A stretch of DNA of 32,000 bases, taken from assembly GCF_024753565.1 (NCBI RefSeq), contig NZ_JANTPT010000001.1:1659336-1691335 (forward strand), written 5' to 3'. How positions within the stretch are numbered: position 1 is the first letter of the stretch; the number at the start of each line of letters is the position of its first letter. The position numbers and the translations under genes are program-made. This DNA comes from Mechercharimyces sp. CAU 1602 (GTDB taxonomy: Bacteria; Bacillota; Bacilli; Thermoactinomycetales; JANTPT01). The notes under the pieces were generated by a model. The model searched no databases, had not been told where the DNA came from, and was given only the letters and a program-made list of their open reading frames with translations. This document shows positions 1-32,000 of the stretch, one piece after another.

Positions 1-30
1 CTCACTAAAGTTCCTTTAAAAGCAATCATA

Positions 31-1350
31 TTGACGCAACCACTGTTCGATACATGGAGCTGTTCTCAGAGACAGTCGATCAAAATTTCAGTCGGTAAAA
101 AAACCTTGATTGCCCGTGTAATTCATCTACCCAGTAAGGAACACGCTGTCTATATCCATCCCACCCTCGCTCAACAACTCGCCCTCCCCCCTATTAAAGA
201 ACTGCGGGTTCATTACAGTGATCGACACCTTCGCTTTGGACCGGTTATCGCCATTCTCACCACGGGGTATACAGGCTCCTTTGATAAGCCATTTGGTAAT
301 CGCTCTAATTTATTTCGTAGTTTTTTGCTTGCCTCTAGACAAGAGCATCCCATATTCTATGTTTTTTCTCCTGAAATGGTGGACTGGAATACGAACACGA
401 CTACTGGCTGGTTTTATTATAAAAAAAGTAACGGTGACTATGGATGGAGTCGGCGCACAGCTCCCCTCCCTGATGTCATCTATGAGCGTATACCCAACCG
501 TAAAGCAGAATCTTTACCCCAAGTTCAATCTTGCCTAAAACGTCTGAAGGAATTAGGAGCCTGCCCAGTATTTAATCAAGGTTTCTTCAGCAAGTGGTCC
601 ATTCATGAAATCCTATATCAGCAATCAAAAACATCATACTTCATTCCCGAAACCTATATCTCACCCACTATCGAACTGGTTCGCTATATGGTGGATAAAC
701 ACAAGATGGTTTATCTCAAGCCTAATGGCGGGAGTTTAGGATTAGGGATATTACGCATTACGAAAAACAAGAAAAATGGTTATTTTTGTCGCTTTCGTAC
801 TGGTGACCGTAATATTCTACGTAAATTTTCTTCTATTAACAACCTGATTGAACATCATTTCGGACATCAAAAGCAACGCTTTAATCAATATCTTATTCAA
901 CAGGGAATTCGTCTAGTCAGATATCATGATCGCCCTGTCGATTTCCGCGTACACATGAACAAAGATCGACAAGGGAGATGGCAAGTAGTTGGTATTGGTT
1001 CTAAAGTGGCTGGCTTTGGTAGTGTCACTACTCACACGCGAACAGGTGGATCAATAGTCTCTACAGAGCAATTATTGACAGACATTTTCCAATCCCAAGC
1101 CGCATTAGCAGAAAAGGCAATTAAGCAAGCCTCCATCATTATTGCAGAGACGATGGAACAATACATTGATGGTCCCATCGGTGAACTAGGACTTGATATC
1201 GGAATTGACTGTAATCACCATGTATGGCTTTTTGAGGTGAACGCAAAGCCAGGTCGTCATATTTTCGTTCACCCCAGTTTAAAAGCGGCTGGATTTCAGT
1301 CCGCACGTATGATTACCGAATATAGTCTCAAACTAACCAATTTTGTGTAA
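31..1350 (+). CDS. YheC/YheD-family ATP-grasp protein (spore-coat-associated family), paralog 1. It may be 5'-partial, because the reading frame stays open to the left window edge.
   Basis: 439-aa ORF. It shares motif blocks with the next ORF: GPVIAILT, LPDVIYERIP, FNQGFFSKW, VYLKPNGGSLGLGILRI, QQGIRLVRYHDRPVDFR, GIGSKVAG...THTRTGGS and ELGLDIGID...VWLFEVNAKPG, the last being an ATP-grasp C-terminal Mg/ATP region. The TTG at 31 has no obvious RBS, and there is no in-frame stop in nt 1-30. Confidence 0.8.
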   Translation: MTQPLFDTWSCSQRQSIKISVGKKTLIARVIHLPSKEHAVYIHPTLAQQLALPPIKELRVHYSDRHLRFGPVIAILTTGYTGSFDKPFGNRSNLFRSFLLASRQEHPIFYVFSPEMVDWNTNTTTGWFYYKKSNGDYGWSRRTAPLPDVIYERIPNRKAESLPQVQSCLKRLKELGACPVFNQGFFSKWSIHEILYQQSKTSYFIPETYISPTIELVRYMVDKHKMVYLKPNGGSLGLGILRITKNKKNGYFCRFRTGDRNILRKFSSINNLIEHHFGHQKQRFNQYLIQQGIRLVRYHDRPVDFRVHMNKDRQGRWQVVGIGSKVAGFGSVTTHTRTGGSIVSTEQLLTDIFQSQAALAEKAIKQASIIIAETMEQYIDGPIGELGLDIGIDCNHHVWLFEVNAKPGRHIFVHPSLKAAGFQSARMITEYSLKLTNFV

Positions 1351-1362
1351 TGGAGGGAACCT

Positions 1363-2679
1363 ATGATGCTTCAAACTGGATGGCTGGCGTTGAATCCCAG
1401 AGAACAGTCGCCTGTATTCATCCCTCATAAACAGCAAAAAATTACCTTGCCGTCTACACTGCCGGCACAGATAGGTAAAAAGATGAAAGCGATGCTACCT
1501 GTTTCACACTCGACCGTGCATGCAACACCCTCTCCTCGTTATATGCCTACTCGCATCATTCAAGTCGCTCCTGATCAATACCGTGTCGGCCCATTTGTCG
1601 CAATCTTAACATCAGCCGATCGCCGCACTCCTTTTCGCGGCAACTCACTAAACTTTGCTGATTTAATCCGAATGGGACGGAAGATGGGGATTACCGTATT
1701 CGTATTAACACCCGAAGGCATTAAACCCTCTCGCTCTACCGTGAAAGGTTATCTTCTCGATCCTCGCTTCAAAACAAACAAATGGGTGTTAGGTACCCTT
1801 CCCATGCCAGATGTTATTTACAACCGAATTCCCTACCGCTCCTTTGAGGAGAGACCCTTGGAGCAACAGGCTCTCAAAATGTTAAACGAGCTCAACATCC
1901 CTATTTTCAATCCCTCGTTTTTTAACAAATGGACGTTGTACAAACTACTTCGGCGCTCCAGCTCGCTTACATCCCTACTACCCGACACGACACCTTGGAG
2001 TCATATCGATCGCTGTAAACAACTGATAAAAAAGCATCCCGTCCTTTACCTAAAGCCTGTTGATGGTAAAGCGGGCATCGGCATGATTCGCATCAATAAA
2101 CAAAATGATGCTTATGATGTTGTTTATCAAACAAAGTCGAGCCAAAAAAAATACCAGGGAATTTCCAATAATACTCTCTTTTCATTTCTAAATAAACTCA
2201 TACAGTCACACGAATATATCTTACAACAAGGAATTAGCCTTGCTCTATACCGCGATCGCCCTTTCGACCTCCGACTATTAGCCCAAAAAGATAATAATGG
2301 AAAATGGGGCGTTACTGGCATCGGTACTCGATTGGCTGGGAAGGAAGCGATTTCTACTCATGTGCCTCGAGGCGGATCTATTGAAGATACCACCGTGGTA
2401 TTAAGTGAAGTATTTGGTACCCATCATCCTTATATTTATAAAAAAGCAGAAAAGATAGGGATAAAAATCGCCAAGCATATCGAAGTACAGTCAGGACAAT
2501 CTTTAGGGGAAATGTCAATGGATATGGGTGTAGATAAAGAGGGAGAGATTTGGTTCTTTGAGGCTAATTCGAAACCAATGAAATTTGACGAACCACAAAT
2601 CCGTCAACTATCATTACAACGCATTCTCCAATACTCTCTCTATATTAGTGGCTATCAGCCGCAAGGGGAGGGGGAGTAG
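1363..2679 (+). CDS. YheC/YheD-family ATP-grasp protein, paralog 2
   Basis: 438-aa ORF. A GGAGGGA RBS lies in the 12-nt gap after the upstream stop. The motif set matches paralog 1: GPFVAILT, MPDVIYNRIP, FNPSFFNKW, LYLKPVDGKAGIGMIRI, QQGISLALYRDRPFDLR, GIGTRLAG...THVPRGGS and EMSMDMGVD...IWFFEANSKP. Confidence 0.85.
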   Translation: MMLQTGWLALNPREQSPVFIPHKQQKITLPSTLPAQIGKKMKAMLPVSHSTVHATPSPRYMPTRIIQVAPDQYRVGPFVAILTSADRRTPFRGNSLNFADLIRMGRKMGITVFVLTPEGIKPSRSTVKGYLLDPRFKTNKWVLGTLPMPDVIYNRIPYRSFEERPLEQQALKMLNELNIPIFNPSFFNKWTLYKLLRRSSSLTSLLPDTTPWSHIDRCKQLIKKHPVLYLKPVDGKAGIGMIRINKQNDAYDVVYQTKSSQKKYQGISNNTLFSFLNKLIQSHEYILQQGISLALYRDRPFDLRLLAQKDNNGKWGVTGIGTRLAGKEAISTHVPRGGSIEDTTVVLSEVFGTHHPYIYKKAEKIGIKIAKHIEVQSGQSLGEMSMDMGVDKEGEIWFFEANSKPMKFDEPQIRQLSLQRILQYSLYISGYQPQGEGE

Positions 2680-3165
2680 ATGGAGTTCCAAACTCTCACA
2701 TCTGAACAGTTTCAACGTATGTGTCCATACCTGATTCATTTTTTCAAAAACCAAGGTGAGAAGCGCATCACTTATCAATCCTTGCGCTGGCTACACAACC
2801 AACAAAATACTGGATATGAGTTAGGAACAATCGCCACTGTTGCCCTCGCTCAAAAAAGGCTAGCTGGCGCTCTCGTCCTGGGTAGATATGGAATAGAAGA
2901 GTCCTTGCTAGCCGTACACTCCACCTATCGTAATCAAGAAATTGCAGAGACCCTCCTGTTACAAGCGAAAGAGGAGTTAGGGAAATTATATGGTCGAATT
3001 GAGTGTGACAATTCCGCTAGCTTAAAAGCTTGCTTCAACGCCGGTTTAATGGCCTTTCGACTGATCCAGGGAACCACAGGAAAACCTACTTTATGGCTTG
3101 CAGGGGGCGACTGGAGCGAAGAAGAACTGGATCATTATCTAGATGAGAACTCCCTTCCGCTTTAA
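2680..3165 (+). CDS. Small GNAT-fold-like protein; a putative acyl/aminoacyl transferase, possibly with a degenerate CoA-binding loop
   Basis: 161-aa ORF. Its ATG directly abuts the upstream TAG (2677-2679), which suggests translational coupling. VHSTYRNQEIAETLLLQA resembles GNAT motif A (R-x-x-G-x-G/A) with E replacing the first Gly. IECDNSASLKACFNAGL resembles motif B (N..A..lY...GF). The assignment rests on motifs only. Confidence 0.5.
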   Translation: MEFQTLTSEQFQRMCPYLIHFFKNQGEKRITYQSLRWLHNQQNTGYELGTIATVALAQKRLAGALVLGRYGIEESLLAVHSTYRNQEIAETLLLQAKEELGKLYGRIECDNSASLKACFNAGLMAFRLIQGTTGKPTLWLAGGDWSEEELDHYLDENSLPL

Positions 3166-3167
3166 AG

Positions 3168-3222
3168 GGAGAACAAAGGACCCTGCCTGAATATGAGCGG
3201 GGTTCTTTGTCTATTTATTCAC
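3168..3222 (+). terminator. Putative rho-independent terminator after the ATP-grasp/GNAT operon
   Basis: Imperfect hairpin AGAACAAAGGACCCTGC ... GCGGGGTTCTTTGTCT with one bulge and two mismatches, followed by a T-rich TATTTATT tract. Confidence 0.4.
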
Positions 3223-3345
3223 CTGCACACTGTTCTTATAGTAAATATGAAAAAGGGTTGTACCTTTTTTTACTTTACGTCTACATATTCGTCCATCATG
3301 AATATAGGTATAAGTAGATACGAATTAGAAAGGGGCTGAGACATT

Positions 3346-6300
3346 TTGGCACAAAACAAAAAAAGACCAACGAAGCGCTCTGTAAAAGGGAAAAAAAATA
3401 TTACGCAGGAAGATGAACGTATACTTAAGCAAATTGTCCATCATCACGGTGACCCTGCACCGGTAAAACAGGCAACCATCTGGCTCTCCGATAACGGGGG
3501 CGCAACGAATACGAGAAAAAAAGGATCTGTGGAATCAAATCATCAATTACACCAACCAGATAACTATTCCCTTCAACAAGGACCCATTCGAGATGAAGAA
3601 GAATTCTCTTCCTCATCAATACAAGCGCAATCAGATGATGTTAGCTTTATCTCATCCATGATTGATCCTCATTCGCAAAGTGAGCCTGGTGCCCCACCCC
3701 CCTCCTATATTCGGGACTTTGCCGGATCTACAGAATGGGGTAACACCGAACTCGATGAGGACGAGGACTCAAACGACGAGGTCATCCATACTACAGACCA
3801 TACCTCCGAAACAGCCAATACGGGGAAGAAATCCTTTCTTCATACTGAATCTGTGGATGCTTCTCATATAAAAGCCGGAGCGATCCATGACCATCACATA
3901 TTACCACGCGCTGTTCAGGCAAAACATATCCAAAATCGCAGTATTGCAGGAAGACACTTATCTGAAAGCATCATTAGACGAATTACTACCCCCTATATCG
4001 CTCCGGCCTCTTTAAGTGGTGAACATCTGATGGAAGGGGTGATCTCTACTTCTCATCTTCAAAATGAAGCCATAACAGGCGGCAAAATCTCTGCCCATGC
4101 CATTCAATCGCAGCACCTAGAACATGGAGCGGTTGTAAATCATCATGTTCGTGATCACTCCATCAGTGGAAATAAATTATCACCCAACTCCATCACTACG
4201 GATAACATTGCTCCTCAAGCCATCCACAGCAAACATATCTCCTCTCGATCGATCGAGGGAGTCCACTTTAAAAAAGGAGCCATTCAAAGTGAGCATATAT
4301 TATCCAACGCAATTGCATCTCAGCACATCAATCCTAAGTCTATTGAAGCGAAGCATATTCTACCTCAGGCGATCCAAGAAGACCAACTAGCTAATGAGTC
4401 TGTAACTAGTAAAAAGCTGGCCCCCAAGTCGATTCAAGCCAAACATTTAACACAAGACTCTGTCAAAAAGAATCACATCAGTGCTCTTAGCATTACAACT
4501 GATCATCTGGACAGTCAAGCCGTTGTCGGTAAGAAAATAGCACCTCATGCGATTCAATCTCGACATATCGCTTCCCAGTCGATCACCAGCGACCATCTCT
4601 TTAACGACTCGATCTCAGGTGAAAAGATAGCTTCACATTCGATTGGAGAACAACACCTAATGAATAAAACTGTAAATAGTCAGCATCTGCAAGATGAATC
4701 CGTTCACACTCATCATCTAGGGAAGCAAGTGATCGCCAGCGATCACTTGGGAGAACAAATTGTAAATAGTGAACATGTGAATAATGAAGCAATCCAAGGC
4801 GAACACCTCGCCAAAGAAGCGATTTCAGGTGAACATCTCCAAAAAGAGGCCATCTCAGGAAAAAAAATAGCCCCACAATCGATTGGAGAACAACACCTCC
4901 TAGAGAAAACCGTCAACAGCCTTCATTTGCAAGACGAATCTATTCAAACACACCATCTGGGAAAGCAAGTGATCGCCAGCGATCACTTGGGAGAACAAAT
5001 TGTAAATAGTGAACATGTGAATAACGAAGCAATCCAAGGTAAACACCTTGCTAAAGAAGCGATTGCAAGTGAGCACCTTCAAAAAGGAGTGATCACTAGC
5101 GACCATATTGATGATGAGTCGATCGTTTCTACACACTTAAGTGCTCTTTCTGTTTCAGGAAAGCACTTAACTGAACGTTCTGTCGACTCAGATCATATTA
5201 AAGCAGGGGCTATAGATGGATCACACATCGCAAAAGAGAGTATTTCACCCAAACACTTGACTAAGGGAACGATCACCAGCGATCAATTAGCAAATGAAGC
5301 AGTCCATTCTAACCACCTCTCCCGCCAATCCGTCACTAGCCAACATATCGGATCCAACACCATTTCACCACACCATCTCTGTGCACAAACCATTCAGCAC
5401 AAACACCTCGACAATGGAGCGGTTACGGGAAAGAATTTAGCTGAACGGGCCGTCCAATCTACTCATTTGAGTGACCAATCTGTCAATAGTCAGCACATTG
5501 CTCCCGCTTCGATCCAAAGTGAACACCTCGCCCTCGGAAGCATTGCCTCCGAACACTTGAGTGATGACATTATGCAAAATTTTACTCCCCCATCAATTAC
5601 ACAAGATCACATTGCTAAAGATTCGATTACATCTGAACAGATTGCTCCGGGAGTTATTGATCAGACTCATATCCAAAAAAACGCTATCCATGGGGATCAT
5701 ATTGATGAGTTTTCCATTCAATCCCACCATCTTGCGATCCAATCAATCTTAGATGAGCACCTATCTGATGGATCTATTGGCGATACCCATATAAAACCCC
5801 AGTCCATTCAAAGTGAGCATCTAGCAGACTTCTCTGTTCACTCCCAACATTTAGCGATCGATTCAGTAACCAATGAGCAATTAGCGGACAATTCCGTGGA
5901 TCATATCCACCTTAAGCACCAATCTGTGCAGAGTAGACACATAGTGGATGAGGCCATTGATTCTACTCATCTCAAACCGACCATCATTCAAGGAAAGCAT
6001 ATAAAGAAACAAACACTCCAGGCACAACATCTCGCCCCTGACTCTATAACGGGTGAGCACCTAAAAGATGAATCTATCAAAACAAACCATATGCAAGCAG
6101 GTTCTATTCAAGGGCAGCATTTGGCTCACCGCTCTATTGCAACAGAGCACCTACGTGATCATACCGTAATTAGCGCACATCTTGGAGAAAAAGTTATCCT
6201 TGCCAAGCATCTAGCTCCTAGTATTATCGATTCTGATCACATTAGAAAACATAGTGTGCAAACCCAACACCTAACCGAACAAAGTATCGGTTCTGATCAC

Positions 6301-8997
6301 ATCAAAGAAGATGCCATCCAGCAACACCATTACGCCGCACACTCCATCAATCAAAAGCATCTTCAGCCCAATTCCATCTCCACCGAACATTTGAGTTCAC
6401 AAACCGTGCAGGCGAAACATTTAGCACCCTCTACTATTCACAACAAGCATCTTACTACCGCTGCCGTAGAAAGTAAACATATCGCTGACCAATCCATCCA
6501 GACGAAGCATTTAACAAAAGCGGCAGTACAAAGTGAGCATATTGCAAAGCAAGCCATCGGGTATGAACAATTACAAGAAAATATCGTGCACAGTGAAAAT
6601 ATTGCCGATCACTCCATTCTTACGCCTCACCTTACCCACCATGTAATCGCAGCCCAACATCTCGCACCACAGGCAATTCATTCTACGCACCTACAAACAG
6701 AAGCCATACAAAACGAACATATCGCCAAGCAGGCTATCCAGGCTCCGCACTTGGGCAAACATGTCATTTCAGATGAACACATCGCTCCCTATGCTATCAG
6801 CAATGAGCATTTGCAAGAAAATATAGTACACAGCAAAAACATCGCAGCTAAATCCATAGACACCAAACATCTCTCAAATGATATCATCACAACAGATCAT
6901 CTCACCGATCGCGCCATCAGCCACGAACAAATACAACAGGATGCTGTACATGGTGAACATATCGCCCCGAATTCCATTCATACAAAGCACCTCACCAGTC
7001 AAGCCATTACTGCCGACCACATCGCCGATCAATCCATCGGGCAAGCGCAATTGCAAGAAGATGCCGTGCAGGGGGAGCATATTGCTAATCTATCGATTCA
7101 AGCAAGACATCTCTCAAATGAAGCCATTACGACTGATCATATTGCACCCGCCGCCATTGCTTCGCCTCATCTTCAACCCGAAAGTGTCAGCAGTCAACAC
7201 TTACAGGCACAAACAGTTGATACAACACACCTTAAAGGAAATATCATCCAAAGCGAGCACCTTACACAACAATCCATTCAACATAAACACCTTCAATCCG
7301 ATACCGTTCACAGCGACAATATCGCTGATGAAGCAATCTCAGCCCGACACCTATCCAGAAATCTCATTTCAACAGAGCATATTGCACCCGCTGCGATATC
7401 CACCACCCATCTCCAGCCAGAAAGTGTGGGTAATCAACACTTACAAGCGGAAACCATCTCCACTTCTCACCTACAAGAAGACATCATTTACAGCCAACAT
7501 CTTACGCCAGAAGCAGTCGCCCATCGTCACCTACAACAACAAGCCGTTCAGAGTGAAAATATCGCCGATGATTCCATTTACACCAATCACCTCACCAATA
7601 AAGCTGTAACGGGTGAAAACATCGCCGATGGTTCCATCTACACCAATCACCTAACTAAAAAAGCTGTAACGGGTGAAAACATCGCTGATCAAGCAATTCA
7701 TCATTCACATCTTCAAATAAACAGTATCAGCGGGGAACATATACAAAGTGATTCCATCTCTGCTGCCCATCTTTCAAATGGGGTCATTACCAACCGTCAT
7801 CTCAGCAATGAAGCGATTCAAGGAGAGCATATCTCTCCTGATACAATCAGCAACATTCACCTCAAAATTGGCTCCATCATGCGAGATCATATTGCAGATC
7901 AGGCAGTCAGCACACGCCATATCGAAGCTGAAGCCATTAACAGAGCCCACATCGCACCACAAAGTATCCAAGCCAAGCATCTTACTACCAACAGTATTGA
8001 GAAAGATCATATACAACCGAATAGTATCGACAGTGAGCAGCTTAATCATGACGCAGTAACGGGCGAACACCTCAGCAAACAATCGATTCAACCGGAACAC
8101 CTTTCACCACGATCAATCCACAGCGAACATCTACAGGAACAAATCATTGACGGTAAACATTTGAAAAAAGGGAGTATCCAGTCTGAGCATTTGAATGATT
8201 GTACCCTTACCAGTAACCACATCGCCCCCGAATCCATTGCCACTGATCACCTACAGCAAGATGTGGTACATGGATTTCATATCGCTCATAACACAATTGA
8301 TGAAACCCATCTAGCTGAGCATGCTATTACCGAAACACAAATTGCTCCTGAAGCGATCACAGCGAAGCATCTTCAACCCTCATCTGTCCAGTCTAACCAT
8401 ATATCTCAAGGAAGCGTTACCTCTACTCATCTCGATAAAAATACGATTCATGCTGAGCATCTCTCACCCGATTCTATTGTGAGCACACACATTCAAGCTG
8501 AAGCCATTCAACAAAAGCATATCGCTTCACAAGCGATCTCGGCAGAACATATAACTAACGGCTCCATCGGCAACAAACATATAGCACCCCACTCCATCGG
8601 ACTGGATAAACTTAATTTTCATCCCAATATCATCTTCCATTCACCCTTTTCAGCACAATGTGGAACACACCATTTCCAAATTCAAGAGAATGAAACCAAC
8701 ACCCTCATTCATATTGATTTGGAGCAACACTTCACTGCCAGCGACTATGTTGTTGTCGCGATGACTGACAACAATGCTACTCAGGTTCACTTGGTAGATC
8801 GTCAACAAAAACGCTTTACTGTAAATGTACAACAATGCGCTCATAGTGAGGAAACAGATTGTCAAGGCTCCATCTCTTGGATCGCTATGGGAGCTTCTCC
8901 CGCTCATCAACATATTCGTCGCTCACAAAAAGATCTAAGCGATCTCTCTAGTATCCCTACCCCGTTTCAAAGCGACGGCAAGTGGACACATCCATAA
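3346..8997 (+). CDS. Giant (1,883 aa) histidine-rich decapeptide-repeat protein with a C-terminal WIAMG-containing ('WIAG-tail'-like) domain and no signal peptide
   Basis: Single uninterrupted 5,652-nt ORF. The TTG start lies 9 nt after GAAAGGGG. Hairpin terminators sit on both sides (3168-3222 and 9024-9061). The N-terminal ~170 aa are basic then acidic low-complexity sequence. About 157 decapeptide units follow. The last ~128 aa are non-repetitive and contain SISWIAMGAS. Confidence 0.85.
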   Translation: MAQNKKRPTKRSVKGKKNITQEDERILKQIVHHHGDPAPVKQATIWLSDNGGATNTRKKGSVESNHQLHQPDNYSLQQGPIRDEEEFSSSSIQAQSDDVSFISSMIDPHSQSEPGAPPPSYIRDFAGSTEWGNTELDEDEDSNDEVIHTTDHTSETANTGKKSFLHTESVDASHIKAGAIHDHHILPRAVQAKHIQNRSIAGRHLSESIIRRITTPYIAPASLSGEHLMEGVISTSHLQNEAITGGKISAHAIQSQHLEHGAVVNHHVRDHSISGNKLSPNSITTDNIAPQAIHSKHISSRSIEGVHFKKGAIQSEHILSNAIASQHINPKSIEAKHILPQAIQEDQLANESVTSKKLAPKSIQAKHLTQDSVKKNHISALSITTDHLDSQAVVGKKIAPHAIQSRHIASQSITSDHLFNDSISGEKIASHSIGEQHLMNKTVNSQHLQDESVHTHHLGKQVIASDHLGEQIVNSEHVNNEAIQGEHLAKEAISGEHLQKEAISGKKIAPQSIGEQHLLEKTVNSLHLQDESIQTHHLGKQVIASDHLGEQIVNSEHVNNEAIQGKHLAKEAIASEHLQKGVITSDHIDDESIVSTHLSALSVSGKHLTERSVDSDHIKAGAIDGSHIAKESISPKHLTKGTITSDQLANEAVHSNHLSRQSVTSQHIGSNTISPHHLCAQTIQHKHLDNGAVTGKNLAERAVQSTHLSDQSVNSQHIAPASIQSEHLALGSIASEHLSDDIMQNFTPPSITQDHIAKDSITSEQIAPGVIDQTHIQKNAIHGDHIDEFSIQSHHLAIQSILDEHLSDGSIGDTHIKPQSIQSEHLADFSVHSQHLAIDSVTNEQLADNSVDHIHLKHQSVQSRHIVDEAIDSTHLKPTIIQGKHIKKQTLQAQHLAPDSITGEHLKDESIKTNHMQAGSIQGQHLAHRSIATEHLRDHTVISAHLGEKVILAKHLAPSIIDSDHIRKHSVQTQHLTEQSIGSDHIKEDAIQQHHYAAHSINQKHLQPNSISTEHLSSQTVQAKHLAPSTIHNKHLTTAAVESKHIADQSIQTKHLTKAAVQSEHIAKQAIGYEQLQENIVHSENIADHSILTPHLTHHVIAAQHLAPQAIHSTHLQTEAIQNEHIAKQAIQAPHLGKHVISDEHIAPYAISNEHLQENIVHSKNIAAKSIDTKHLSNDIITTDHLTDRAISHEQIQQDAVHGEHIAPNSIHTKHLTSQAITADHIADQSIGQAQLQEDAVQGEHIANLSIQARHLSNEAITTDHIAPAAIASPHLQPESVSSQHLQAQTVDTTHLKGNIIQSEHLTQQSIQHKHLQSDTVHSDNIADEAISARHLSRNLISTEHIAPAAISTTHLQPESVGNQHLQAETISTSHLQEDIIYSQHLTPEAVAHRHLQQQAVQSENIADDSIYTNHLTNKAVTGENIADGSIYTNHLTKKAVTGENIADQAIHHSHLQINSISGEHIQSDSISAAHLSNGVITNRHLSNEAIQGEHISPDTISNIHLKIGSIMRDHIADQAVSTRHIEAEAINRAHIAPQSIQAKHLTTNSIEKDHIQPNSIDSEQLNHDAVTGEHLSKQSIQPEHLSPRSIHSEHLQEQIIDGKHLKKGSIQSEHLNDCTLTSNHIAPESIATDHLQQDVVHGFHIAHNTIDETHLAEHAITETQIAPEAITAKHLQPSSVQSNHISQGSVTSTHLDKNTIHAEHLSPDSIVSTHIQAEAIQQKHIASQAISAEHITNGSIGNKHIAPHSIGLDKLNFHPNIIFHSPFSAQCGTHHFQIQENETNTLIHIDLEQHFTASDYVVVAMTDNNATQVHLVDRQQKRFTVNVQQCAHSEETDCQGSISWIAMGASPAHQHIRRSQKDLSDLSSIPTPFQSDGKWTHP
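4611..5090 (+). repeat. Near-identical 240-nt (80-aa, 8-unit) tandem duplication inside the giant ORF
   Basis: 4641-4658 (gattggagaacaacacct) recurs at 4881-4898. The stretch ggaagcaagtgatcgccagcgatcacttgggagaacaaattgtaaatagtgaacatgtgaataa[tc]gaagcaatccaagg occurs at ~4721-4799 and again at ~4961-5039. At protein level, ISGEKIASHSIGEQHL...EAISGEHLQKEA matches ISGKKIAPQSIGEQHL...EAIASEHLQKG. Confidence 0.9.
6841..7560 (+). repeat. Three diverged copies of a 240-nt (80-aa) higher-order repeat
   Basis: Units starting at 6841, 7081 and 7321 begin IAAKSIDTKHLSNDIITTDH, IANLSIQARHLSNEAITTDH and IADEAISARHLSRNLISTEH. Copies 2 and 3 also share HIAPAAI(A/S)..HLQPESV..QHLQA(Q/E)T. Nucleotide matches are seen at 7141 vs 7381. 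Confidence 0.7.
7561..7680 (+). repeat. 60-nt (20-aa) tandem duplication
   Basis: 7561 atcgccgatgattccatttacaccaatcacctcaccaataaagctgtaacgggtgaaaac versus 7621 atcgccgatggttccatctacaccaatcacctaactaaaaaagctgtaacgggtgaaaac. At protein level, IADDSIYTNHLTNKAVTGEN / IADGSIYTNHLTKKAVTGEN. Confidence 0.9.
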
Positions 8998-9023
8998 ACC
9001 CACTTTATAAAAACAACTAAAAA

Positions 9024-9061
9024 AGCCACATAAAAGCGGGAATTCCCGCTTTTATGTGGCT
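9024..9061. terminator. Bidirectional rho-independent terminator between the convergent giant ORF (+) and spoVR (-)
   Basis: Perfect 17-bp stem AGCCACATAAAAGCGGG / CCCGCTTTTATGTGGCT with a 4-nt AATT loop. An A-run lies upstream and ACTTTTCT downstream. Confidence 0.85.
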
Positions 9062-9077
9062 ACTTTTCTATTCTAAT

Positions 9078-10496
9078 TTACAAGAAACGACGGTTGCATT
9101 TATTACCATTAAAGCTAAATAACACACTCCGTCCTTCAATCGTCGTTTCAATGTGTACCGTGCGCCCCCATAATTCAAATAGATGGGGTAGCGTCTTCTC
9201 CAAGTATTTCACATCTAGTTCGGTCCCCTCATACTGGTGTTTCAGATAAAGCTCTCGATTTTGCATATAATCACCCTCTTGTACCACCAAGTACGGATGT
9301 CCTCCGTTGATGCGGCTCGCCACCAACTGATCACGCACTTTTTCCCAATTTTTATCCTCTATGGTCCAATCATTACCTCTACGTCCGAAGAGATAAAGAT
9401 CAAGCTCATCTACCAGCTCCTTTGTCAAATAGTTACGGATGAAGGAAGTATCCGAATCCACCTCACGAATTTCAAAAAGTTTCTCCCGCCCACTACCTGG
9501 TTTTCGTCCATAACGCTCCTGTTCTTCTTCTGATGGCTCATCCCACCTGCGCTCAATATCCTCTAGCATTTTTAGCCCAAGGTAATACGGATTGATCGAT
9601 GTGCTAGACGGTTGGATAACAGATGCGTTAAGCTTTGCAAATTCCACTGTCTCCTCTTCTGTCAAATTCATTTCGCGTAAAATACGAATATGCCAATACG
9701 AAGCCCATCCCTCATTCATCACTTTTGTTTCCATCTGTGGCCAAAAGTACAGCATCTCTTCCCGTATCATCGTTAGTACATCTTGTTGCCACTCTTCCAA
9801 CACCTGACTATGGTGCATAATATACAAAAGCAAATCTTTCTGTGGTTCCATCTTACTCTTTTTGCGCTCTACCCTTGTCTCTTCATTCGCACGATCATCC
9901 AATCTCCACAATGCGTCATATGGAGCTGGGGCAGAAGGACGATTAGCTGCCCCCTCTTCTTTCTTATCCTCTTGCTCCCAGTCAGAATTCTGTCTCATTA
10001 AGCTTGGGTCAATATGTTCTTGCACCGCTAACGCATGATCTAAAAACTCTTCTACCTCTTGTTTCCCATACCGTATTTCATAAGAACGAATTCGCTCTGC
10101 ACTTGCCGCCATACTTTCCACCATATCACGCGATGTATGGGAGAACTGAACGTTATTTTTAAAGAAGTCACAGTGTGCCAATACATGGGCAACAATTAGC
10201 TTATTTTGAATCAGGCTGTTTCCTTCCAACAAAAAAGCGTAGCACGGATTAGAGTTGATCACCAGCTCATAAATACGGCTTAAATTCAGATCATACTGAA
10301 GTTTCATTCTATAAAATGACTTTCCAAAACTCCAGTGCGAAAATCGGGTCGGCATTCCATATGCACCAAAAGTATATATAATGTCTGCAGGGCAAATCTC
10401 ATAACGCATGGGGTAGAAATCCAGTTTAAAACCACGTGCGATTTCAGTTATTTCATCAATTGCTCGCTCCAACCCTTTAAGATCTGCTGATGTCAC
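9078..10496 (-). CDS. spoVR: Stage V sporulation protein R (SpoVR family)
   Basis: Family-typical sequence: [60 protein letters not shown] place the start at the GTG at 10496 (VTSADLKG...) because AAAGGGGAG lies 8 nt upstream. The ORF-track start at 10526 would add 10 aa with no RBS. The resulting 472 aa is close to the B. subtilis SpoVR length as I recall it. Confidence 0.9.
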
Positions 10497-10644
10497 GCTT
10501 GCAACTCCCCTTTCCCAGTGGGTCACACAGACTCACGGTGATATTTATCATTATACGTAGAGAGCAACGGAACGTTTCTAGACATCTGCTTTTTAATCCC
10601 ACCATTATACCGCTACAGTTACCTTAAAGCGGATCTTTTCATGC

Positions 10645-10676
10645 GTAAAAGGTGTGATCGCATGACCACACCTTAA
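10645..10676 (-). terminator. Putative terminator after kynB
   Basis: Minus-strand hairpin AAGGTGTG ... CACACCTT (8 bp) starting 5 nt after the kynB stop, followed by TTTTAC. The U-tract is short. Confidence 0.45.
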
Positions 10677-10680
10677 AAAA

Positions 10681-11301
10681 TTATAAGGGGCGTAATACGG
10701 CCCTTACTGGACTCCCATCCGCTTCTTTAAGCGGTAGTGGCAATGCAATCAGTTCATACTTGCCCGCATCTATTTGATCCAATACCGCCCCCTCTAAAAT
10801 ATGTATACCGGCCGCATGCAAAGCATGATGTGCACGCAATTCCTTACTATCTAGTGGATCGACCGAAGGCACGTCCAAACCTAATAGACGCACGCCCTTG
10901 TCCGCTAGATAAGGAGCAATCTCCGGCTCCATATAAGTGATCGACTCAGGAAAAGAAGAATAATCCTTCCAAGCGTCCGTACGAATAAAGAGGCGCTCTA
11001 CACCTGTTAAATCATAAGTTAATAACTCTTGAACTCCAATTGACGTACGCTCAGGCAAGTGTAGGACCAGCACTTCACCCACATACAAGCTGAGATCTAA
11101 ATCTAAAATCTTTGCGCCCTCTTCATCAAAGTGAAAAGGGGCGTCCACATGTGTACCTGTATGCGTACTAAGATTTATTTGCCCTACATTGACCGAACCG
11201 CTTTCCTCCTTTGTCCATGTCAAATCATAAGAGAAAGGAGTATCTCCTGGCCATACGGGCATCCCTTCCTGGAGCGGCTGAGAAATATCGATCCACTTCA
11301 T
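10681..11301 (-). CDS. kynB: Kynurenine formamidase (arylformamidase, cyclase family)
   Basis: 206 aa. The [10 protein letters not shown]...MPVWPGD...STHTGTHVDAPFHF metal-binding signature is typical of bacterial KynB. Its ATG overlaps the kynU stop (TAATG). Confidence 0.85.
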   Translation of the reverse strand: MKWIDISQPLQEGMPVWPGDTPFSYDLTWTKEESGSVNVGQINLSTHTGTHVDAPFHFDEEGAKILDLDLSLYVGEVLVLHLPERTSIGVQELLTYDLTGVERLFIRTDAWKDYSSFPESITYMEPEIAPYLADKGVRLLGLDVPSVDPLDSKELRAHHALHAAGIHILEGAVLDQIDAGKYELIALPLPLKEADGSPVRAVLRPL

Positions 11302-12584
11302 TATGCCACCACTTCACGTTTTTTTTCGTATTTCTCATATCGTTTTTCAACCATAATACGCTTCAATACTTGCACTGTCTGCCACACCTCAAGATACGAG
11401 GTGTAGAGTGCGATTGGAGCTAATCGTATAATATTAGGTTCGCGGTAATCTGGGATGATGCCTTCTTCTTTTAATGCTTTACAAATCCGTATCGCCTCTT
11501 CATGCACCAGTGCAATATGCCCACCACGCCGGTGATCCTCTGTCGGGTTCATAAATGAAAACCCTGTATTCCCCATCTCTGCTTGAATCAAATCCATCAT
11601 ATATCGTGTCATATGCAAAGACTTCTCTCTAATCTGTTCGATCCCGGCTTCTTCAAAAATCTCCAAAGAACCATATAGTGGGGCCATGCTTAATACATGC
11701 GGTGTCCCGATCTGAAATGCTCCTGCCGTTTGCGCAGGCTCCAACTGATGTTTCATATCAAATTGCTTCTCTTTATCCGAACTAAACCATCCGGCTAGAG
11801 CAGGCGTCGCCCCTAAATGCTTCTCGTGAACATACAATCCTGCTACCCCGCCAGGTCCACTATTTACATATTTATAGTGACACCAGACCGCAAAGTCAAC
11901 ATCCCATCCATTAAAAGCATGGGGAATAGCTCCAATCGAGTGACAAGCATCAAACCCGATGACGATTCCATTCTTCTTTGCTTCAGAGGTGAGTCGCTGA
12001 ATATCTAACAATTGCCCACTGCGATACAACACTGTAGGAAGAAGGATAAGGGCTACTTCATCTGTCATCATCTCAATGATGTCTTCTTCTTCTATCATCT
12101 TTCCATCCCGACTCAGAACTTGTAACAGGTGTTCATCTGGATCAAATCCATGGATGCGCAATTGGCTTTGCAGTGCATAAATATCTGAAGGGAACGTCAA
12201 CGTGTCTGCTAAAATCTTGGTTCGCTTCCCTTCCGGTCGATAAAAGGTAGCCACCAATTGATGAATATTGATCGTCGTGGAACCTGTTACAATCACTTCA
12301 TCTGGTAACGCTCCAATCAGAGGAGCTACTTTTGCCCCCAAGGTTTCTGCCATCTCATACCATGGTCGCTTCCCTTTCATCCACCCATCTATGCCAAACT
12401 GGCGCCAATCCGCCATCACGTCTAATAGCGTTTGTTCTGCTCGCTTAGACATCAAACCAAGTGAATTGCCATCCAGATAGATGGTTCCTTCTGCCTGATA
12501 AAACTCTGTCTTATAACGTGCCAGTTCATCTTCTTGATCTAATTCCACAGCATACTGGCGGCTCAAATTATCCAAGTTGGTCAC
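11301..12584 (-). CDS. kynU: Kynureninase (PLP-dependent)
   Basis: Aminotransferase class V-like sequence with kynureninase-typical blocks: [38 protein letters not shown] and GWFS....F. I place the start at the GTG at 12584 (VTNLDN...), 7 nt after AAAGGAAG. The ORF-track start at 12635 would overlap the kynA 3' end by 25 nt. Confidence 0.88.
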
Positions 12585-12610
12585 TTGCACACTTCCTTTC
12601 TCTCTTCGTT

Positions 12611-13450
12611 CTACAATTTCGTCCTTAGCTCCCACAATTCTGGAAACATACGTTGATCAATAACTTGCTTTAAATAGGAAACACCTGAAGATCCTCCCGT
12701 ACCCATCTTCATCCCAATCACTCGTTCCACTGTTTTCATATGACGGAAACGCCATTGTTGAAAACGATCTTCAAGATCAACTAGTTTCTCTGCTAAATCA
12801 TATAAGTCCCAGTACTTCTCAACATCGCGATACACCTGTAACCAAGCTTCCTCCACACTAGGGTGAGCAGCATAAGGCTCCTTCCAATCCCTATTCAACA
12901 CAGCGGAATCAACACTTATCCCTCTTTGTGCAAGTGCTTGGATCGACACATCGTAGATGCTAGGTTCGTGTAACACCTGCTCTAGTCGTTTATACCGTGG
13001 TTGATCATGTTGGTAAATTTCTAAGATGCGCTCATTTTTCTTTCCGAGGAGGAACTCAATCTCACGATTTTGGAACGATTGAAAACCGGATGATTTCCCA
13101 AGGGCATCACGAAATTCCATGTATTCGGAAGGTGTAAGTGTCGACAATACGTCCCATGATTGGATTAACTGAAGTTGACTTTTTGAAACCCGTGAAAGCA
13201 TTTTAAAAGAAGGCTCTAATTCACCTCTACTAATACATGCTTTTGCCTCGGATAGCTCATGAATCATCAGTTTCATCCATAGCTCACTTGCTTGATGAAT
13301 AATGATAAATAGCATCTCATCATGATGGCCTGACAATCGCCGTTGGCTGGATAAGATCTGATCTAACTGTAGATATTCTCCGTAACTCATTTCCTCTTTA
13401 AAATCGGTGTGCATCCCTTTCTCCCACACTTGTCCTTGCTTCTTTTCCAT
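12611..13450 (-). CDS. kynA: Tryptophan 2,3-dioxygenase
   Basis: [15 protein letters not shown]...[19 protein letters not shown] and [11 protein letters not shown] are TDO hallmarks. I place the start at the ATG at 13450 (MEKKQGQ...), 8 nt after GGAGG. The result is 279 aa. Confidence 0.9.
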
Positions 13451-13702
13451 TGTAGGACCTCCATACTCATAATCCATTCTTCTCTTTTAGGATACCGAAT
13501 GCAAAGCAGATAATCACCCCCATATTTATACTCGTCTACAATCCATACTATTCAAACTTATCCACTTGCTTTCATATGACACCCATATCTTAAATGAATG
13601 GCTTTATCCTGTAATACCCGCATAAGCCTAGACACAATATGAAGGAAAGGAGTAATCTATATTTAAGCATATGCAATCCACAGCGGTTTAAAGGAGTGGA
13701 AT

Positions 13703-14500
13703 ATGAAATTGAATATTCTTAATCATTTACCTTTAGGTAGCTTCGATTTACACCTGCATACAACCGCCTCTGATGGACATTACTCACCTACCGAAGTGGT
13801 TAAAAAAGCAAAAGAAGCAAACTTGAGTACAATCGCCATTACCGATCACGATACATTGGCCGGAGTGGAAGAAGCAGTAGAAGCAGGACGTGTGCATGGT
13901 ATTAAGGTGATTCCCGCTGTAGAGATCTCAACAAAATGGAAAAATCGCAACATCGATATACTGGGCTATAATATGAAACATCCTCATCTTCTGCATCAAC
14001 GTCTAGCTGCTTATCGTGATTTTCGGAAAAAGCGAGCAGAACGCATCCTTACAAAGCTAACCCGCCTAGGCATGCCGCTTTCCCTCAATGACGTCAAGAA
14101 GTATTGCAGTGATGATCTGATCGCCCGCCCACATATTGCAAATGCGATGGTGGATAAAGGGTATGTTTCCTCCATCAAAATCGCATTTGATCACTATCTA
14201 GGTGATGGTAAGCCAGCCGCTGTGGAAAAGAAAGTACTCTCGGTTGTCGATGGAATTCAACTCATTCATGAGACTGGCGGGGTTGCTGTATTGGCTCACC
14301 CCATCTATATTCAGAGCTTGTCCCTCGTAGAAGAGCTGATTTGTGAAGGGTTTGATGGTATTGAGGTATGGCATCGTAATCACAATCATAAAGATAGCAA
14401 ACAATTTCAGAAGATAGCAGAAAAGTACCGCCTTCTTATGACTGGGGGCTCCGATTTTCATCACGATGCACATACCATCGGTACTTTTCTCACTCTTTAA
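13703..14500 (+). CDS. PHP-domain metal-dependent phosphoesterase (TrpH/YciV-like)
   Basis: 265 aa. FDLHLHTTASDG...IAITDHDT, then VLAHP, and GGSDFH near the C-terminus, match the PHP His/Asp motif set. An AAAGGAG RBS lies upstream of the ATG. Confidence 0.8.
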   Translation: MKLNILNHLPLGSFDLHLHTTASDGHYSPTEVVKKAKEANLSTIAITDHDTLAGVEEAVEAGRVHGIKVIPAVEISTKWKNRNIDILGYNMKHPHLLHQRLAAYRDFRKKRAERILTKLTRLGMPLSLNDVKKYCSDDLIARPHIANAMVDKGYVSSIKIAFDHYLGDGKPAAVEKKVLSVVDGIQLIHETGGVAVLAHPIYIQSLSLVEELICEGFDGIEVWHRNHNHKDSKQFQKIAEKYRLLMTGGSDFHHDAHTIGTFLTL

Positions 14501-14510
14501 CTTTTTCTTT

Positions 14511-14545
14511 GACAAACCCGTTAGCATGCTAACTGTTTTTTCGTC
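14511..14545 (+). terminator. Possible weak terminator after the PHP gene
   Basis: Palindrome GTTAGCATGCTAAC (14520-14533) followed by TGTTTTTTCG. The stem is short, with a very small loop. Confidence 0.35.
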
Positions 14546-14578
14546 CATTTATATGGAGTACTTCCTTATCACCACTCT

Positions 14579-16573
14579 TTATTCACCGGAAGCATTGCTT
14601 TTCCCACGAGGACCACGAGCCCCCCGAGGACCACGTGGTCCGGTAGGACCGGTCATCCCTGTCGCTCCTGTGGCTCCTCGTGGTGCAGGTCTTCCTAGCT
14701 TTAACACAAAAGCATCTGCGAACTGACTCTTATTTTCTGTCTGGAAAGCACCTGGTGTCGTAGGGAAATCCGTAGATAGTGTAAACCCAACCACAGCCAC
14801 CTGTTGATTTTTCTGAACAGCAATATCAATGCCAAAATCATTAGCATCACCACCATAGTAGGTGGAATAAGAAATACCTGTCCCGGCAAAACTCATCTGC
14901 GTAATAAAAGCATCGGCTGAGCCCCGCAAGCGATCTTGGAAGGCATCTGAGGTGAGTGGAAAATTAGCAGAGCGTGTCACTCCTGTTACCCACGCCCCCT
15001 CGAAAGCATCGATGGCAACCCCGGATCCCAGCTCCTCACCGCTTCCTCCCAGGTAGGTAGAGTAAACCTGCGCTGTCCCTGATCGATTCAATTTGCATAC
15101 ATACGCGGAGTTTACTCCTGGAAAGAGAGTCTGAAATGCACCACTGGTTACAGGGAAGTTCGTTGAAGACGTAGAGCCTACAATATATGCTTGATCGCCA
15201 CCATCTATAGCGATAGCACTAGCATCTTCAGCATCGCTTCCTCCCAAGTAAGTAGAGTACACCAGCCCTGAGCCATCTGGATTTAGTCTGGTTACAAAAG
15301 CATTTTGGGACCCTCGCAACTGCGTCTGAAATGCTCCTGACGTAACAGGGAAGTTCGTCGACCTGGATATCCCACTTACGAAGGCATTACCTTCGTTGTT
15401 AACAGCAATCGCTTCTCCTTGGTCCGATTGAGCTCCACCTAAAAATGTGGAATATCGTAACGCGCTCCCTGTTGCGTTTAATTTCGTTGCATATGCAGCT
15501 CCTCCACCTGGAAGTATCGTCTGAAATGCTCCTGAGGTAACCGGAAAATTAGGAGAGGTCGCAATCCCTGTAATATATGAATTCCCTTCGGCGTCAAGAG
15601 CGATATCTTCGCACGAATCAGGAAATTCTCCACCTAAGTAAGTGGAAAAAACAAGGGATGTCCCCTGACTATTAAGACGCGTAATAAAAGCACTCGTAAA
15701 ACCACCCACTGTCGTTTGAAATGCTCCCGACGTTATGGGGAAGTCTATCGAATCTGTAATACCTACTGCAACCGCTTCATCTCCATCAACGGCGATGCCT
15801 CTCCCTGTAGTGATGCAAATACCGCCCAAATACGTAGAGTATACAAGTGAACTACCCGTCTGATTTAGTTTACTAACAAAAGCACTTGACACACCACGAT
15901 TTACCGTTTGAAATGCCCCAGTAGTGACTGGGAAATCATCCGAATCGGTTACGCCCGTTACATAAGCATTGCCGCTGGTATCCACAGCGATCCCCATTCC
16001 GCCTGCTTGTAAATCAGAACCATCAAATCCACTTCCGCCTAGAAGTGTAGAGTAAAAAATAACGGGGTCGATCACAAGTGAGTAACGAGGGTCGTATTCA
16101 CCTACCTCAAAGCCAAGAGCGCCCCCCTCACTGACAACAAAACCTGCTTCAACCTCCACCTTCTTCCCTTCGATCCATTGGTAACTGTACGGTTTTTCTT
16201 CTTTTACTAACACCTGCTGTGTATGAAGAAACAAGTGACCGTCCTTATCCACTTCCATCTTGGTCGCACCCTCATACGTAAGTCGTACAGAACTTATCTC
16301 TGCTCCAGGACTTACAATGACATCGTACTTCAGCTGATCGCCTTGACGATAAAAAACCATATCCACACCAGGAACTATCTGCTCATAAACAGCTCGTTTT
16401 CCCTCATCTACTAACTTTACTCCTTTTCCCTTCGGCAACATCAGCCGCAGAAAAGGGGGGTAGCGAAGCTCCTCCTGCTGCACTCCTGACTGAATTAGTG
16501 AAAAGTTGACCTCGTTATGAACAAAATCTACTTTAACGTCGTTAACGTCCATCTCTTTGTTCGTAGTCTTCAT
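14579..16573 (-). CDS. SBBP-type seven-blade beta-propeller repeat protein with a C-terminal collagen-like (G-X-Y) tail (paralog A, 664 aa)
   Basis: The ATG at 16573 lies 9 nt after AAGGAG. Seven repeats of ~55-65 aa have the form A[VI]D..GNAY[VI]TG.T.S..FP[VI]T.GAFQT...G...AF[VI].[KR]LN..G..L.YSTYLGG. The N-terminal ~170 aa contain GVDMVFYRQGDQLKYDVIVSPGA, which resembles the domain commonly preceding SBBP propellers. The C-terminus reads GATGATGMTGPTGPRGPRGARGPRGKS. Confidence 0.85.
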   Translation of the reverse strand: MKTTNKEMDVNDVKVDFVHNEVNFSLIQSGVQQEELRYPPFLRLMLPKGKGVKLVDEGKRAVYEQIVPGVDMVFYRQGDQLKYDVIVSPGAEISSVRLTYEGATKMEVDKDGHLFLHTQQVLVKEEKPYSYQWIEGKKVEVEAGFVVSEGGALGFEVGEYDPRYSLVIDPVIFYSTLLGGSGFDGSDLQAGGMGIAVDTSGNAYVTGVTDSDDFPVTTGAFQTVNRGVSSAFVSKLNQTGSSLVYSTYLGGICITTGRGIAVDGDEAVAVGITDSIDFPITSGAFQTTVGGFTSAFITRLNSQGTSLVFSTYLGGEFPDSCEDIALDAEGNSYITGIATSPNFPVTSGAFQTILPGGGAAYATKLNATGSALRYSTFLGGAQSDQGEAIAVNNEGNAFVSGISRSTNFPVTSGAFQTQLRGSQNAFVTRLNPDGSGLVYSTYLGGSDAEDASAIAIDGGDQAYIVGSTSSTNFPVTSGAFQTLFPGVNSAYVCKLNRSGTAQVYSTYLGGSGEELGSGVAIDAFEGAWVTGVTRSANFPLTSDAFQDRLRGSADAFITQMSFAGTGISYSTYYGGDANDFGIDIAVQKNQQVAVVGFTLSTDFPTTPGAFQTENKSQFADAFVLKLGRPAPRGATGATGMTGPTGPRGPRGARGPRGKSNASGE
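14597..14677 (-). repeat. Collagen-like G-X-Y coding tract (9 triplets) at the 3' end of paralog A
   Basis: Decoded codon by codon from the minus strand: GAT GAT GMT GPT GPR GPR GAR GPR GKS, followed by NASGE and the stop. Confidence 0.85.
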
Positions 16574-16606
16574 TTCTCCTTCTCCTTTCTTCTCGAGGAT
16601 CTTCCC

Positions 16607-18829
16607 CTATGTCCCGCTAAACTCTCCACTCATTCCCCGTGGCCCACGTGCCCCTCTAGGCCCACGTGGCCCCCTTGGTCCTGTCGGACCTGTTGGACCT
16701 GTAGGTCCAGGAACTGCTACCGGTCCAATCTTAGAAGCAAAAGCATCGTTTGCTCCCTTCAGAACCGTTTGTACAGCAGCAAACGTAGTAGGAAAATCAG
16801 TTGAATTTGTTACTCCTGTCAAATAAGCATTGGTAGAACCATCAACTGCAATTCCTTCCCCTTCATCTTCGCCACTTCCTCCGAGGAAAGAAGAATACGA
16901 AATTCCCGTTCCTGCAAAACTAAACTGAGTAAAAAATGCATCCGCCAAACCGCGCAGATGAGCTTGGAATGCATCCGACGTGAGCGGGAAGTTGGTTGAG
17001 GAAGTTAATCCCGTCACATACGCATTACCAAAGGAATCAAGCGCCAGTGCATTTGCCCTATCATCTTGTGTCCCACCTAAAAAAGTGGAATAGAGCAACC
17101 CTCTCCCACTCGGATTTACCTTCGTAGCAAACGCATCCTCTGCACCCCCTATATTCACTTGAAACGCACCTTCACTAATTGGAAAATCGGGGGAATCCGT
17201 TACGCCGGCCACATATGCATTTCCACTTATATCTACACCAATGCCCGCCCCTTCGTCTTTCCCACTTCCTCCCAAATAAGTGGAGTAGACCAACGTACTC
17301 CCTTCCCCATTTACTTTAGCAACGAAGGCATCCGACACGCCTCCTTGATACGTACGCTCAAACGCACCCAAAGTAGTTGGAAAGTCGAGAGAGGATGTAA
17401 GTCCTGTAATATATGCATTCTGCTCGCCATCCAACACGATTGCCCTCGCTTCCTGCGTACCGCTTCCACCAATAAAACTAGCGTACAATAAGGATGTGCC
17501 TTGCGTGTTAATACCGGCTACAAATCCATCTTGGGTACCTCGAAACATTGTTTGGAATGCACCAGAAGTAACTGGGAAGTCACTTGAAGTCGTCGCTCCC
17601 GTCACATACGCCTGTTGATTTTCGTCAACCGCAATTCCATTCCCATCATCTTCCCCACTACCTCCCAGGTAAGTAGAATAAAGAAGGGAAGTGCCTGTTG
17701 AATTTAGTTTCGATATAAATGCAGACTTCACTCCCTGCAGTACACTTTGTACAGCATTTGCGGTAACTGGAAAGTTAGTCGATTCACTATTGCCAACAAT
17801 ATAAGCGTTGCCCTCTGTATCTACAACAACTCCTTTCCCATCATCTACCTTAGTACCGCCCAAATAAGTAGAGTAAAGAAGTCGCGAGCCGTTTCTGCTA
17901 AGTTTGGTAACAAATACATTTTCATCCCCTCGGATAGCCGTTTGAAAAGCCCCTGATGTAACAGGAAAATTAGTTGAATTGGTTTTCCCCGTTATATATG
18001 CTTCTCCCGCGCCATTGACAGCTATGGCCTTTCCCTCATCGTCTTCACTTCCTCCAATAAAGGTCGAGTAAAATACGACAGGATCAATCACTAGTGGAAG
18101 CTTTGGATCATAATTCCGCTCCGTTACAAAGCCTATATGATCTCCACGACGAACAAAACGAGTCGGTATTGTTCGCAGATGATGATCCTGCCACTGATAG
18201 CCGATCGGTTTTTTATCGCACCACACACCTGAGCCAGTTTGAATAGATAGATCTCCATTCTCCTCGATCGTCATCTTTTGCATTCCTGTAAATAAGAAAT
18301 TTACCTGCTCTAAATCAGCCCCAGGCTGAAGCACAACATCATATTTAATGCGATTTTCCTTCCCATACCAAACGATATCGATACCCGGCCAAACATGTTC
18401 ATACACAATCTCCCGATATCCCCAAACAGACTCCTCTCTCTTTCCTCTGTTCATGCTTATGGCGAACTTTTTGGCACGTCTCCCCCTCACACAAACAGCA
18501 GTAGATCTAGCTCCGAACAAAAGGGATAAACGATCCAATAATGGCTCTCCAGCTCTAAAAACAGCTTCTCCATAAAATAAATCTAGTGAATACCCACCTC
18601 CTGTAGCGTGATATGAGGTTGTTCTCCCCTCTCCTCTCCGTTGAAACCAGACTGATCCAACCCGCTCATGTCCATACTTTCGTACATTCCATTCTTGCTT
18701 CTTAATTCTTGTGTATCTTTTCCCCACAATCCCACATCCTTTCTTATAAATAGAATACGTTTTCACTCCTTTCTTCGTATCCGCAGGTGCGTGGATCTGA
18801 ACCCGAATTAAACACTTGCTCTCCATCAC
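16607..18829 (-). CDS. SBBP-type seven-blade beta-propeller repeat protein with a C-terminal collagen-like tail (paralog B, up to 740 aa; start uncertain)
   Basis: Seven SBBP-like blades, for example DTEGNAYIVGNSESTNFPVTANAVQ and DISGNAYVAGVTDSPDFPISEGAFQ. The N-terminal domain contains WPGIDIVWYGKENRIKYDVVLQPGA. The C-terminus reads GPTGPTGPTGPRGPRGPRGARGPRGMSGEF. The stop lies 33 nt upstream of the paralog A start, so the two are probably co-transcribed. The GTG at 18829 lies only 7 nt downstream of the upstream gene's terminator, and the GTG at 18727 follows AAAGGA. Confidence 0.8.
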   Translation of the reverse strand: MMESKCLIRVQIHAPADTKKGVKTYSIYKKGCGIVGKRYTRIKKQEWNVRKYGHERVGSVWFQRRGEGRTTSYHATGGGYSLDLFYGEAVFRAGEPLLDRLSLLFGARSTAVCVRGRRAKKFAISMNRGKREESVWGYREIVYEHVWPGIDIVWYGKENRIKYDVVLQPGADLEQVNFLFTGMQKMTIEENGDLSIQTGSGVWCDKKPIGYQWQDHHLRTIPTRFVRRGDHIGFVTERNYDPKLPLVIDPVVFYSTFIGGSEDDEGKAIAVNGAGEAYITGKTNSTNFPVTSGAFQTAIRGDENVFVTKLSRNGSRLLYSTYLGGTKVDDGKGVVVDTEGNAYIVGNSESTNFPVTANAVQSVLQGVKSAFISKLNSTGTSLLYSTYLGGSGEDDGNGIAVDENQQAYVTGATTSSDFPVTSGAFQTMFRGTQDGFVAGINTQGTSLLYASFIGGSGTQEARAIVLDGEQNAYITGLTSSLDFPTTLGAFERTYQGGVSDAFVAKVNGEGSTLVYSTYLGGSGKDEGAGIGVDISGNAYVAGVTDSPDFPISEGAFQVNIGGAEDAFATKVNPSGRGLLYSTFLGGTQDDRANALALDSFGNAYVTGLTSSTNFPLTSDAFQAHLRGLADAFFTQFSFAGTGISYSSFLGGSGEDEGEGIAVDGSTNAYLTGVTNSTDFPTTFAAVQTVLKGANDAFASKIGPVAVPGPTGPTGPTGPRGPRGPRGARGPRGMSGEFSGT
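16619..16708 (-). repeat. Collagen-like G-X-Y coding tract (10 triplets) at the 3' end of paralog B
   Basis: Decoded from the minus strand: GPT GPT GPT GPR GPR GPR GAR GPR GMS GEF, followed by SGT and the stop. Confidence 0.85.
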
Positions 18830-18835
18830 AAATTC

Positions 18836-18869
18836 TAAAAAAAGACGTGCCCGCTAATTCGGACACGTC
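18836..18869 (-). terminator. Rho-independent terminator after the NRDE-family gene
   Basis: Minus strand reads GACGTGTCCG-AATTAG-CGGGCACGTC (9 bp plus one mismatch), followed by TTTTTTT. It begins immediately after the stop at 18870. Confidence 0.75.
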
Positions 18870-19643
18870 CTACAATATCTCAATTTTATATAACTCTTCG
18901 CTAACTACACGCTCATCGGCATATGTTCGTTCGATAAATATAATTGCGTGCTGCTTCGTATCCACCCACAGCACCGTAGACGAGCGGGTCCCATAAGCTG
19001 GTAAACGTATAAAAAGAGGAGATAGCCCCCGTTCCACTTCCAATCCGACTCCCGTATGGGGAAGCTCATGATCTTCTGCTTGTTCACTTGAGGTAAGTAG
19101 TTGAAACAGAGCATCACAATCCGGTTGATCAGCACTTGCTGAAGGCATAAGTTCCTCTAGTTTCGCTCTTCCTTTTTCCACTTTGGGCCACGGTGTATTA
19201 AGAAAAGAATTACTTATTCCATGTATCCCTGGAGCGACGGATAACAACTCATTATGGCGATTAGAATAATACCACAAGTCATGCTGATTCCCCACTAAGA
19301 GATTAAACCCTTGATATCTATCCCTCACCGTTTGAATTTGAGCTAAATAAGATGGCGCGTCCAATGAACCACGCAAAAAATTTGCCACCAAATCTCCTCG
19401 TGATGCCTTCCCATTACGTGATTGATGAGGATCTCGATAATTGGTTACAGCTGCAAATTGCCCTTCCCGATTTATCCCTAACCAAGTGCCCCCCTTCACC
19501 AGATCACGTCCTGCTAACACATGGGGCGCATCTTTCCAAAAAGCTGCTTTCGCCGTAGGACGTTCAGTAAATTCATCACGATTAGAAGCCACAATGAGCG
19601 GAAACCGAGCATGCATCTGATAGGCGAACAAAATCGTACACAT
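18870..19643 (-). CDS. NRDE-family protein (DUF833 / TANGO2-like)
   Basis: MCTILFAY...LIVASNRDEF...GGTWLG...FAAVTNYR is the family signature, including the NRDE motif. I place the start at the ATG at 19643, preceded by GGAAAGGGGGA. The ORF-track start at 19790 would overlap the upstream gene by ~110 nt. Confidence 0.85.
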   Translation of the reverse strand: MCTILFAYQMHARFPLIVASNRDEFTERPTAKAAFWKDAPHVLAGRDLVKGGTWLGINREGQFAAVTNYRDPHQSRNGKASRGDLVANFLRGSLDAPSYLAQIQTVRDRYQGFNLLVGNQHDLWYYSNRHNELLSVAPGIHGISNSFLNTPWPKVEKGRAKLEELMPSASADQPDCDALFQLLTSSEQAEDHELPHTGVGLEVERGLSPLFIRLPAYGTRSSTVLWVDTKQHAIIFIERTYADERVVSEELYKIEIL

Positions 19644-19680
19644 CGATTTGTTCCCCCTTTCCTCTCTTGTTCTATGACAC

Positions 19681-20943
19681 TTATACCATACCACTCTCCG
19701 CTGCATGCTTACCCGCAGAAAAGCCGGTAGCAAAAGCAGCGGTAATATTGTATCCTCCCGTGTATCCATGGATGTCCAAAATCTCTCCACAAAAATAGAG
19801 TCCTTCCATTTGTTTCGACTCCAAGGTAGATGGGTTTATTTCCTTCAAATGAACCCCACCTCCAGTAATAAAAGCCCGCTCCAGCGGAAGCGTCCCACTA
19901 ATATCGAGCGGAAAGGCTTTAACCAACTGACAAAATGATAACCATTTCTTTTTAGAAAGATTAGCATAGGTCACATCTGGATCCACATCAGCTCGCTCCA
20001 GTAGGTAGAGGAGACCCCTTTCAGGCAACAGCGGTTTTAATACATTGCGAATCGCACGTTTCGATTCTTTATGTAAGCGACTTTCCCACTCTTGTTGCAA
20101 AGTAGTTAAGCTTATATCTGGAACCCAATCCAAGGTGATTCGCACAGGGGATGGCCTCTTCTTCTGTTCTTTCACCACAAATTGACTACATCGCAGCGCT
20201 ATCGGACCTGATATCCCAAAATGCGTAAATATCATGTCGCCGCGATGGGTCACAAGCTTTTTCCCCTTATGATTGAGAACTGCTAATTCAACCCCTCGTA
20301 GCGATAAGCCCTGTAACCTCTTTTCTTTAATAAAAAGCTCGTCCGAAGTAAGGGGAACCTCCGTCGGATATAGTTCCGTGATCGTGTGACCTACACTTTC
20401 TGCCCAGCCATAACCTTCCCCAGTCGATCCTGTTTTGGGAACTGACTTTCCTCCTACTGCAACGATTACTGCCGCCGCTAAACACTTTTCCCCATTTTCT
20501 AATTCCACACCCACCACTTGCTCCTGCTCCAACAGCAGACGAGCTACTGGTGATTGCAGACGAAAACGAACACCCTCTCTTCTCAATTTGCCTACCAATG
20601 CATCCACAACCGACTGCGCTTTATCCGTAACAGGAAACATGCGCCCTTCATCTTCTTCTTTTAAAGCCACCCCTAACTCTTCAAAAAAAGAAATGATGTC
20701 CTCATTATTAAAATTGGCGAAAGCGCTATATAAAAATCGTCCATTACCCGGAATATAACGAATCAATTCATCAATTGGTTTGCGGTTTGTAACATTACAG
20801 CGTCCTCCACCCGAGATCGCTAACTTACGACCTAGTTTCTCTCCCTTTTCAATAAGCAGCACCGAGGCTCCGTGTGTACTTGCAGCAGCTGCTGCCATCA
20901 AACCTGCAGGACCTCCGCCCACTACAATTACTTGTTTACTCAT
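19681..20943 (-). CDS. NAD(P)/FAD-dependent oxidoreductase, BaiN/HI0933 (YhiN-like) flavoprotein family
   Basis: [14 protein letters not shown] dinucleotide-binding motif, [11 protein letters not shown], and C-terminal [12 protein letters not shown], all typical of HI0933-like proteins. The start is the ATG at 20943, 7 nt after AAGGAG. Confidence 0.85.
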
Positions 20944-20999
20944 CTTCATTCTCCTTGTCTTGTTCCATAACATTCACCCTTACTACCTGAAGCGATAAA

Positions 21000-21899
21000 C
21001 TACGTTTTAACCTTGTTACTTTCACCTACATTTACTGTTGCTACGCGATGAAGACCGAGCCTTCGCTGATATAAGGTGGCATTAATTTCTCCTCCGATTA
21101 AAATAATAAGTGCCATGAGAAAAAACCACATTAACAGCATCATCACTCCCCCTAAACTACCATAAATAGCCGAGTAGTTAGAAAAATATTGAAGATAATA
21201 AGAAAATCCAACAGAGATTAATTGCCACCCTATCGTTGCAAACAATGTGCCCCGTAAAAGTTTTGAGACGGGGATATTCTCATTAGGAGCAATCCAATAG
21301 ATCAAAAAAAGGACAATTGCCATCATGATTACCCCTACACCCCATCGCAATACATTATATACTGTCTGCCAAAGTGCAGGTTCTTGGACAAACATCTGTA
21401 CTTGGGGGAGAATAATTCTTCCGAATACAGGCAATGCCAAGGTAAACATAGTGAGCATCACCAATGCTACCGTGAGAGCAATCGAAAGAAAGCGTACATA
21501 AATAAAGTTTCTCGTCTCGACCACATTATACGCTTGGTTAAGAGTACGAATTAGACCATTTACAGCCTTAGAAGCTACCCATATCGTCAATAAAAAACTA
21601 AAAGAGATCACTCCACCACTTACCTGCACCGATTCCATCGTCCCGATAATTGCACTACTTACCTGTTGTGGAGCCATGTAGCGAAGCATACCCCACACTT
21701 GCTCCATATCCAATGAAAAGTAAGACAATAATGAGAGCAAGAAAATCAAGAGTGGAAAAATCGAAAATAAAAAATAAAAGGCGAGTGCCGCCGCTAAATC
21801 AAAAATTCCATCCTTCATCACTTGCTTCCACAAATGAAGGAGAAAAGGACTCTCTTTTTCAAAGGTAACCAGATTCTTGCGTGGCTTTGTCAGCGGCAT
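21000..21899 (-). CDS. YihY/BrkB-family integral membrane protein
   Basis: 299 aa with ~6 hydrophobic segments. Family-like blocks include AAALAFYFLFSIFPLLIF, YGSLGGVMMLLMWFF and LIGGEINA. Confidence 0.8.
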   Translation of the reverse strand: MPLTKPRKNLVTFEKESPFLLHLWKQVMKDGIFDLAAALAFYFLFSIFPLLIFLLSLLSYFSLDMEQVWGMLRYMAPQQVSSAIIGTMESVQVSGGVISFSFLLTIWVASKAVNGLIRTLNQAYNVVETRNFIYVRFLSIALTVALVMLTMFTLALPVFGRIILPQVQMFVQEPALWQTVYNVLRWGVGVIMMAIVLFLIYWIAPNENIPVSKLLRGTLFATIGWQLISVGFSYYLQYFSNYSAIYGSLGGVMMLLMWFFLMALIILIGGEINATLYQRRLGLHRVATVNVGESNKVKT

Positions 21900-21999
21900 G
21901 ATATCCTACGTCCTCTCTACTCTATCTGAACTTACTCCATTCCTATTTAAGCACAAGCACCCCTGTCTAGCAATGAAACCCACGCTCACCCAGCCTTTC

Positions 22000-22479
22000 T
22001 CACCACCCTCTTCTCACCCAATCGTTTGTAAAAGGCCTTGTAGTGGTAGGATGATGTTGGCGTTTTATCCCCCACGATTCTACTATGCTATACGCTGTAT
22101 TGGGGTCATACCCTTGCCCTAAGAGATAAGAGATAGCAGCTACTTCTCTTAACACCTGTTCCACCGAACAATAGGTAGCTTCATACAATCCATATTGCAC
22201 AAAAGGCTCCACCAACTTTAAAGGCACTTCAGGCGAAGCATCTTTTTTCCCTCTGGTTCCCCTCGTTGATGTAGGTGTACCCATACTTTCCATTTCTGAC
22301 GGTTTGGTCTCTTCTGGAGGTGACAATGTTCGATCACGAAACTCGATATTGTTCCCATGTGTAGCTGTCCACCCTTGTTGCTGCCACTCTTCTTGCGTAA
22401 CATATCTAGCATACTCATAGGGCTGACACCAAAAATCCCGCAACCACTCTCCTAGGTATTTCATCCCACTTTCCTTCAT
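22000..22479 (-). CDS. Hypothetical protein (159 aa), family not recognised
   Basis: The ORF has RBS-like AAGGAAAG just upstream of an internal ATG at 22464 (MKYLGEW...). It has a Trp/Tyr-rich N-terminal segment, a P/S/T/K/E-rich central linker, and a C-terminal YLLGQGYDPNTAYSIVESWG segment. No homology could be assigned from memory. Confidence 0.5.
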   Translation of the reverse strand: MKESGMKYLGEWLRDFWCQPYEYARYVTQEEWQQQGWTATHGNNIEFRDRTLSPPEETKPSEMESMGTPTSTRGTRGKKDASPEVPLKLVEPFVQYGLYEATYCSVEQVLREVAAISYLLGQGYDPNTAYSIVESWGIKRQHHPTTTRPFTNDWVRRGW

Positions 22480-22582
22480 TACGATGACATCCCTTCCGCT
22501 CAGTCTTATTGCACCTTACGTGAAGACCAGATGAACGGTTCATGTCATCCGCCCAAATGAGCTTGTTACAAGTGCCCACCCA

Positions 22583-22617
22583 TCATAAAACCCCTCGGCA
22601 AGAATCACCGAGGGGTT
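22583..22617 (-). terminator. Rho-independent terminator after asnB
   Basis: Minus strand reads AACCCCTCGG-tgattcttg-CCGAGGGGTT (10-bp GC-rich stem), followed by TTATGATG. Confidence 0.8.
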
Positions 22618-22636
22618 GTAAGTTTTATTCATTCCT

Positions 22637-24559
22637 TTAAGCATATACAGTCTCACTGCTATCTGCAAAGAAGCGATGACGCTGAACATCCGAACGTTCT
22701 GGGGTGGAGAAAGAGTGCTTTTTCTCAATATATATCTGGTGCCATAACATAAAGCATAATATCGTCCATATGCGACGACTAAAATCAGTTCGTCCCTCTT
22801 TATGCTCCTCTAGCATATAACGGATAAAATCCTTATTGAAGAGGTGATCCGTTTCACTTTCCTGTACTAATTCCCAAGCCCACTCATAGAAATCATTACG
22901 CAACCAGTGACGAGTAGGTACAGGAAACCCCAGCTTCTTCTTACCTGAGATTTCATCAGGCAACATATCTTTCATCGCTTCACGCAATACATGTTTCGTG
23001 GTTCCATTAGCAATTTTATACTTAACCGGAATCTTTGCTGCTGTTTCAAATACACGAATATCAGTAAACGGCACTCGTAGCTCCAACGAATTTGCCATCG
23101 ACATTTTATCAGCTTTCATTAAGATATTGCCGCGTAACCAGGTATGAATATCTAAGTACTGCATCTTTGTGACATCATCATACTCTGGAATACGATCAAA
23201 GATTGGATGAGTCACTTCCCATGGTGATGCATAGTGCTCCGCCATTCCCTCTGCCAACACACTTGGCTTCAAAACCTCATCAAAAATCAAGGCATTTCCA
23301 AAATAACGCTCCTCTACCACCTTAGAGCCACGAATCAAATAATTTTTCCCTTTTACTTGTGGCAAACGGGTTGCTACTTTGCCAATCCACTTGCGAGCGG
23401 AGTTAGGAAGGTGGGAAAACATCTGTAACGCATTAGGTTCACAATATATATTGTACCCACCAAAAAATTCATCTGCCCCTTCGCCAGATAATGCAACGGT
23501 TACATGCTGACTGGCCAATTCAGAAACAAAATAAAGAGCAATTGCCGAAGGATCGGCTACCGGCTCGTCTTGATGCCAGATGAGACGCGGAAGCTCCTCT
23601 AGATAACGATCCGAGGAAATTTTGATATCTTTATGCTGTGAACCTAATGCCTCTGATGTCCGCCTAGCAAAATCTTGTTCACTGTATCCCGGAATATCAA
23701 AGCCGACGGTAAATGATTGGACATTTTCATGTTGACGATGTAAAGCCACAATGGAGGAGGAATCAACTCCGCTCGAAAGAAATGCTCCCCGTGGAACATC
23801 ACTCATCAAATGATGCTTCACTGTATCTTTCATCGCCTCACGAGTTTCTTCTACAAAATCTTCAAATGGACGATTCTCATCTGGGGTAAATTCAACGTCC
23901 CAGTATTTTTCGATCTTCAATTCATCATTTTGCAAGATAAAATAGTGTGCAGGTGGAGTCTTGTGAACACCCGCAAACATCGTATCAGGCTCTGGCACAT
24001 ATTGAAAGGTGAGGTAATGATAAAGTGCTTTCTTATTTACGGTACGCTCTACATCGTCCAATTCGACCAAACTCTTGATCTCTGAAGCAAATGCATACCG
24101 ATTTTCCGTCTGTGTCCAGTACAGCGGCTTAATCCCAAAATGATCCCGTGCCCCAAATAGAAGATCCTTCTCCTTATCCCAAATCATAAAAGCAAACATC
24201 CCACGCAAATGCTTCGGTGTATCAAAACCCACCTCTTGGTATAAGTGAATCAGCGTTTCTGCCTCTGAGTCCGTTTTAAATTGATGCCCTTTTTCTGCTA
24301 ACCACGTACGGATCTCCTTATAGTTATAGATTTCACCATTAAACACCAGCCAAATTGTTTTATCTTCATTTGTAAAAGGCTGCGTCCCACCCTCTAAATC
24401 AATGATACTGAGGCGGCGAAAACCAAATCCCATATGTCGATCAATAAAAATTCCCTCTTCATCAGGTCCACGGTGAACAATGGTGTCTGACATTCTCTTG
24501 ATTAAACCTTCGCTAACCGCTTCACCATCGCGCTGTAATAAGCCCACAAAACCGCACAT
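22637..24559 (-). CDS. asnB: Asparagine synthase (glutamine-hydrolysing)
   Basis: 640 aa. The N-terminal MCGF nucleophile Cys2, RGPD and NGEIYN mark the GATase class II domain. LSSGVDSS is the PP-loop of the synthetase domain. A GGAGG RBS is present. Confidence 0.95.
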   Translation of the reverse strand: MCGFVGLLQRDGEAVSEGLIKRMSDTIVHRGPDEEGIFIDRHMGFGFRRLSIIDLEGGTQPFTNEDKTIWLVFNGEIYNYKEIRTWLAEKGHQFKTDSEAETLIHLYQEVGFDTPKHLRGMFAFMIWDKEKDLLFGARDHFGIKPLYWTQTENRYAFASEIKSLVELDDVERTVNKKALYHYLTFQYVPEPDTMFAGVHKTPPAHYFILQNDELKIEKYWDVEFTPDENRPFEDFVEETREAMKDTVKHHLMSDVPRGAFLSSGVDSSSIVALHRQHENVQSFTVGFDIPGYSEQDFARRTSEALGSQHKDIKISSDRYLEELPRLIWHQDEPVADPSAIALYFVSELASQHVTVALSGEGADEFFGGYNIYCEPNALQMFSHLPNSARKWIGKVATRLPQVKGKNYLIRGSKVVEERYFGNALIFDEVLKPSVLAEGMAEHYASPWEVTHPIFDRIPEYDDVTKMQYLDIHTWLRGNILMKADKMSMANSLELRVPFTDIRVFETAAKIPVKYKIANGTTKHVLREAMKDMLPDEISGKKKLGFPVPTRHWLRNDFYEWAWELVQESETDHLFNKDFIRYMLEEHKEGRTDFSRRIWTILCFMLWHQIYIEKKHSFSTPERSDVQRHRFFADSSETVYA

Positions 24560-24680
24560 CTCTATTCCTCCTAGTCCGCTTTCAACATCCCCCGATGCTG
24601 CACGATCGCTTATTTTTCCCGATTGTCTTTTTTGTAAATAAAGGTTTAAATTACTTATATAATTTGTGGGTAATACAATA

Positions 24681-24707
24681 AATCCATAGATGTCATATCT
24701 ATGGATT
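24681..24707 (-). promoter_or_regulatory. Perfect 11-bp-stem hairpin in the long asnB 5' leader; a possible attenuator, processing site or operator
   Basis: AATCCATAGAT-gtcat-ATCTATGGATT. On the minus strand it is followed by TATTGTATTA. It lies ~120 nt upstream of the asnB ATG. Confidence 0.3.
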
Positions 24708-24767
24708 CTCTCCTAACAAAAGATGGCTATTAAAGAATCAATATACTCGATGTCTTAGTTCTCTTAT

Positions 24768-24797
24768 AGTTTACAGGGCAGGAATAAACCGTGTCAA
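24768..24797 (-). promoter_or_regulatory. Candidate sigma-A-type promoter for asnB
   Basis: Minus strand reads TTGACA-N18-TAAACT. The -35 is perfect, the -10 matches 4/6, and the spacer is 1 nt longer than optimal. Confidence 0.3.
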
Positions 24798-25090
24798 CAA
24801 TTATCCGCCTCAAAAAGCACCTCAATCCAACGTCGTGACAATCCCCTTATAATTACCTGCTAATTTATGTACTTAACTATATCTTCTTTCGTACTTTCTC
24901 TCTTTATACGACGCAACCACTCGGTAAATTAAACACTGAAAGAAAGATTCCTGCTCCATTCCCCGTGCATCCATGTGCATTCGTTTCCAATCATCCTCTG
25001 AAAAGCGGCTCGATACAGGCTTTCATCACGACGATCCATGGATCATCCATGGATCATCAGAATCGGATGTTGATCTATCATAAGTATGGC

Positions 25091-26215
25091 TCATCGCTCT
25101 TTGTCCTTCCAGGTTGTAAAAGCATCTTTTACCGTAGTATCTATACTGCGCACATGAAGATCTCGTTGTGGGAATGGAATCTCAATACGATGTTCGCTTA
25201 ATAAGCCATGGATACGAAAATAAAAATTGCTTTTCACTTGTACCAAATACGTGGGATCTTTAATCCAAACATACAACTCAAAATCCAAAGAAGAAGCACC
25301 AAAGCCTGCGAAATTGACAAACGGTGCGGGTGACTGCAGGATAATAGTGTTCTCCCTCCTCTCTTCGTCTACACTCCGCTCCAATATCTCCTTTACCATC
25401 TTCACATCAGATCCATACGCCACTCCCACAGGGATCACCACACGCAAGCGTGGATCAGCATACGAGCGATTCACCACCTGCTCCTCTAAAAAGTAGGAGT
25501 TAGGCATAATAATATGCTCATTATCCAATGTTTTAATAATGGTGGCACGCATATTAATCTTTTCCACATCGCCCACAACTCCTTGAATCTTTACTCGATC
25601 TCCCACTTTGATCGGTCGTTCAAACAATAAAATCAACCCTGAGATAAAGTTGGACATAATATTTTGCATACCGAACCCAATACCCACTCCGAGAAATCCT
25701 GCGAATACTGTTAGTGCACTCAAATCGATACCCACCGTTGTTAAACTGACAAACACCGCCAGCACCATCGCCAGATAATAAAAAACACGATCAAAAGAAA
25801 AGCGTAAGCCCCGATCCAAATGATAGCGTTCATAAACTGCCGGCAACACATACTGAATGATCATCTTTGCGCTCCGATGTGTAAGTAACAGTATTAACAC
25901 AGCAAGAATGAGAACAAAAACGGATACCTCTACCTTTCCCAGCGAGAAAAGTTTGGTAAACACCCACTTCGAATTAGCAAAATAGATCAGAGCAAAAAGA
26001 AGAATAGCAAACATCGTTAACCAATTGATCAGTGTCAATACAAACGGAGTAAAAGTGGAACGAAAACGATCATCTTTTTTTCCTAACCCTTTTACAAACG
26101 TACGTAAAAAACTGCGCCCCACTAAGAGCGTGGCAGCGAATAACATAAACCAAGCAATATCTTGCCAAAACCCCATTTCCGTTAATGATTGCATCCAGTT
26201 ATTTATAACCTCCAC
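25091..26215 (-). CDS. Mechanosensitive ion channel protein (MscS family)
   Basis: 374 aa. N-terminal TM helices are followed by the conserved MscS core NIMSNFISGLILLFERPIKVGDRVKI...GDVEKINMRATIIKTLDNEHIIMPNS. The GTG start lies 5 nt after GGGGTGA. Confidence 0.85.
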   Translation of the reverse strand: MEVINNWMQSLTEMGFWQDIAWFMLFAATLLVGRSFLRTFVKGLGKKDDRFRSTFTPFVLTLINWLTMFAILLFALIYFANSKWVFTKLFSLGKVEVSVFVLILAVLILLLTHRSAKMIIQYVLPAVYERYHLDRGLRFSFDRVFYYLAMVLAVFVSLTTVGIDLSALTVFAGFLGVGIGFGMQNIMSNFISGLILLFERPIKVGDRVKIQGVVGDVEKINMRATIIKTLDNEHIIMPNSYFLEEQVVNRSYADPRLRVVIPVGVAYGSDVKMVKEILERSVDEERRENTIILQSPAPFVNFAGFGASSLDFELYVWIKDPTYLVQVKSNFYFRIHGLLSEHRIEIPFPQRDLHVRSIDTTVKDAFTTWKDKER

Positions 26216-26262
26216 TCAACTCACCCCTTCCTTTTGTCATACCCTCTTAAGAAACTATATAT

Positions 26263-26296
26263 AGAAACCGCCCCTTCAATTGAAGAGGCGGTTTCT
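26263..26296 (-). terminator. Rho-independent terminator after odhB
   Basis: AGAAACCGCC(C)CTTC-AATT-GAAG(A)GGCGGTTTCT: 14 bp with one mismatch. On the minus strand it is followed by ATATATAGTTTCTT. Confidence 0.8.
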
Positions 26297-26319
26297 AATG
26301 ATTCGTGGCGTCGCTACCA

Positions 26320-27549
26320 TTATCCTTCAAGCAAAAGCAGTTCAGGATCTTCTAGCAAATCCTTCACCTTGACTAAGAAACTAACAGCTTCACGACCATC
26401 AATAATACGATGATCATATGAGAGTGCGATGTTCATCATTGGACGGTTTTCCATACCATCTCCCACCGTTACCGGACGCATTTGGATTTTATGCATTCCT
26501 AAAATCCCCACTTGAGGCGCATTCAATATAGGCGTCGACAGAAGTGATCCAAAGATCCCCCCATTGGTAATAGTGAAAGTGCCACCTTGCAGTTCTTTCA
26601 ATGTAAGTGAGTTGGAACGCGCTTTTGTCGCTAACTCAACAATCTCCTGCTCAATACCAGCAAAGCTACGTTGGTCAGCATTGCGTACCACTGGAACTAC
26701 TAATCCCTCTTCTGTGGATACCGCAATCCCAATATCATAAAACTTCTTCAAGACAATTTCATCACCTTGAATTTCTGCATTCACAAGTGGGAATGCTTTC
26801 AACGCACCTACAACCGCTTTAGTGAAGAAAGACATAAATCCTAGGTTTACATCATGTTGTTCCTTAAACGCTTCTTTACGACGTTTCCGTAATTCCATCA
26901 CTGCAGTCATATCAATCTCATTAAAAGTGGTTAACATAGCTGCATTTTGTTGAGCCTCAACCAACCTCTTGGCAATGGTTTGTCGACGACGAGACATCCG
27001 TTGCCGTTCGACTGGTCGCTCGTTCTGCTCACTTGTAGTTGAACTTACTTTGGGTGCTGAGGACTCTACTGATGGGGTCTTCACCTCAGGCTTCACATCA
27101 TCTTTTTTCATCGGTTCTTGCGAAGATGGAGTGCTCCCATGCTTCCGCGCATTGCGACGCGCTGAAGGCGAACCGCTGATTTGTTGAGCTTCTTGCTCCA
27201 TTCCCTTTTGTTCCTGTGGCTGGTGCTCTTCTGTTTTACTTTCCTCTTTGCTGCTCTCCTCTGCCGGTGCATCCGAAGAAGAGTTCGCTGGAGTAGAAGT
27301 AGCTCCCTCTCCAGATCCTTCTCCTAAATAAGCGATCACTTCACCTACTTCAACTGTATCGCCTTCTTGTTTTTGGATCTTTTGCAGAGTGCCACTATTT
27401 TCTGCGTTTACTTCTAAGTTCACTTTATCTGTTTCTAACTCCAGAATAACATCGCCTTCACTAACTGAGTCGCCTTCCTTCTTCACCCAGTTAGCGATTG
27501 TTCCTTCGGTGATTGATTCTGCTAGTTCAGGTACTTTAATTTCAATCAC
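26320..27549 (-). CDS. odhB: 2-oxoglutarate dehydrogenase E2 component (dihydrolipoyllysine-residue succinyltransferase)
   Basis: N-terminal lipoyl domain (LELETDKVNLEV, lipoyl-Lys), an Ala/Pro/Ser/Glu linker, and a C-terminal catalytic domain ending in the SYDHRIIDGREAV active-site motif. The GTG start lies after GAGGGGG. Confidence 0.95.
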   Translation of the reverse strand: MIEIKVPELAESITEGTIANWVKKEGDSVSEGDVILELETDKVNLEVNAENSGTLQKIQKQEGDTVEVGEVIAYLGEGSGEGATSTPANSSSDAPAEESSKEESKTEEHQPQEQKGMEQEAQQISGSPSARRNARKHGSTPSSQEPMKKDDVKPEVKTPSVESSAPKVSSTTSEQNERPVERQRMSRRRQTIAKRLVEAQQNAAMLTTFNEIDMTAVMELRKRRKEAFKEQHDVNLGFMSFFTKAVVGALKAFPLVNAEIQGDEIVLKKFYDIGIAVSTEEGLVVPVVRNADQRSFAGIEQEIVELATKARSNSLTLKELQGGTFTITNGGIFGSLLSTPILNAPQVGILGMHKIQMRPVTVGDGMENRPMMNIALSYDHRIIDGREAVSFLVKVKDLLEDPELLLLEG

Positions 27550-27585
27550 TTGTCTTACCCCCTCTGCTGTGCTATCTACACATCA

Positions 27586-30423
27586 TCAATTAGTACGGAA
27601 TACGGATGATAAGATCCGTTGCTGCTCTACGTTATGCATATCTGGCAAACCTTCCGCTGTGCTGGAGCGTTCTTGACGACCGATATAATCAATATCCATC
27701 TTCCCTGGAGCGATCTCGCGCAAACGCGGTTCGATATACGACCACGCCCCCATATTAGCAGGTTCCTCTTGCACCCACACAATCTCTTTCAGTTGCTTAA
27801 ATCGGTCCAACACCGCTTGTAGCTCTTCTTGTGGAAACGGATAGAGCTGCTCTACACGCACAATGTGAAGCCATTCAGGCTTCTCATCCATTGCTTCTAG
27901 CTCTGTTTCCAGATCGACTGCAATCTTTCCGCTACACAGGACAAGGCGTTTGACTTTACTCCGTTTCTCACCCAGTCCTTCCTGTTCCCAAATAGGCTGG
28001 AACGAGCCCTTCTCAAACTCTCTCAAATCTGAGATAACACGTTTGTTACGGATCAAGCTCTTTGGCGACATAATAACAAGTGGGCGTGCTTCCTCTGTTC
28101 CTGTTATTGCCGCTTGCCTACGCAGGATGTGAAAGTATTGCGATGCCTTCGTCATATTGGCGACGATCCAATTGTTTTCTGCAGCAGACTGTAGATATCG
28201 CTCCATGCGCGCACTTGAATGCTCCGGACCTTGTCCTTCGTAACCGTGTGGCAAGAGCATTACCAAACTGGACTGCTGATCCCATTTGGCACGGCCCGCA
28301 GAGATAAACTGATCAAAAATTACTTGTCCCGCATTTGCAAAATCACCGTATTGAGCTTCCCACAGTACCATCGTGTTAGGCTCTTGAACATTATAGCCGT
28401 ACTCAAACCCTAGCACCGATGCTTCAGAAAGAGGGCTATTAAAGATCGTAAATGAGCTTTTTGCTTGTGGGAGTACGTGGAGCGGAGAATACGTACCACC
28501 TGTTTTGGCATCATGTAAGACAAGATGACGGTGGGCAAAGGTTGCACGCTCACAATCTTGTCCCGTTATTCGGATAGGTGTGCCATCTCCTAAGATGGAG
28601 GCGAAGGCCAACGTTTCCGCTAGCGCCCAATCCACTTTACTTTCTTTGCTAAGGGCATCCGCACGACGCTTTAGCACACGCTCCACTTTAGGATAAACAG
28701 TAAAGTTTTGTGGAGGCTGTAGGAGATCAGCATTCAACTCACGCAGAAGTTTACCCGATACCTCTGTTTTCACTTTTGGTAGTCGCCGTGATAACGGCTT
28801 CAGTTTAGAATGACTCCGCTTCACTTCGTCTTTCTTCTCTTCTTTCATCTTTTGGAAAGCAGCTTGCAGCTCTTCTTGTATTTCTTTTTCCTTTGTTTTT
28901 ACAAACTCAGAAGTAAGAATACCCTCGCTCTCCAACTTCTCTCTATAGAGGTGACGCACCGTCGGATGATTTTTGATCTTCTCATAGACAATAGGTTGTG
29001 TTGCTGATGGATCATCCATCTCATTATGCCCGTAACGACGATAACCGATGAGATCGATAACAAAGTCTTTATTAAAACGAGCACGGTATTCACAAGCTAA
29101 ACGCACGGCTGCCAATACAGCATCTAGGTCATCCGCGTTAACATGAACAATCGGTATTTCAAACCCTTTAGCAAGATCACTCGCATATTTGGTCGAACGA
29201 GCATCGCCGCTTTCAGTCGTAAAACCGATCCGGTTATTCGCGATAATGTGAATGGAACCACCAGTCTGATATCCTGGTAGTTGACTTAAGTTTAAGGTTT
29301 CAGCCACAATCCCTTCTCCTGGGAAAGCCGCATCACCATGAATCAGGATGGCCATCGCTTTTGTTACATCTTGCTTCGCATACCCGCGTTGTCCACGTTC
29401 TTCTTGTGCTGCACGGGCACACCCTTCTACTACCGCACCCACATACTCCAAGTGGCTCGGGTTATTCGCCAGCGATACCTGCGCTTGCACAGTATCACTT
29501 TCTTCCAACTGACGATCCGCACCTAAATGATACTTCACATCACCCGTCCAGCCATAGTTGATCCCCATCGAGCCCTCTGATGGAACCAACTCTTTATTTG
29601 GAGCATGATGAAACTCAGAAAAAATAGCTTCATATGGTTTTCCCAACACATGAGCGAGCACATTTAAACGACCGCGATGTGCCATCCCGATCATTACATT
29701 GCGCACGCCTAAATGAACGCTTTGTGAAATCATCTCGTCTAGTGAAGGAACCAAAGCATCAATCCCTTCAACCGAAAAGCGTTTTTGACCAACAAACGTC
29801 TTGTGTAAAAACTGCTCAAAACCTTCAACTTGAAGCAGTCGCTCCCAAGCAGCTACACGCTTTTCCTTTGGAAATTTGGATGTAATTTCACCTGATTCCA
29901 CTACTTTGGTTAACCATTGGTGTTCTTCTAAGTCATATACATGGCTAAACTCATACGCAAGCGACTTCGTATATACCTCTTTTAATCGCTTCATAACATC
30001 TTGCCCGGTATGAACATCCGCAGGTGCTTCTGGCCAAATCACTCGCGCAGGAATTTGGCTTAAATCTTGTTCTTTTAAACCATACATCTCTGGCTCCAAC
30101 ATTCGATGGTTGCCATCATTGCGGCTTTGCAGTGGATCTATTTCAGCAGCTAAGTGGCCATAGGTACGGATATTTTGTGCCATCTTCTCTGCTTGTACCA
30201 CTTTACTCAACTCGACGGACGAGTGAGCAGTCTCAACAGCCGCAGGCCCGCTATCTGCTTGCGCCATCGACGGGGGACCCCATTGTTGAAACAATTCTTT
30301 TAAATCCTCATCAACCGAGCTTGGCTCATCGCTATACTTATCGTATTGCTCGATTATGTAGCCGAGATTCGGACCAAAAAATTGTTCCCAAGGTGTTCTA
30401 GTTCCACTTTTCCCGGTTGCCAT
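27586..30423 (-). CDS. odhA: 2-oxoglutarate dehydrogenase E1 component
   Basis: 945 aa. It carries ThDP-dependent E1o blocks (GMAHRGRLNVL, HGDAAFPGEGIV, GYRRYGHNEMDDP, LLPHGYEGQGPEHSS) and sits directly upstream of E2. Confidence 0.95.
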   Translation of the reverse strand: MATGKSGTRTPWEQFFGPNLGYIIEQYDKYSDEPSSVDEDLKELFQQWGPPSMAQADSGPAAVETAHSSVELSKVVQAEKMAQNIRTYGHLAAEIDPLQSRNDGNHRMLEPEMYGLKEQDLSQIPARVIWPEAPADVHTGQDVMKRLKEVYTKSLAYEFSHVYDLEEHQWLTKVVESGEITSKFPKEKRVAAWERLLQVEGFEQFLHKTFVGQKRFSVEGIDALVPSLDEMISQSVHLGVRNVMIGMAHRGRLNVLAHVLGKPYEAIFSEFHHAPNKELVPSEGSMGINYGWTGDVKYHLGADRQLEESDTVQAQVSLANNPSHLEYVGAVVEGCARAAQEERGQRGYAKQDVTKAMAILIHGDAAFPGEGIVAETLNLSQLPGYQTGGSIHIIANNRIGFTTESGDARSTKYASDLAKGFEIPIVHVNADDLDAVLAAVRLACEYRARFNKDFVIDLIGYRRYGHNEMDDPSATQPIVYEKIKNHPTVRHLYREKLESEGILTSEFVKTKEKEIQEELQAAFQKMKEEKKDEVKRSHSKLKPLSRRLPKVKTEVSGKLLRELNADLLQPPQNFTVYPKVERVLKRRADALSKESKVDWALAETLAFASILGDGTPIRITGQDCERATFAHRHLVLHDAKTGGTYSPLHVLPQAKSSFTIFNSPLSEASVLGFEYGYNVQEPNTMVLWEAQYGDFANAGQVIFDQFISAGRAKWDQQSSLVMLLPHGYEGQGPEHSSARMERYLQSAAENNWIVANMTKASQYFHILRRQAAITGTEEARPLVIMSPKSLIRNKRVISDLREFEKGSFQPIWEQEGLGEKRSKVKRLVLCSGKIAVDLETELEAMDEKPEWLHIVRVEQLYPFPQEELQAVLDRFKQLKEIVWVQEEPANMGAWSYIEPRLREIAPGKMDIDYIGRQERSSTAEGLPDMHNVEQQRILSSVFRTN

Positions 30424-30892
30424 CGTGATACCCCCAACTACTCCATTTATCGATTATTTTTCCTTAATCTACAAAAGGTAAACAGCAACACTGCACACAC
30501 AATAGAAGAAATAAGTCTCCTTCATCTCGTATGTTATTCCCTCTAAACTAGAAGGTATGTCCTTCCGCTTCTTAGCCTGGGGTAAATTACCGTTATTATT
30601 TGCGATCAAAGAAAAAGGAATTCCAACCGTCTGTATCATACCACATCCTATTTTCACTTTCTATATGAGGAGTAGATTCCAAGAGAAAATAGAAGAGAAA
30701 TATATGAAAGAAATCTCTCTACCTAACCACCGATCTCATAGTGTGCACAAAATCTTTTAAAAATCAGTAGATACTTCTTTATTATCCTTATATTACATTT
30801 TATGATCCCTGCAAGAGGAGTGCTTCACCCCGATGGAGAATAGTGCTATATATAACAATTAACTGACAGATAGAAAAAGGAGGAATTTGAGT

Positions 30893-31120
30893 ATGAACAT
30901 AAACTTTCGCGCATTCTTCTGGATCATGGCCGGAATCGCATTTGTATGGGGAATCTTCCATAGTTTACTCAGTTATCAGGACTCGGAAACTCTCTCCTTA
31001 ATTAACTCATTTATGATGGGTGCCATCTCGTCGGCACAATTTATTTTTTACGGTGAACTGCTTCATTTGGTCAAGGAAAAGATCACCCTTAGTGAGAAAA
31101 ACAAAAGTACCCGTAATTAA
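30893..31120 (+). CDS. Small hypothetical membrane protein (75 aa, two predicted TM helices)
   Basis: The ATG at 30893 lies 9 nt after AAGGAGG; the ORF-track TTG at 30887 is too close to the RBS. Hydrophobic segments are FFWIMAGIAFVWGIF and SFMMGAISSAQFIFYG. A strong terminator follows. Confidence 0.5.
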   Translation: MNINFRAFFWIMAGIAFVWGIFHSLLSYQDSETLSLINSFMMGAISSAQFIFYGELLHLVKEKITLSEKNKSTRN

Positions 31121-31173
31121 TCGCTGGGTATTTTAATCATGTGGGATTTGTTTCGAATGTCTCAATTGCCACC

Positions 31174-31221
31174 AAAAAGTACCCTTGCGGGATTAAAATC
31201 CTACTCGCAAGGGTACTTTTT
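31174..31221. terminator. Bidirectional rho-independent terminator between convergent genes
   Basis: 16-bp stem AAAAAGTACCCTTGCG / CGCAAGGGTACTTTTT around a 16-nt loop that carries its own GGATT/AATCC mini-stem. An A-tract and a T-tract flank it, so it can serve both strands. Confidence 0.85.
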
Positions 31222-31255
31222 CGTATGCTTCAAACCTGACTAAAAAAGGTAAGTC

Positions 31256-31900
31256 TCATATCTTCTTCACTACCGCTCGAAAGCAGATAAATCGCCGAGG
31301 TGGGATTCCTAACAATACATCCTCCGATTTTTTAAAAGAGTAGTCACCCTCAAATGTTAATCCCTCTTGCTTCATCAAATCCAGTAACTTTTCAGGCGTT
31401 AATAACGGGACATCAATGGTAAGGATAATTAGACCGTCGTCTTTTAATGTACGCCTAAACTCTCTTAAGGAGAGCTTTACCTTCTCAATACTTAAATGTT
31501 CTAACACTGATAAACAAAAAATCGTATCAAATTGACCATCTTGATAAGGAAGAGCTGTAATATCCGCTTCTCGTAAATCTATCTTATCAAAAATGTTTTC
31601 AGGTAATTGGGATACCGCTTCAGCGCCATAAGTTGATCTCATCTTTGTTAAGACAGTCTCTTTCTTACTGATTTCAGGTTGAATATCACATGCATATACC
31701 TTCTTTGCATGTTGAGCTACATACAACTTAAAGGGATGAGGCACACCGCAAGCTGCATCGAGAACTACCGCTCTGTCATTCACAAACTGTTGTGCCCATT
31801 TGTATTCATAACGCCGATTCCACCATCCCTTTGGCAACGGAAGTACAAATTTTTCAACTTTATCATCTGACTGCACAAAATATCTGGAATCGCACGACAT
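31256..31900 (-). CDS. Class I SAM-dependent methyltransferase
   Basis: 214 aa. VLDAACGV (motif I), VYACDI (motif II acidic residue), FDTIFCLSVLEHL and LKDDGLIILT match the type-11/12 methyltransferase motif order. A GAAGGAG RBS lies 6 nt before the ATG. Confidence 0.8.
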   Translation of the reverse strand: MSCDSRYFVQSDDKVEKFVLPLPKGWWNRRYEYKWAQQFVNDRAVVLDAACGVPHPFKLYVAQHAKKVYACDIQPEISKKETVLTKMRSTYGAEAVSQLPENIFDKIDLREADITALPYQDGQFDTIFCLSVLEHLSIEKVKLSLREFRRTLKDDGLIILTIDVPLLTPEKLLDLMKQEGLTFEGDYSFKKSEDVLLGIPPRRFICFRAVVKKI

Positions 31901-32000
31901 AATGCACGCTCCTTCATCATTAAGGTCTCCTATACATTATGTATACGTCCTGTCTCTTGTGCGACAGTCACGATCAACGCTACCTACCTTTGTAAAGAAC

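Follow-up and report, generated by a model that had tools for sequence, protein, structure and literature searches.

Three genes at the left end of the analysed window, a 32,000-nt stretch of DNA from Mechercharimyces sp. CAU 1602, appear from comparison with orthologous loci to be the last members of a conserved operon of five genes, which encodes four YheC/D ATP-grasp ligases and a small GNAT-fold protein. The favoured explanation, at a probability of about 0.55, is that this is a mother-cell sporulation operon, the four diverged ligases and the GNAT of which build or attach a peptide on the spore envelope. YheC and YheD, which are conserved among the spore formers of the Bacilli, have figured in lists of coat proteins for twenty years, and we know of no reaction assigned to them. 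The family was reportedly defined in the amidoligase paper of Iyer et al. 2009, and a literature search on YheC/D chemistry returned nothing relevant on substrate, product, or activity. In many lineages, an expanded and ordered set of ligases with intact catalytic residues is encoded, coupled to a dedicated GNAT where one is present. The label of a coat-associated protein can thereby be turned into a testable hypothesis, namely an ATP-dependent pathway of peptide ligation and capping that operates during coat assembly.

The left edge of the window cuts through the operon. The first gene (ORF1, 1..1350, forward strand) encodes a YheC/D ATP-grasp ligase (PF14398) of paralog class C and lacks its 5' part in the window. 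An earlier note on this DNA had placed its start at a TTG at position 31, which is an internal codon: the deposited protein P0093 (459 aa) is 100% identical to ORF1 and begins 30 nt to the left of window base 1, the latter being the first base of codon 11. ORF1 is followed by a 12-nt spacer (1351..1362, forward strand), read directly as tggagggaacct, which carries the Shine-Dalgarno motif GGAGGG of the second ligase gene, a class D paralog (ORF2, 1363..2679, forward strand; PF14398). At the coupling junction (2663..2682, forward strand, also read directly), a purine-rich Shine-Dalgarno sequence at 2663-2676 lies inside ORF2, the TAG stop codon of ORF2 occupies 2677-2679, and the ATG of ORF3 follows directly at 2680. 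ORF3 (2680..3165, forward strand) encodes the small GNAT-fold protein. The first description of the 12-nt gap and of the TAG-ATG junction thus holds, and the proposed co-translation of ORF2 and ORF3 is supported by other genomes: of 54 loci, 20 have class D and GNAT genes that overlap by 4 nt, and in the others the two lie no more than a few tens of nucleotides apart. Exact-sequence look-ups with ORF3, the identical entry P0001, and P0093 recovered no DNA to the left of the window; therefore, the missing upstream genes were inferred from orthologous loci.

These loci were collected with a profile made from a 12-sequence subset of a 40-sequence GNAT alignment, the full set of 40 being too diverse. 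The scan yielded 55 GNAT-anchored loci from Thermoactinomycetaceae, Brevibacillus, Aneurinibacillus, Ammoniphilus, Caldalkalibacillus, and Numidum. In every one of these about 55 loci the GNAT gene lies downstream of a run of YheC/D paralogs; among loci found through the GNAT, the GNAT is an obligate partner of YheC/D. As a rule the genes are arranged A-B-C-D-GNAT, frequently with neighbours that overlap by 4 nt, and this order is kept strictly in at least six genera or families, with paralog classes checked by class HMMs and intergenic gaps of 0-20 nt inside the operon. Further YheC/D genes are located upstream in every orthologous locus that has enough upstream sequence. The initial description of two paralogs plus a GNAT has to be revised, as it captured only a fragment: ORF1 (60% identity to Polycladomyces paralog C) and ORF2 (47% identity to paralog D) are orthologous to the third and fourth genes of a four-paralog operon. 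Paenibacillus cremeus carries classes A to E without a GNAT, and the operon of Aneurinibacillus lacks class C; therefore, the set is not a rigid assembly line.

Both window ligases belong to the YheC/YheD family. PF14398 (ATPgrasp_YheCD) matches ORF1 with an E value of 2.6e-77 and ORF2 with 1.4e-76 (260 and 258 bits, cut-off 26.8). In P0093 numbering, both contain the ATP-binding lysines K208 and K250, the D324-x-R326 motif, and the Mg-binding residues D409 and E422-x-N424, roles that rest on analogy to other ATP-grasp enzymes. Degeneration of the active site, which the earlier note had named as a finding that would count against its proposal, is thus absent from both proteins. K208, K250, Q310, D324, R326, K331, D409, E422, and N424 are each 100% conserved across classes A to E in more than 200 sequences. 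Positions 175, 177, 202, 345, 355, 357, and 429 (same numbering) are class-specific among the paralogs, and ORF2 combines an intact catalytic core with the class D signature H355, P357, and K429. This pattern points to several active ligases with differing specificities.

The proposed kinship with peptide- and protein-modifying ATP-grasp enzymes is supported at the level of fold. For the AlphaFold model of ORF1 (pLDDT 93.9), the top PDB match is RimK (5zct; E 9e-11, TM 0.66 normalised to the target), and the best folds also include graspetide ligases (7mgv, PsnB, MdnC), GshB, Ddl, TTL, and ArgX. In sequence profiles the proteins fall into PF14398, and matches to any solved ligase are marginal. 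RimK, a poly-alpha-L-glutamate ligase, lengthens ribosomal protein S6 at its C-terminus. YheC/D have the ATP-grasp catalytic core in common with it and may likewise act on a protein or peptide carboxylate. Unlike RimK, they comprise several diverged paralogs, possess an additional N-terminal domain, and belong to a sporulation-specific setting, and the RimK family model TIGR00768 reaches only 12.4 bits (cut-off 143.4), so that the resemblance is structural only. The extra domain, a beta-rich segment of about 70-90 residues, is present in classes A, C, and D and received no assignment in a Pfam search. One ortholog bears the label 'MazE antitoxin' in a JGI record, which hints at an AbrB/MazE-like barrel.

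By its fold, ORF3 is a divergent but genuine GNAT, in agreement with the earlier description as GNAT-like. Its single-sequence Pfam match is weak (E 6e-4, 20.5 bits, below the cut-off of 27), but orthologs carry precomputed GNAT matches, and the family profile retrieves solved GNATs including phosphinothricin acetyltransferase (E 1.1e-5). The AlphaFold model, for which the alignment held only 3 sequences, has a pLDDT of 76.5 and 163 PDB matches at E <= 0.001; the best 50 of the 163 are all GNAT acetyltransferases, with TM values of about 0.6. Clustering at 50% identity leaves 90 representatives of the family. Cofactor motif A of ORF3 reads R84-N-Q-E87-I-A89, in which the Arg and the final Ala fit (Q/R)-x-x-G-x-(G/A) and the first Gly is replaced by Glu, as had been noticed before. 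On this ground, the protein had been suggested to be a non-canonical transferase or an adaptor. Gly occupies position 87 in 40 of 54 orthologs and is missing from 14, and R84, Y104, D110, N111, and S114 as well as a T-G-K-x-T motif are invariant in all 54. Accordingly, an active transferase with a relaxed loop is the more likely of the two, and Glu87 as the mark of a non-enzymatic adaptor was rejected. The invariant residues of the family lie in the cofactor loop and in an N-terminal G-x-x-R-I-T segment, a pattern to be expected if the enzyme is active and its acceptor fixed. Glu87 itself is unique to the window protein, as is A108E, and the two substitutions, G87E and A108E, might impair the GNAT in this strain.

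A sporulation setting is suggested by the orthologous loci. Upstream of the first operon gene, the motif AC-N16/17-CATAnnnT(A) occurs in 46 of 48 loci (0.07 expected per locus); it is a consensus match rather than a mapped start site, and the -10 elements of sigma-E and sigma-K are similar. The motif matches the sigma-K consensus of B. subtilis. Genes for a YlbF/YmcA-like protein and a DUF445 protein are also found upstream of the operon, and these presumably correspond by gene order to B. subtilis yheA and yheB. Given these neighbours, the operon probably occupies the ancestral yheC/yheD locus. Sigma-K promoter logos have been described for B. subtilis, and yheC and yheD are mother-cell genes that depend on sigma-E and SpoIIID (PMC517825). 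Within the family, a coat localisation is known only for B. subtilis YheD, a basement-layer protein that depends on SpoIVA (PMC7725329). For the window, whose operon promoter lies outside it, sporulation control would follow from the orthologous loci only. The operon shares with yheC-yheD of B. subtilis the PF14398 family, probably the locus, and putatively the mother-cell sporulation setting. It differs in that four (sometimes five) specialised paralogs replace two and in that an NlpC/P60 gene, a gene for a giant WIAG-tail protein, or both follow the operon in this lineage. B. subtilis presumably also lacks the small GNAT gene.

Under the favoured explanation, each of the ligases A to D would use ATP to convert a carboxylate into an acyl-phosphate and join the activated group to an amine. 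As the four would differ in their acceptor and donor pockets, they would act in sequence or on different sites, two modes that look alike at the sequence level. Their joint product would be a short chain of amino acids or a peptide, assembled on or attached to some part of the spore envelope, which would be either a protein of the coat layer or a peptidoglycan-like peptide. Finally, the GNAT, whose translation is coupled to that of ligase D, would acylate and so cap a free amino group of the ligase product. The giant WIAG-tail protein may be an additional substrate in lineages that carry its gene. Classes A to E and the GNAT represent a defined enzyme set for biochemistry, with Brevibacillus and Aneurinibacillus as tractable hosts and a handful of candidate substrates. 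Should the substrate be a protein, bacterial spores would have a post-translational modification of a new kind.

The giant protein is also the basis of a tentative and rather doubtful alternative, in which ligases and GNAT serve as dedicated writers of this protein, adding amino acids, for example to its acidic side chains or C-terminus, or acylating it. As described before, its gene lies just downstream on the same strand (3346..8997) and encodes a repeat protein of 1883 aa, and its C-terminal WIAG-tail domain was verified with NF012201 (residues 1770-1849, 58.1 bits, cut-off 33). The imperfect terminator-like hairpin reported between the two was recovered as well: a stem-loop at 3171-3210 (-24.2 kcal/mol, z = -3.2), which went unreported in a simple scan for terminators, precedes a U-rich tract with interruptions and probably forms the operon terminator (3171..3220, forward strand). 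The giant gene is regarded as a separate transcription unit. In favour of dedicated writers, a giant gene follows the operon on the same strand in 20 of 55 loci from about 11 genera, all of them Thermoactinomycetaceae, and an independent pairing was detected on the unrelated metagenomic contig L060, where, in another genomic context, a single divergent YheC/D gene lies immediately upstream of a 2020-aa WIAG giant. Many giants have tails rich in Glu, Asp, Ser, and Thr with an acidic last residue, often ending in W-D, which resemble the tails extended by RimK and TTL enzymes. By sequence inspection the giants lack a signal peptide, which would keep them in the same compartment as the ligases.

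However, the operon is intact without a giant within 10 kb in the other 35 of 55 loci, including several genera of Thermoactinomycetaceae and all other families. Examples are Shimazuella, Laceyella, Seinonella, Planifilum, and Numidum as well as Brevibacillus, Aneurinibacillus, Ammoniphilus, and Caldalkalibacillus. B. subtilis yheCD presumably has no neighbouring WIAG giant either, which also counts against dedicated writers. Conversely, no YheC/D gene lies within reach of the giants in the WIAG contexts L055/56/58 and L059, while one further WIAG contig was too short to judge. Apart from the hairpin after the GNAT gene, an opposite-strand NlpC/P60 gene often intervenes, and the conserved motif upstream of the giant gene is one of its own, distinct from that of the operon. 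An assignment of this motif to sigma-K was rejected, because AC and CATA stand 14 nt apart in it, which is too close. Gene order within one family may simply be inherited, and spoVR is conserved there equally. The WIAG-tail region had no match in a word-indexed homology search, and a literature search on WIAG-tail proteins found nothing relevant. Of the synteny expected in the earlier note, the link between YheC/D and the GNAT thus holds in all of the about 55 GNAT-anchored loci, and that to the giant is confined to 20 loci of one family; the writer-plus-substrate module remains weakly supported, by this adjacency and by L060. The giant may be a lineage-specific substrate, not the defining one.

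An unlikely alternative is that no protein is modified and that the operon makes a free or wall-linked non-ribosomal peptide or poly-amino acid, such as a gamma-glutamyl-type polymer or a modified cortex stem peptide, and that the NlpC/P60 peptidase encoded nearby would trim or turn over this product. NlpC/P60 genes lie close to the operon in 32 loci in arrangements that differ across lineages, and neighbourhood clustering identified spoVR as a conserved neighbour in 29 loci; in the window, spoVR (9078..10526, reverse strand; PF04293, E 2.5e-155) is convergent with the operon region. Formation of a normal cortex in B. subtilis requires SpoVR. Two structural neighbours of the ligases, Ddl and GshB, act on small molecules, and four ligases with distinct pockets would suit a stepwise peptide assembly. 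Yet no NlpC/P60 gene adjoins the operon in this window or in Brevibacillus, and the conserved core contained, by neighbourhood clustering, no gene for a transporter, a racemase, or a carrier. The N-terminal domain of classes A, C, and D looks more like a module for docking to a macromolecule, and B. subtilis YheD resides in the coat basement layer, not in the cortex (PMC7725329).

A bolder version of protein modification, likewise improbable, regards YheC/D as bacterial counterparts of the TTLL enzymes, the polyglutamylases and glycylases that modify tubulin. TTLL paralogs divide the initiation and the elongation of amino-acid chains on the acidic tails of a structural protein. Correspondingly, an initiator/elongator set with an acetyltransferase would decorate or cross-link fibrous spore-surface proteins, including the giant pentapeptide-repeat WIAG-tail rods with their acidic, often W-D-terminated tails. 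Both groups are ATP-grasp enzymes, and TTL is among the fold matches of YheC/D. In contrast to TTL and TTLL, YheC/D are bacterial, their PF03133 signal is faint and below cut-off (15.4 vs 20.1 bits), and the target tail is only a candidate. If true, coat assembly or the surface properties of the spore would be set by a post-translational code that depends on ATP.

Graspetide-like cross-linking is considered very unlikely. Here, coat proteins would be linked internally or to one another by the ligases through side-chain ester or isopeptide bonds, and the GNAT would acetylate an N-terminus. Spore coats are heavily cross-linked, and graspetide ligases (7mgv, PsnB, MdnC) rank among the top structural matches. 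Microviridin clusters also combine two paralogous ATP-grasp ligases, MdnB and MdnC, with a GNAT-type N-acetyltransferase, MdnD (PMC5934393). In contrast to these clusters, the operon contains no genes for a precursor peptide, a protease, or an ABC exporter, occurs in spore-forming Bacilli behind a putative sporulation-type promoter, and encodes ligases of another ATP-grasp family, PF14398, with marginal profile matches to solved ligases. Across the loci, no conserved extra ORF of at least 70 aa that might encode a leader-bearing precursor was found within or beside the operon, and RimK scores equal to or above the graspetide ligases. Finally, YheC/D could have lost catalysis and serve as structural coat components, the operon merely supplying building blocks, in line with the description of B. 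subtilis YheD only as a coat-associated protein (PMC7725329), but this is extremely improbable, and degenerate, non-catalytic paralogs were rejected, since full conservation of the nine core residues in five classes would be unexpected without catalysis.

Three adjacent genes lie on the forward strand at the left end of the window. The first two encode YheC/D-like ATP-grasp proteins with about 31% identity to each other, ORF1 with coding bases from position 1 to its end at 1350 (PF14398, E 2.6e-77) and ORF2 at 1363-2679 (PF14398, E 1.4e-76), and the third, ORF3 at 2680-3165, encodes a small GNAT protein. ORF1 and ORF2 are separated by a 12-nt spacer (1351-1362) containing a GGAGGG ribosome-binding site, and the TAG of ORF2 (2677-2679), which is preceded by a purine-rich Shine-Dalgarno sequence, directly abuts the ATG of ORF3. 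A stem-loop with an interrupted U-tail follows at 3171-3210 (-24.2 kcal/mol, z -3.2), and on the same strand a 1883-aa repeat protein with an NCBIfam WIAG-tail domain, referred to as the giant, is encoded at 3346-8997. The genes, their spacing, the hairpin, and the giant are thus correctly described in the earlier note. Behind the giant gene, spoVR is encoded on the opposite strand.

The three genes had been described as the operon, but they are a part of it: the window edge cuts both ORF1 and the operon, as judged from the deposited ORF1 product and from orthologous loci. The deposited protein P0093 has 459 aa and its codon 11 begins at window base 1, so that the gene starts 30 nt to the left of the window and the TTG at position 31 is ruled out as start of ORF1, being an internal leucine codon. 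In Polycladomyces abyssicola, four YheC/D genes (478, 374, 459, and 438 aa) are followed by the GNAT gene, an NlpC/P60 peptidase gene on the minus strand, a 1841-aa giant, and spoVR on the minus strand. ORF1 and ORF2 are orthologs of the third and fourth of these ligases, with 60% and 47% identity, respectively.

At 50% identity, the exhaustive library contains 90 representatives of the GNAT family. A scan with the GNAT alignment, limited to one genome per species, yielded 51 loci, which were mapped with locally built HMMs. In every mapped locus, YheC/D paralogs are located directly 5' of the GNAT gene on the same strand, and wherever the contig is long enough they form a set of four classes, A (~478 aa), B (~370 aa), C (~458 aa), and D (~440 aa), with ORF1 belonging to class C and ORF2 to class D. 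The D and GNAT genes overlap by 4 nt in 20 of 54 loci. Carriers are found among Thermoactinomycetaceae, Brevibacillus, Aneurinibacillus, Ammoniphilus, Caldalkalibacillus, and unnamed Bacilli. Variants include the order A, B, D, GNAT, E in Aneurinibacillus, a fifth class E located 3' of the GNAT gene in Ammoniphilus and some metagenome-assembled genomes, classes A to D with GNAT in Numidum, and classes A to E without GNAT in Paenibacillus cremeus. In many loci, genes for a YlbF/YmcA-like protein, a DUF445 protein, and an MBL-fold hydrolase are located upstream of the operon on the opposite strand. B. subtilis yheA and yheB belong to the same two families, YlbF-like and DUF445, which suggests that the operon corresponds in position to yheCD, with the ligases expanded from two to four.

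An NlpC/P60 gene adjoins the operon in 32 loci (e.g. 10528-11190 on the minus strand of locus L001), mostly as the next gene after GNAT and convergent with the operon. It shares the strand of the operon in Aneurinibacillus, and between GNAT and giant it is absent in the window, Marinithermofilum, Lihuaxuella, and Salinithrix.

Just 5' of the first ligase gene, the motif AC-N16/17-CATAnnnT is present in 46 of 48 loci, 37 of which have the full CATAnnnTA; from base-order shuffles of the same regions, only 0.07 and 0.02 occurrences per locus, respectively, are expected. This motif corresponds to the B. subtilis sigma-K consensus, whose -10 element is resembled by that of sigma-E. Logos of the sigma-K consensus have been described (PMC517825). 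In B. subtilis, YheD belongs to the basement layer of the coat and depends on SpoIVA (PMC7725329). Taken together, the motif and the YheD data make expression in the mother cell during sporulation the best assumption for the operon; for the window genome, whose own promoter is located outside the window, this timing is predicted from the orthologous loci.

The ATP-grasp active sites are not degenerate, a possibility that had been raised in the earlier note: among over 200 aligned YheC/D paralogs, the nine core residues K208, K250, Q310, D324, R326, K331, D409, E422, and N424 (P0093 numbering) are 100% conserved across all five classes. This conservation effectively excludes a purely structural role of the YheC/D proteins. 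Other positions are constant within a class and vary between classes. Position 355 separates C and D, which have His, from A, B, and E, which have Asn. At position 357, class C has Arg, class D Pro, class B His, and class A either Ala or Ser, and the classes also differ at 175, 177, 202, 345, and 429. Judged by these residues, the ligases look active and specialised. The AlphaFold model of P0093 (pLDDT 93.9) has its best PDB matches among RimK, RiPP-associated graspetide ligases, D-Ala-D-Ala ligases, glutathione synthetase, TTL, and ArgX, while a sequence search found no solved structure closer than E 0.03.

An additional N-terminal β-rich domain of ~70-90 residues is present in classes A, C, and D; it is missing in B and E and had no match in a Pfam search. 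The domain may be an AbrB/MazE-like or cradle-loop barrel with which the ligases dock a macromolecular substrate. In P0093, residues 1-90 (11-90 at window 1-240) form an all-β domain of two similar ββαβ halves, which recurs in A, C, and D at all loci; one JGI record labels an ortholog 'MazE antitoxin'.

By its own sequence, ORF3 has GNAT matches only below the Pfam threshold. However, its orthologs carry GNAT matches, a family profile of 40 sequences matches solved GNATs (best phosphinothricin acetyltransferase, E 1e-5), and for its AlphaFold model (pLDDT 76.5) the 50 best PDB matches listed are GNAT acetyltransferases only; together these results show that ORF3 is a GNAT. Invariant in the family are an N-terminal G-x-x-R-I-T segment, the residue R84 that opens the cofactor loop, Y104, the pair D110-N111, S114, and a C-terminal T-G-K-x-T. 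The earlier note had correctly read Glu for the first Gly of the CoA loop (position 87) and had proposed a non-canonical transferase or an adaptor. In the alignment of 54 orthologs, this Gly is kept in 40 and replaced by Glu in the window protein only. At position 108, Glu is again confined to the window protein, against Ala in 53 of the 54, and the window protein is the most deviant copy among them. The family residues favour a transferase that is active and whose loop tolerates substitutions, while cofactor binding may be altered or reduced in the window strain.

Most likely, the operon encodes a multi-enzyme system of the mother cell. Working via acyl-phosphates, four specialised ligases would act in sequence or in parallel and link amino acids or a short peptide to an acceptor in the spore envelope, with the GNAT, translated together with ligase D, capping an amino group of the product. 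Alternatively, the enzymes could synthesise a peptide or polymer that is either free or attached to the wall, a reading linked to the neighbouring NlpC/P60 and spoVR genes. A further alternative is cross-linking of the graspetide type; the microviridin cluster likewise combines two ATP-grasp ligases with an N-acetyltransferase (PMC5934393).

A third alternative, the proposal of the earlier note, is that the YheC/D pair and the GNAT are dedicated to modifying the giant. Adjacency supports it in part: 20 of the 55 GNAT-anchored loci, every one from Thermoactinomycetaceae, have a giant homolog 3' of the operon, usually beyond a convergent NlpC/P60 gene. In the other 35, the operon is intact without an adjacent giant; Shimazuella, Laceyella, Seinonella, Planifilum, Numidum, and every carrier outside Thermoactinomycetaceae lack the neighbour and retain operon and catalytic residues. 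The giant therefore cannot be the obligatory substrate, unless its gene is located elsewhere in those genomes. The giant gene is also preceded by a separate conserved motif, GTTTCCA-N13/14-GATGAATATACCTA, unlike the operon promoter. The fuller form GTTTCCA(C)-N13/14-(G/C)ATGAATATA(C/G)(C/G)TA is found at ~3290-3325 in the window and in loci L001, L004, L008, L014, L018, L020-L030, and L060; a reading as sigma-K promoter was rejected because the AC-to-CATA spacing is too short.

A metagenome scan from the WIAG side yielded six loci, L055-L060. No YheC/D gene was found near the giant in L055, L056, and L058, which represent one organism type, or in L059, and the L057 contig ends 272 nt 5' of the giant gene. 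In the metagenomic contig L060, a WIAG giant of 2020 aa is directly preceded, in the same orientation, by a lone divergent YheC/D gene, whose 402-aa product has the catalytic motifs and falls outside classes A to E. The gene order at 2926-12356, asnS, dnaD, YheC/D, giant, cytidylyltransferase, and UDP-GlcNAc 2-epimerase, is unrelated to the operon. The sugar genes are a nonulosonic-acid-type set, so that the WIAG fibre may be glycosylated there. Since this second, independent adjacency is unlikely to be due to chance, a facultative functional link between ligase and giant stays alive. Many giants have acidic tails after the WIAG domain, frequently ending in W-D, and RimK-like and TTL-like enzymes extend acidic C-termini; the tails as ligase targets are a lead rather than evidence.

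The 10-residue unit of the giant, x-x-x-H/K-L/I-x-x-x-S/A-I/V, resembles two pentapeptide repeats, with weak NCBIfam pentapeptide-repeat matches. In orthologs (L001, L008, L013-L029), the N-terminus is basic and leads into a common D-E-x-I-L-E-E-L-I motif, and no obvious signal peptide was seen in them or in the window protein.

The gene families are already known and annotated, by NCBI as 'YheC/YheD family endospore coat-associated protein' and 'N-acetyltransferase', and Iyer et al. 2009, who defined the family, reportedly predicted a role in modifying spore-wall proteins. The searchable literature yielded no account of the strict A-B-C-D-GNAT gene order, the GNAT family dedicated to these ligases, the pockets that distinguish the YheC/D classes, the conserved sporulation-type promoter of the operon, or the two independent pairings of YheC/D genes with WIAG-tail giants.

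Further downstream, the minus strand of the window encodes a kynurenine pathway cluster of three genes at 10681-13477 (tryptophan 2,3-dioxygenase, kynureninase, and a kynurenine formamidase-like cyclase-family protein) and, at 14579-18829, two large proteins in tandem, of 664 and 740 aa, which both contain DUF7948 and SBBP β-propeller repeats.

Follow-up and report, generated by a model that had tools for sequence, protein, structure and literature searches.

What does a bacterium build from a protein made almost entirely of one ten-residue repeat, and where is the product placed? The question is raised by the longest ORF in a 32-kb stretch of DNA (the whole of the sequence analysed, referred to here as the window), which encodes a protein of 1883 aa from a TTG start. 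A preliminary description, drawn from the sequence alone, proposed a giant single-chain beta-solenoid with ladders of metal-binding histidines. The analysis presented here favours another reading, to which we give a probability of roughly one half: a trimeric fibre of the phage-tail-fibre type with a lectin-like tip, now specified by a chromosomal gene of an endospore-forming member of the Bacillota and possibly carried on the spore surface.

The gene and its neighbourhood

The features of the locus are collected in Table 1. The sequence block kept upstream of the gene in Kroppenstedtia and Melghirimyces has the general form ATGAATATA(C/G)(C/G)TA. The stretch 3166-3345 gave no sigma-70-like site, and comparison of the upstream region by eye with the B. 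subtilis sigma-E, sigma-K and sigma-G consensus sequences gave no convincing fit. The block is described here as a conserved, non-sigma-A element.

Table 1. Features of the fibre locus (positions in the window; aa, residues of the fibre protein)
Feature	Position	Strand	Remarks
Two YheC/D-like ATP-grasp genes	31-1350, 1363-2679	+	Upstream of the fibre gene
Small GNAT-like gene	2680-3165	+	Upstream of the fibre gene
Upstream block ATGAATATAGGTA	3298-3310	+	Kept about 35 nt 5' of the start codon in the Kroppenstedtia and Melghirimyces orthologues
Ribosome-binding site AGAAAGGGG	3327-3335	+	10 nt between its end and the start codon
Fibre gene, complete CDS	3346..8997	+	Anchor-like region at the N-terminus, then decapeptide shaft, WIAG-tail knob and a short extension at the C-terminus
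Non-repeat N-terminal region, aa 1-168	3346..3849	+	Lys/Arg-rich N-terminus (MAQNKKRPTKRSVKGKK), EDERILKQ motif, acidic low-complexity linker, KSFLHTE directly before repeat 1
Repeat block 1, 4 units, aa 169-208	3850..3969	+	Register tracking
Repeat block 2, 51 units without indel, aa 232-741	4039..5568	+	Register tracking; holds 240-nt x2 tandem duplication 4612-5086
Repeat block 3, 101 units without indel, aa 750-1759	5593..8622	+	Register tracking; holds 60-nt x2.3 duplication 7553-7689
WIAG-tail domain, aa 1770-1849	8653..8892	+	NF012201; six-strand beta-sandwich, H-type-lectin-like (predicted)
Bidirectional intrinsic terminator, 17-bp stem	9024-9061	both	Common to the fibre gene and convergent spoVR
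spoVR (stage V sporulation protein R)	9078..10526	-	Convergent; position kept in orthologous loci

Two genera of Thermoactinomycetaceae, represented by Kroppenstedtia and Melghirimyces thermohalophilus, have the identical order of ATP-grasp, ATP-grasp, GNAT-like, fibre and convergent spoVR, and the nearest relatives of the ATP-grasp neighbour are found in Thermoactinomycetaceae (47-53% identity). More widely, five of six loci have a YheC/D-type ATP-grasp gene no more than about 1.2 kb upstream of the fibre gene. In P. uliginis no ATP-grasp gene is found nearby. The window contains no other phage, tail or baseplate genes, its remaining genes near the locus being metabolic and sporulation genes, and the GC content of the fibre gene (0.441) equals that of the window (0.438). 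Because of this, and because the synteny is shared across genera, the gene appears from its sequence context to be chromosomal and vertically kept. It is nevertheless missing from three of the five Thermoactinomycetaceae loci that retain the ATP-grasp/GNAT/spoVR frame, and it was not found beside the ATP-grasp orthologue in any of about 75 Paenibacillus genomes; it is therefore accessory, and its adjacency to spoVR could be incidental. The B. subtilis genes yheC and yheD are under sigma-E/SpoIIID control, and YheD is a protein of the coat basement layer (PMC517825; PMC7725329).

The N-terminal 168 aa match nothing in Pfam or PHROG, although the basic N-terminus and a motif of the form F-[I/L]-[H/Y]-T recur in the orthologues. 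No signal peptide or transmembrane helix is detected (the highest 19-aa Kyte-Doolittle mean over the whole protein is 0.69), and no LPXTG, SLH or other wall-anchoring module was found.

Anatomy of the repeat

Register tracking resolves 156 units of [S/A/T]-[I/V]-x-x-x-H-[L/I]-x-x-x, which occupy 1,560 aa or 83% of the protein, as the preliminary description had estimated (about 157 units). The two aliphatic positions, which had been called invariant, are hydrophobic throughout: position 2 is I, V or L and position 7 is L, I, V, F, M or Y in all 156 units. The histidine at position 6 was also called invariant but is only frequent, being present in 132 of the 156 (85%). Position 1 is S, A or T in 135. 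The commonest residues at position 5 are E (39), K (28), D (21) and Q (15) and those at position 10 are Q (33), E (26), D (18), G (17) and N (16), while turn-like residues occur at position 4 (S/G/T) and at positions 9-10 (P/D/N/G). The result is a protein with 10.7% histidine, compared with 3.1% in five neighbour genes.

Against a background of about 0.045, the autocorrelation of residue identity reaches 0.26 at lags 10, 30 and 50 and 0.29 at lags 20 and 40, with 0.11 at lag 5. Because of these values, the 10-aa period must be regarded as overwhelming and the 20-aa super-period, which had been described as clear, as real but weak. It is visible in block 3, where alternating units favour H-L-Q/T/S or H-I-A-P/D. 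Charge complementarity, examined over 1,070 units, is strongest between neighbouring units (position 9 of one unit with position 5 of the next, z=5.3; position 5 with position 5 of the next, z=3.0) and nothing comparable is seen at a lag of two units (20 aa).

The repeats are old and have not been recently amplified. Mean nucleotide identity between units is only 44%, no more than two of 12,090 unit pairs reach at least 90%, the histidine codons are mixed (78 CAT and 54 CAC), and the only tandem duplications are the two small ones listed in Table 1. The pattern has therefore been maintained by selection at the protein level. The initial view of a highly regular fibrous repeat protein that is neither helical nor a coiled coil is supported.

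Relatives of the repeat in phage tail fibres

Searches of PHROG give a match to family 892, 'tail fiber protein', with E=2.2e-167 and 560 bits in 23 stretches, falling in repeat blocks 2 and 3. Five more tail-fibre or tail families are also matched, together with one annotated tail tip protein, Tal. A tblastn search finds 44 phage records, of which those with an annotation are minor tail, tail fiber or tail proteins (for example, a minor tail gene of 12.8 kb in Arthrobacter phage Mimi). Other relatives in the databases combine equally indel-free decapeptide runs with PF06605 (prophage tail endopeptidase) or PA14/GLEYA domains, and an F5/8 type C domain also occurs among relatives sharing the shaft. 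On these matches, the decapeptide repeat is homologous to the shaft repeats of phage tail fibres.

Sequence and profile searches of the PDB returned no solved structure of the decapeptide, either its own or that of a phage, which bears out the earlier expectation that this repeat has no characterised structure. They gave only weak pentapeptide-repeat matches and a 4-unit stretch in a capsid chain of phage LME-1. A match to the short tail fibre of SU10 (7Z4B) was dismissed, since the part of the relative that it covers is gp37-like and distinct from the decapeptide. The phi29 head fibre, a helix-turn-helix supercoil, is a possible analogue of the shaft; its PDB entry is not among the matches of the repeat profile.

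The C-terminal knob

The WIAG-tail label given in the preliminary description is correct: the score for NCBIfam NF012201 is 58.1 bits, well over the curated cut-off of 33 (E=7.1e-16, profile positions 2-79 of 80), and the Y-V-V-V-A-M-T and W-I-A-x-G motifs of the tail align with 14 relatives. AF2 models aa 1768-1850 (approximate limits) as a six-strand beta-sandwich with a pLDDT of about 95. When this model is compared with the PDB using Foldseek, it matches SLL-2 and the Helix pomatia and H. aspersa agglutinins (2CE6, 2CCV, 2CGY, 3WMP, 4Q56) with a probability of 1.0, the target-normalised TM-score against the HPA/SLL-2 structures being 0.5-0.65 and the rmsd 2.8-4.7 A. It also matches the C-terminal domains of the tailspikes of Pam1, LKA1 gp49, phi297 and AP22 and the lectin domains of R1/R2 pyocin fibres, with E-values that are modest throughout (2e-3 to 1e-2). 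In BFVD there are 31 matches at E<=1e-3, mostly to tail-fibre or H-type lectin domain proteins. At the sequence level, Pfam H_lectin (PF09458) gave no match at E<=1 with the whole protein and tblastn of the tail gave none in phage genomes. As modelled, the tail forms an H-type-lectin-like knob, a type found at the ends of homotrimeric phage fibres; such domains have been described as trimeric (PMC6116203).

Distribution of the family and variation at position 6

A phmmer search with the tail gave eight matches, and a profile built from these recovers ten relatives, of which four come with a named source. A homologue search with the tail alone yielded two word candidates, neither at E<=1e-3, and a scan of genome contigs with the whole protein gave no relatives. 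Where a match names its organism, this is a Planifilum, Paenibacillus, Kroppenstedtia or Melghirimyces, so that the family has been found only in endospore formers to date. A fragment labelled 'Clostridioides difficile' (a 432-nt contig) is near-identical to Paenibacillus sequences and is probably contamination. No published function or structure was found for the family, and the one use of the term located in the literature is a label on a giant-virus 'tail fiber'.

Decapeptides directly precede the tail in all relatives for which there is enough sequence. A basic N-terminus, the shaft and the tail are common to the proteins of P. uliginis, P. amylolyticus, Kroppenstedtia and Melghirimyces, which have some 70-100 units compared with about 157 in the present protein, the longest found. 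They also differ at position 6. In the orthologues this is His in 47-60% of units and Lys in 20-29%; here, where the values are the most extreme in both directions, it is His in 82-85% and Lys in 4%, while in one phage-type relative it is Lys in 95%. Since His and Lys exchange across the family, the histidine array must be seen as a lineage-specific extreme. Position 6 is probably an exposed site.

This weakens the proposal of a metal-binding histidine ladder, since lysine cannot replace a metal ligand. The part of the proposal that survives concerns this protein rather than its family: with 132 histidine rungs per chain, a fibre surface would titrate close to neutral pH and could chelate metals, although this would not be the conserved role of the site.

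A proposed trimeric fibre and its alternatives

We propose that the short basic N-terminal region serves for attachment and that the decapeptides of three chains form an intertwined trimeric shaft. Both aliphatic residues of each unit would be buried and the polar positions, including the His/Lys site, exposed. The C-terminal knobs would join the three chains in the manner of phage fibres and tailspikes, with a lectin-like tip that would bind a carbohydrate ligand. The trimer is proposed by analogy, from the structural relatives of the knob and from the phage homology. The length of such a rod would lie in the tens of nanometres, or at about 75 nm for a rise of 4.8 A per unit. That the fibre is assembled by the mother cell on the surface of the spore is suggested by the lack of a signal peptide, by the restriction of the family, so far, to spore formers and by the site of the gene between a yheC/yheD-like operon and spoVR.

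The original reading, in which one chain winds into a giant beta-solenoid with either 20-aa pentapeptide-like coils or a new, narrow 10-aa coil and its stacked histidines bind Ni/Zn/Cu or sense pH, is unlikely but has some arguments in its favour. The aliphatic residues are strictly five apart with turn-like residues between them, the weak 20-aa super-period exists, and the repeat profile shows a weak but consistent similarity to proteins of the Rfr fold (designed beta1 proteins, E~4e-5; Np275/276, E=0.01) and to the decapeptide repeats of DotG (E~4e-5). Two NCBIfam models, HetL (24 bits against a threshold of 260) and MxKDx (37.3 against 41), match below threshold; in Pfam, no pentapeptide family is matched by the whole protein at E<=1. 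For the structure predictions that had been suggested as a check, AF2 was used to model monomers. A first run, with an alignment of non-overlapping, in-register repeat slices and homologue slices, gave one 6-residue strand per unit in a solenoid-like arrangement, and solenoids are the best, though non-significant, neighbours of this model in Foldseek. Its pLDDT is, however, just 61 and no match falls below E=1, while a second run produced an irregular shaft (pLDDT 41-70) with a secondary structure incompatible with the first. As a monomer, then, the shaft is given no confident fold by AF2. The charged or long polar residues that prevail at positions 5 and 10 cannot occupy the corners of an Rfr helix; that the i-2 position is polar, making this no canonical pentapeptide-repeat protein, had been recognised from the start. 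Charge complementarity of the stacking type appears at a lag of one unit (10 aa) and not of two, which tells against a quadrilateral coil of 20 aa, and homologous repeats in phage tail fibres, a knob of a trimeric class and the many relatives with lysine at position 6 argue further against a single-chain ladder.

If the shaft is instead the trimeric fibre that we prefer, its location is a separate matter. An adhesin fibre of vegetative cells, surface-bound or released, that leaves the cell by non-classical export, serves in biofilm or host attachment and has no part in sporulation would accord with the lectin-like tip, which suggests glycan binding, with the adhesin-type domains (PA14, GLEYA, F5/8 type C) of relatives sharing the shaft, and with an upstream region in which no convincing sporulation promoter was recognised. 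We nevertheless consider it quite unlikely, given the absence of a signal peptide and of all wall anchors, the confinement of the family so far to endospore formers and the conserved position next to the yheC/D-like operon and spoVR. The PHROG matches and the tail-fibre-type knob would also be expected of a working tail fibre belonging to a prophage, a tailocin or a phage-like particle. This is highly improbable for a gene whose N-terminus matches no PHROG, whose GC content is that of its surroundings, which has no phage gene for company in the window and which shows equal synteny in different genera. A more ambitious version of the spore fibre is doubtful, and we offer it as a speculation: the shaft would represent a trimeric fibre fold, not yet solved, that is common to many phage tail fibres and to a host-domesticated spore fibre, and some 400 regularly spaced surface histidines per trimer would make it a rod of about 75 nm, responsive to pH and metals. 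The YheC/D ATP-grasp ligases encoded next to it would attach or cross-link this rod on the spore, and these coat proteins, known for long, would thereby gain a substrate.

The locus is of use in several respects. Phage tail fibres, giant ones among them, contain the shaft repeat in abundance, and the 101-unit stretch free of indels is an attractive target for crystallography, cryo-EM or design. The conserved yheC/yheD-like neighbourhood makes the fibre a candidate substrate or partner for coat-associated enzymes. Irrespective of its role in the organism, the dense histidine array could be put to use as a metal-binding nanofibre of natural origin.

Comparison with known systems

Pentapeptide-repeat proteins (Rfr fold: MfpA, Qnr, HetL, Np275/276) resemble the fibre repeat in having a hydrophobic residue at every fifth position and in the weak profile similarity (E 1e-5 to 1e-2). 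They differ in their small i-2 residue (A/S/C/T/V by rule, typically Ala, Ser or Cys), which is charged or polar here. The fibre repeat, moreover, has a period of 10 with distinct halves, remains below all curated thresholds and is given no Rfr helix by AF2.

The shaft repeats of phage tail-fibre and minor tail proteins (PHROG 892, 28766, 21412 and 7660; Mimi gp94; PF06605 tail proteins) are much closer in form. They share the pattern [S/A][I/V]xxx[K/H][I/L]xxx in long indel-free runs, with 20-27% identity to the fibre protein over 300 aa. Position 6 is, however, usually Lys or mixed Lys/His in the phage proteins, which also have phage attachment N-termini and are encoded in phage genomes, whereas the fibre gene lies among conserved, non-phage neighbours.

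For the knob, the known systems are the H-type lectins and the C-terminal receptor-binding domains of phages and pyocins (2CE6/2CCV, 3WMP, 6CL5/6CL6, 4Y9V AP22 gp54, 4RU4, 7EEA). According to PMC6116203, H-type lectin-like domains form trimers that bind or face saccharides. Like the tail, these proteins have a six-strand beta-sandwich, which in the phage and pyocin fibres is formed by about 85-100 residues at the extreme C-terminus. Sequence identity to the tail is only 6-20%, in keeping with the lack of a Pfam H_lectin match.

The proposed architecture also resembles that of BclA from the exosporium nap of the B. cereus group. BclA likewise lacks a signal peptide and attaches through its N-terminal region, from which a long, repetitive trimeric shaft, variable in length, leads to a beta-sandwich knob at the C-terminus. 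The likeness to the nap fibres is one of function only: in BclA the shaft is a GXY triple helix of the collagen type and the knob is of the C1q/TNF type, with no relation in sequence or fold to the decapeptide shaft. If our reading is correct, a phage tail-fibre module (shaft repeat and lectin-like knob) has been recruited to the chromosome of an endospore former, in parallel with the BclA nap and with a different fibre.

Organisation of the fibre gene

By far the longest ORF of the window encodes a protein, here called the fibre protein, in which an N-terminal region is followed by a shaft of decapeptide units ([S/A/T]-[I/V]-x-x-x-H-[L/I]-x-x-x) and a C-terminal WIAG-tail knob. The giant repeat ORF reported in the preliminary description is borne out: register tracking places 156 units in three blocks free of indels, at aa 169-208, 232-741 and 750-1759, the third with 101 consecutive units. 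Position 1 is S, A or T in 135 of the 156 units and position 6 is His in 132; position 2 is aliphatic and position 7 hydrophobic (nearly always aliphatic) in every unit, and turn-like residues occupy positions 4 (S/G/T) and 9-10 (P/D/N/G). The 20-aa super-period, also described previously, is present but weak, since identity autocorrelation at lag 20 (0.29) barely exceeds that at lag 10 (0.26; background ~0.045).

Mean nucleotide identity between units is 44%, the His codons are mixed and Tandem Repeats Finder detects only two small recent duplications; the pattern has therefore been kept by protein-level selection, not by recent amplification. The length of each duplication is a multiple of the double unit of 60 nt, a hint at shaft growth in 20-aa steps. 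The gene also contains long ORFs in other frames, Pro/Ser/Ile-rich and reaching 243 aa, which most probably arise from the periodicity of its codons and are not genes. The protein has neither a signal peptide nor a hydrophobic segment. Orthologues share its basic N-terminus, as well as an F-[I/L]-[H/Y]-T motif where the shaft begins.

Features of the window and of the fibre gene
Feature	Position	Strand	Details
ATP-grasp genes (two, YheC/D-like) and GNAT-like gene	upstream of fibre gene	+	same strand as fibre gene
Ribosome-binding site	10 nt before TTG	+	AGAAAGGGG
Fibre ORF	3346-8997	+	1,883 aa, TTG start
Duplication	4612-5086		240 nt x2, 84% identical, 8 units
Duplication	7553-7689		60 nt x2.3, 90% identical
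Alternative-frame ORFs	6878-7609, 7748-8059	+
Alternative-frame ORFs	7774-8100, 4601-4876, 8650-8913	-
Terminator	9024-9061		strong, bidirectional, 3' of fibre ORF
spoVR	downstream of fibre gene	-	convergent
Kynurenine operon	10681-13477	-	complete, directly beyond spoVR: tryptophan 2,3-dioxygenase, kynureninase, kynurenine formamidase-type cyclase
SBBP protein	14579-16573	-	664 aa, DUF7948 + SBBP beta-propeller repeats
SBBP protein	16607-18829	-	740 aa, paralogue of its neighbour, same domains
TANGO2-family protein	18870-19790	-	PF05742, E=1e-74, adjoins SBBP pair

The WIAG tail

The fibre protein scores 58 bits against NF012201 (WIAG-tail; cut-off 33). The label given in the preliminary description is correct and, by this profile, the protein belongs to the WIAG-tail family, whose members are uncharacterised. 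Taken by itself the tail is highly divergent: searched exhaustively with phmmer against 1.8 billion representatives, it gave eight matches. A profile built from these (A3) recovered ten database proteins, four of them with a source name. Those from Planifilum fulgidum and Paenibacillus amylolyticus and a Clostridioides difficile fragment (probably contamination) are called 'WIAG-tail domain'; that of P. uliginis is an unnamed 'hypothetical protein'.

AF2 prediction of the tail (aa 1690-1862, 15 sequences) gives a six-strand beta-sandwich with pLDDT about 95 over aa ~1768-1850. Against the PDB, Foldseek matches it with probability 1.0 to H-type lectins (SLL-2 and the Helix pomatia and H. aspersa agglutinins, TM 0.5-0.65 on target), to tailspike C-terminal domains of phages Pam1, LKA1 (gp49), phi297 and AP22, and to lectin-like domains of R1/R2 pyocin fibres. 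In BFVD, 31 models match at E<=1e-3, mainly tail-fibre or 'H-type lectin domain' proteins. As modelled, the fibre tip is an H-type-lectin-like knob; the matching domain set has been described as trimeric saccharide-facing tips (PMC6116203).

Relatives and fold of the shaft

A Pfam search of the fibre protein gave no match. Among PHROGs, phrog_892 ('tail fiber protein') matches it over 23 stretches (E=2e-167), as do several other tail-fibre, tail and Tal families. With tblastn, a 300-aa slice finds matches of 20-27% identity in 44 phage genomes; those genes that carry an annotation are labelled minor tail, tail fibre or tail protein, and one of them is a minor tail gene of 12.8 kb in Arthrobacter phage Mimi. 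In relatives from protein databases, decapeptides likewise run without indels for up to 160 pentads, and the runs are joined to a prophage-tail endopeptidase domain or to PA14/GLEYA/discoidin domains. On these comparisons, the shaft is homologous to phage tail-fibre repeats. The best PDB sequence match of the repeat profile (four units, E=1.6e-5) is residues 93-136 of chain H ('orf16') in 9EG4, a Legionella phage LME-1 capsid entry; this chain is probably a trimeric head-decoration protein whose distal part is not modelled.

In one phage tail protein (P0009), canonical A-x-I-x-x pentapeptides (aa 657-717) directly follow the decapeptide run and match designed Rfr-fold proteins (E=3e-8), so both repeat kinds can coexist in one tail protein. 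Canonical pentapeptide-repeat membership was rejected for the shaft itself, which fails the i-2 rule and misses every curated threshold.

AlphaFold and Foldseek, as suggested previously, gave no confident fold for the shaft. From 21 in-register slices aligned without gaps, AF2 places one strand at positions 2-7 of every unit, with pLDDT 61, and the model has no Foldseek match below E=1. The seven units preceding the tail in the tail run are irregular (pLDDT 41-70, three-residue helical turns). Across 1,070 units from the fibre protein and its relatives, opposite charges are paired more often than expected between adjacent units (9(n)-5(n+1), z=5.3; 5(n)-5(n+1), z=3.0), with nothing comparable at lag 2. 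Consecutive units that are spatial neighbours would yield such a pattern. It fits a homotrimeric intertwined shaft, and a single-chain helix of 20 aa per coil would instead pair at lag 2; we regard this as suggestive, not decisive.

Because of the phage homology, the trimer-type knob and the charge pattern, we favour a homotrimeric fibre (probability about 0.7). The rival, a single-chain solenoid as originally put forward with a pentapeptide-repeat-like helix as one candidate, draws on a weak profile similarity to Rfr-fold proteins (E about 1e-5); the same three observations, the failed i-2 rule and the AF2 result make it unlikely.

Genomic context

The window is ordinary chromosome (2-oxoglutarate dehydrogenase, asparagine synthase, MscS channel, kynurenine pathway); no phage genes were found within its 32 kb, and the GC content of the fibre gene is that of its surroundings. 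In a genome scan, the nearest relatives of the second ATP-grasp protein are from Thermoactinomycetaceae (47-53% identity), then Paenibacillus. Kroppenstedtia guangzhouensis (936 aa) and Melghirimyces thermohalophilus (1,022 aa) carry a WIAG-tail repeat ORF in the same slot, between the GNAT-like gene and spoVR. Its presence is polymorphic: among the five Thermoactinomycetaceae loci compared (L004-L008, 11.3-15 kb region of each), those of M. profundicolus, M. algeriensis and one MAG of an uncultured member of the family lack it and keep the flanking genes. No sigma-70-like promoter was found before the fibre gene; a block ATGAATATA(C/G)(C/G)TA is kept about 35 nt before the start at the three syntenic loci.

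Paenibacillus orthologues are located elsewhere than the spoVR slot. At two of their three loci, a YheC/D-type ATP-grasp gene precedes the fibre gene by about 1 kb and glycosyltransferase genes follow it; overall, such an ATP-grasp neighbour occurs in five of six fibre loci. The yheC and yheD genes of B. subtilis are members of the sigma-E regulon and are SpoIIID-activated, and YheD lies in the coat basement layer (PMC517825, PMC7725329).

Clusters of glycosyltransferase (GT2, GT-D-like) and nucleotidyltransferase genes lie 3' of the fibre genes in two Paenibacillus long-read assemblies (L002, 12103-19745; L003, 11111-17260) and are reminiscent of spore-surface glycosylation loci. The fibre genes themselves are broken by an 845-N gap in P. 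uliginis (L001, 9156-10000) and into frameshifted fragments in the long-read assemblies (L002, 5113-10351; L003, 5248-10483). As a result, most WIAG-tail proteins in databases are short 'partial' entries, and gene size and number are under-reported.

Both SBBP proteins of the window start in DUF7948, with no long leader, and each has at its end a short collagen-like G-x-y tail (GATGATGMTGPTGPRGPRGARGPRG is one example). In Bacillota, such tails are typically found on proteins of the spore surface.

The most likely reading is a fibre of three chains with a lectin-like tip, plausibly located at the surface of the spore. As a whole it has roughly even odds; our confidence is above that for the fibre itself and for its phage homology, and below it for the spore location. 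The original observation is confirmed and its interpretation supported in part; we make no claim of a categorically new fold. PDB sequence and profile searches turned up no solved structure of the shaft repeat, and its association with YheC/D ATP-grasp genes deserves a test.

The histidine array

The recurrent His at position 6 is confirmed; a conserved metal-ligand role, as in the proposed His ladder, is weakened by exchange with Lys. His occupies 82-85% and Lys 4% of units in the fibre protein; the orthologues have 47-60% His and 20-29% Lys. Among database relatives, the P0001 group has 72-88% His, P0009 is mixed Lys/His, and P0011 has 95% Lys and 0% His. Such free exchange points to a site that is exposed and polar or cationic. 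The array is thus a lineage-specific extreme of a family trait, and may give the fibre pH or metal responsiveness. T4 gp37 and pyocin fibres contain buried HxH-Fe sites (PMC6116203); position 6 of the repeat family, in contrast, is Lys-tolerant.

Follow-up and report, generated by a model that had tools for sequence, protein, structure and literature searches.

The window, the 32,000-nucleotide stretch of DNA from Mechercharimyces sp. CAU 1602 that was analysed, carries on its + strand a reading frame at 3346-8997, which stays open for 5.6 kb and encodes a product of 1,883 aa. The gene starts with a TTG codon behind an AAAGGGG ribosome-binding site, and a promoter-like element, GAATATA..TA (3297..3311, + strand), is present approximately 35 nt 5' of the start codon. 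Downstream, a 17-bp bidirectional terminator hairpin (9024..9061) separates the gene from the convergent spoVR, whose product is 72% identical to that of Marinithermofilum abyssi. Also in the neighbourhood are ATP-grasp genes of the yheC/D type, a GNAT gene, genes of the kynurenine pathway and housekeeping genes.

All parts of the protein described below are encoded on the + strand. The N-terminal region (aa 1-167, 3346..3846) is not repeated, and consists of a basic patch and a DERIL motif, followed by a polar/acidic linker. Its basic start and the motif, in the form (D/E)ERILxEL, are kept in orthologues, and neither a signal peptide nor a membrane segment was found in it. Then comes a long array of approximately 158 decapeptide units, a WIAG-tail domain (aa 1770-1849, 8653..8892) and a short polar C-terminal tail (8893..8994), which in many orthologues is instead long and highly acidic. 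The 1,883-aa protein was also searched for a sortase motif, an SLH domain or any other wall-anchoring domain, and for Gly-X-Y triplet repeats, and none was found.

The C-terminal domain was recognised by the NCBIfam WIAG-tail profile NF012201 with 58.1 bits (E 7×10−16), and with 64.5 bits in a genome search, the cut-off being 33. By sequence, the protein is therefore a member of this family. For comparison, we used 28 relatives, namely 20 orthologues of the same order and eight WIAG-tail proteins from other Bacilli families, and in all of them, as in the CAU 1602 protein, the domain is C-terminal to a long repeat array. With the other NF012201 members it shares this domain as the last part of a long, repetitive protein, a single match per carrying genome and a place among Bacilli sporeformers, but it lacks their conserved Pro-x-Cys motif and long acidic tail. 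In the literature on the family, we found no published function or structure, and one passing annotation.

Register and divergence of the repeat units

The original prediction, made from the letters of the DNA, was that 100 consecutive 30-nt units follow each other without an indel. Block 2 is exactly this: aa 751-1750 (5596..8595) form 100 rows of ten with 0 indels, and the predicted limits were exact, the first and last His codons ending at 5610 and 8580. The consensus is [IV]-x-s-x-H-[LI]-x-x-x-[SA]. The His slot of these units is occupied by H87/Q7/N6, one hydrophobic slot is 98% I/V and the other 98% L/I. The second regular block that had been predicted was found as well, with 52 units in strict register (block 1, 4012..5571), His codons ending at 4026 through 5556, and H42/K6/N2/Q2 in the slot. 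When the array of 1,584 aa was submitted to a wrap-around profile alignment that permits indels, only two register events were detected, +3 near aa 213 and −2 near aa 747, leaving uninterrupted in-register runs of 42, 534 and 1,005 aa. In this alignment, the first short run of 42 aa, approximately four units (3847..3972), is followed by register break 1 (3973..4011), which has a net gain of three residues and contains Pro and Tyr. Register break 2 is a single 8-residue unit, MQNFTPPS (5572..5595, net −2), separating blocks 1 and 2.

A Fourier spectrum had been proposed as a check of the periodicity. The power of I/L/V/M at period 5 was 228, as compared to approximately 1-3 for the flanking non-harmonic peaks, and the His signal was at period 10 with its harmonics. 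The unit thus has a hydrophobic residue at every fifth position, one preceded by a small residue and the other by His (Lys in relatives). Unit positions 3 and 8, which are the i-2 slots, contain E/K/D/T and Q/D/E/N/G.

As had been claimed, the array is not the result of a recent amplification. Mean pairwise identity of the units is 44.5% in DNA, and 80% or more is reached by just 11 of the 11,476 pairs. Codon use across units is mixed (77 CAT and 52 CAC for His; both TCN and AGY for Ser). Tandem Repeats Finder detected only two younger duplications, 240 nt ×2 and 60 nt ×2.3. The first is a tandem duplication of eight units within block 1 (4612..5091), the youngest large one, and has a dS of 0.83 and a dN of 0.083 (dN/dS 0.10); the second, of two units, occupies 7546..7689, where it amounts to approximately 2.4 copies.

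Even and odd units differ in consensus (permutation p 0.0005), likewise in 11 of 14 orthologues at p<0.05, and the lags of higher-order repeats are nearly all even (2, 4, 6, 8 or 12 units). This two-unit (20-aa) alternation, although statistically clear, is not what a simple three-fold beta-helix predicts. We had considered a strict structural period of 20 residues and downgraded it, because two proteins 99% identical to each other are separated by an indel of 110 aa (11 units). Even-sized duplications might perpetuate themselves via recombination between like units.

We searched the orthologues for frequent indels of 1-2 aa inside units, and did not find them. The arrays of the 28 relatives (554-2,207 aa) have 0 net register shift, and their only register events are compensating +1/−1 pairs within 3-6 residues, plus one insertion of +10. 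Among the 29 family members, CAU 1602 protein included, with some 30,800 array residues and 3,000 units, the sole net register shifts are the two of the CAU 1602 protein. It is thus the sole examined member with register breaks, and differs from the others also by the slot of block 2, almost pure in His and without Lys. Pairwise alignments of close orthologues revealed in the array indels of 10, 20, 30, 40, 60 and 110 aa only, all multiples of 10 aa, against 1-5, 8, 9, 12, 14, 15, 22 and 82 aa in the N-terminal region and the C-terminal tail. In the family, unit count goes from approximately 55 to 220, and unit length is constant. Since array indels are whole units, unit length is constant and dN/dS of the duplication is 0.10, selection on unit length, which had been proposed at the outset, is well supported. 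Rather than being exceptional, as first thought, such strictness is the rule across the WIAG-tail family and in similar phage fibre repeats.

Relatives of the shaft and of the C-terminal domain

The repeat region matched PHROG 892 'tail fiber protein' with an E of 2×10−167 (560 bits, 23 stretches), and five more PHROG families annotated as tail fibre, tail or tail-tip (Tal). In tblastn searches, the repeats matched phage minor tail, tail and tail-fibre genes. Their best PDB sequence match was the fibre gp28 of cyanophage P-SCSP1u, and the best match in the BFVD structure library was a phage host-specificity protein J. Among distant relatives, PF13550, PF06605 and the trimer-specific S74 chaperone domain PF13884 are found behind the same repeats, and some of the distant matches carry annotations of PF06598 and PF12789. 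A word-indexed search of 5.8 billion proteins with the full protein returned distant phage-like matches only, and none with the tail. Fibres of phages and giant viruses commonly contain the shaft repeat.

Phage shaft repeats (PHROG 892, gp28) have the same 5+5 motif of hydrophobic, small and charged slots, the same strict 10-residue register and a distal binding domain after the array. However, the phage arrays examined have approximately 5 to 56 units with mostly Lys in the slot, as compared to some 158 units with His in CAU 1602, and they are phage-encoded, whereas the CAU 1602 gene is chromosomal and vertically inherited. No phage gene was found within the 32-kb window, and thus no phage or tail gene cluster of the kind expected for PHROG 892. 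A solved structure covering the decapeptide repeat was not detected; gp28 is not resolved in its distal part, and PF06598 was without a template in 2021.

For the C-terminal domain, hereafter the knob, neither the comparison with PDB sequences nor Pfam H_lectin (E≤1) gave a match, and phmmer against 1.84 billion representatives gave 10 weak matches only, mostly fragments. One AF2 model, made from an 8-sequence alignment, predicts a six-stranded beta-sandwich with pLDDT 77-92. Foldseek matched it to 3wmp, 2ce6, 6cxb, 6cl5, 4mtm, 4y9v and 4ru4 (probability 1.0, E 7×10−4 to 5×10−2, target TM 0.5-0.63, rmsd 2.7-4 Å), the matched proteins being SLL-2, Helix pomatia agglutinin (HPA), the R1 pyocin fibre, the AP22 fibre and tailspike, and the LKA1/phi297 tailspikes. 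Most of these fall into the cluster of trimeric polysaccharide-binding domains to which pyocin fibre tips belong (PMC6116203). As modelled, the knob has an H-type-lectin or fibre-tip fold. The R-type pyocin and AP22 fibre tips and the H-type lectins HPA and SLL-2, which have this fold in common with the model, are themselves trimeric, polysaccharide-binding and distal, but without detectable sequence similarity to the CAU 1602 knob, which by this likeness may bind sugar and form a trimer.

Homology to phage tail-fibre shafts and the modelled fibre-tip-like C-terminal domain suggest that the array is a rigid rod or fibre, as originally envisaged. The explanation we favour, and to which we give about one chance in two, is a homotrimeric, tail-fibre-like rod, in which a basic anchor, a long beta shaft and a lectin-like knob follow each other, probably mounted on the spore surface. 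The N-terminal region would be the anchor, the approximately 158 decapeptides the beta-structured shaft, and each 10-residue unit one fixed structural step of it. An altered unit length would put all downstream core residues out of phase, so that only whole units would be gained or lost, and such gain or loss would set the length of the fibre, its geometry being unaltered. By analogy with the phage and pyocin relatives, the protein would most likely be a homotrimer, the folding of which is nucleated by the C-terminal knob. On the spore, a carbohydrate could be the ligand of this knob, and the approximately 130 histidines in a row might make the surface responsive to pH or metals. We did not retain a buried, metal-binding His ladder as the main explanation, since Lys takes the His slot in up to 45% of the units of orthologues.

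For the shaft, the two monomer models obtained with AF2 are inconsistent, with a 6-residue strand and a 4-residue turn in one, and short helical turns in the other (pLDDT 36-83). The earlier of these models had a mean pLDDT of 54 and no significant PDB match, and the later one was better for the knob only.

Rather than a trimer, it could be that the protein forms a monomeric beta-solenoid akin to the pentapeptide-repeat proteins (Rfr fold), where two decapeptides would make a 20-residue coil with four five-residue sides, and the rod, approximately 38 nm long, would have two stacked His ladders. Hydrophobic residues at every fifth position, intolerance to indels and a rod-like product, presumed for the CAU 1602 protein, are common to both, and the even/odd difference and even lags of the array would suit a coil of two units. 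Profile matches to HetL (E 1.6×10−5), MXKDX (37 bits) and the designed pentapeptide solenoids 4yc5/4yfo (E approximately 0.005) were also obtained, but they were weak and all below family cut-offs (24 bits versus 260 for HetL, 37 versus 41 for MXKDX), and Pfam pentapeptide models gave no match at E≤1. Moreover, the i-2 residue has to be small and buried in such a solenoid, whereas here it is E/K/D/Q/N/T/G, the A(D/N)LXX consensus is absent, and the true period is 10, only weakly 20, residues. The 11-unit indel shows that a change by an odd number of units is tolerated, the free replacement of His by Lys argues against a buried ladder, the AF2 monomer models are of low confidence and inconsistent with each other, and the structural relatives of the C-terminal domain belong mostly to a trimeric cluster (PMC6116203). 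We therefore consider the solenoid unlikely.

Genomic setting and distribution of the family

Of the 20 orthologous loci of the order, the majority have the repeat gene flanked by a yheC/D-type ATP-grasp gene and spoVR, and its chromosomal position is the same in most genomes of the order. The linkage with spoVR is specific to this order; in a scan of 80 spoVR loci, the repeat gene was present at one, as a copy broken by N runs. In other families, a YheC/D gene or glycosyltransferases adjoin the WIAG-tail genes. The promoter-like element is conserved, as GTTTCCAC-N13/14-GAATATACCTA, in approximately 15 orthologous upstream regions, and gave no clean match to the sigma E, K, G, F or H consensus sequences, which counts against the spore-surface explanation.

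A WIAG-tail was detected in 77 of 301 Bacilli genomes, with one match each, all in SpoIVA-positive families, and in none of the 66 genomes of four SpoIVA-negative Bacilli families. Two other Bacilli families have it in 21/23 and 23/23 genomes. It was found in 0/22 genomes of one SpoIVA-positive family, and many sporeformer families are without the gene, which is therefore not a core spore component. The fixed position, the single match per genome and the 21/23 and 23/23 presence point to vertical inheritance, not to a mobile element.

The lack of an export signal, together with the position beside yheC/D-type genes and spoVR, makes the spore surface the probable site of the tail-fibre-like rod, which would be synthesised in the mother cell and then mounted on the spore. 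In the Bacillus cereus group, BclA of the exosporium nap is a leaderless, mother-cell-made, trimeric collagen-like fibre with an N-terminal anchor, in which the length of the fibre is set by the number of repeat units and trimerisation is nucleated by a beta-sandwich at the C-terminus. The working principle suggested for the CAU 1602 protein is that of BclA-type fibres, a resemblance that is functional only and not one of homology: the BclA repeat is a Gly-X-Y triple helix, whereas that of CAU 1602 is a decapeptide of a proposed beta shaft, in a protein whose spore location is presumed.

As a rather improbable alternative, the protein could serve vegetative cells or hyphae as a fibre or adhesin that is released, or exported, non-classically and is not present on spores. 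The link with spores is purely contextual, and adhesion of any kind would be well served by a fibre whose tip is lectin-like, but the protein has no signal peptide, sortase motif, SLH or other wall-anchoring domain, and its family is confined to sporeformer families, where it is repeatedly found beside yheC/D-type coat-associated genes, spoVR or glycosyltransferases. As to a genuine prophage or tailocin tail fibre, unrelated to the host's own biology, it would account for the strong PHROG tail-fibre matches and the modelled fibre-tip-like fold. Against it, there are 0 phage genes within 32 kb, the gene keeps its position in most genomes of the order, gives a single match per genome and is present in nearly all genomes of the two other families, and a search of 50,697 phage records and of viral contigs did not find the WIAG-tail domain, so that we regard this origin as very improbable. 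Finally, short-read assemblies are generally prone to errors in long repeats, but the perfect array can hardly be an assembly artefact, because units only some 45% identical in DNA cannot collapse and let reads map uniquely, the reading frame stays open over 5.6 kb, and the same register is seen in 28 independent relatives, several of them from single-contig genomes. The Marinithermofilum orthologue is interrupted by N runs inside nearly identical super-repeats of 120 aa.

A possible class of endospore fibres

A regular, length-programmable and histidine-lined rod would be an attractive materials scaffold, and the long bacterial version, if soluble, could be the easiest route to a structure of the shaft repeat. 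For the evolution of repeat proteins, some 3,000 units that vary in number and sequence, and never in length, offer a clean system in which to study how the geometry of a fibre limits indels.

More tentatively, and as a possibility that we consider less likely than not, WIAG-tail proteins in general may be widespread, so far unrecognised endospore surface fibres, derived from phage tail fibres or shared with them. Their shaft would be a beta-fibre new to the PDB, with a length tuned in quanta of 10 residues. In Thermoactinomycetales, it would expose a ladder of more than 100 His, binding metals or switching with pH, and the lectin-like tip would attach spores to polysaccharide surfaces. Already under the favoured explanation of a tail-fibre-like rod, if it holds, there would be an unstudied, host-encoded, phage-fibre-like appendage in Thermoactinomycetales and in at least two other large Bacilli families, one of which has genomes of 5-7.6 Mb.

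The repeat array and its register

The repeat protein is encoded by a single ORF of 5,652 nt (3346-8997, forward strand), which starts with TTG and is preceded by the ribosome-binding site AAAGGGG. Its product has 1,883 residues, 201 of which are His (10.7%). The original prediction placed a His codon every 30 nt through one hundred units, with a second, equally regular block of 52 units, and both blocks were recovered exactly: His codons end at 5610, 5640 and so on to 8580 in block 2 (nt 5596-8595), and at 4026 through 5556 in block 1 (nt 4012-5571). Written in rows of ten, block 2 (aa 751-1750) resolves into 100 units with the consensus [IV]-x-(S/T/G/A)-x-H-[LI]-x-x-x-[SA]. I or V fills position 0 in 98 units, position 4 is H in 87, Q in 7 and N in 6, position 5 is L or I in 98, and position 9 is S, A or T in 85.

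A position-specific matrix was built from block 2, and the whole protein was aligned to it by a wrap-around dynamic programme allowing insertions and deletions. By this alignment the array extends from aa 168 to 1751 and contains just two register events, +3 near aa 213 and -2 near aa 747, the second being a lone 8-residue unit, MQNFTPPS, between the two blocks. Uninterrupted in-register runs measure 42, 534 and 1,005 aa. Hydrophobic residues give a spectral power of 228 at period 5, against approximately 1-3 for flanking non-harmonic peaks on that scale; the signal of His lay at period 10 and its harmonics. Because the repeat is regular, spurious long ORFs occur inside the array in other frames or on the opposite strand (6878-7609 and 7748-8059, forward; 7774-8100, reverse).

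The units had been considered too diverged for a recent amplification, and this holds. Mean pairwise DNA identity between units is 44.5%, with 80% or more in just 11 of 11,476 pairs, and the highest identity between block 2 units is 87%. Conserved residues use mixed codons (His, 77 CAT and 52 CAC; Ile, 52 ATT and 49 ATC), and Ser codons are drawn from both the TCN and AGY families. Tandem Repeats Finder reported a 240-nt duplication (two copies) and a 60-nt one (2.3 copies), and no others. Even the 240-nt pair has a dS of 0.83 and a dN of 0.083 (ratio 0.10), so that, judged by its substitutions, this duplication is old and under purifying selection.

Unit length and unit number among relatives

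In a six-frame search of 40 related genomes, homologues of the protein were found in 34, covering 20 of the 23 genera of the same order. Twenty full orthologues from this order, together with eight WIAG-tail proteins from other families of the class, were submitted to the same register alignment. The arrays of these 28 relatives range from 554 to 2,207 aa, or approximately 55 to 220 units, and none shows a net register shift; deviations are limited to +1/-1 pairs that cancel each other within 3-6 residues, plus a single insertion of exactly 10 residues. The 29 proteins together, with some 30,800 array residues, have two net shifts, and the window protein carries both. Selection on unit length, as originally proposed, predicts that 1-2-aa indels should not be frequent inside the units of orthologues. 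In alignments of close orthologues, array indels were 10, 20, 30, 40, 60 or 110 aa long, all multiples of 10; those in the N-terminal region and C-terminal tail were of 1, 2, 3, 4, 5, 8, 9, 12, 14, 15, 22 or 82 aa. The number of units varies freely, whereas their length is constant, and the proposed selection on unit length withstands its refuting condition. The strict register had also been called unusual among bacterial repeat proteins; it is common to all 28 relatives aligned, a property of the family and no peculiarity of this gene.

The orthologue of Marinithermofilum abyssi (locus L034, 13823-15301) contains near-identical super-repeats of 120 aa (12 units), and the public assembly has runs of N inside the array. 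Since this assembly breaks there, unit counts from short-read assemblies of young arrays are unreliable.

Units an even number of steps apart are more similar to each other than those an odd number apart. In block 2, the consensus differs between even and odd units (approximately I-x-T-x-H-L-Q versus V-x-S/G-E-H-I-A-P/D; permutation p 0.0005), and 11 of 14 orthologues show a consensus difference at p<0.05. Dominant higher-order lags are 2, 4, 6, 8 or 12 units. Two metagenomic proteins, 99% identical, differ by one 110-aa (11-unit) block, so changes by an odd number of units are tolerated. Part of the alternation may stem from recombination among units of like type, and not from a strict structural period of 20 residues.

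Phage-fibre relatives and structure models

No Pfam match was found for the protein. Residues 1770-1849 (nt 8653-8892) form a WIAG-tail domain (NCBIfam NF012201, 58 bits against a cut-off of 33), in which a near-invariant Pro-x-Cys motif of the family is absent. The repeat region matches PHROG 892 in 23 stretches (E 2e-167) and five more PHROG families, annotated as tail fibre, tail or tail-tip proteins, and tblastn retrieved phage genes for minor tail, tail and tail-fibre proteins that are 21-27% identical. Distant phage-type proteins in a large protein database differ in having shorter arrays of the same motif, with Lys mostly in the His slot. In some of them the repeats are followed by an S74 intramolecular chaperone domain, a domain not known outside trimeric fibres. 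The best PDB sequence match is the cyanophage P-SCSP1u fibre gp28 (E 0.002), the matched part of which has no resolved structure (PMC10575957). A pentapeptide-repeat fold is disfavoured: matches to such proteins were weak and below cut-off, and the small i-2 slot required by this fold is charged or polar here.

Two AlphaFold2 monomer runs were made on aa 1551-1883. With the internal repeats as sole alignment rows, each shaft unit became a 6-residue strand and a 4-residue turn (pLDDT approximately 55-77) and the tail was unreliable; this model had no significant PDB structure match, and in BFVD it was closest to a phage host-specificity protein J (E 7e-15). When seven metagenomic tail homologues were added to the alignment, the tail was modelled confidently with six strands (pLDDT 77-92), and the shaft turned into short helical turns, confidence falling towards the tail. 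The two runs thus disagree on the fold of the shaft, as is typical of obligate oligomeric fibres. The modelled tail matches SLL-2, the Helix pomatia and Helix aspersa agglutinins, the R1 pyocin fibre, the AP22 fibre and tailspike, and the LKA1 and phi297 tailspikes (Foldseek probability 1.0, target TM 0.5-0.63); a PDB sequence search with the tail gave no match to any solved structure. Most of the matched structures fall within a group of distal domains, trimeric and polysaccharide-binding, that was described for the tips of pyocin fibres (PMC6116203).

These data are explained most simply by a tail-fibre-like, probably homotrimeric rod. Each decapeptide would be one invariant structural step, and rod length would be set by gain and loss of whole units. 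The C-terminal knob, lectin-like in the model, would nucleate folding and bind a ligand. The rod would measure approximately 76 nm if one unit makes one 0.48-nm rung, or 38 nm if two units make one coil of a monomeric solenoid. In orthologues the His slot alternates freely with Lys, so the histidines are likely exposed and not a buried ladder.

Termini, neighbourhood and a possible spore location

No signal peptide was found in the protein. In every orthologue the N-terminus opens with a patch rich in Lys and Arg, after which comes a short (D/E)ERILxEL-like motif (QEDERILKQIV here; aa 1-35, nt 3346-3450), together a candidate anchoring or targeting signal. Many (loci L115, L033, L030 and others) continue after the WIAG-tail domain with 50-250 extremely acidic low-complexity residues; the window protein has just some 34 polar ones. 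A promoter-like element, GTTTCCAC-N13/14-(t)GAATATACCTA, lies approximately 35-45 nt before the start codon and is strongly conserved in about 15 orthologues (upstream regions of loci L014-L033). In the window, the corresponding region (3270-3345) retains GAATATA..TA (3297-3311) and not the upstream half. No clean match of the element to a known sporulation sigma consensus (sigma E, K, G, F or H) was found, although its GAAT is reminiscent of the sigma-H -10 element.

The repeat gene is immediately preceded, in the same orientation, by two YheC/D-type ATP-grasp genes and one GNAT-like gene (31-3165). Downstream, spoVR is convergent, beyond a 17-bp bidirectional terminator, and its product is 72% identical to SpoVR of M. 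abyssi, which assigns the organism to the Thermoactinomycetales or their vicinity. In most orthologous loci of the order, ATP-grasp genes and spoVR are again found next to the repeat gene; the ATP-grasp and repeat-gene neighbours are not repeated around spoVR of other Bacilli. In other Bacilli families, WIAG-tail genes adjoin a YheC/D gene, as in a distant large-genome family (locus L114), glycosyltransferases or a nucleotidyl-transferase. The fibre may be a substrate of the neighbouring ATP-grasp and GNAT-like enzymes. A complete kynurenine-pathway trio (tryptophan 2,3-dioxygenase, kynureninase and a cyclase/formamidase-type gene; 10681-13477, reverse strand) lies between spoVR and a PHP-domain gene. 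Two adjacent leaderless beta-propeller proteins with DUF7948 and SBBP repeats (14579-18829, reverse strand) are possible additional candidates for the spore surface; the 740-aa one has a short collagen-repeat match at the C-terminal end. Housekeeping genes follow, and the 32-kb window contains no phage genes.

The WIAG-tail was found in 77 of 301 sampled Bacilli genomes, one match per genome, and in none of 14 controls. It is near-universal in some families (21/23, 23/23 and 10/11). Every family bearing it is SpoIVA-positive and four SpoIVA-negative families (66 genomes) have none; it is also missing from several of the sporeformer families sampled. In one large Bacilli family (f28; genomes G296, G272, G304, G221 and others), the distance between the WIAG-tail gene and spoIVA is a constant 56-57 kb in all genomes with both coordinates listed. 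The gene preceding the WIAG-tail gene in this family (L115, 6524-8038; L119, 5365-6873) encodes an FtsH-like, soluble-looking protein of about 505 aa with AAA and peptidase M41 domains.

From the missing export signal, a distribution confined to sporeformers and the adjacent genes, we infer that the mother cell would deposit the fibre on the spore in a BclA-like way.

What the first reader, a model, noticed from the sequence alone, without database searches (positions are those of the whole stretch)
14579..18829. Tandem paralogs combining a seven-blade SBBP beta-propeller with a C-terminal collagen-like tail and no secretion signal
Both proteins share one architecture: an N-terminal ~170-260-aa domain, seven SBBP-type blades (motif D..GNAYVTG.T.S..FP.T.GAFQ...AFV.KLN..G..L.YSTYLGG), and then 9-10 G-X-Y triplets at the extreme C-terminus. 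In characterised bacterial collagen-like proteins (Bacillus BclA, Streptococcus Scl) the collagen stalk lies N-terminal to a globular trimerising head. Here the order is reversed and the stalk is very short. A triple helix would bring three 7-blade propellers together, giving a collectin-like or lectin-like trimer. Two diverged paralogs 33 nt apart raise the possibility of heterotrimers. Neither has a signal peptide or anchor, which again fits mother-cell assembly onto a spore surface. I know of no characterised member with this domain order.
Basis: partly seen in the sequence, partly recalled or inferred. Interest (0 to 1): 0.75.

Follow-up and report, generated by a model that had tools for sequence, protein, structure and literature searches.

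The report
Beta-propeller proteins with short collagen tails
Two neighbouring genes of a spore-forming bacterium encode seven-bladed beta-propeller proteins that lack any export signal and end in a very short, arginine-rich collagen-like tail; this is a rare, uncharacterised design that comparative evidence loosely ties to the spore surface.

Summary
Window 14579-16573 (-) and 16607-18829 (-) are real tandem paralogs, 45% identical and 33 nt apart. Each has a reduced DUF7948 N-domain, seven SBBP blades and 9 or 10 uninterrupted G-X-Y triplets at the C-terminus. Neither has a signal peptide, TM segment, lipobox or LPXTG. The window matches Mechercharimyces sp. CAU 1602 (Thermoactinomycetaceae), which has four such paralogs. 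All four tails end in a conserved GPRG(P/R)RGPRG cluster. This cluster is identical in the tandem pair although 8 of 13 codons differ.

Among 237 retrieved homologs, long G-X-Y runs occur only in these four and in a few Paenibacillus proteins. All Bacillales members lack signal peptides, whereas most others carry a hydrophobic N-terminus. In Shimazuella the homolog sits between a BMQ_0737-family spore coat gene, a UDP-GlcNAc 2-epimerase gene and a BclA-like collagen gene.

My best reading is mother-cell-made spore-surface proteins, with the propeller head outward and the basic collagen tail acting as oligomeriser or anchor. This is inferred, not shown.

Trimers, heterotrimers and lectin activity are untested.

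This is a new variant of known kinds, of moderate interest.

The parts
16607..18727 (-). Upstream gene of the pair (NCBI: SBBP repeat-containing protein, P0100). The longest ORF runs to 18829 and NCBI starts it at 18826. The probable true start is the GTG at 18727, giving 706 aa.
   Evidence: ORF; identity to P0100. The GTG at 18727 lies 9 nt after AAAGGA. It leaves 16 residues before the 'YG' that opens DUF7948, as in the Paenibacillus homologs. The annotated ATG sits only 16 nt after the terminator T-run.
18077..18682 (-). Degenerate full-length DUF7948 N-domain of the upstream gene
   Evidence: Pfam PF25778 at 124.5 bits, covering profile positions 85-214. Alignment A3 shows that the conserved 'LPLSFE.N.GQ' and 'NYFIG.DP..W' motifs are replaced. 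The all-beta model has pLDDT 76 and no significant PDB fold match.
16727..18076 (-). Seven-blade SBBP beta-propeller of the upstream gene
   Evidence: Pfam PF06739 at 185 bits with 6 stretches. Seven FP.T..A[FV][QE] motifs at a 65-aa period.
16619..16708 (-). Collagen-like tail of the upstream gene: 10 G-X-Y triplets (GPT x3, GPR x3, GAR, GPR, GMS, GEF), followed by SGT and the stop codon
   Evidence: Pfam Collagen scores 21.1 bits, below the cut-off of 27.2.
16574..16606 (-). 33-nt intergenic spacer carrying the RBS (GAAAGGAGAAGGAGAA) for the downstream gene. It has no terminator, so the two genes are probably co-transcribed.
   Evidence: Sequence; no terminator-like site in the spacer.
14579..16573 (-). 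Downstream gene of the pair, 664 aa (100% match to P0001, Mechercharimyces sp. CAU 1602)
16061..16552 (-). N-terminally truncated DUF7948 domain of the downstream gene (only profile positions 56-214 are present)
   Evidence: Pfam at 134.1 bits, alignment A3, beta-rich model.
14696..16060 (-). Seven-blade SBBP beta-propeller of the downstream gene
   Evidence: Pfam at 103 bits. AlphaFold2 pLDDT ~97 over residues 190-620, with four strands per blade. The best PDB fold match is the CylK propeller, E 2e-22. Seven motifs.
14597..14677 (-). Collagen-like tail of the downstream gene: 9 G-X-Y triplets (GAT, GAT, GMT, GPT, GPR, GPR, GAR, GPR, GKS), followed by NASGE and the stop codon
   Evidence: The tail is disordered in the monomer model, as expected for a collagen chain.
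18842..18871 (-). Strong intrinsic terminator of the upstream TANGO2-family gene. It marks the 5' boundary of the two-gene unit.
   Evidence: 12-bp stem with 7 GC pairs and a T-run.
18751..18778 (-). Candidate promoter resembling the mother-cell sigma-K consensus (AC-N17-CGTATTCTA, one mismatch to AC-N16-17-CATANNNTA). It lies 23 nt upstream of the GTG at 18727. This is weak evidence.
   Evidence: One search found 5 matches to this relaxed pattern in 64 kb of both strands. No sigma-70-like site lies between the terminator and the gene.

Best explanation
**Proposal.** The two genes form one transcription unit. They encode paralogous structural or adhesive proteins of the endospore's outer layers.

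**Parts of each protein.**
- An acidic globular head: a reduced DUF7948 beta-domain packed on a seven-blade SBBP propeller.
- A short, strongly basic collagen-like C-terminal tail.

**Proposed mechanism.**
- With no export signal, the proteins are made in the mother-cell cytoplasm and deposited directly on the developing spore.
- The tail has a few G-x-T triplets followed by a conserved GPR-rich cluster. It brings chains together as homo- or heterotrimers with the other paralogs or other collagen-like spore proteins, and/or fastens the C-terminus into the spore surface.
- The propeller head then faces outward as a binding module. This is the same polarity as streptococcal Scl and the opposite of BclA.

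**Shown.** The architecture, the absence of export signals, protein-level selection on the tail, restriction of the design to spore-forming Bacillales, and the spore-gene neighbourhood in one homolog.

**Inferred.** Timing and place of expression, triple-helix formation, surface location and ligand binding.
For: - **Architecture:**
- **No export or anchor signals:**
- **Four paralogs with tails:** all four in the genome carry the tail (9, 10, 14 and 21 triplets), and each ends in a GPRG(P/R)RGPRG cluster.
- **Selection on the tail:** the 13-residue core GPRGPRGARGPRG is identical in the tandem pair, yet 8 of 13 codons differ synonymously. This indicates selection on the peptide.
- **Triple-helix propensity:** GPR triplets are reported to stabilise a triple helix about as well as GPO (Yang et al. 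1997, as cited in PMC8233474). Bcl spore proteins have collagen regions as short as 27 residues (PMC8968730).
- **Signal peptides across the family:** 82 of the 116 other top homologs have a strongly hydrophobic N-terminus. All 10 Bacillales loci (Paenibacillus, Cohnella, Shimazuella) and all named Paenibacillus proteins lack one.
- **Clade:** the signal-less Bacillales proteins form one clade in an NJ tree, and the four Mechercharimyces paralogs are monophyletic at 95/100.
- **Shared junction:** the junction 'DAF..K[IV]G...V.GP.GP.G' is shared between the Mechercharimyces and Paenibacillus collagen-bearing members.
- **Shimazuella kribbensis (same family):** the homolog overlaps a UDP-GlcNAc 2-epimerase gene. 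It lies downstream of an NF052457 BMQ_0737-family morphogenetic spore coat protein gene (88 bits, cut-off 71). It is convergent with a (GTT)n collagen gene that has a ~140-aa C-terminal globular domain, which is BclA-like. BMQ_0737 is an outermost-layer spore protein in B. megaterium (PMC4656864).
- **Transcription signals:** a strong terminator precedes the pair, no sigma-70-like promoter follows it, and a sigma-K-like motif is present.
- **Binding function:** the only SBBP protein with functional data, LipL53, is an adhesin that binds laminin, fibronectin and collagen IV (PMC13066512).
Against: - There are no expression or localisation data for these genes or any homolog.
- The window itself gives no close spore-surface neighbours. 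The flanks are a TANGO2-family gene and a PHP phosphoesterase gene; SpoVR and YheC/D lie 4-13 kb away.
- The Paenibacillus and Cohnella loci also have uninformative neighbours.
- Nine or ten non-hydroxylated triplets are marginal for an autonomous triple helix. Five or six stacked Arg with almost no acidic partner could repel each other. Pfam Collagen is below threshold for both proteins.
- Bootstrap support for the Bacillales clade is only 28/100, and the collagen-bearing members are not monophyletic.
- The sigma-K-like motif has a mismatch, was found with a relaxed pattern, and is weakly specific.
- The Shimazuella homolog has no collagen tail.
Confidence: 0.45

Rival explanations
1. These are vegetative proteins unrelated to spores. 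They either stay in the cytoplasm or leave the cell by lysis or a non-classical route. The G-X-Y tail is a flexible, basic, low-complexity appendage that does not form a triple helix, for example one that binds an anionic polymer.
For: - No expression data exist.
- The tail is very short and falls below the Pfam Collagen threshold.
- AlphaFold leaves the tail disordered.
- The immediate neighbours in the window are housekeeping genes.
- The Paenibacillus homologs add a K/R/C-rich tail, so basicity rather than collagen structure could be the selected property.
Against: - Strict G at every third position over 9-21 triplets in four paralogs, with Pro-rich X and Arg/Thr-rich Y positions, is the collagen signature rather than merely a basic tail.
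- The family is otherwise extracytoplasmic: most members have signal peptides and surface-type C-terminal domains such as Big, dockerin, T9SS and DUF11.
- The Shimazuella homolog sits in a spore-surface gene neighbourhood.
Confidence: 0.25
2. The proteins are on the spore surface, but the tail does not make homotrimers of propellers. Instead, single tails co-fold into heterotrimeric helices with long BclA-like collagen filaments, or dock electrostatically onto acidic coat components. This decorates existing fibres or layers with monomeric propeller heads.
For: - The tail is too short for confident autonomous folding.
- The conserved GPR cluster lies at the extreme C-terminus, where collagen folding nucleates (PMC11923368).
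- A BclA-like (GTT)n collagen gene lies next to the Shimazuella homolog.
- The head is acidic (net -24 in the 664-aa protein) and the tail is basic (+6).
Against: - No partner collagen gene is present in this window; only the two tails were found in a six-frame scan.
- The Shimazuella homolog that neighbours the collagen gene lacks a tail itself.
- Nothing was tested directly.
Confidence: 0.15
3. The proteins are enzymes. Catalysis would occur at the interface between the N-domain and the propeller top face, as in the Friedel-Crafts alkylase CylK. The tail would serve only for oligomerisation.
For: The best solved structural match is CylK, with Foldseek E 2e-22, TM ~0.54 and 18-20% identity. 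CylK's active site lies between its N-terminal domain and the top face of the propeller (PMC8916777).
Against: - CylK's N-domain is an RTX-type Ca-binding beta-roll. The N-domain here is DUF7948, with no significant fold match in the PDB.
- There is no sequence-level match to any PDB entry.
- The Mechercharimyces paralogs have lost the most conserved DUF7948 motifs. That argues against a conserved active site there.
- No biosynthetic gene cluster surrounds the pair.
Confidence: 0.08
4. The genes are remnants of a prophage tail fibre or another mobile element, since collagen-like repeats are common in phage fibres.
For: Collagen-like repeats do occur in phage fibre proteins (general knowledge). 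There are multiple paralogs in one genome.
Against: - No phage or mobile-element genes were found in the 32-kb window. The flanks are the kynurenine pathway, odhAB, asnB and mscS.
- GC content is only slightly above that of the flanks.
- The homologs are chromosomal proteins of a very large cellular family.
Confidence: 0.02

Closest known systems
Streptococcus pyogenes Scl1/Scl2 collagen-like surface proteins
   Same: The domain order is the same: an N-terminal non-collagen globular domain followed by a Gly-X-Y region towards the C-terminus. The likely polarity is also the same, with the head distal and the C-terminus proximal (PMC8968730).
   Different: - Scl proteins have a signal peptide, a small helical V domain, 20-130 triplets and an LPXTG wall anchor.
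- The proteins here have no signal peptide, a ~620-aa DUF7948 plus propeller head, only 9-10 triplets and no anchor motif.
- NCBIfam Scl models score 17-20 bits against cut-offs of 325-400.
BclA-type exosporium collagen-like glycoproteins (Bacillus cereus group, B. megaterium, C. difficile BclA1-3)
   Same: - They lack a signal peptide and are made in the mother cell.
- Their collagen-like region is rich in G-x-T triplets and varies in length between paralogs or strains, down to 27 residues in some Bcl proteins (PMC8968730; PMC4674009).
   Different: - BclA has an N-terminal targeting peptide, then collagen, then a C-terminal C1q/TNF-like trimerising head.
- Here the head is N-terminal and is a beta-propeller, the collagen is terminal, and no BclA-C domain or exosporium leader was detected.
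DUF7948-SBBP beta-propeller proteins of Acidobacteriota, Chloroflexota, Bacteroidota and others (the 'SBBP repeat-containing protein' / TIGR03437-associated family)
   Same: They share the same N-domain plus seven-blade SBBP core, at 40-50% identity over ~85% of the query.
   Different: - Those proteins mostly carry a hydrophobic N-terminus and C-terminal Big, dockerin, T9SS, HYDIN-like or DUF4214 modules.
- The window proteins lack the signal peptide, have a decayed N-domain, and carry a collagen tail instead.
Paenibacillus DUF7948-SBBP-collagen proteins (Paenibacillus sp. PL91 x2, P. lemnae, P0162, P0150)
   Same: They have the same three-part architecture, no signal peptide, and a conserved propeller-collagen junction 'K[IV]G...V.GP.GP.G'.
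   Different: - The Paenibacillus versions keep an intact DUF7948.
- Their collagen is mostly longer and Q/P-rich, up to 32 or more triplets.
- They end in a 30-45-aa Lys/Arg/Cys-rich tail rather than a GPR cluster plus 'GEFS'.
- They are likewise uncharacterised.
Leptospira LipL53 family SBBP lipoproteins
   Same: They share the SBBP repeat type. LipL53 is the only SBBP protein with functional data: it is a surface adhesin that binds laminin, fibronectin and collagen IV (PMC13066512).
   Different: LipL53 is a lipoprotein with a signal peptide, no DUF7948 and no collagen tail. The NCBIfam model scores 53 and 82 bits against a cut-off of 400.
CylK / BrtB alkylating enzymes (cyanobacteria)
   Same: CylK is the closest solved fold for the seven-blade propeller, and it also has an N-terminal domain capping the top face.
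   Different: CylK's N-domain is an RTX beta-roll. Identity is 18-20%, with no sequence-level hit. There is no natural-product gene cluster here.

Membership tests
SBBP beta-propeller repeat (Pfam PF06739) | Repeat matches above the Pfam gathering score | tested here: met
   103.4 and 185 bits against a cut-off of 20.5.
SBBP beta-propeller repeat (Pfam PF06739) | Seven blades closing into a propeller | tested here: met
   Seven motifs at a 65-aa period. The AlphaFold2 model has 28 strands in seven four-stranded sheets with pLDDT ~97. It matches seven-blade CylK by Foldseek at E 2e-22.
DUF7948 (Pfam PF25778) | Match above the gathering score | tested here: met
   134.1 and 124.5 bits against a cut-off of 27, but only profile positions 56-214 and 85-214 are covered.
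DUF7948 (Pfam PF25778) | Conserved N-terminal motifs 'YGKLPLSFE.N.GQ' and 'NYFIG.DP..W' | tested here: not met
   These motifs are deleted in the 664-aa protein and two other paralogs, and degenerate in the upstream gene ('YGHERVGSVWFQRRGEG').
Collagen triple helix repeat (Pfam PF01391) / bacterial collagen-like proteins | Uninterrupted Gly-X-Y repeats | tested here: met
   9 and 10 uninterrupted triplets. The other paralogs have 14 and 21.
Collagen triple helix repeat (Pfam PF01391) / bacterial collagen-like proteins | Pfam gathering score | tested here: not met
   18.0 and 21.1 bits against 27.2. The longer-tailed paralogs P0081 and P0109 do carry a precomputed PF01391 hit.
Collagen triple helix repeat (Pfam PF01391) / bacterial collagen-like proteins | Formation of a trimeric triple helix | not testable with these tools
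   Only single-chain prediction was available, and the tail is disordered in the monomer model. Testing needs CD, SEC-MALS, collagenase digestion or multimer modelling.
BclA-type exosporium glycoproteins | C-terminal C1q/TNF-like BclA-C domain after the collagen region | tested here: not met
   There is no such Pfam hit. Only 3-5 residues follow the collagen run.
BclA-type exosporium glycoproteins | No signal peptide (mother-cell synthesis) | tested here: met
   This is compatible with the family but not specific to it.
BclA-type exosporium glycoproteins | Sporulation-specific expression and spore-surface location | not testable with these tools
   The evidence is only indirect: a sigma-K-like motif and the Shimazuella neighbourhood.
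Scl1/Scl2 LPXTG-anchored collagen-like adhesins | Globular domain N-terminal to the collagen region | tested here: met
   The order is head then collagen, the same as in Scl (PMC8968730).
Scl1/Scl2 LPXTG-anchored collagen-like adhesins | Signal peptide and C-terminal LPXTG anchor; NCBIfam equivalog cut-off | tested here: not met
   No signal peptide or LPXTG was found. NF038329 and NF038330 score 17-20 bits against cut-offs of 325-400.
LipL53 family SBBP lipoproteins (NF047494) | Equivalog score cut-off and lipoprotein signal | tested here: not met
   53.1 and 81.6 bits against 400. No lipobox.
CylK-like alkylating enzymes | N-terminal RTX-type Ca-binding beta-roll fused to the propeller | tested here: not met
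   The N-domain is DUF7948. Its model has no PDB match with E < 0.1. CylK's N-domain is an RTX beta-roll.

The most novel reading that the evidence does not exclude
These proteins may define an unrecognised class of endospore-surface proteins in Thermoactinomycetaceae and Paenibacillaceae. In this class, a large beta-propeller head is displayed on a minimal collagen stalk clamped by a C-terminal GPR cluster and fastened through a basic C-terminus. That polarity is the inverse of BclA. The class would have been recruited from a secreted protein family by loss of the signal peptide, and multiple paralogs would be able to mix into heterotrimers.
Probability: 0.3. Interest if true: 0.6.

Novelty: new variant of a known kind. 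Interest (0 to 1): 0.45.

Why it matters
**For spore biology.** If the spore-surface reading is right, the known kinds of spore-surface display proteins would extend beyond C1q-like heads on BclA-type stalks. It would also give a first molecular handle on the almost unstudied spore surface of Thermoactinomycetaceae. In addition, it would show an evolutionary route by which a secreted protein family is recruited to the spore simply by losing its signal peptide.

**For collagen biochemistry.** A natural 9-10-triplet tail without hydroxyproline, dominated by GPR, would be a compact candidate trimerisation or nucleation tag.

**If the reading is wrong.** The pair remains an uncharacterised member of a very large family of DUF7948-SBBP proteins, with an unusual low-complexity tail.

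Tried and rejected
- **Paralog loci.** Fetching the loci of the two other paralogs (P0081, P0109) to compare promoters and neighbours failed; they are not on record. The CAU 1602 genome is also not in the genome-contig collection, since the window's own locus was not returned.
- **PDB sequence searches.** The single protein found nothing and the 62-sequence profile found only designed Pizza propellers.
- **Literature.** Searches for SBBP with collagen-like, and SBBP with spore, found nothing relevant.
- **Sporulation promoters.** The strict sigma-K and sigma-E consensus patterns found nothing upstream of the pair or of the Paenibacillus/Shimazuella homologs. Only a one-mismatch sigma-K-like site appeared upstream of the pair. 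I treat this as weak evidence.
- **Neighbourhoods of the Paenibacillus and Cohnella homologs.** These were not informative about spores (M23/glucosaminidase, beta-lactamase, GH88, DUF11 proteins, GT2).
- **Prophage origin.** Rejected from the gene context.
- **CylK-like enzyme.** Considered and down-weighted, because the N-domains differ and the conserved DUF7948 motifs are lost.
- **Single origin of the collagen fusion.** Not supported by the NJ tree, in which the collagen-bearing members are not monophyletic. The conserved junction keeps an ancestral fusion with later losses possible.
Full report
**1. What is in the sequence**

- On the minus strand, ORF 14579-16573 (664 aa, ATG) and ORF 16607-18829 (740 aa from GTG) lie head to tail, 33 nt apart.
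- The spacer carries a strong ribosome-binding site (GAAAGGAGAAGGAGAA-ATG) and no terminator-like site, so the two genes are most likely co-transcribed.
- A strong intrinsic terminator (18871-18842, 12-bp stem plus T-run) ends the preceding TANGO2-family gene, immediately upstream of the pair.
- The annotated ATG of the upstream gene (18826) begins only 16 nt after that terminator.
- An in-frame GTG at 18727 is preceded by AAAGGA at 9 nt. It leaves 16 residues before the 'YG' that opens the DUF7948 domain, the same spacing as in the Paenibacillus homologs. I therefore think the real product is about 706 aa.

**2. Domain content**

- Pfam gives DUF7948 at 134 and 124.5 bits (cut-off 27) and SBBP at 103 and 185 bits (cut-off 20.5). 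Collagen gets sub-threshold hits of 18.0 and 21.1 bits against 27.2.
- Each protein has seven 'FP.T..AFQ' motifs at a 65-residue period.
- An AlphaFold2 model of the 664-aa protein was built on 62 homologs (mean pLDDT 87, pTM 0.78).
  - Residues ~172-626 form a seven-blade propeller with pLDDT ~97.
  - Residues 12-170 form an all-beta N-domain.
  - The last 35 residues are unstructured, as expected for a single collagen chain.
- The tails read GAT GAT GMT GPT GPR GPR GAR GPR GKS-NASGE* and GPT GPT GPT GPR GPR GPR GAR GPR GMS GEF-SGT*.
- The chance expectation for such runs is about 1e-5 to 1e-6 per protein.
- There is no hydrophobic N-terminus, no TM segment (maximum 19-mer hydropathy 1.25 and 1.06), no lipobox and no LPXTG.

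**3. Organism and paralogs**

- The 664-aa protein is 100% identical to an 'SBBP repeat-containing protein' of Mechercharimyces sp. CAU 1602. This genus belongs to the Thermoactinomycetaceae, within the Bacillota.
- That genome has four paralogs: P0001, P0100, P0081 and P0109. They are 45-53% identical to each other, and each has a G-X-Y tail, of 9, 10, 14 and 21 triplets.
- The tails differ in the number of G-x-T/G-x-x triplets, but all end in a conserved GPRG(P/R)RGPRG cluster followed by a few residues containing 'GE(F/L)'.
- In the tandem pair, the 13-residue core GPRGPRGARGPRG is identical while 8 of 13 codons differ synonymously. The peptide is therefore under selection and is not the result of recent gene conversion.
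- The head of the 664-aa protein is acidic overall (net -24), while its tail carries 7 K/R against 1 D/E.

**4. Family context**

- The DUF7948-SBBP family is very large. Both searches hit the 8000-candidate ceiling, with E-values down to 0.
- Members come from Acidobacteriota, Chloroflexota, Bacteroidota, archaea and others. They usually carry C-terminal surface-type modules such as Big, dockerin, T9SS tail, HYDIN-like Ig, RTX or DUF11.
- Of the 116 top hits other than the four paralogs, 82 have a strongly hydrophobic 12-mer in the first 70 residues. The four paralogs score 0.57-1.27 on the same measure.
- Among all 237 proteins retrieved, runs of 5 or more G-X-Y triplets occur only in seven: the four Mechercharimyces paralogs plus P0126 (Paenibacillus sp. 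PL91), P0159 (P. lemnae) and P0162. P0150 has a shorter run.
- The scan of species-representative genomes found Bacillales relatives in Paenibacillus (PL91 x2, YAF4_2, lemnae, methanolicus, Soil787), Cohnella xylanilytica (x2) and Shimazuella kribbensis. None has a signal peptide.
- The C-termini of these relatives vary:
  - collagen plus a Lys/Arg/Cys-rich tail;
  - DUF11/TIGR01451 repeats;
  - an unknown ~110-aa domain ending in 'TPVP';
  - or nothing.
- The junction 'DAF..K[IV]G...V.GP.GP.G' is shared by the Paenibacillus and Mechercharimyces collagen-bearing members.
- In a neighbour-joining tree over the shared core:
  - the signal-less Bacillales proteins form one clade, although bootstrap support is only 28/100;
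  - the four Mechercharimyces paralogs are monophyletic (95/100);
  - the collagen-bearing proteins are not monophyletic.
- The collagen tail is thus either ancestral with later replacements or was acquired twice.

**5. N-domain decay**

- An alignment of N-domains shows that the most conserved DUF7948 motifs ('YGKLPLSFE.N.GQ' and 'NYFIG.DP..W.T.VPTY') are deleted in three Mechercharimyces paralogs.
- They are degenerate in the upstream window gene. Paenibacillus keeps them.
- A model of that N-domain (pLDDT 76) has no significant match in the PDB (best E 0.24).

**6. Structural relatives**

- No PDB sequence matches the proteins.
- By fold, the best match is CylK, the cyanobacterial Friedel-Crafts alkylase (E 2e-22, TM ~0.54, 18-20% identity).
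- CylK's N-terminal domain is an RTX-type beta-roll, and its active site lies between that domain and the top face of the propeller (PMC8916777). The resemblance is therefore in the propeller, not in the overall enzyme, and I give the enzyme reading low weight.
- The only SBBP protein with functional data is Leptospira LipL53, an adhesin for laminin, fibronectin and collagen IV (PMC13066512). The window proteins fall far below that family's cut-off.

**7. Evidence bearing on a spore-surface role**

(a) A family that is otherwise exported has lost its signal peptide in every endospore-forming Bacillales member seen. Deposition from the mother-cell cytoplasm is the known way for Bacillales proteins to reach an external surface without a signal peptide, as BclA and the coat proteins do (established knowledge).

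(b) Collagen-like regions rich in G-x-T and variable in length are a hallmark of spore nap proteins. Bcl collagen regions range from 27 to 1158 residues (PMC8968730; PMC4674009).

(c) In Shimazuella kribbensis, which belongs to the same family, the neighbourhood of the homolog points to the spore surface.
  - The homolog's start overlaps the end of a UDP-GlcNAc 2-epimerase gene.
  - Two genes upstream lies an ORF matching NF052457, 'BMQ_0737 family morphogenetic spore coat protein' (88 bits, cut-off 71).
  - The convergent downstream gene encodes a long (GTT)n collagen-like protein with a ~140-aa C-terminal globular domain, which is the BclA layout.
  - BMQ_0737 is one of the outermost spore proteins of B. 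megaterium (PMC4656864).

(d) Between the terminator and the likely start there is no sigma-70-like promoter. There is an AC-N17-CGTATTCTA motif one mismatch from the sigma-K consensus, 23 nt upstream of GTG-18727. The relaxed pattern occurs 5 times in 64 kb, so this is weak evidence.

Against this reading:
- The window's immediate neighbours are not spore genes.
- The neighbours of the Paenibacillus and Cohnella homologs are uninformative.
- The Shimazuella homolog has no collagen tail.
- No expression or localisation data exist.

**8. Would the tail form a triple helix?**

For:
- Strict Gly periodicity, a high Pro content in the X position, and Arg in the Y position.
- GPR is reported to stabilise host-guest triple helices about as well as GPO (Yang et al. 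1997, as cited in PMC8233474).
- The GPR cluster lies at the C-terminal end, where collagen folding nucleates before zipping towards the N-terminus (PMC11923368).

Against:
- Nine or ten triplets without hydroxyproline are marginal.
- Five or six stacked arginines with almost no acidic partner may repel each other.
- No trimerising domain is known in the head.

I could not model multimers. Trimerisation, heterotrimers among the four paralogs, and co-folding with other collagen-like proteins all remain open.

**9. Comparison with known systems**

In Scl1/Scl2, an N-terminal variable domain nucleates the following collagen region (PMC8968730).
- The order here is therefore Scl-like, but without a signal peptide or LPXTG anchor, with a far larger propeller head and a far shorter collagen.
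- The proteins are members of the SBBP and (partially) DUF7948 families. They are collagen-like by sequence pattern.
- They are not members of the BclA, Scl, LipL53 or CylK families (see the membership table).

**10. Verdict**

This is a real, rare and uncharacterised architecture. It is best classed as a new variant of known kinds: bacterial collagen-like surface proteins and SBBP propeller proteins. The most likely function is a spore-outer-layer adhesive or structural protein whose basic collagen tail oligomerises and/or anchors it (confidence about 0.45). The finding is of moderate interest: comparative evidence makes the hypothesis testable, but nothing here is experimentally shown.

Noticed in passing
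window 3346-8997 (+): A 1883-aa ORF with no Pfam hit. It consists almost entirely of ~11-residue repeats of the type 'H(L/I)xxxS(I/V)xxx' and ends in an NCBIfam WIAG-tail domain (NF012201, 58 bits, cut-off 33). It follows two YheC/D-type ATP-grasp genes and a GNAT gene on the same strand. This could be a modification cluster for a giant repeat protein.
   Followed up: partly
window 18727-18829 (-): The start of the upstream SBBP gene is probably annotated too far upstream. The ATG at 18826 lies 16 nt after a terminator T-run and has no RBS. The GTG at 18727 has an AAAGGA RBS and matches the N-terminal length of the homologs.
   Followed up: yes
L008 (Shimazuella kribbensis NZ_KE386619.1) 316-8400: A putative spore-surface gene cluster. 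In order it contains a BMQ_0737-family spore coat protein (316-1467), a coiled-coil protein (1654-2493), a UDP-GlcNAc 2-epimerase (2634-3779), a tail-less DUF7948-SBBP protein (3776-5911), and a convergent (GTT)n collagen-like gene with a ~140-aa C-terminal globular domain (6048 to ~8400, partly masked by N).
   Followed up: partly
L006 (Paenibacillus methanolicus) 6115-6489 (+): A free-standing 124-aa ORF lies immediately downstream of the SBBP gene. It repeats the unknown ~110-aa C-terminal domain of that SBBP protein (both end '...ITPVP'). The same domain ends P0202, P0214 and P0173. It has no Pfam family.
   Followed up: partly
L001, L002, L005 and proteins P0126, P0150, P0159, P0162: The Paenibacillus SBBP-collagen proteins end in a 30-45-residue tail made almost only of Lys, Arg, Cys and His (for example KKKKLRTCKKSLRKKHCYRKR). 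From memory, this resembles basic CotG-like coat proteins. L001 and L002 also share a conserved ~60-nt block just upstream of their RBS.
   Followed up: no
window 18870-19790 (-) and 19681-20973 (-): The longest ORF of the TANGO2/NRDE-family gene overlaps the upstream HI0933-like flavoprotein gene by 110 nt. The Pfam match starts at residue 50 ('MCTILFAY'), so its true start is probably near 19643.
   Followed up: no
window 10681-13477 (-): A complete kynurenine-pathway operon (tryptophan 2,3-dioxygenase, kynureninase, kynurenine formamidase-type cyclase) lies next to spoVR (9078-10526).
   Followed up: no
window 14520-14533: A perfect 14-nt palindrome, GTTAGCATGCTAAC, lies between the convergent stop codons of the downstream SBBP gene (14579) and the PHP phosphoesterase gene (14500). 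It may be a shared hairpin terminator without a clear T-run; the terminator scan did not call it.
   Followed up: no
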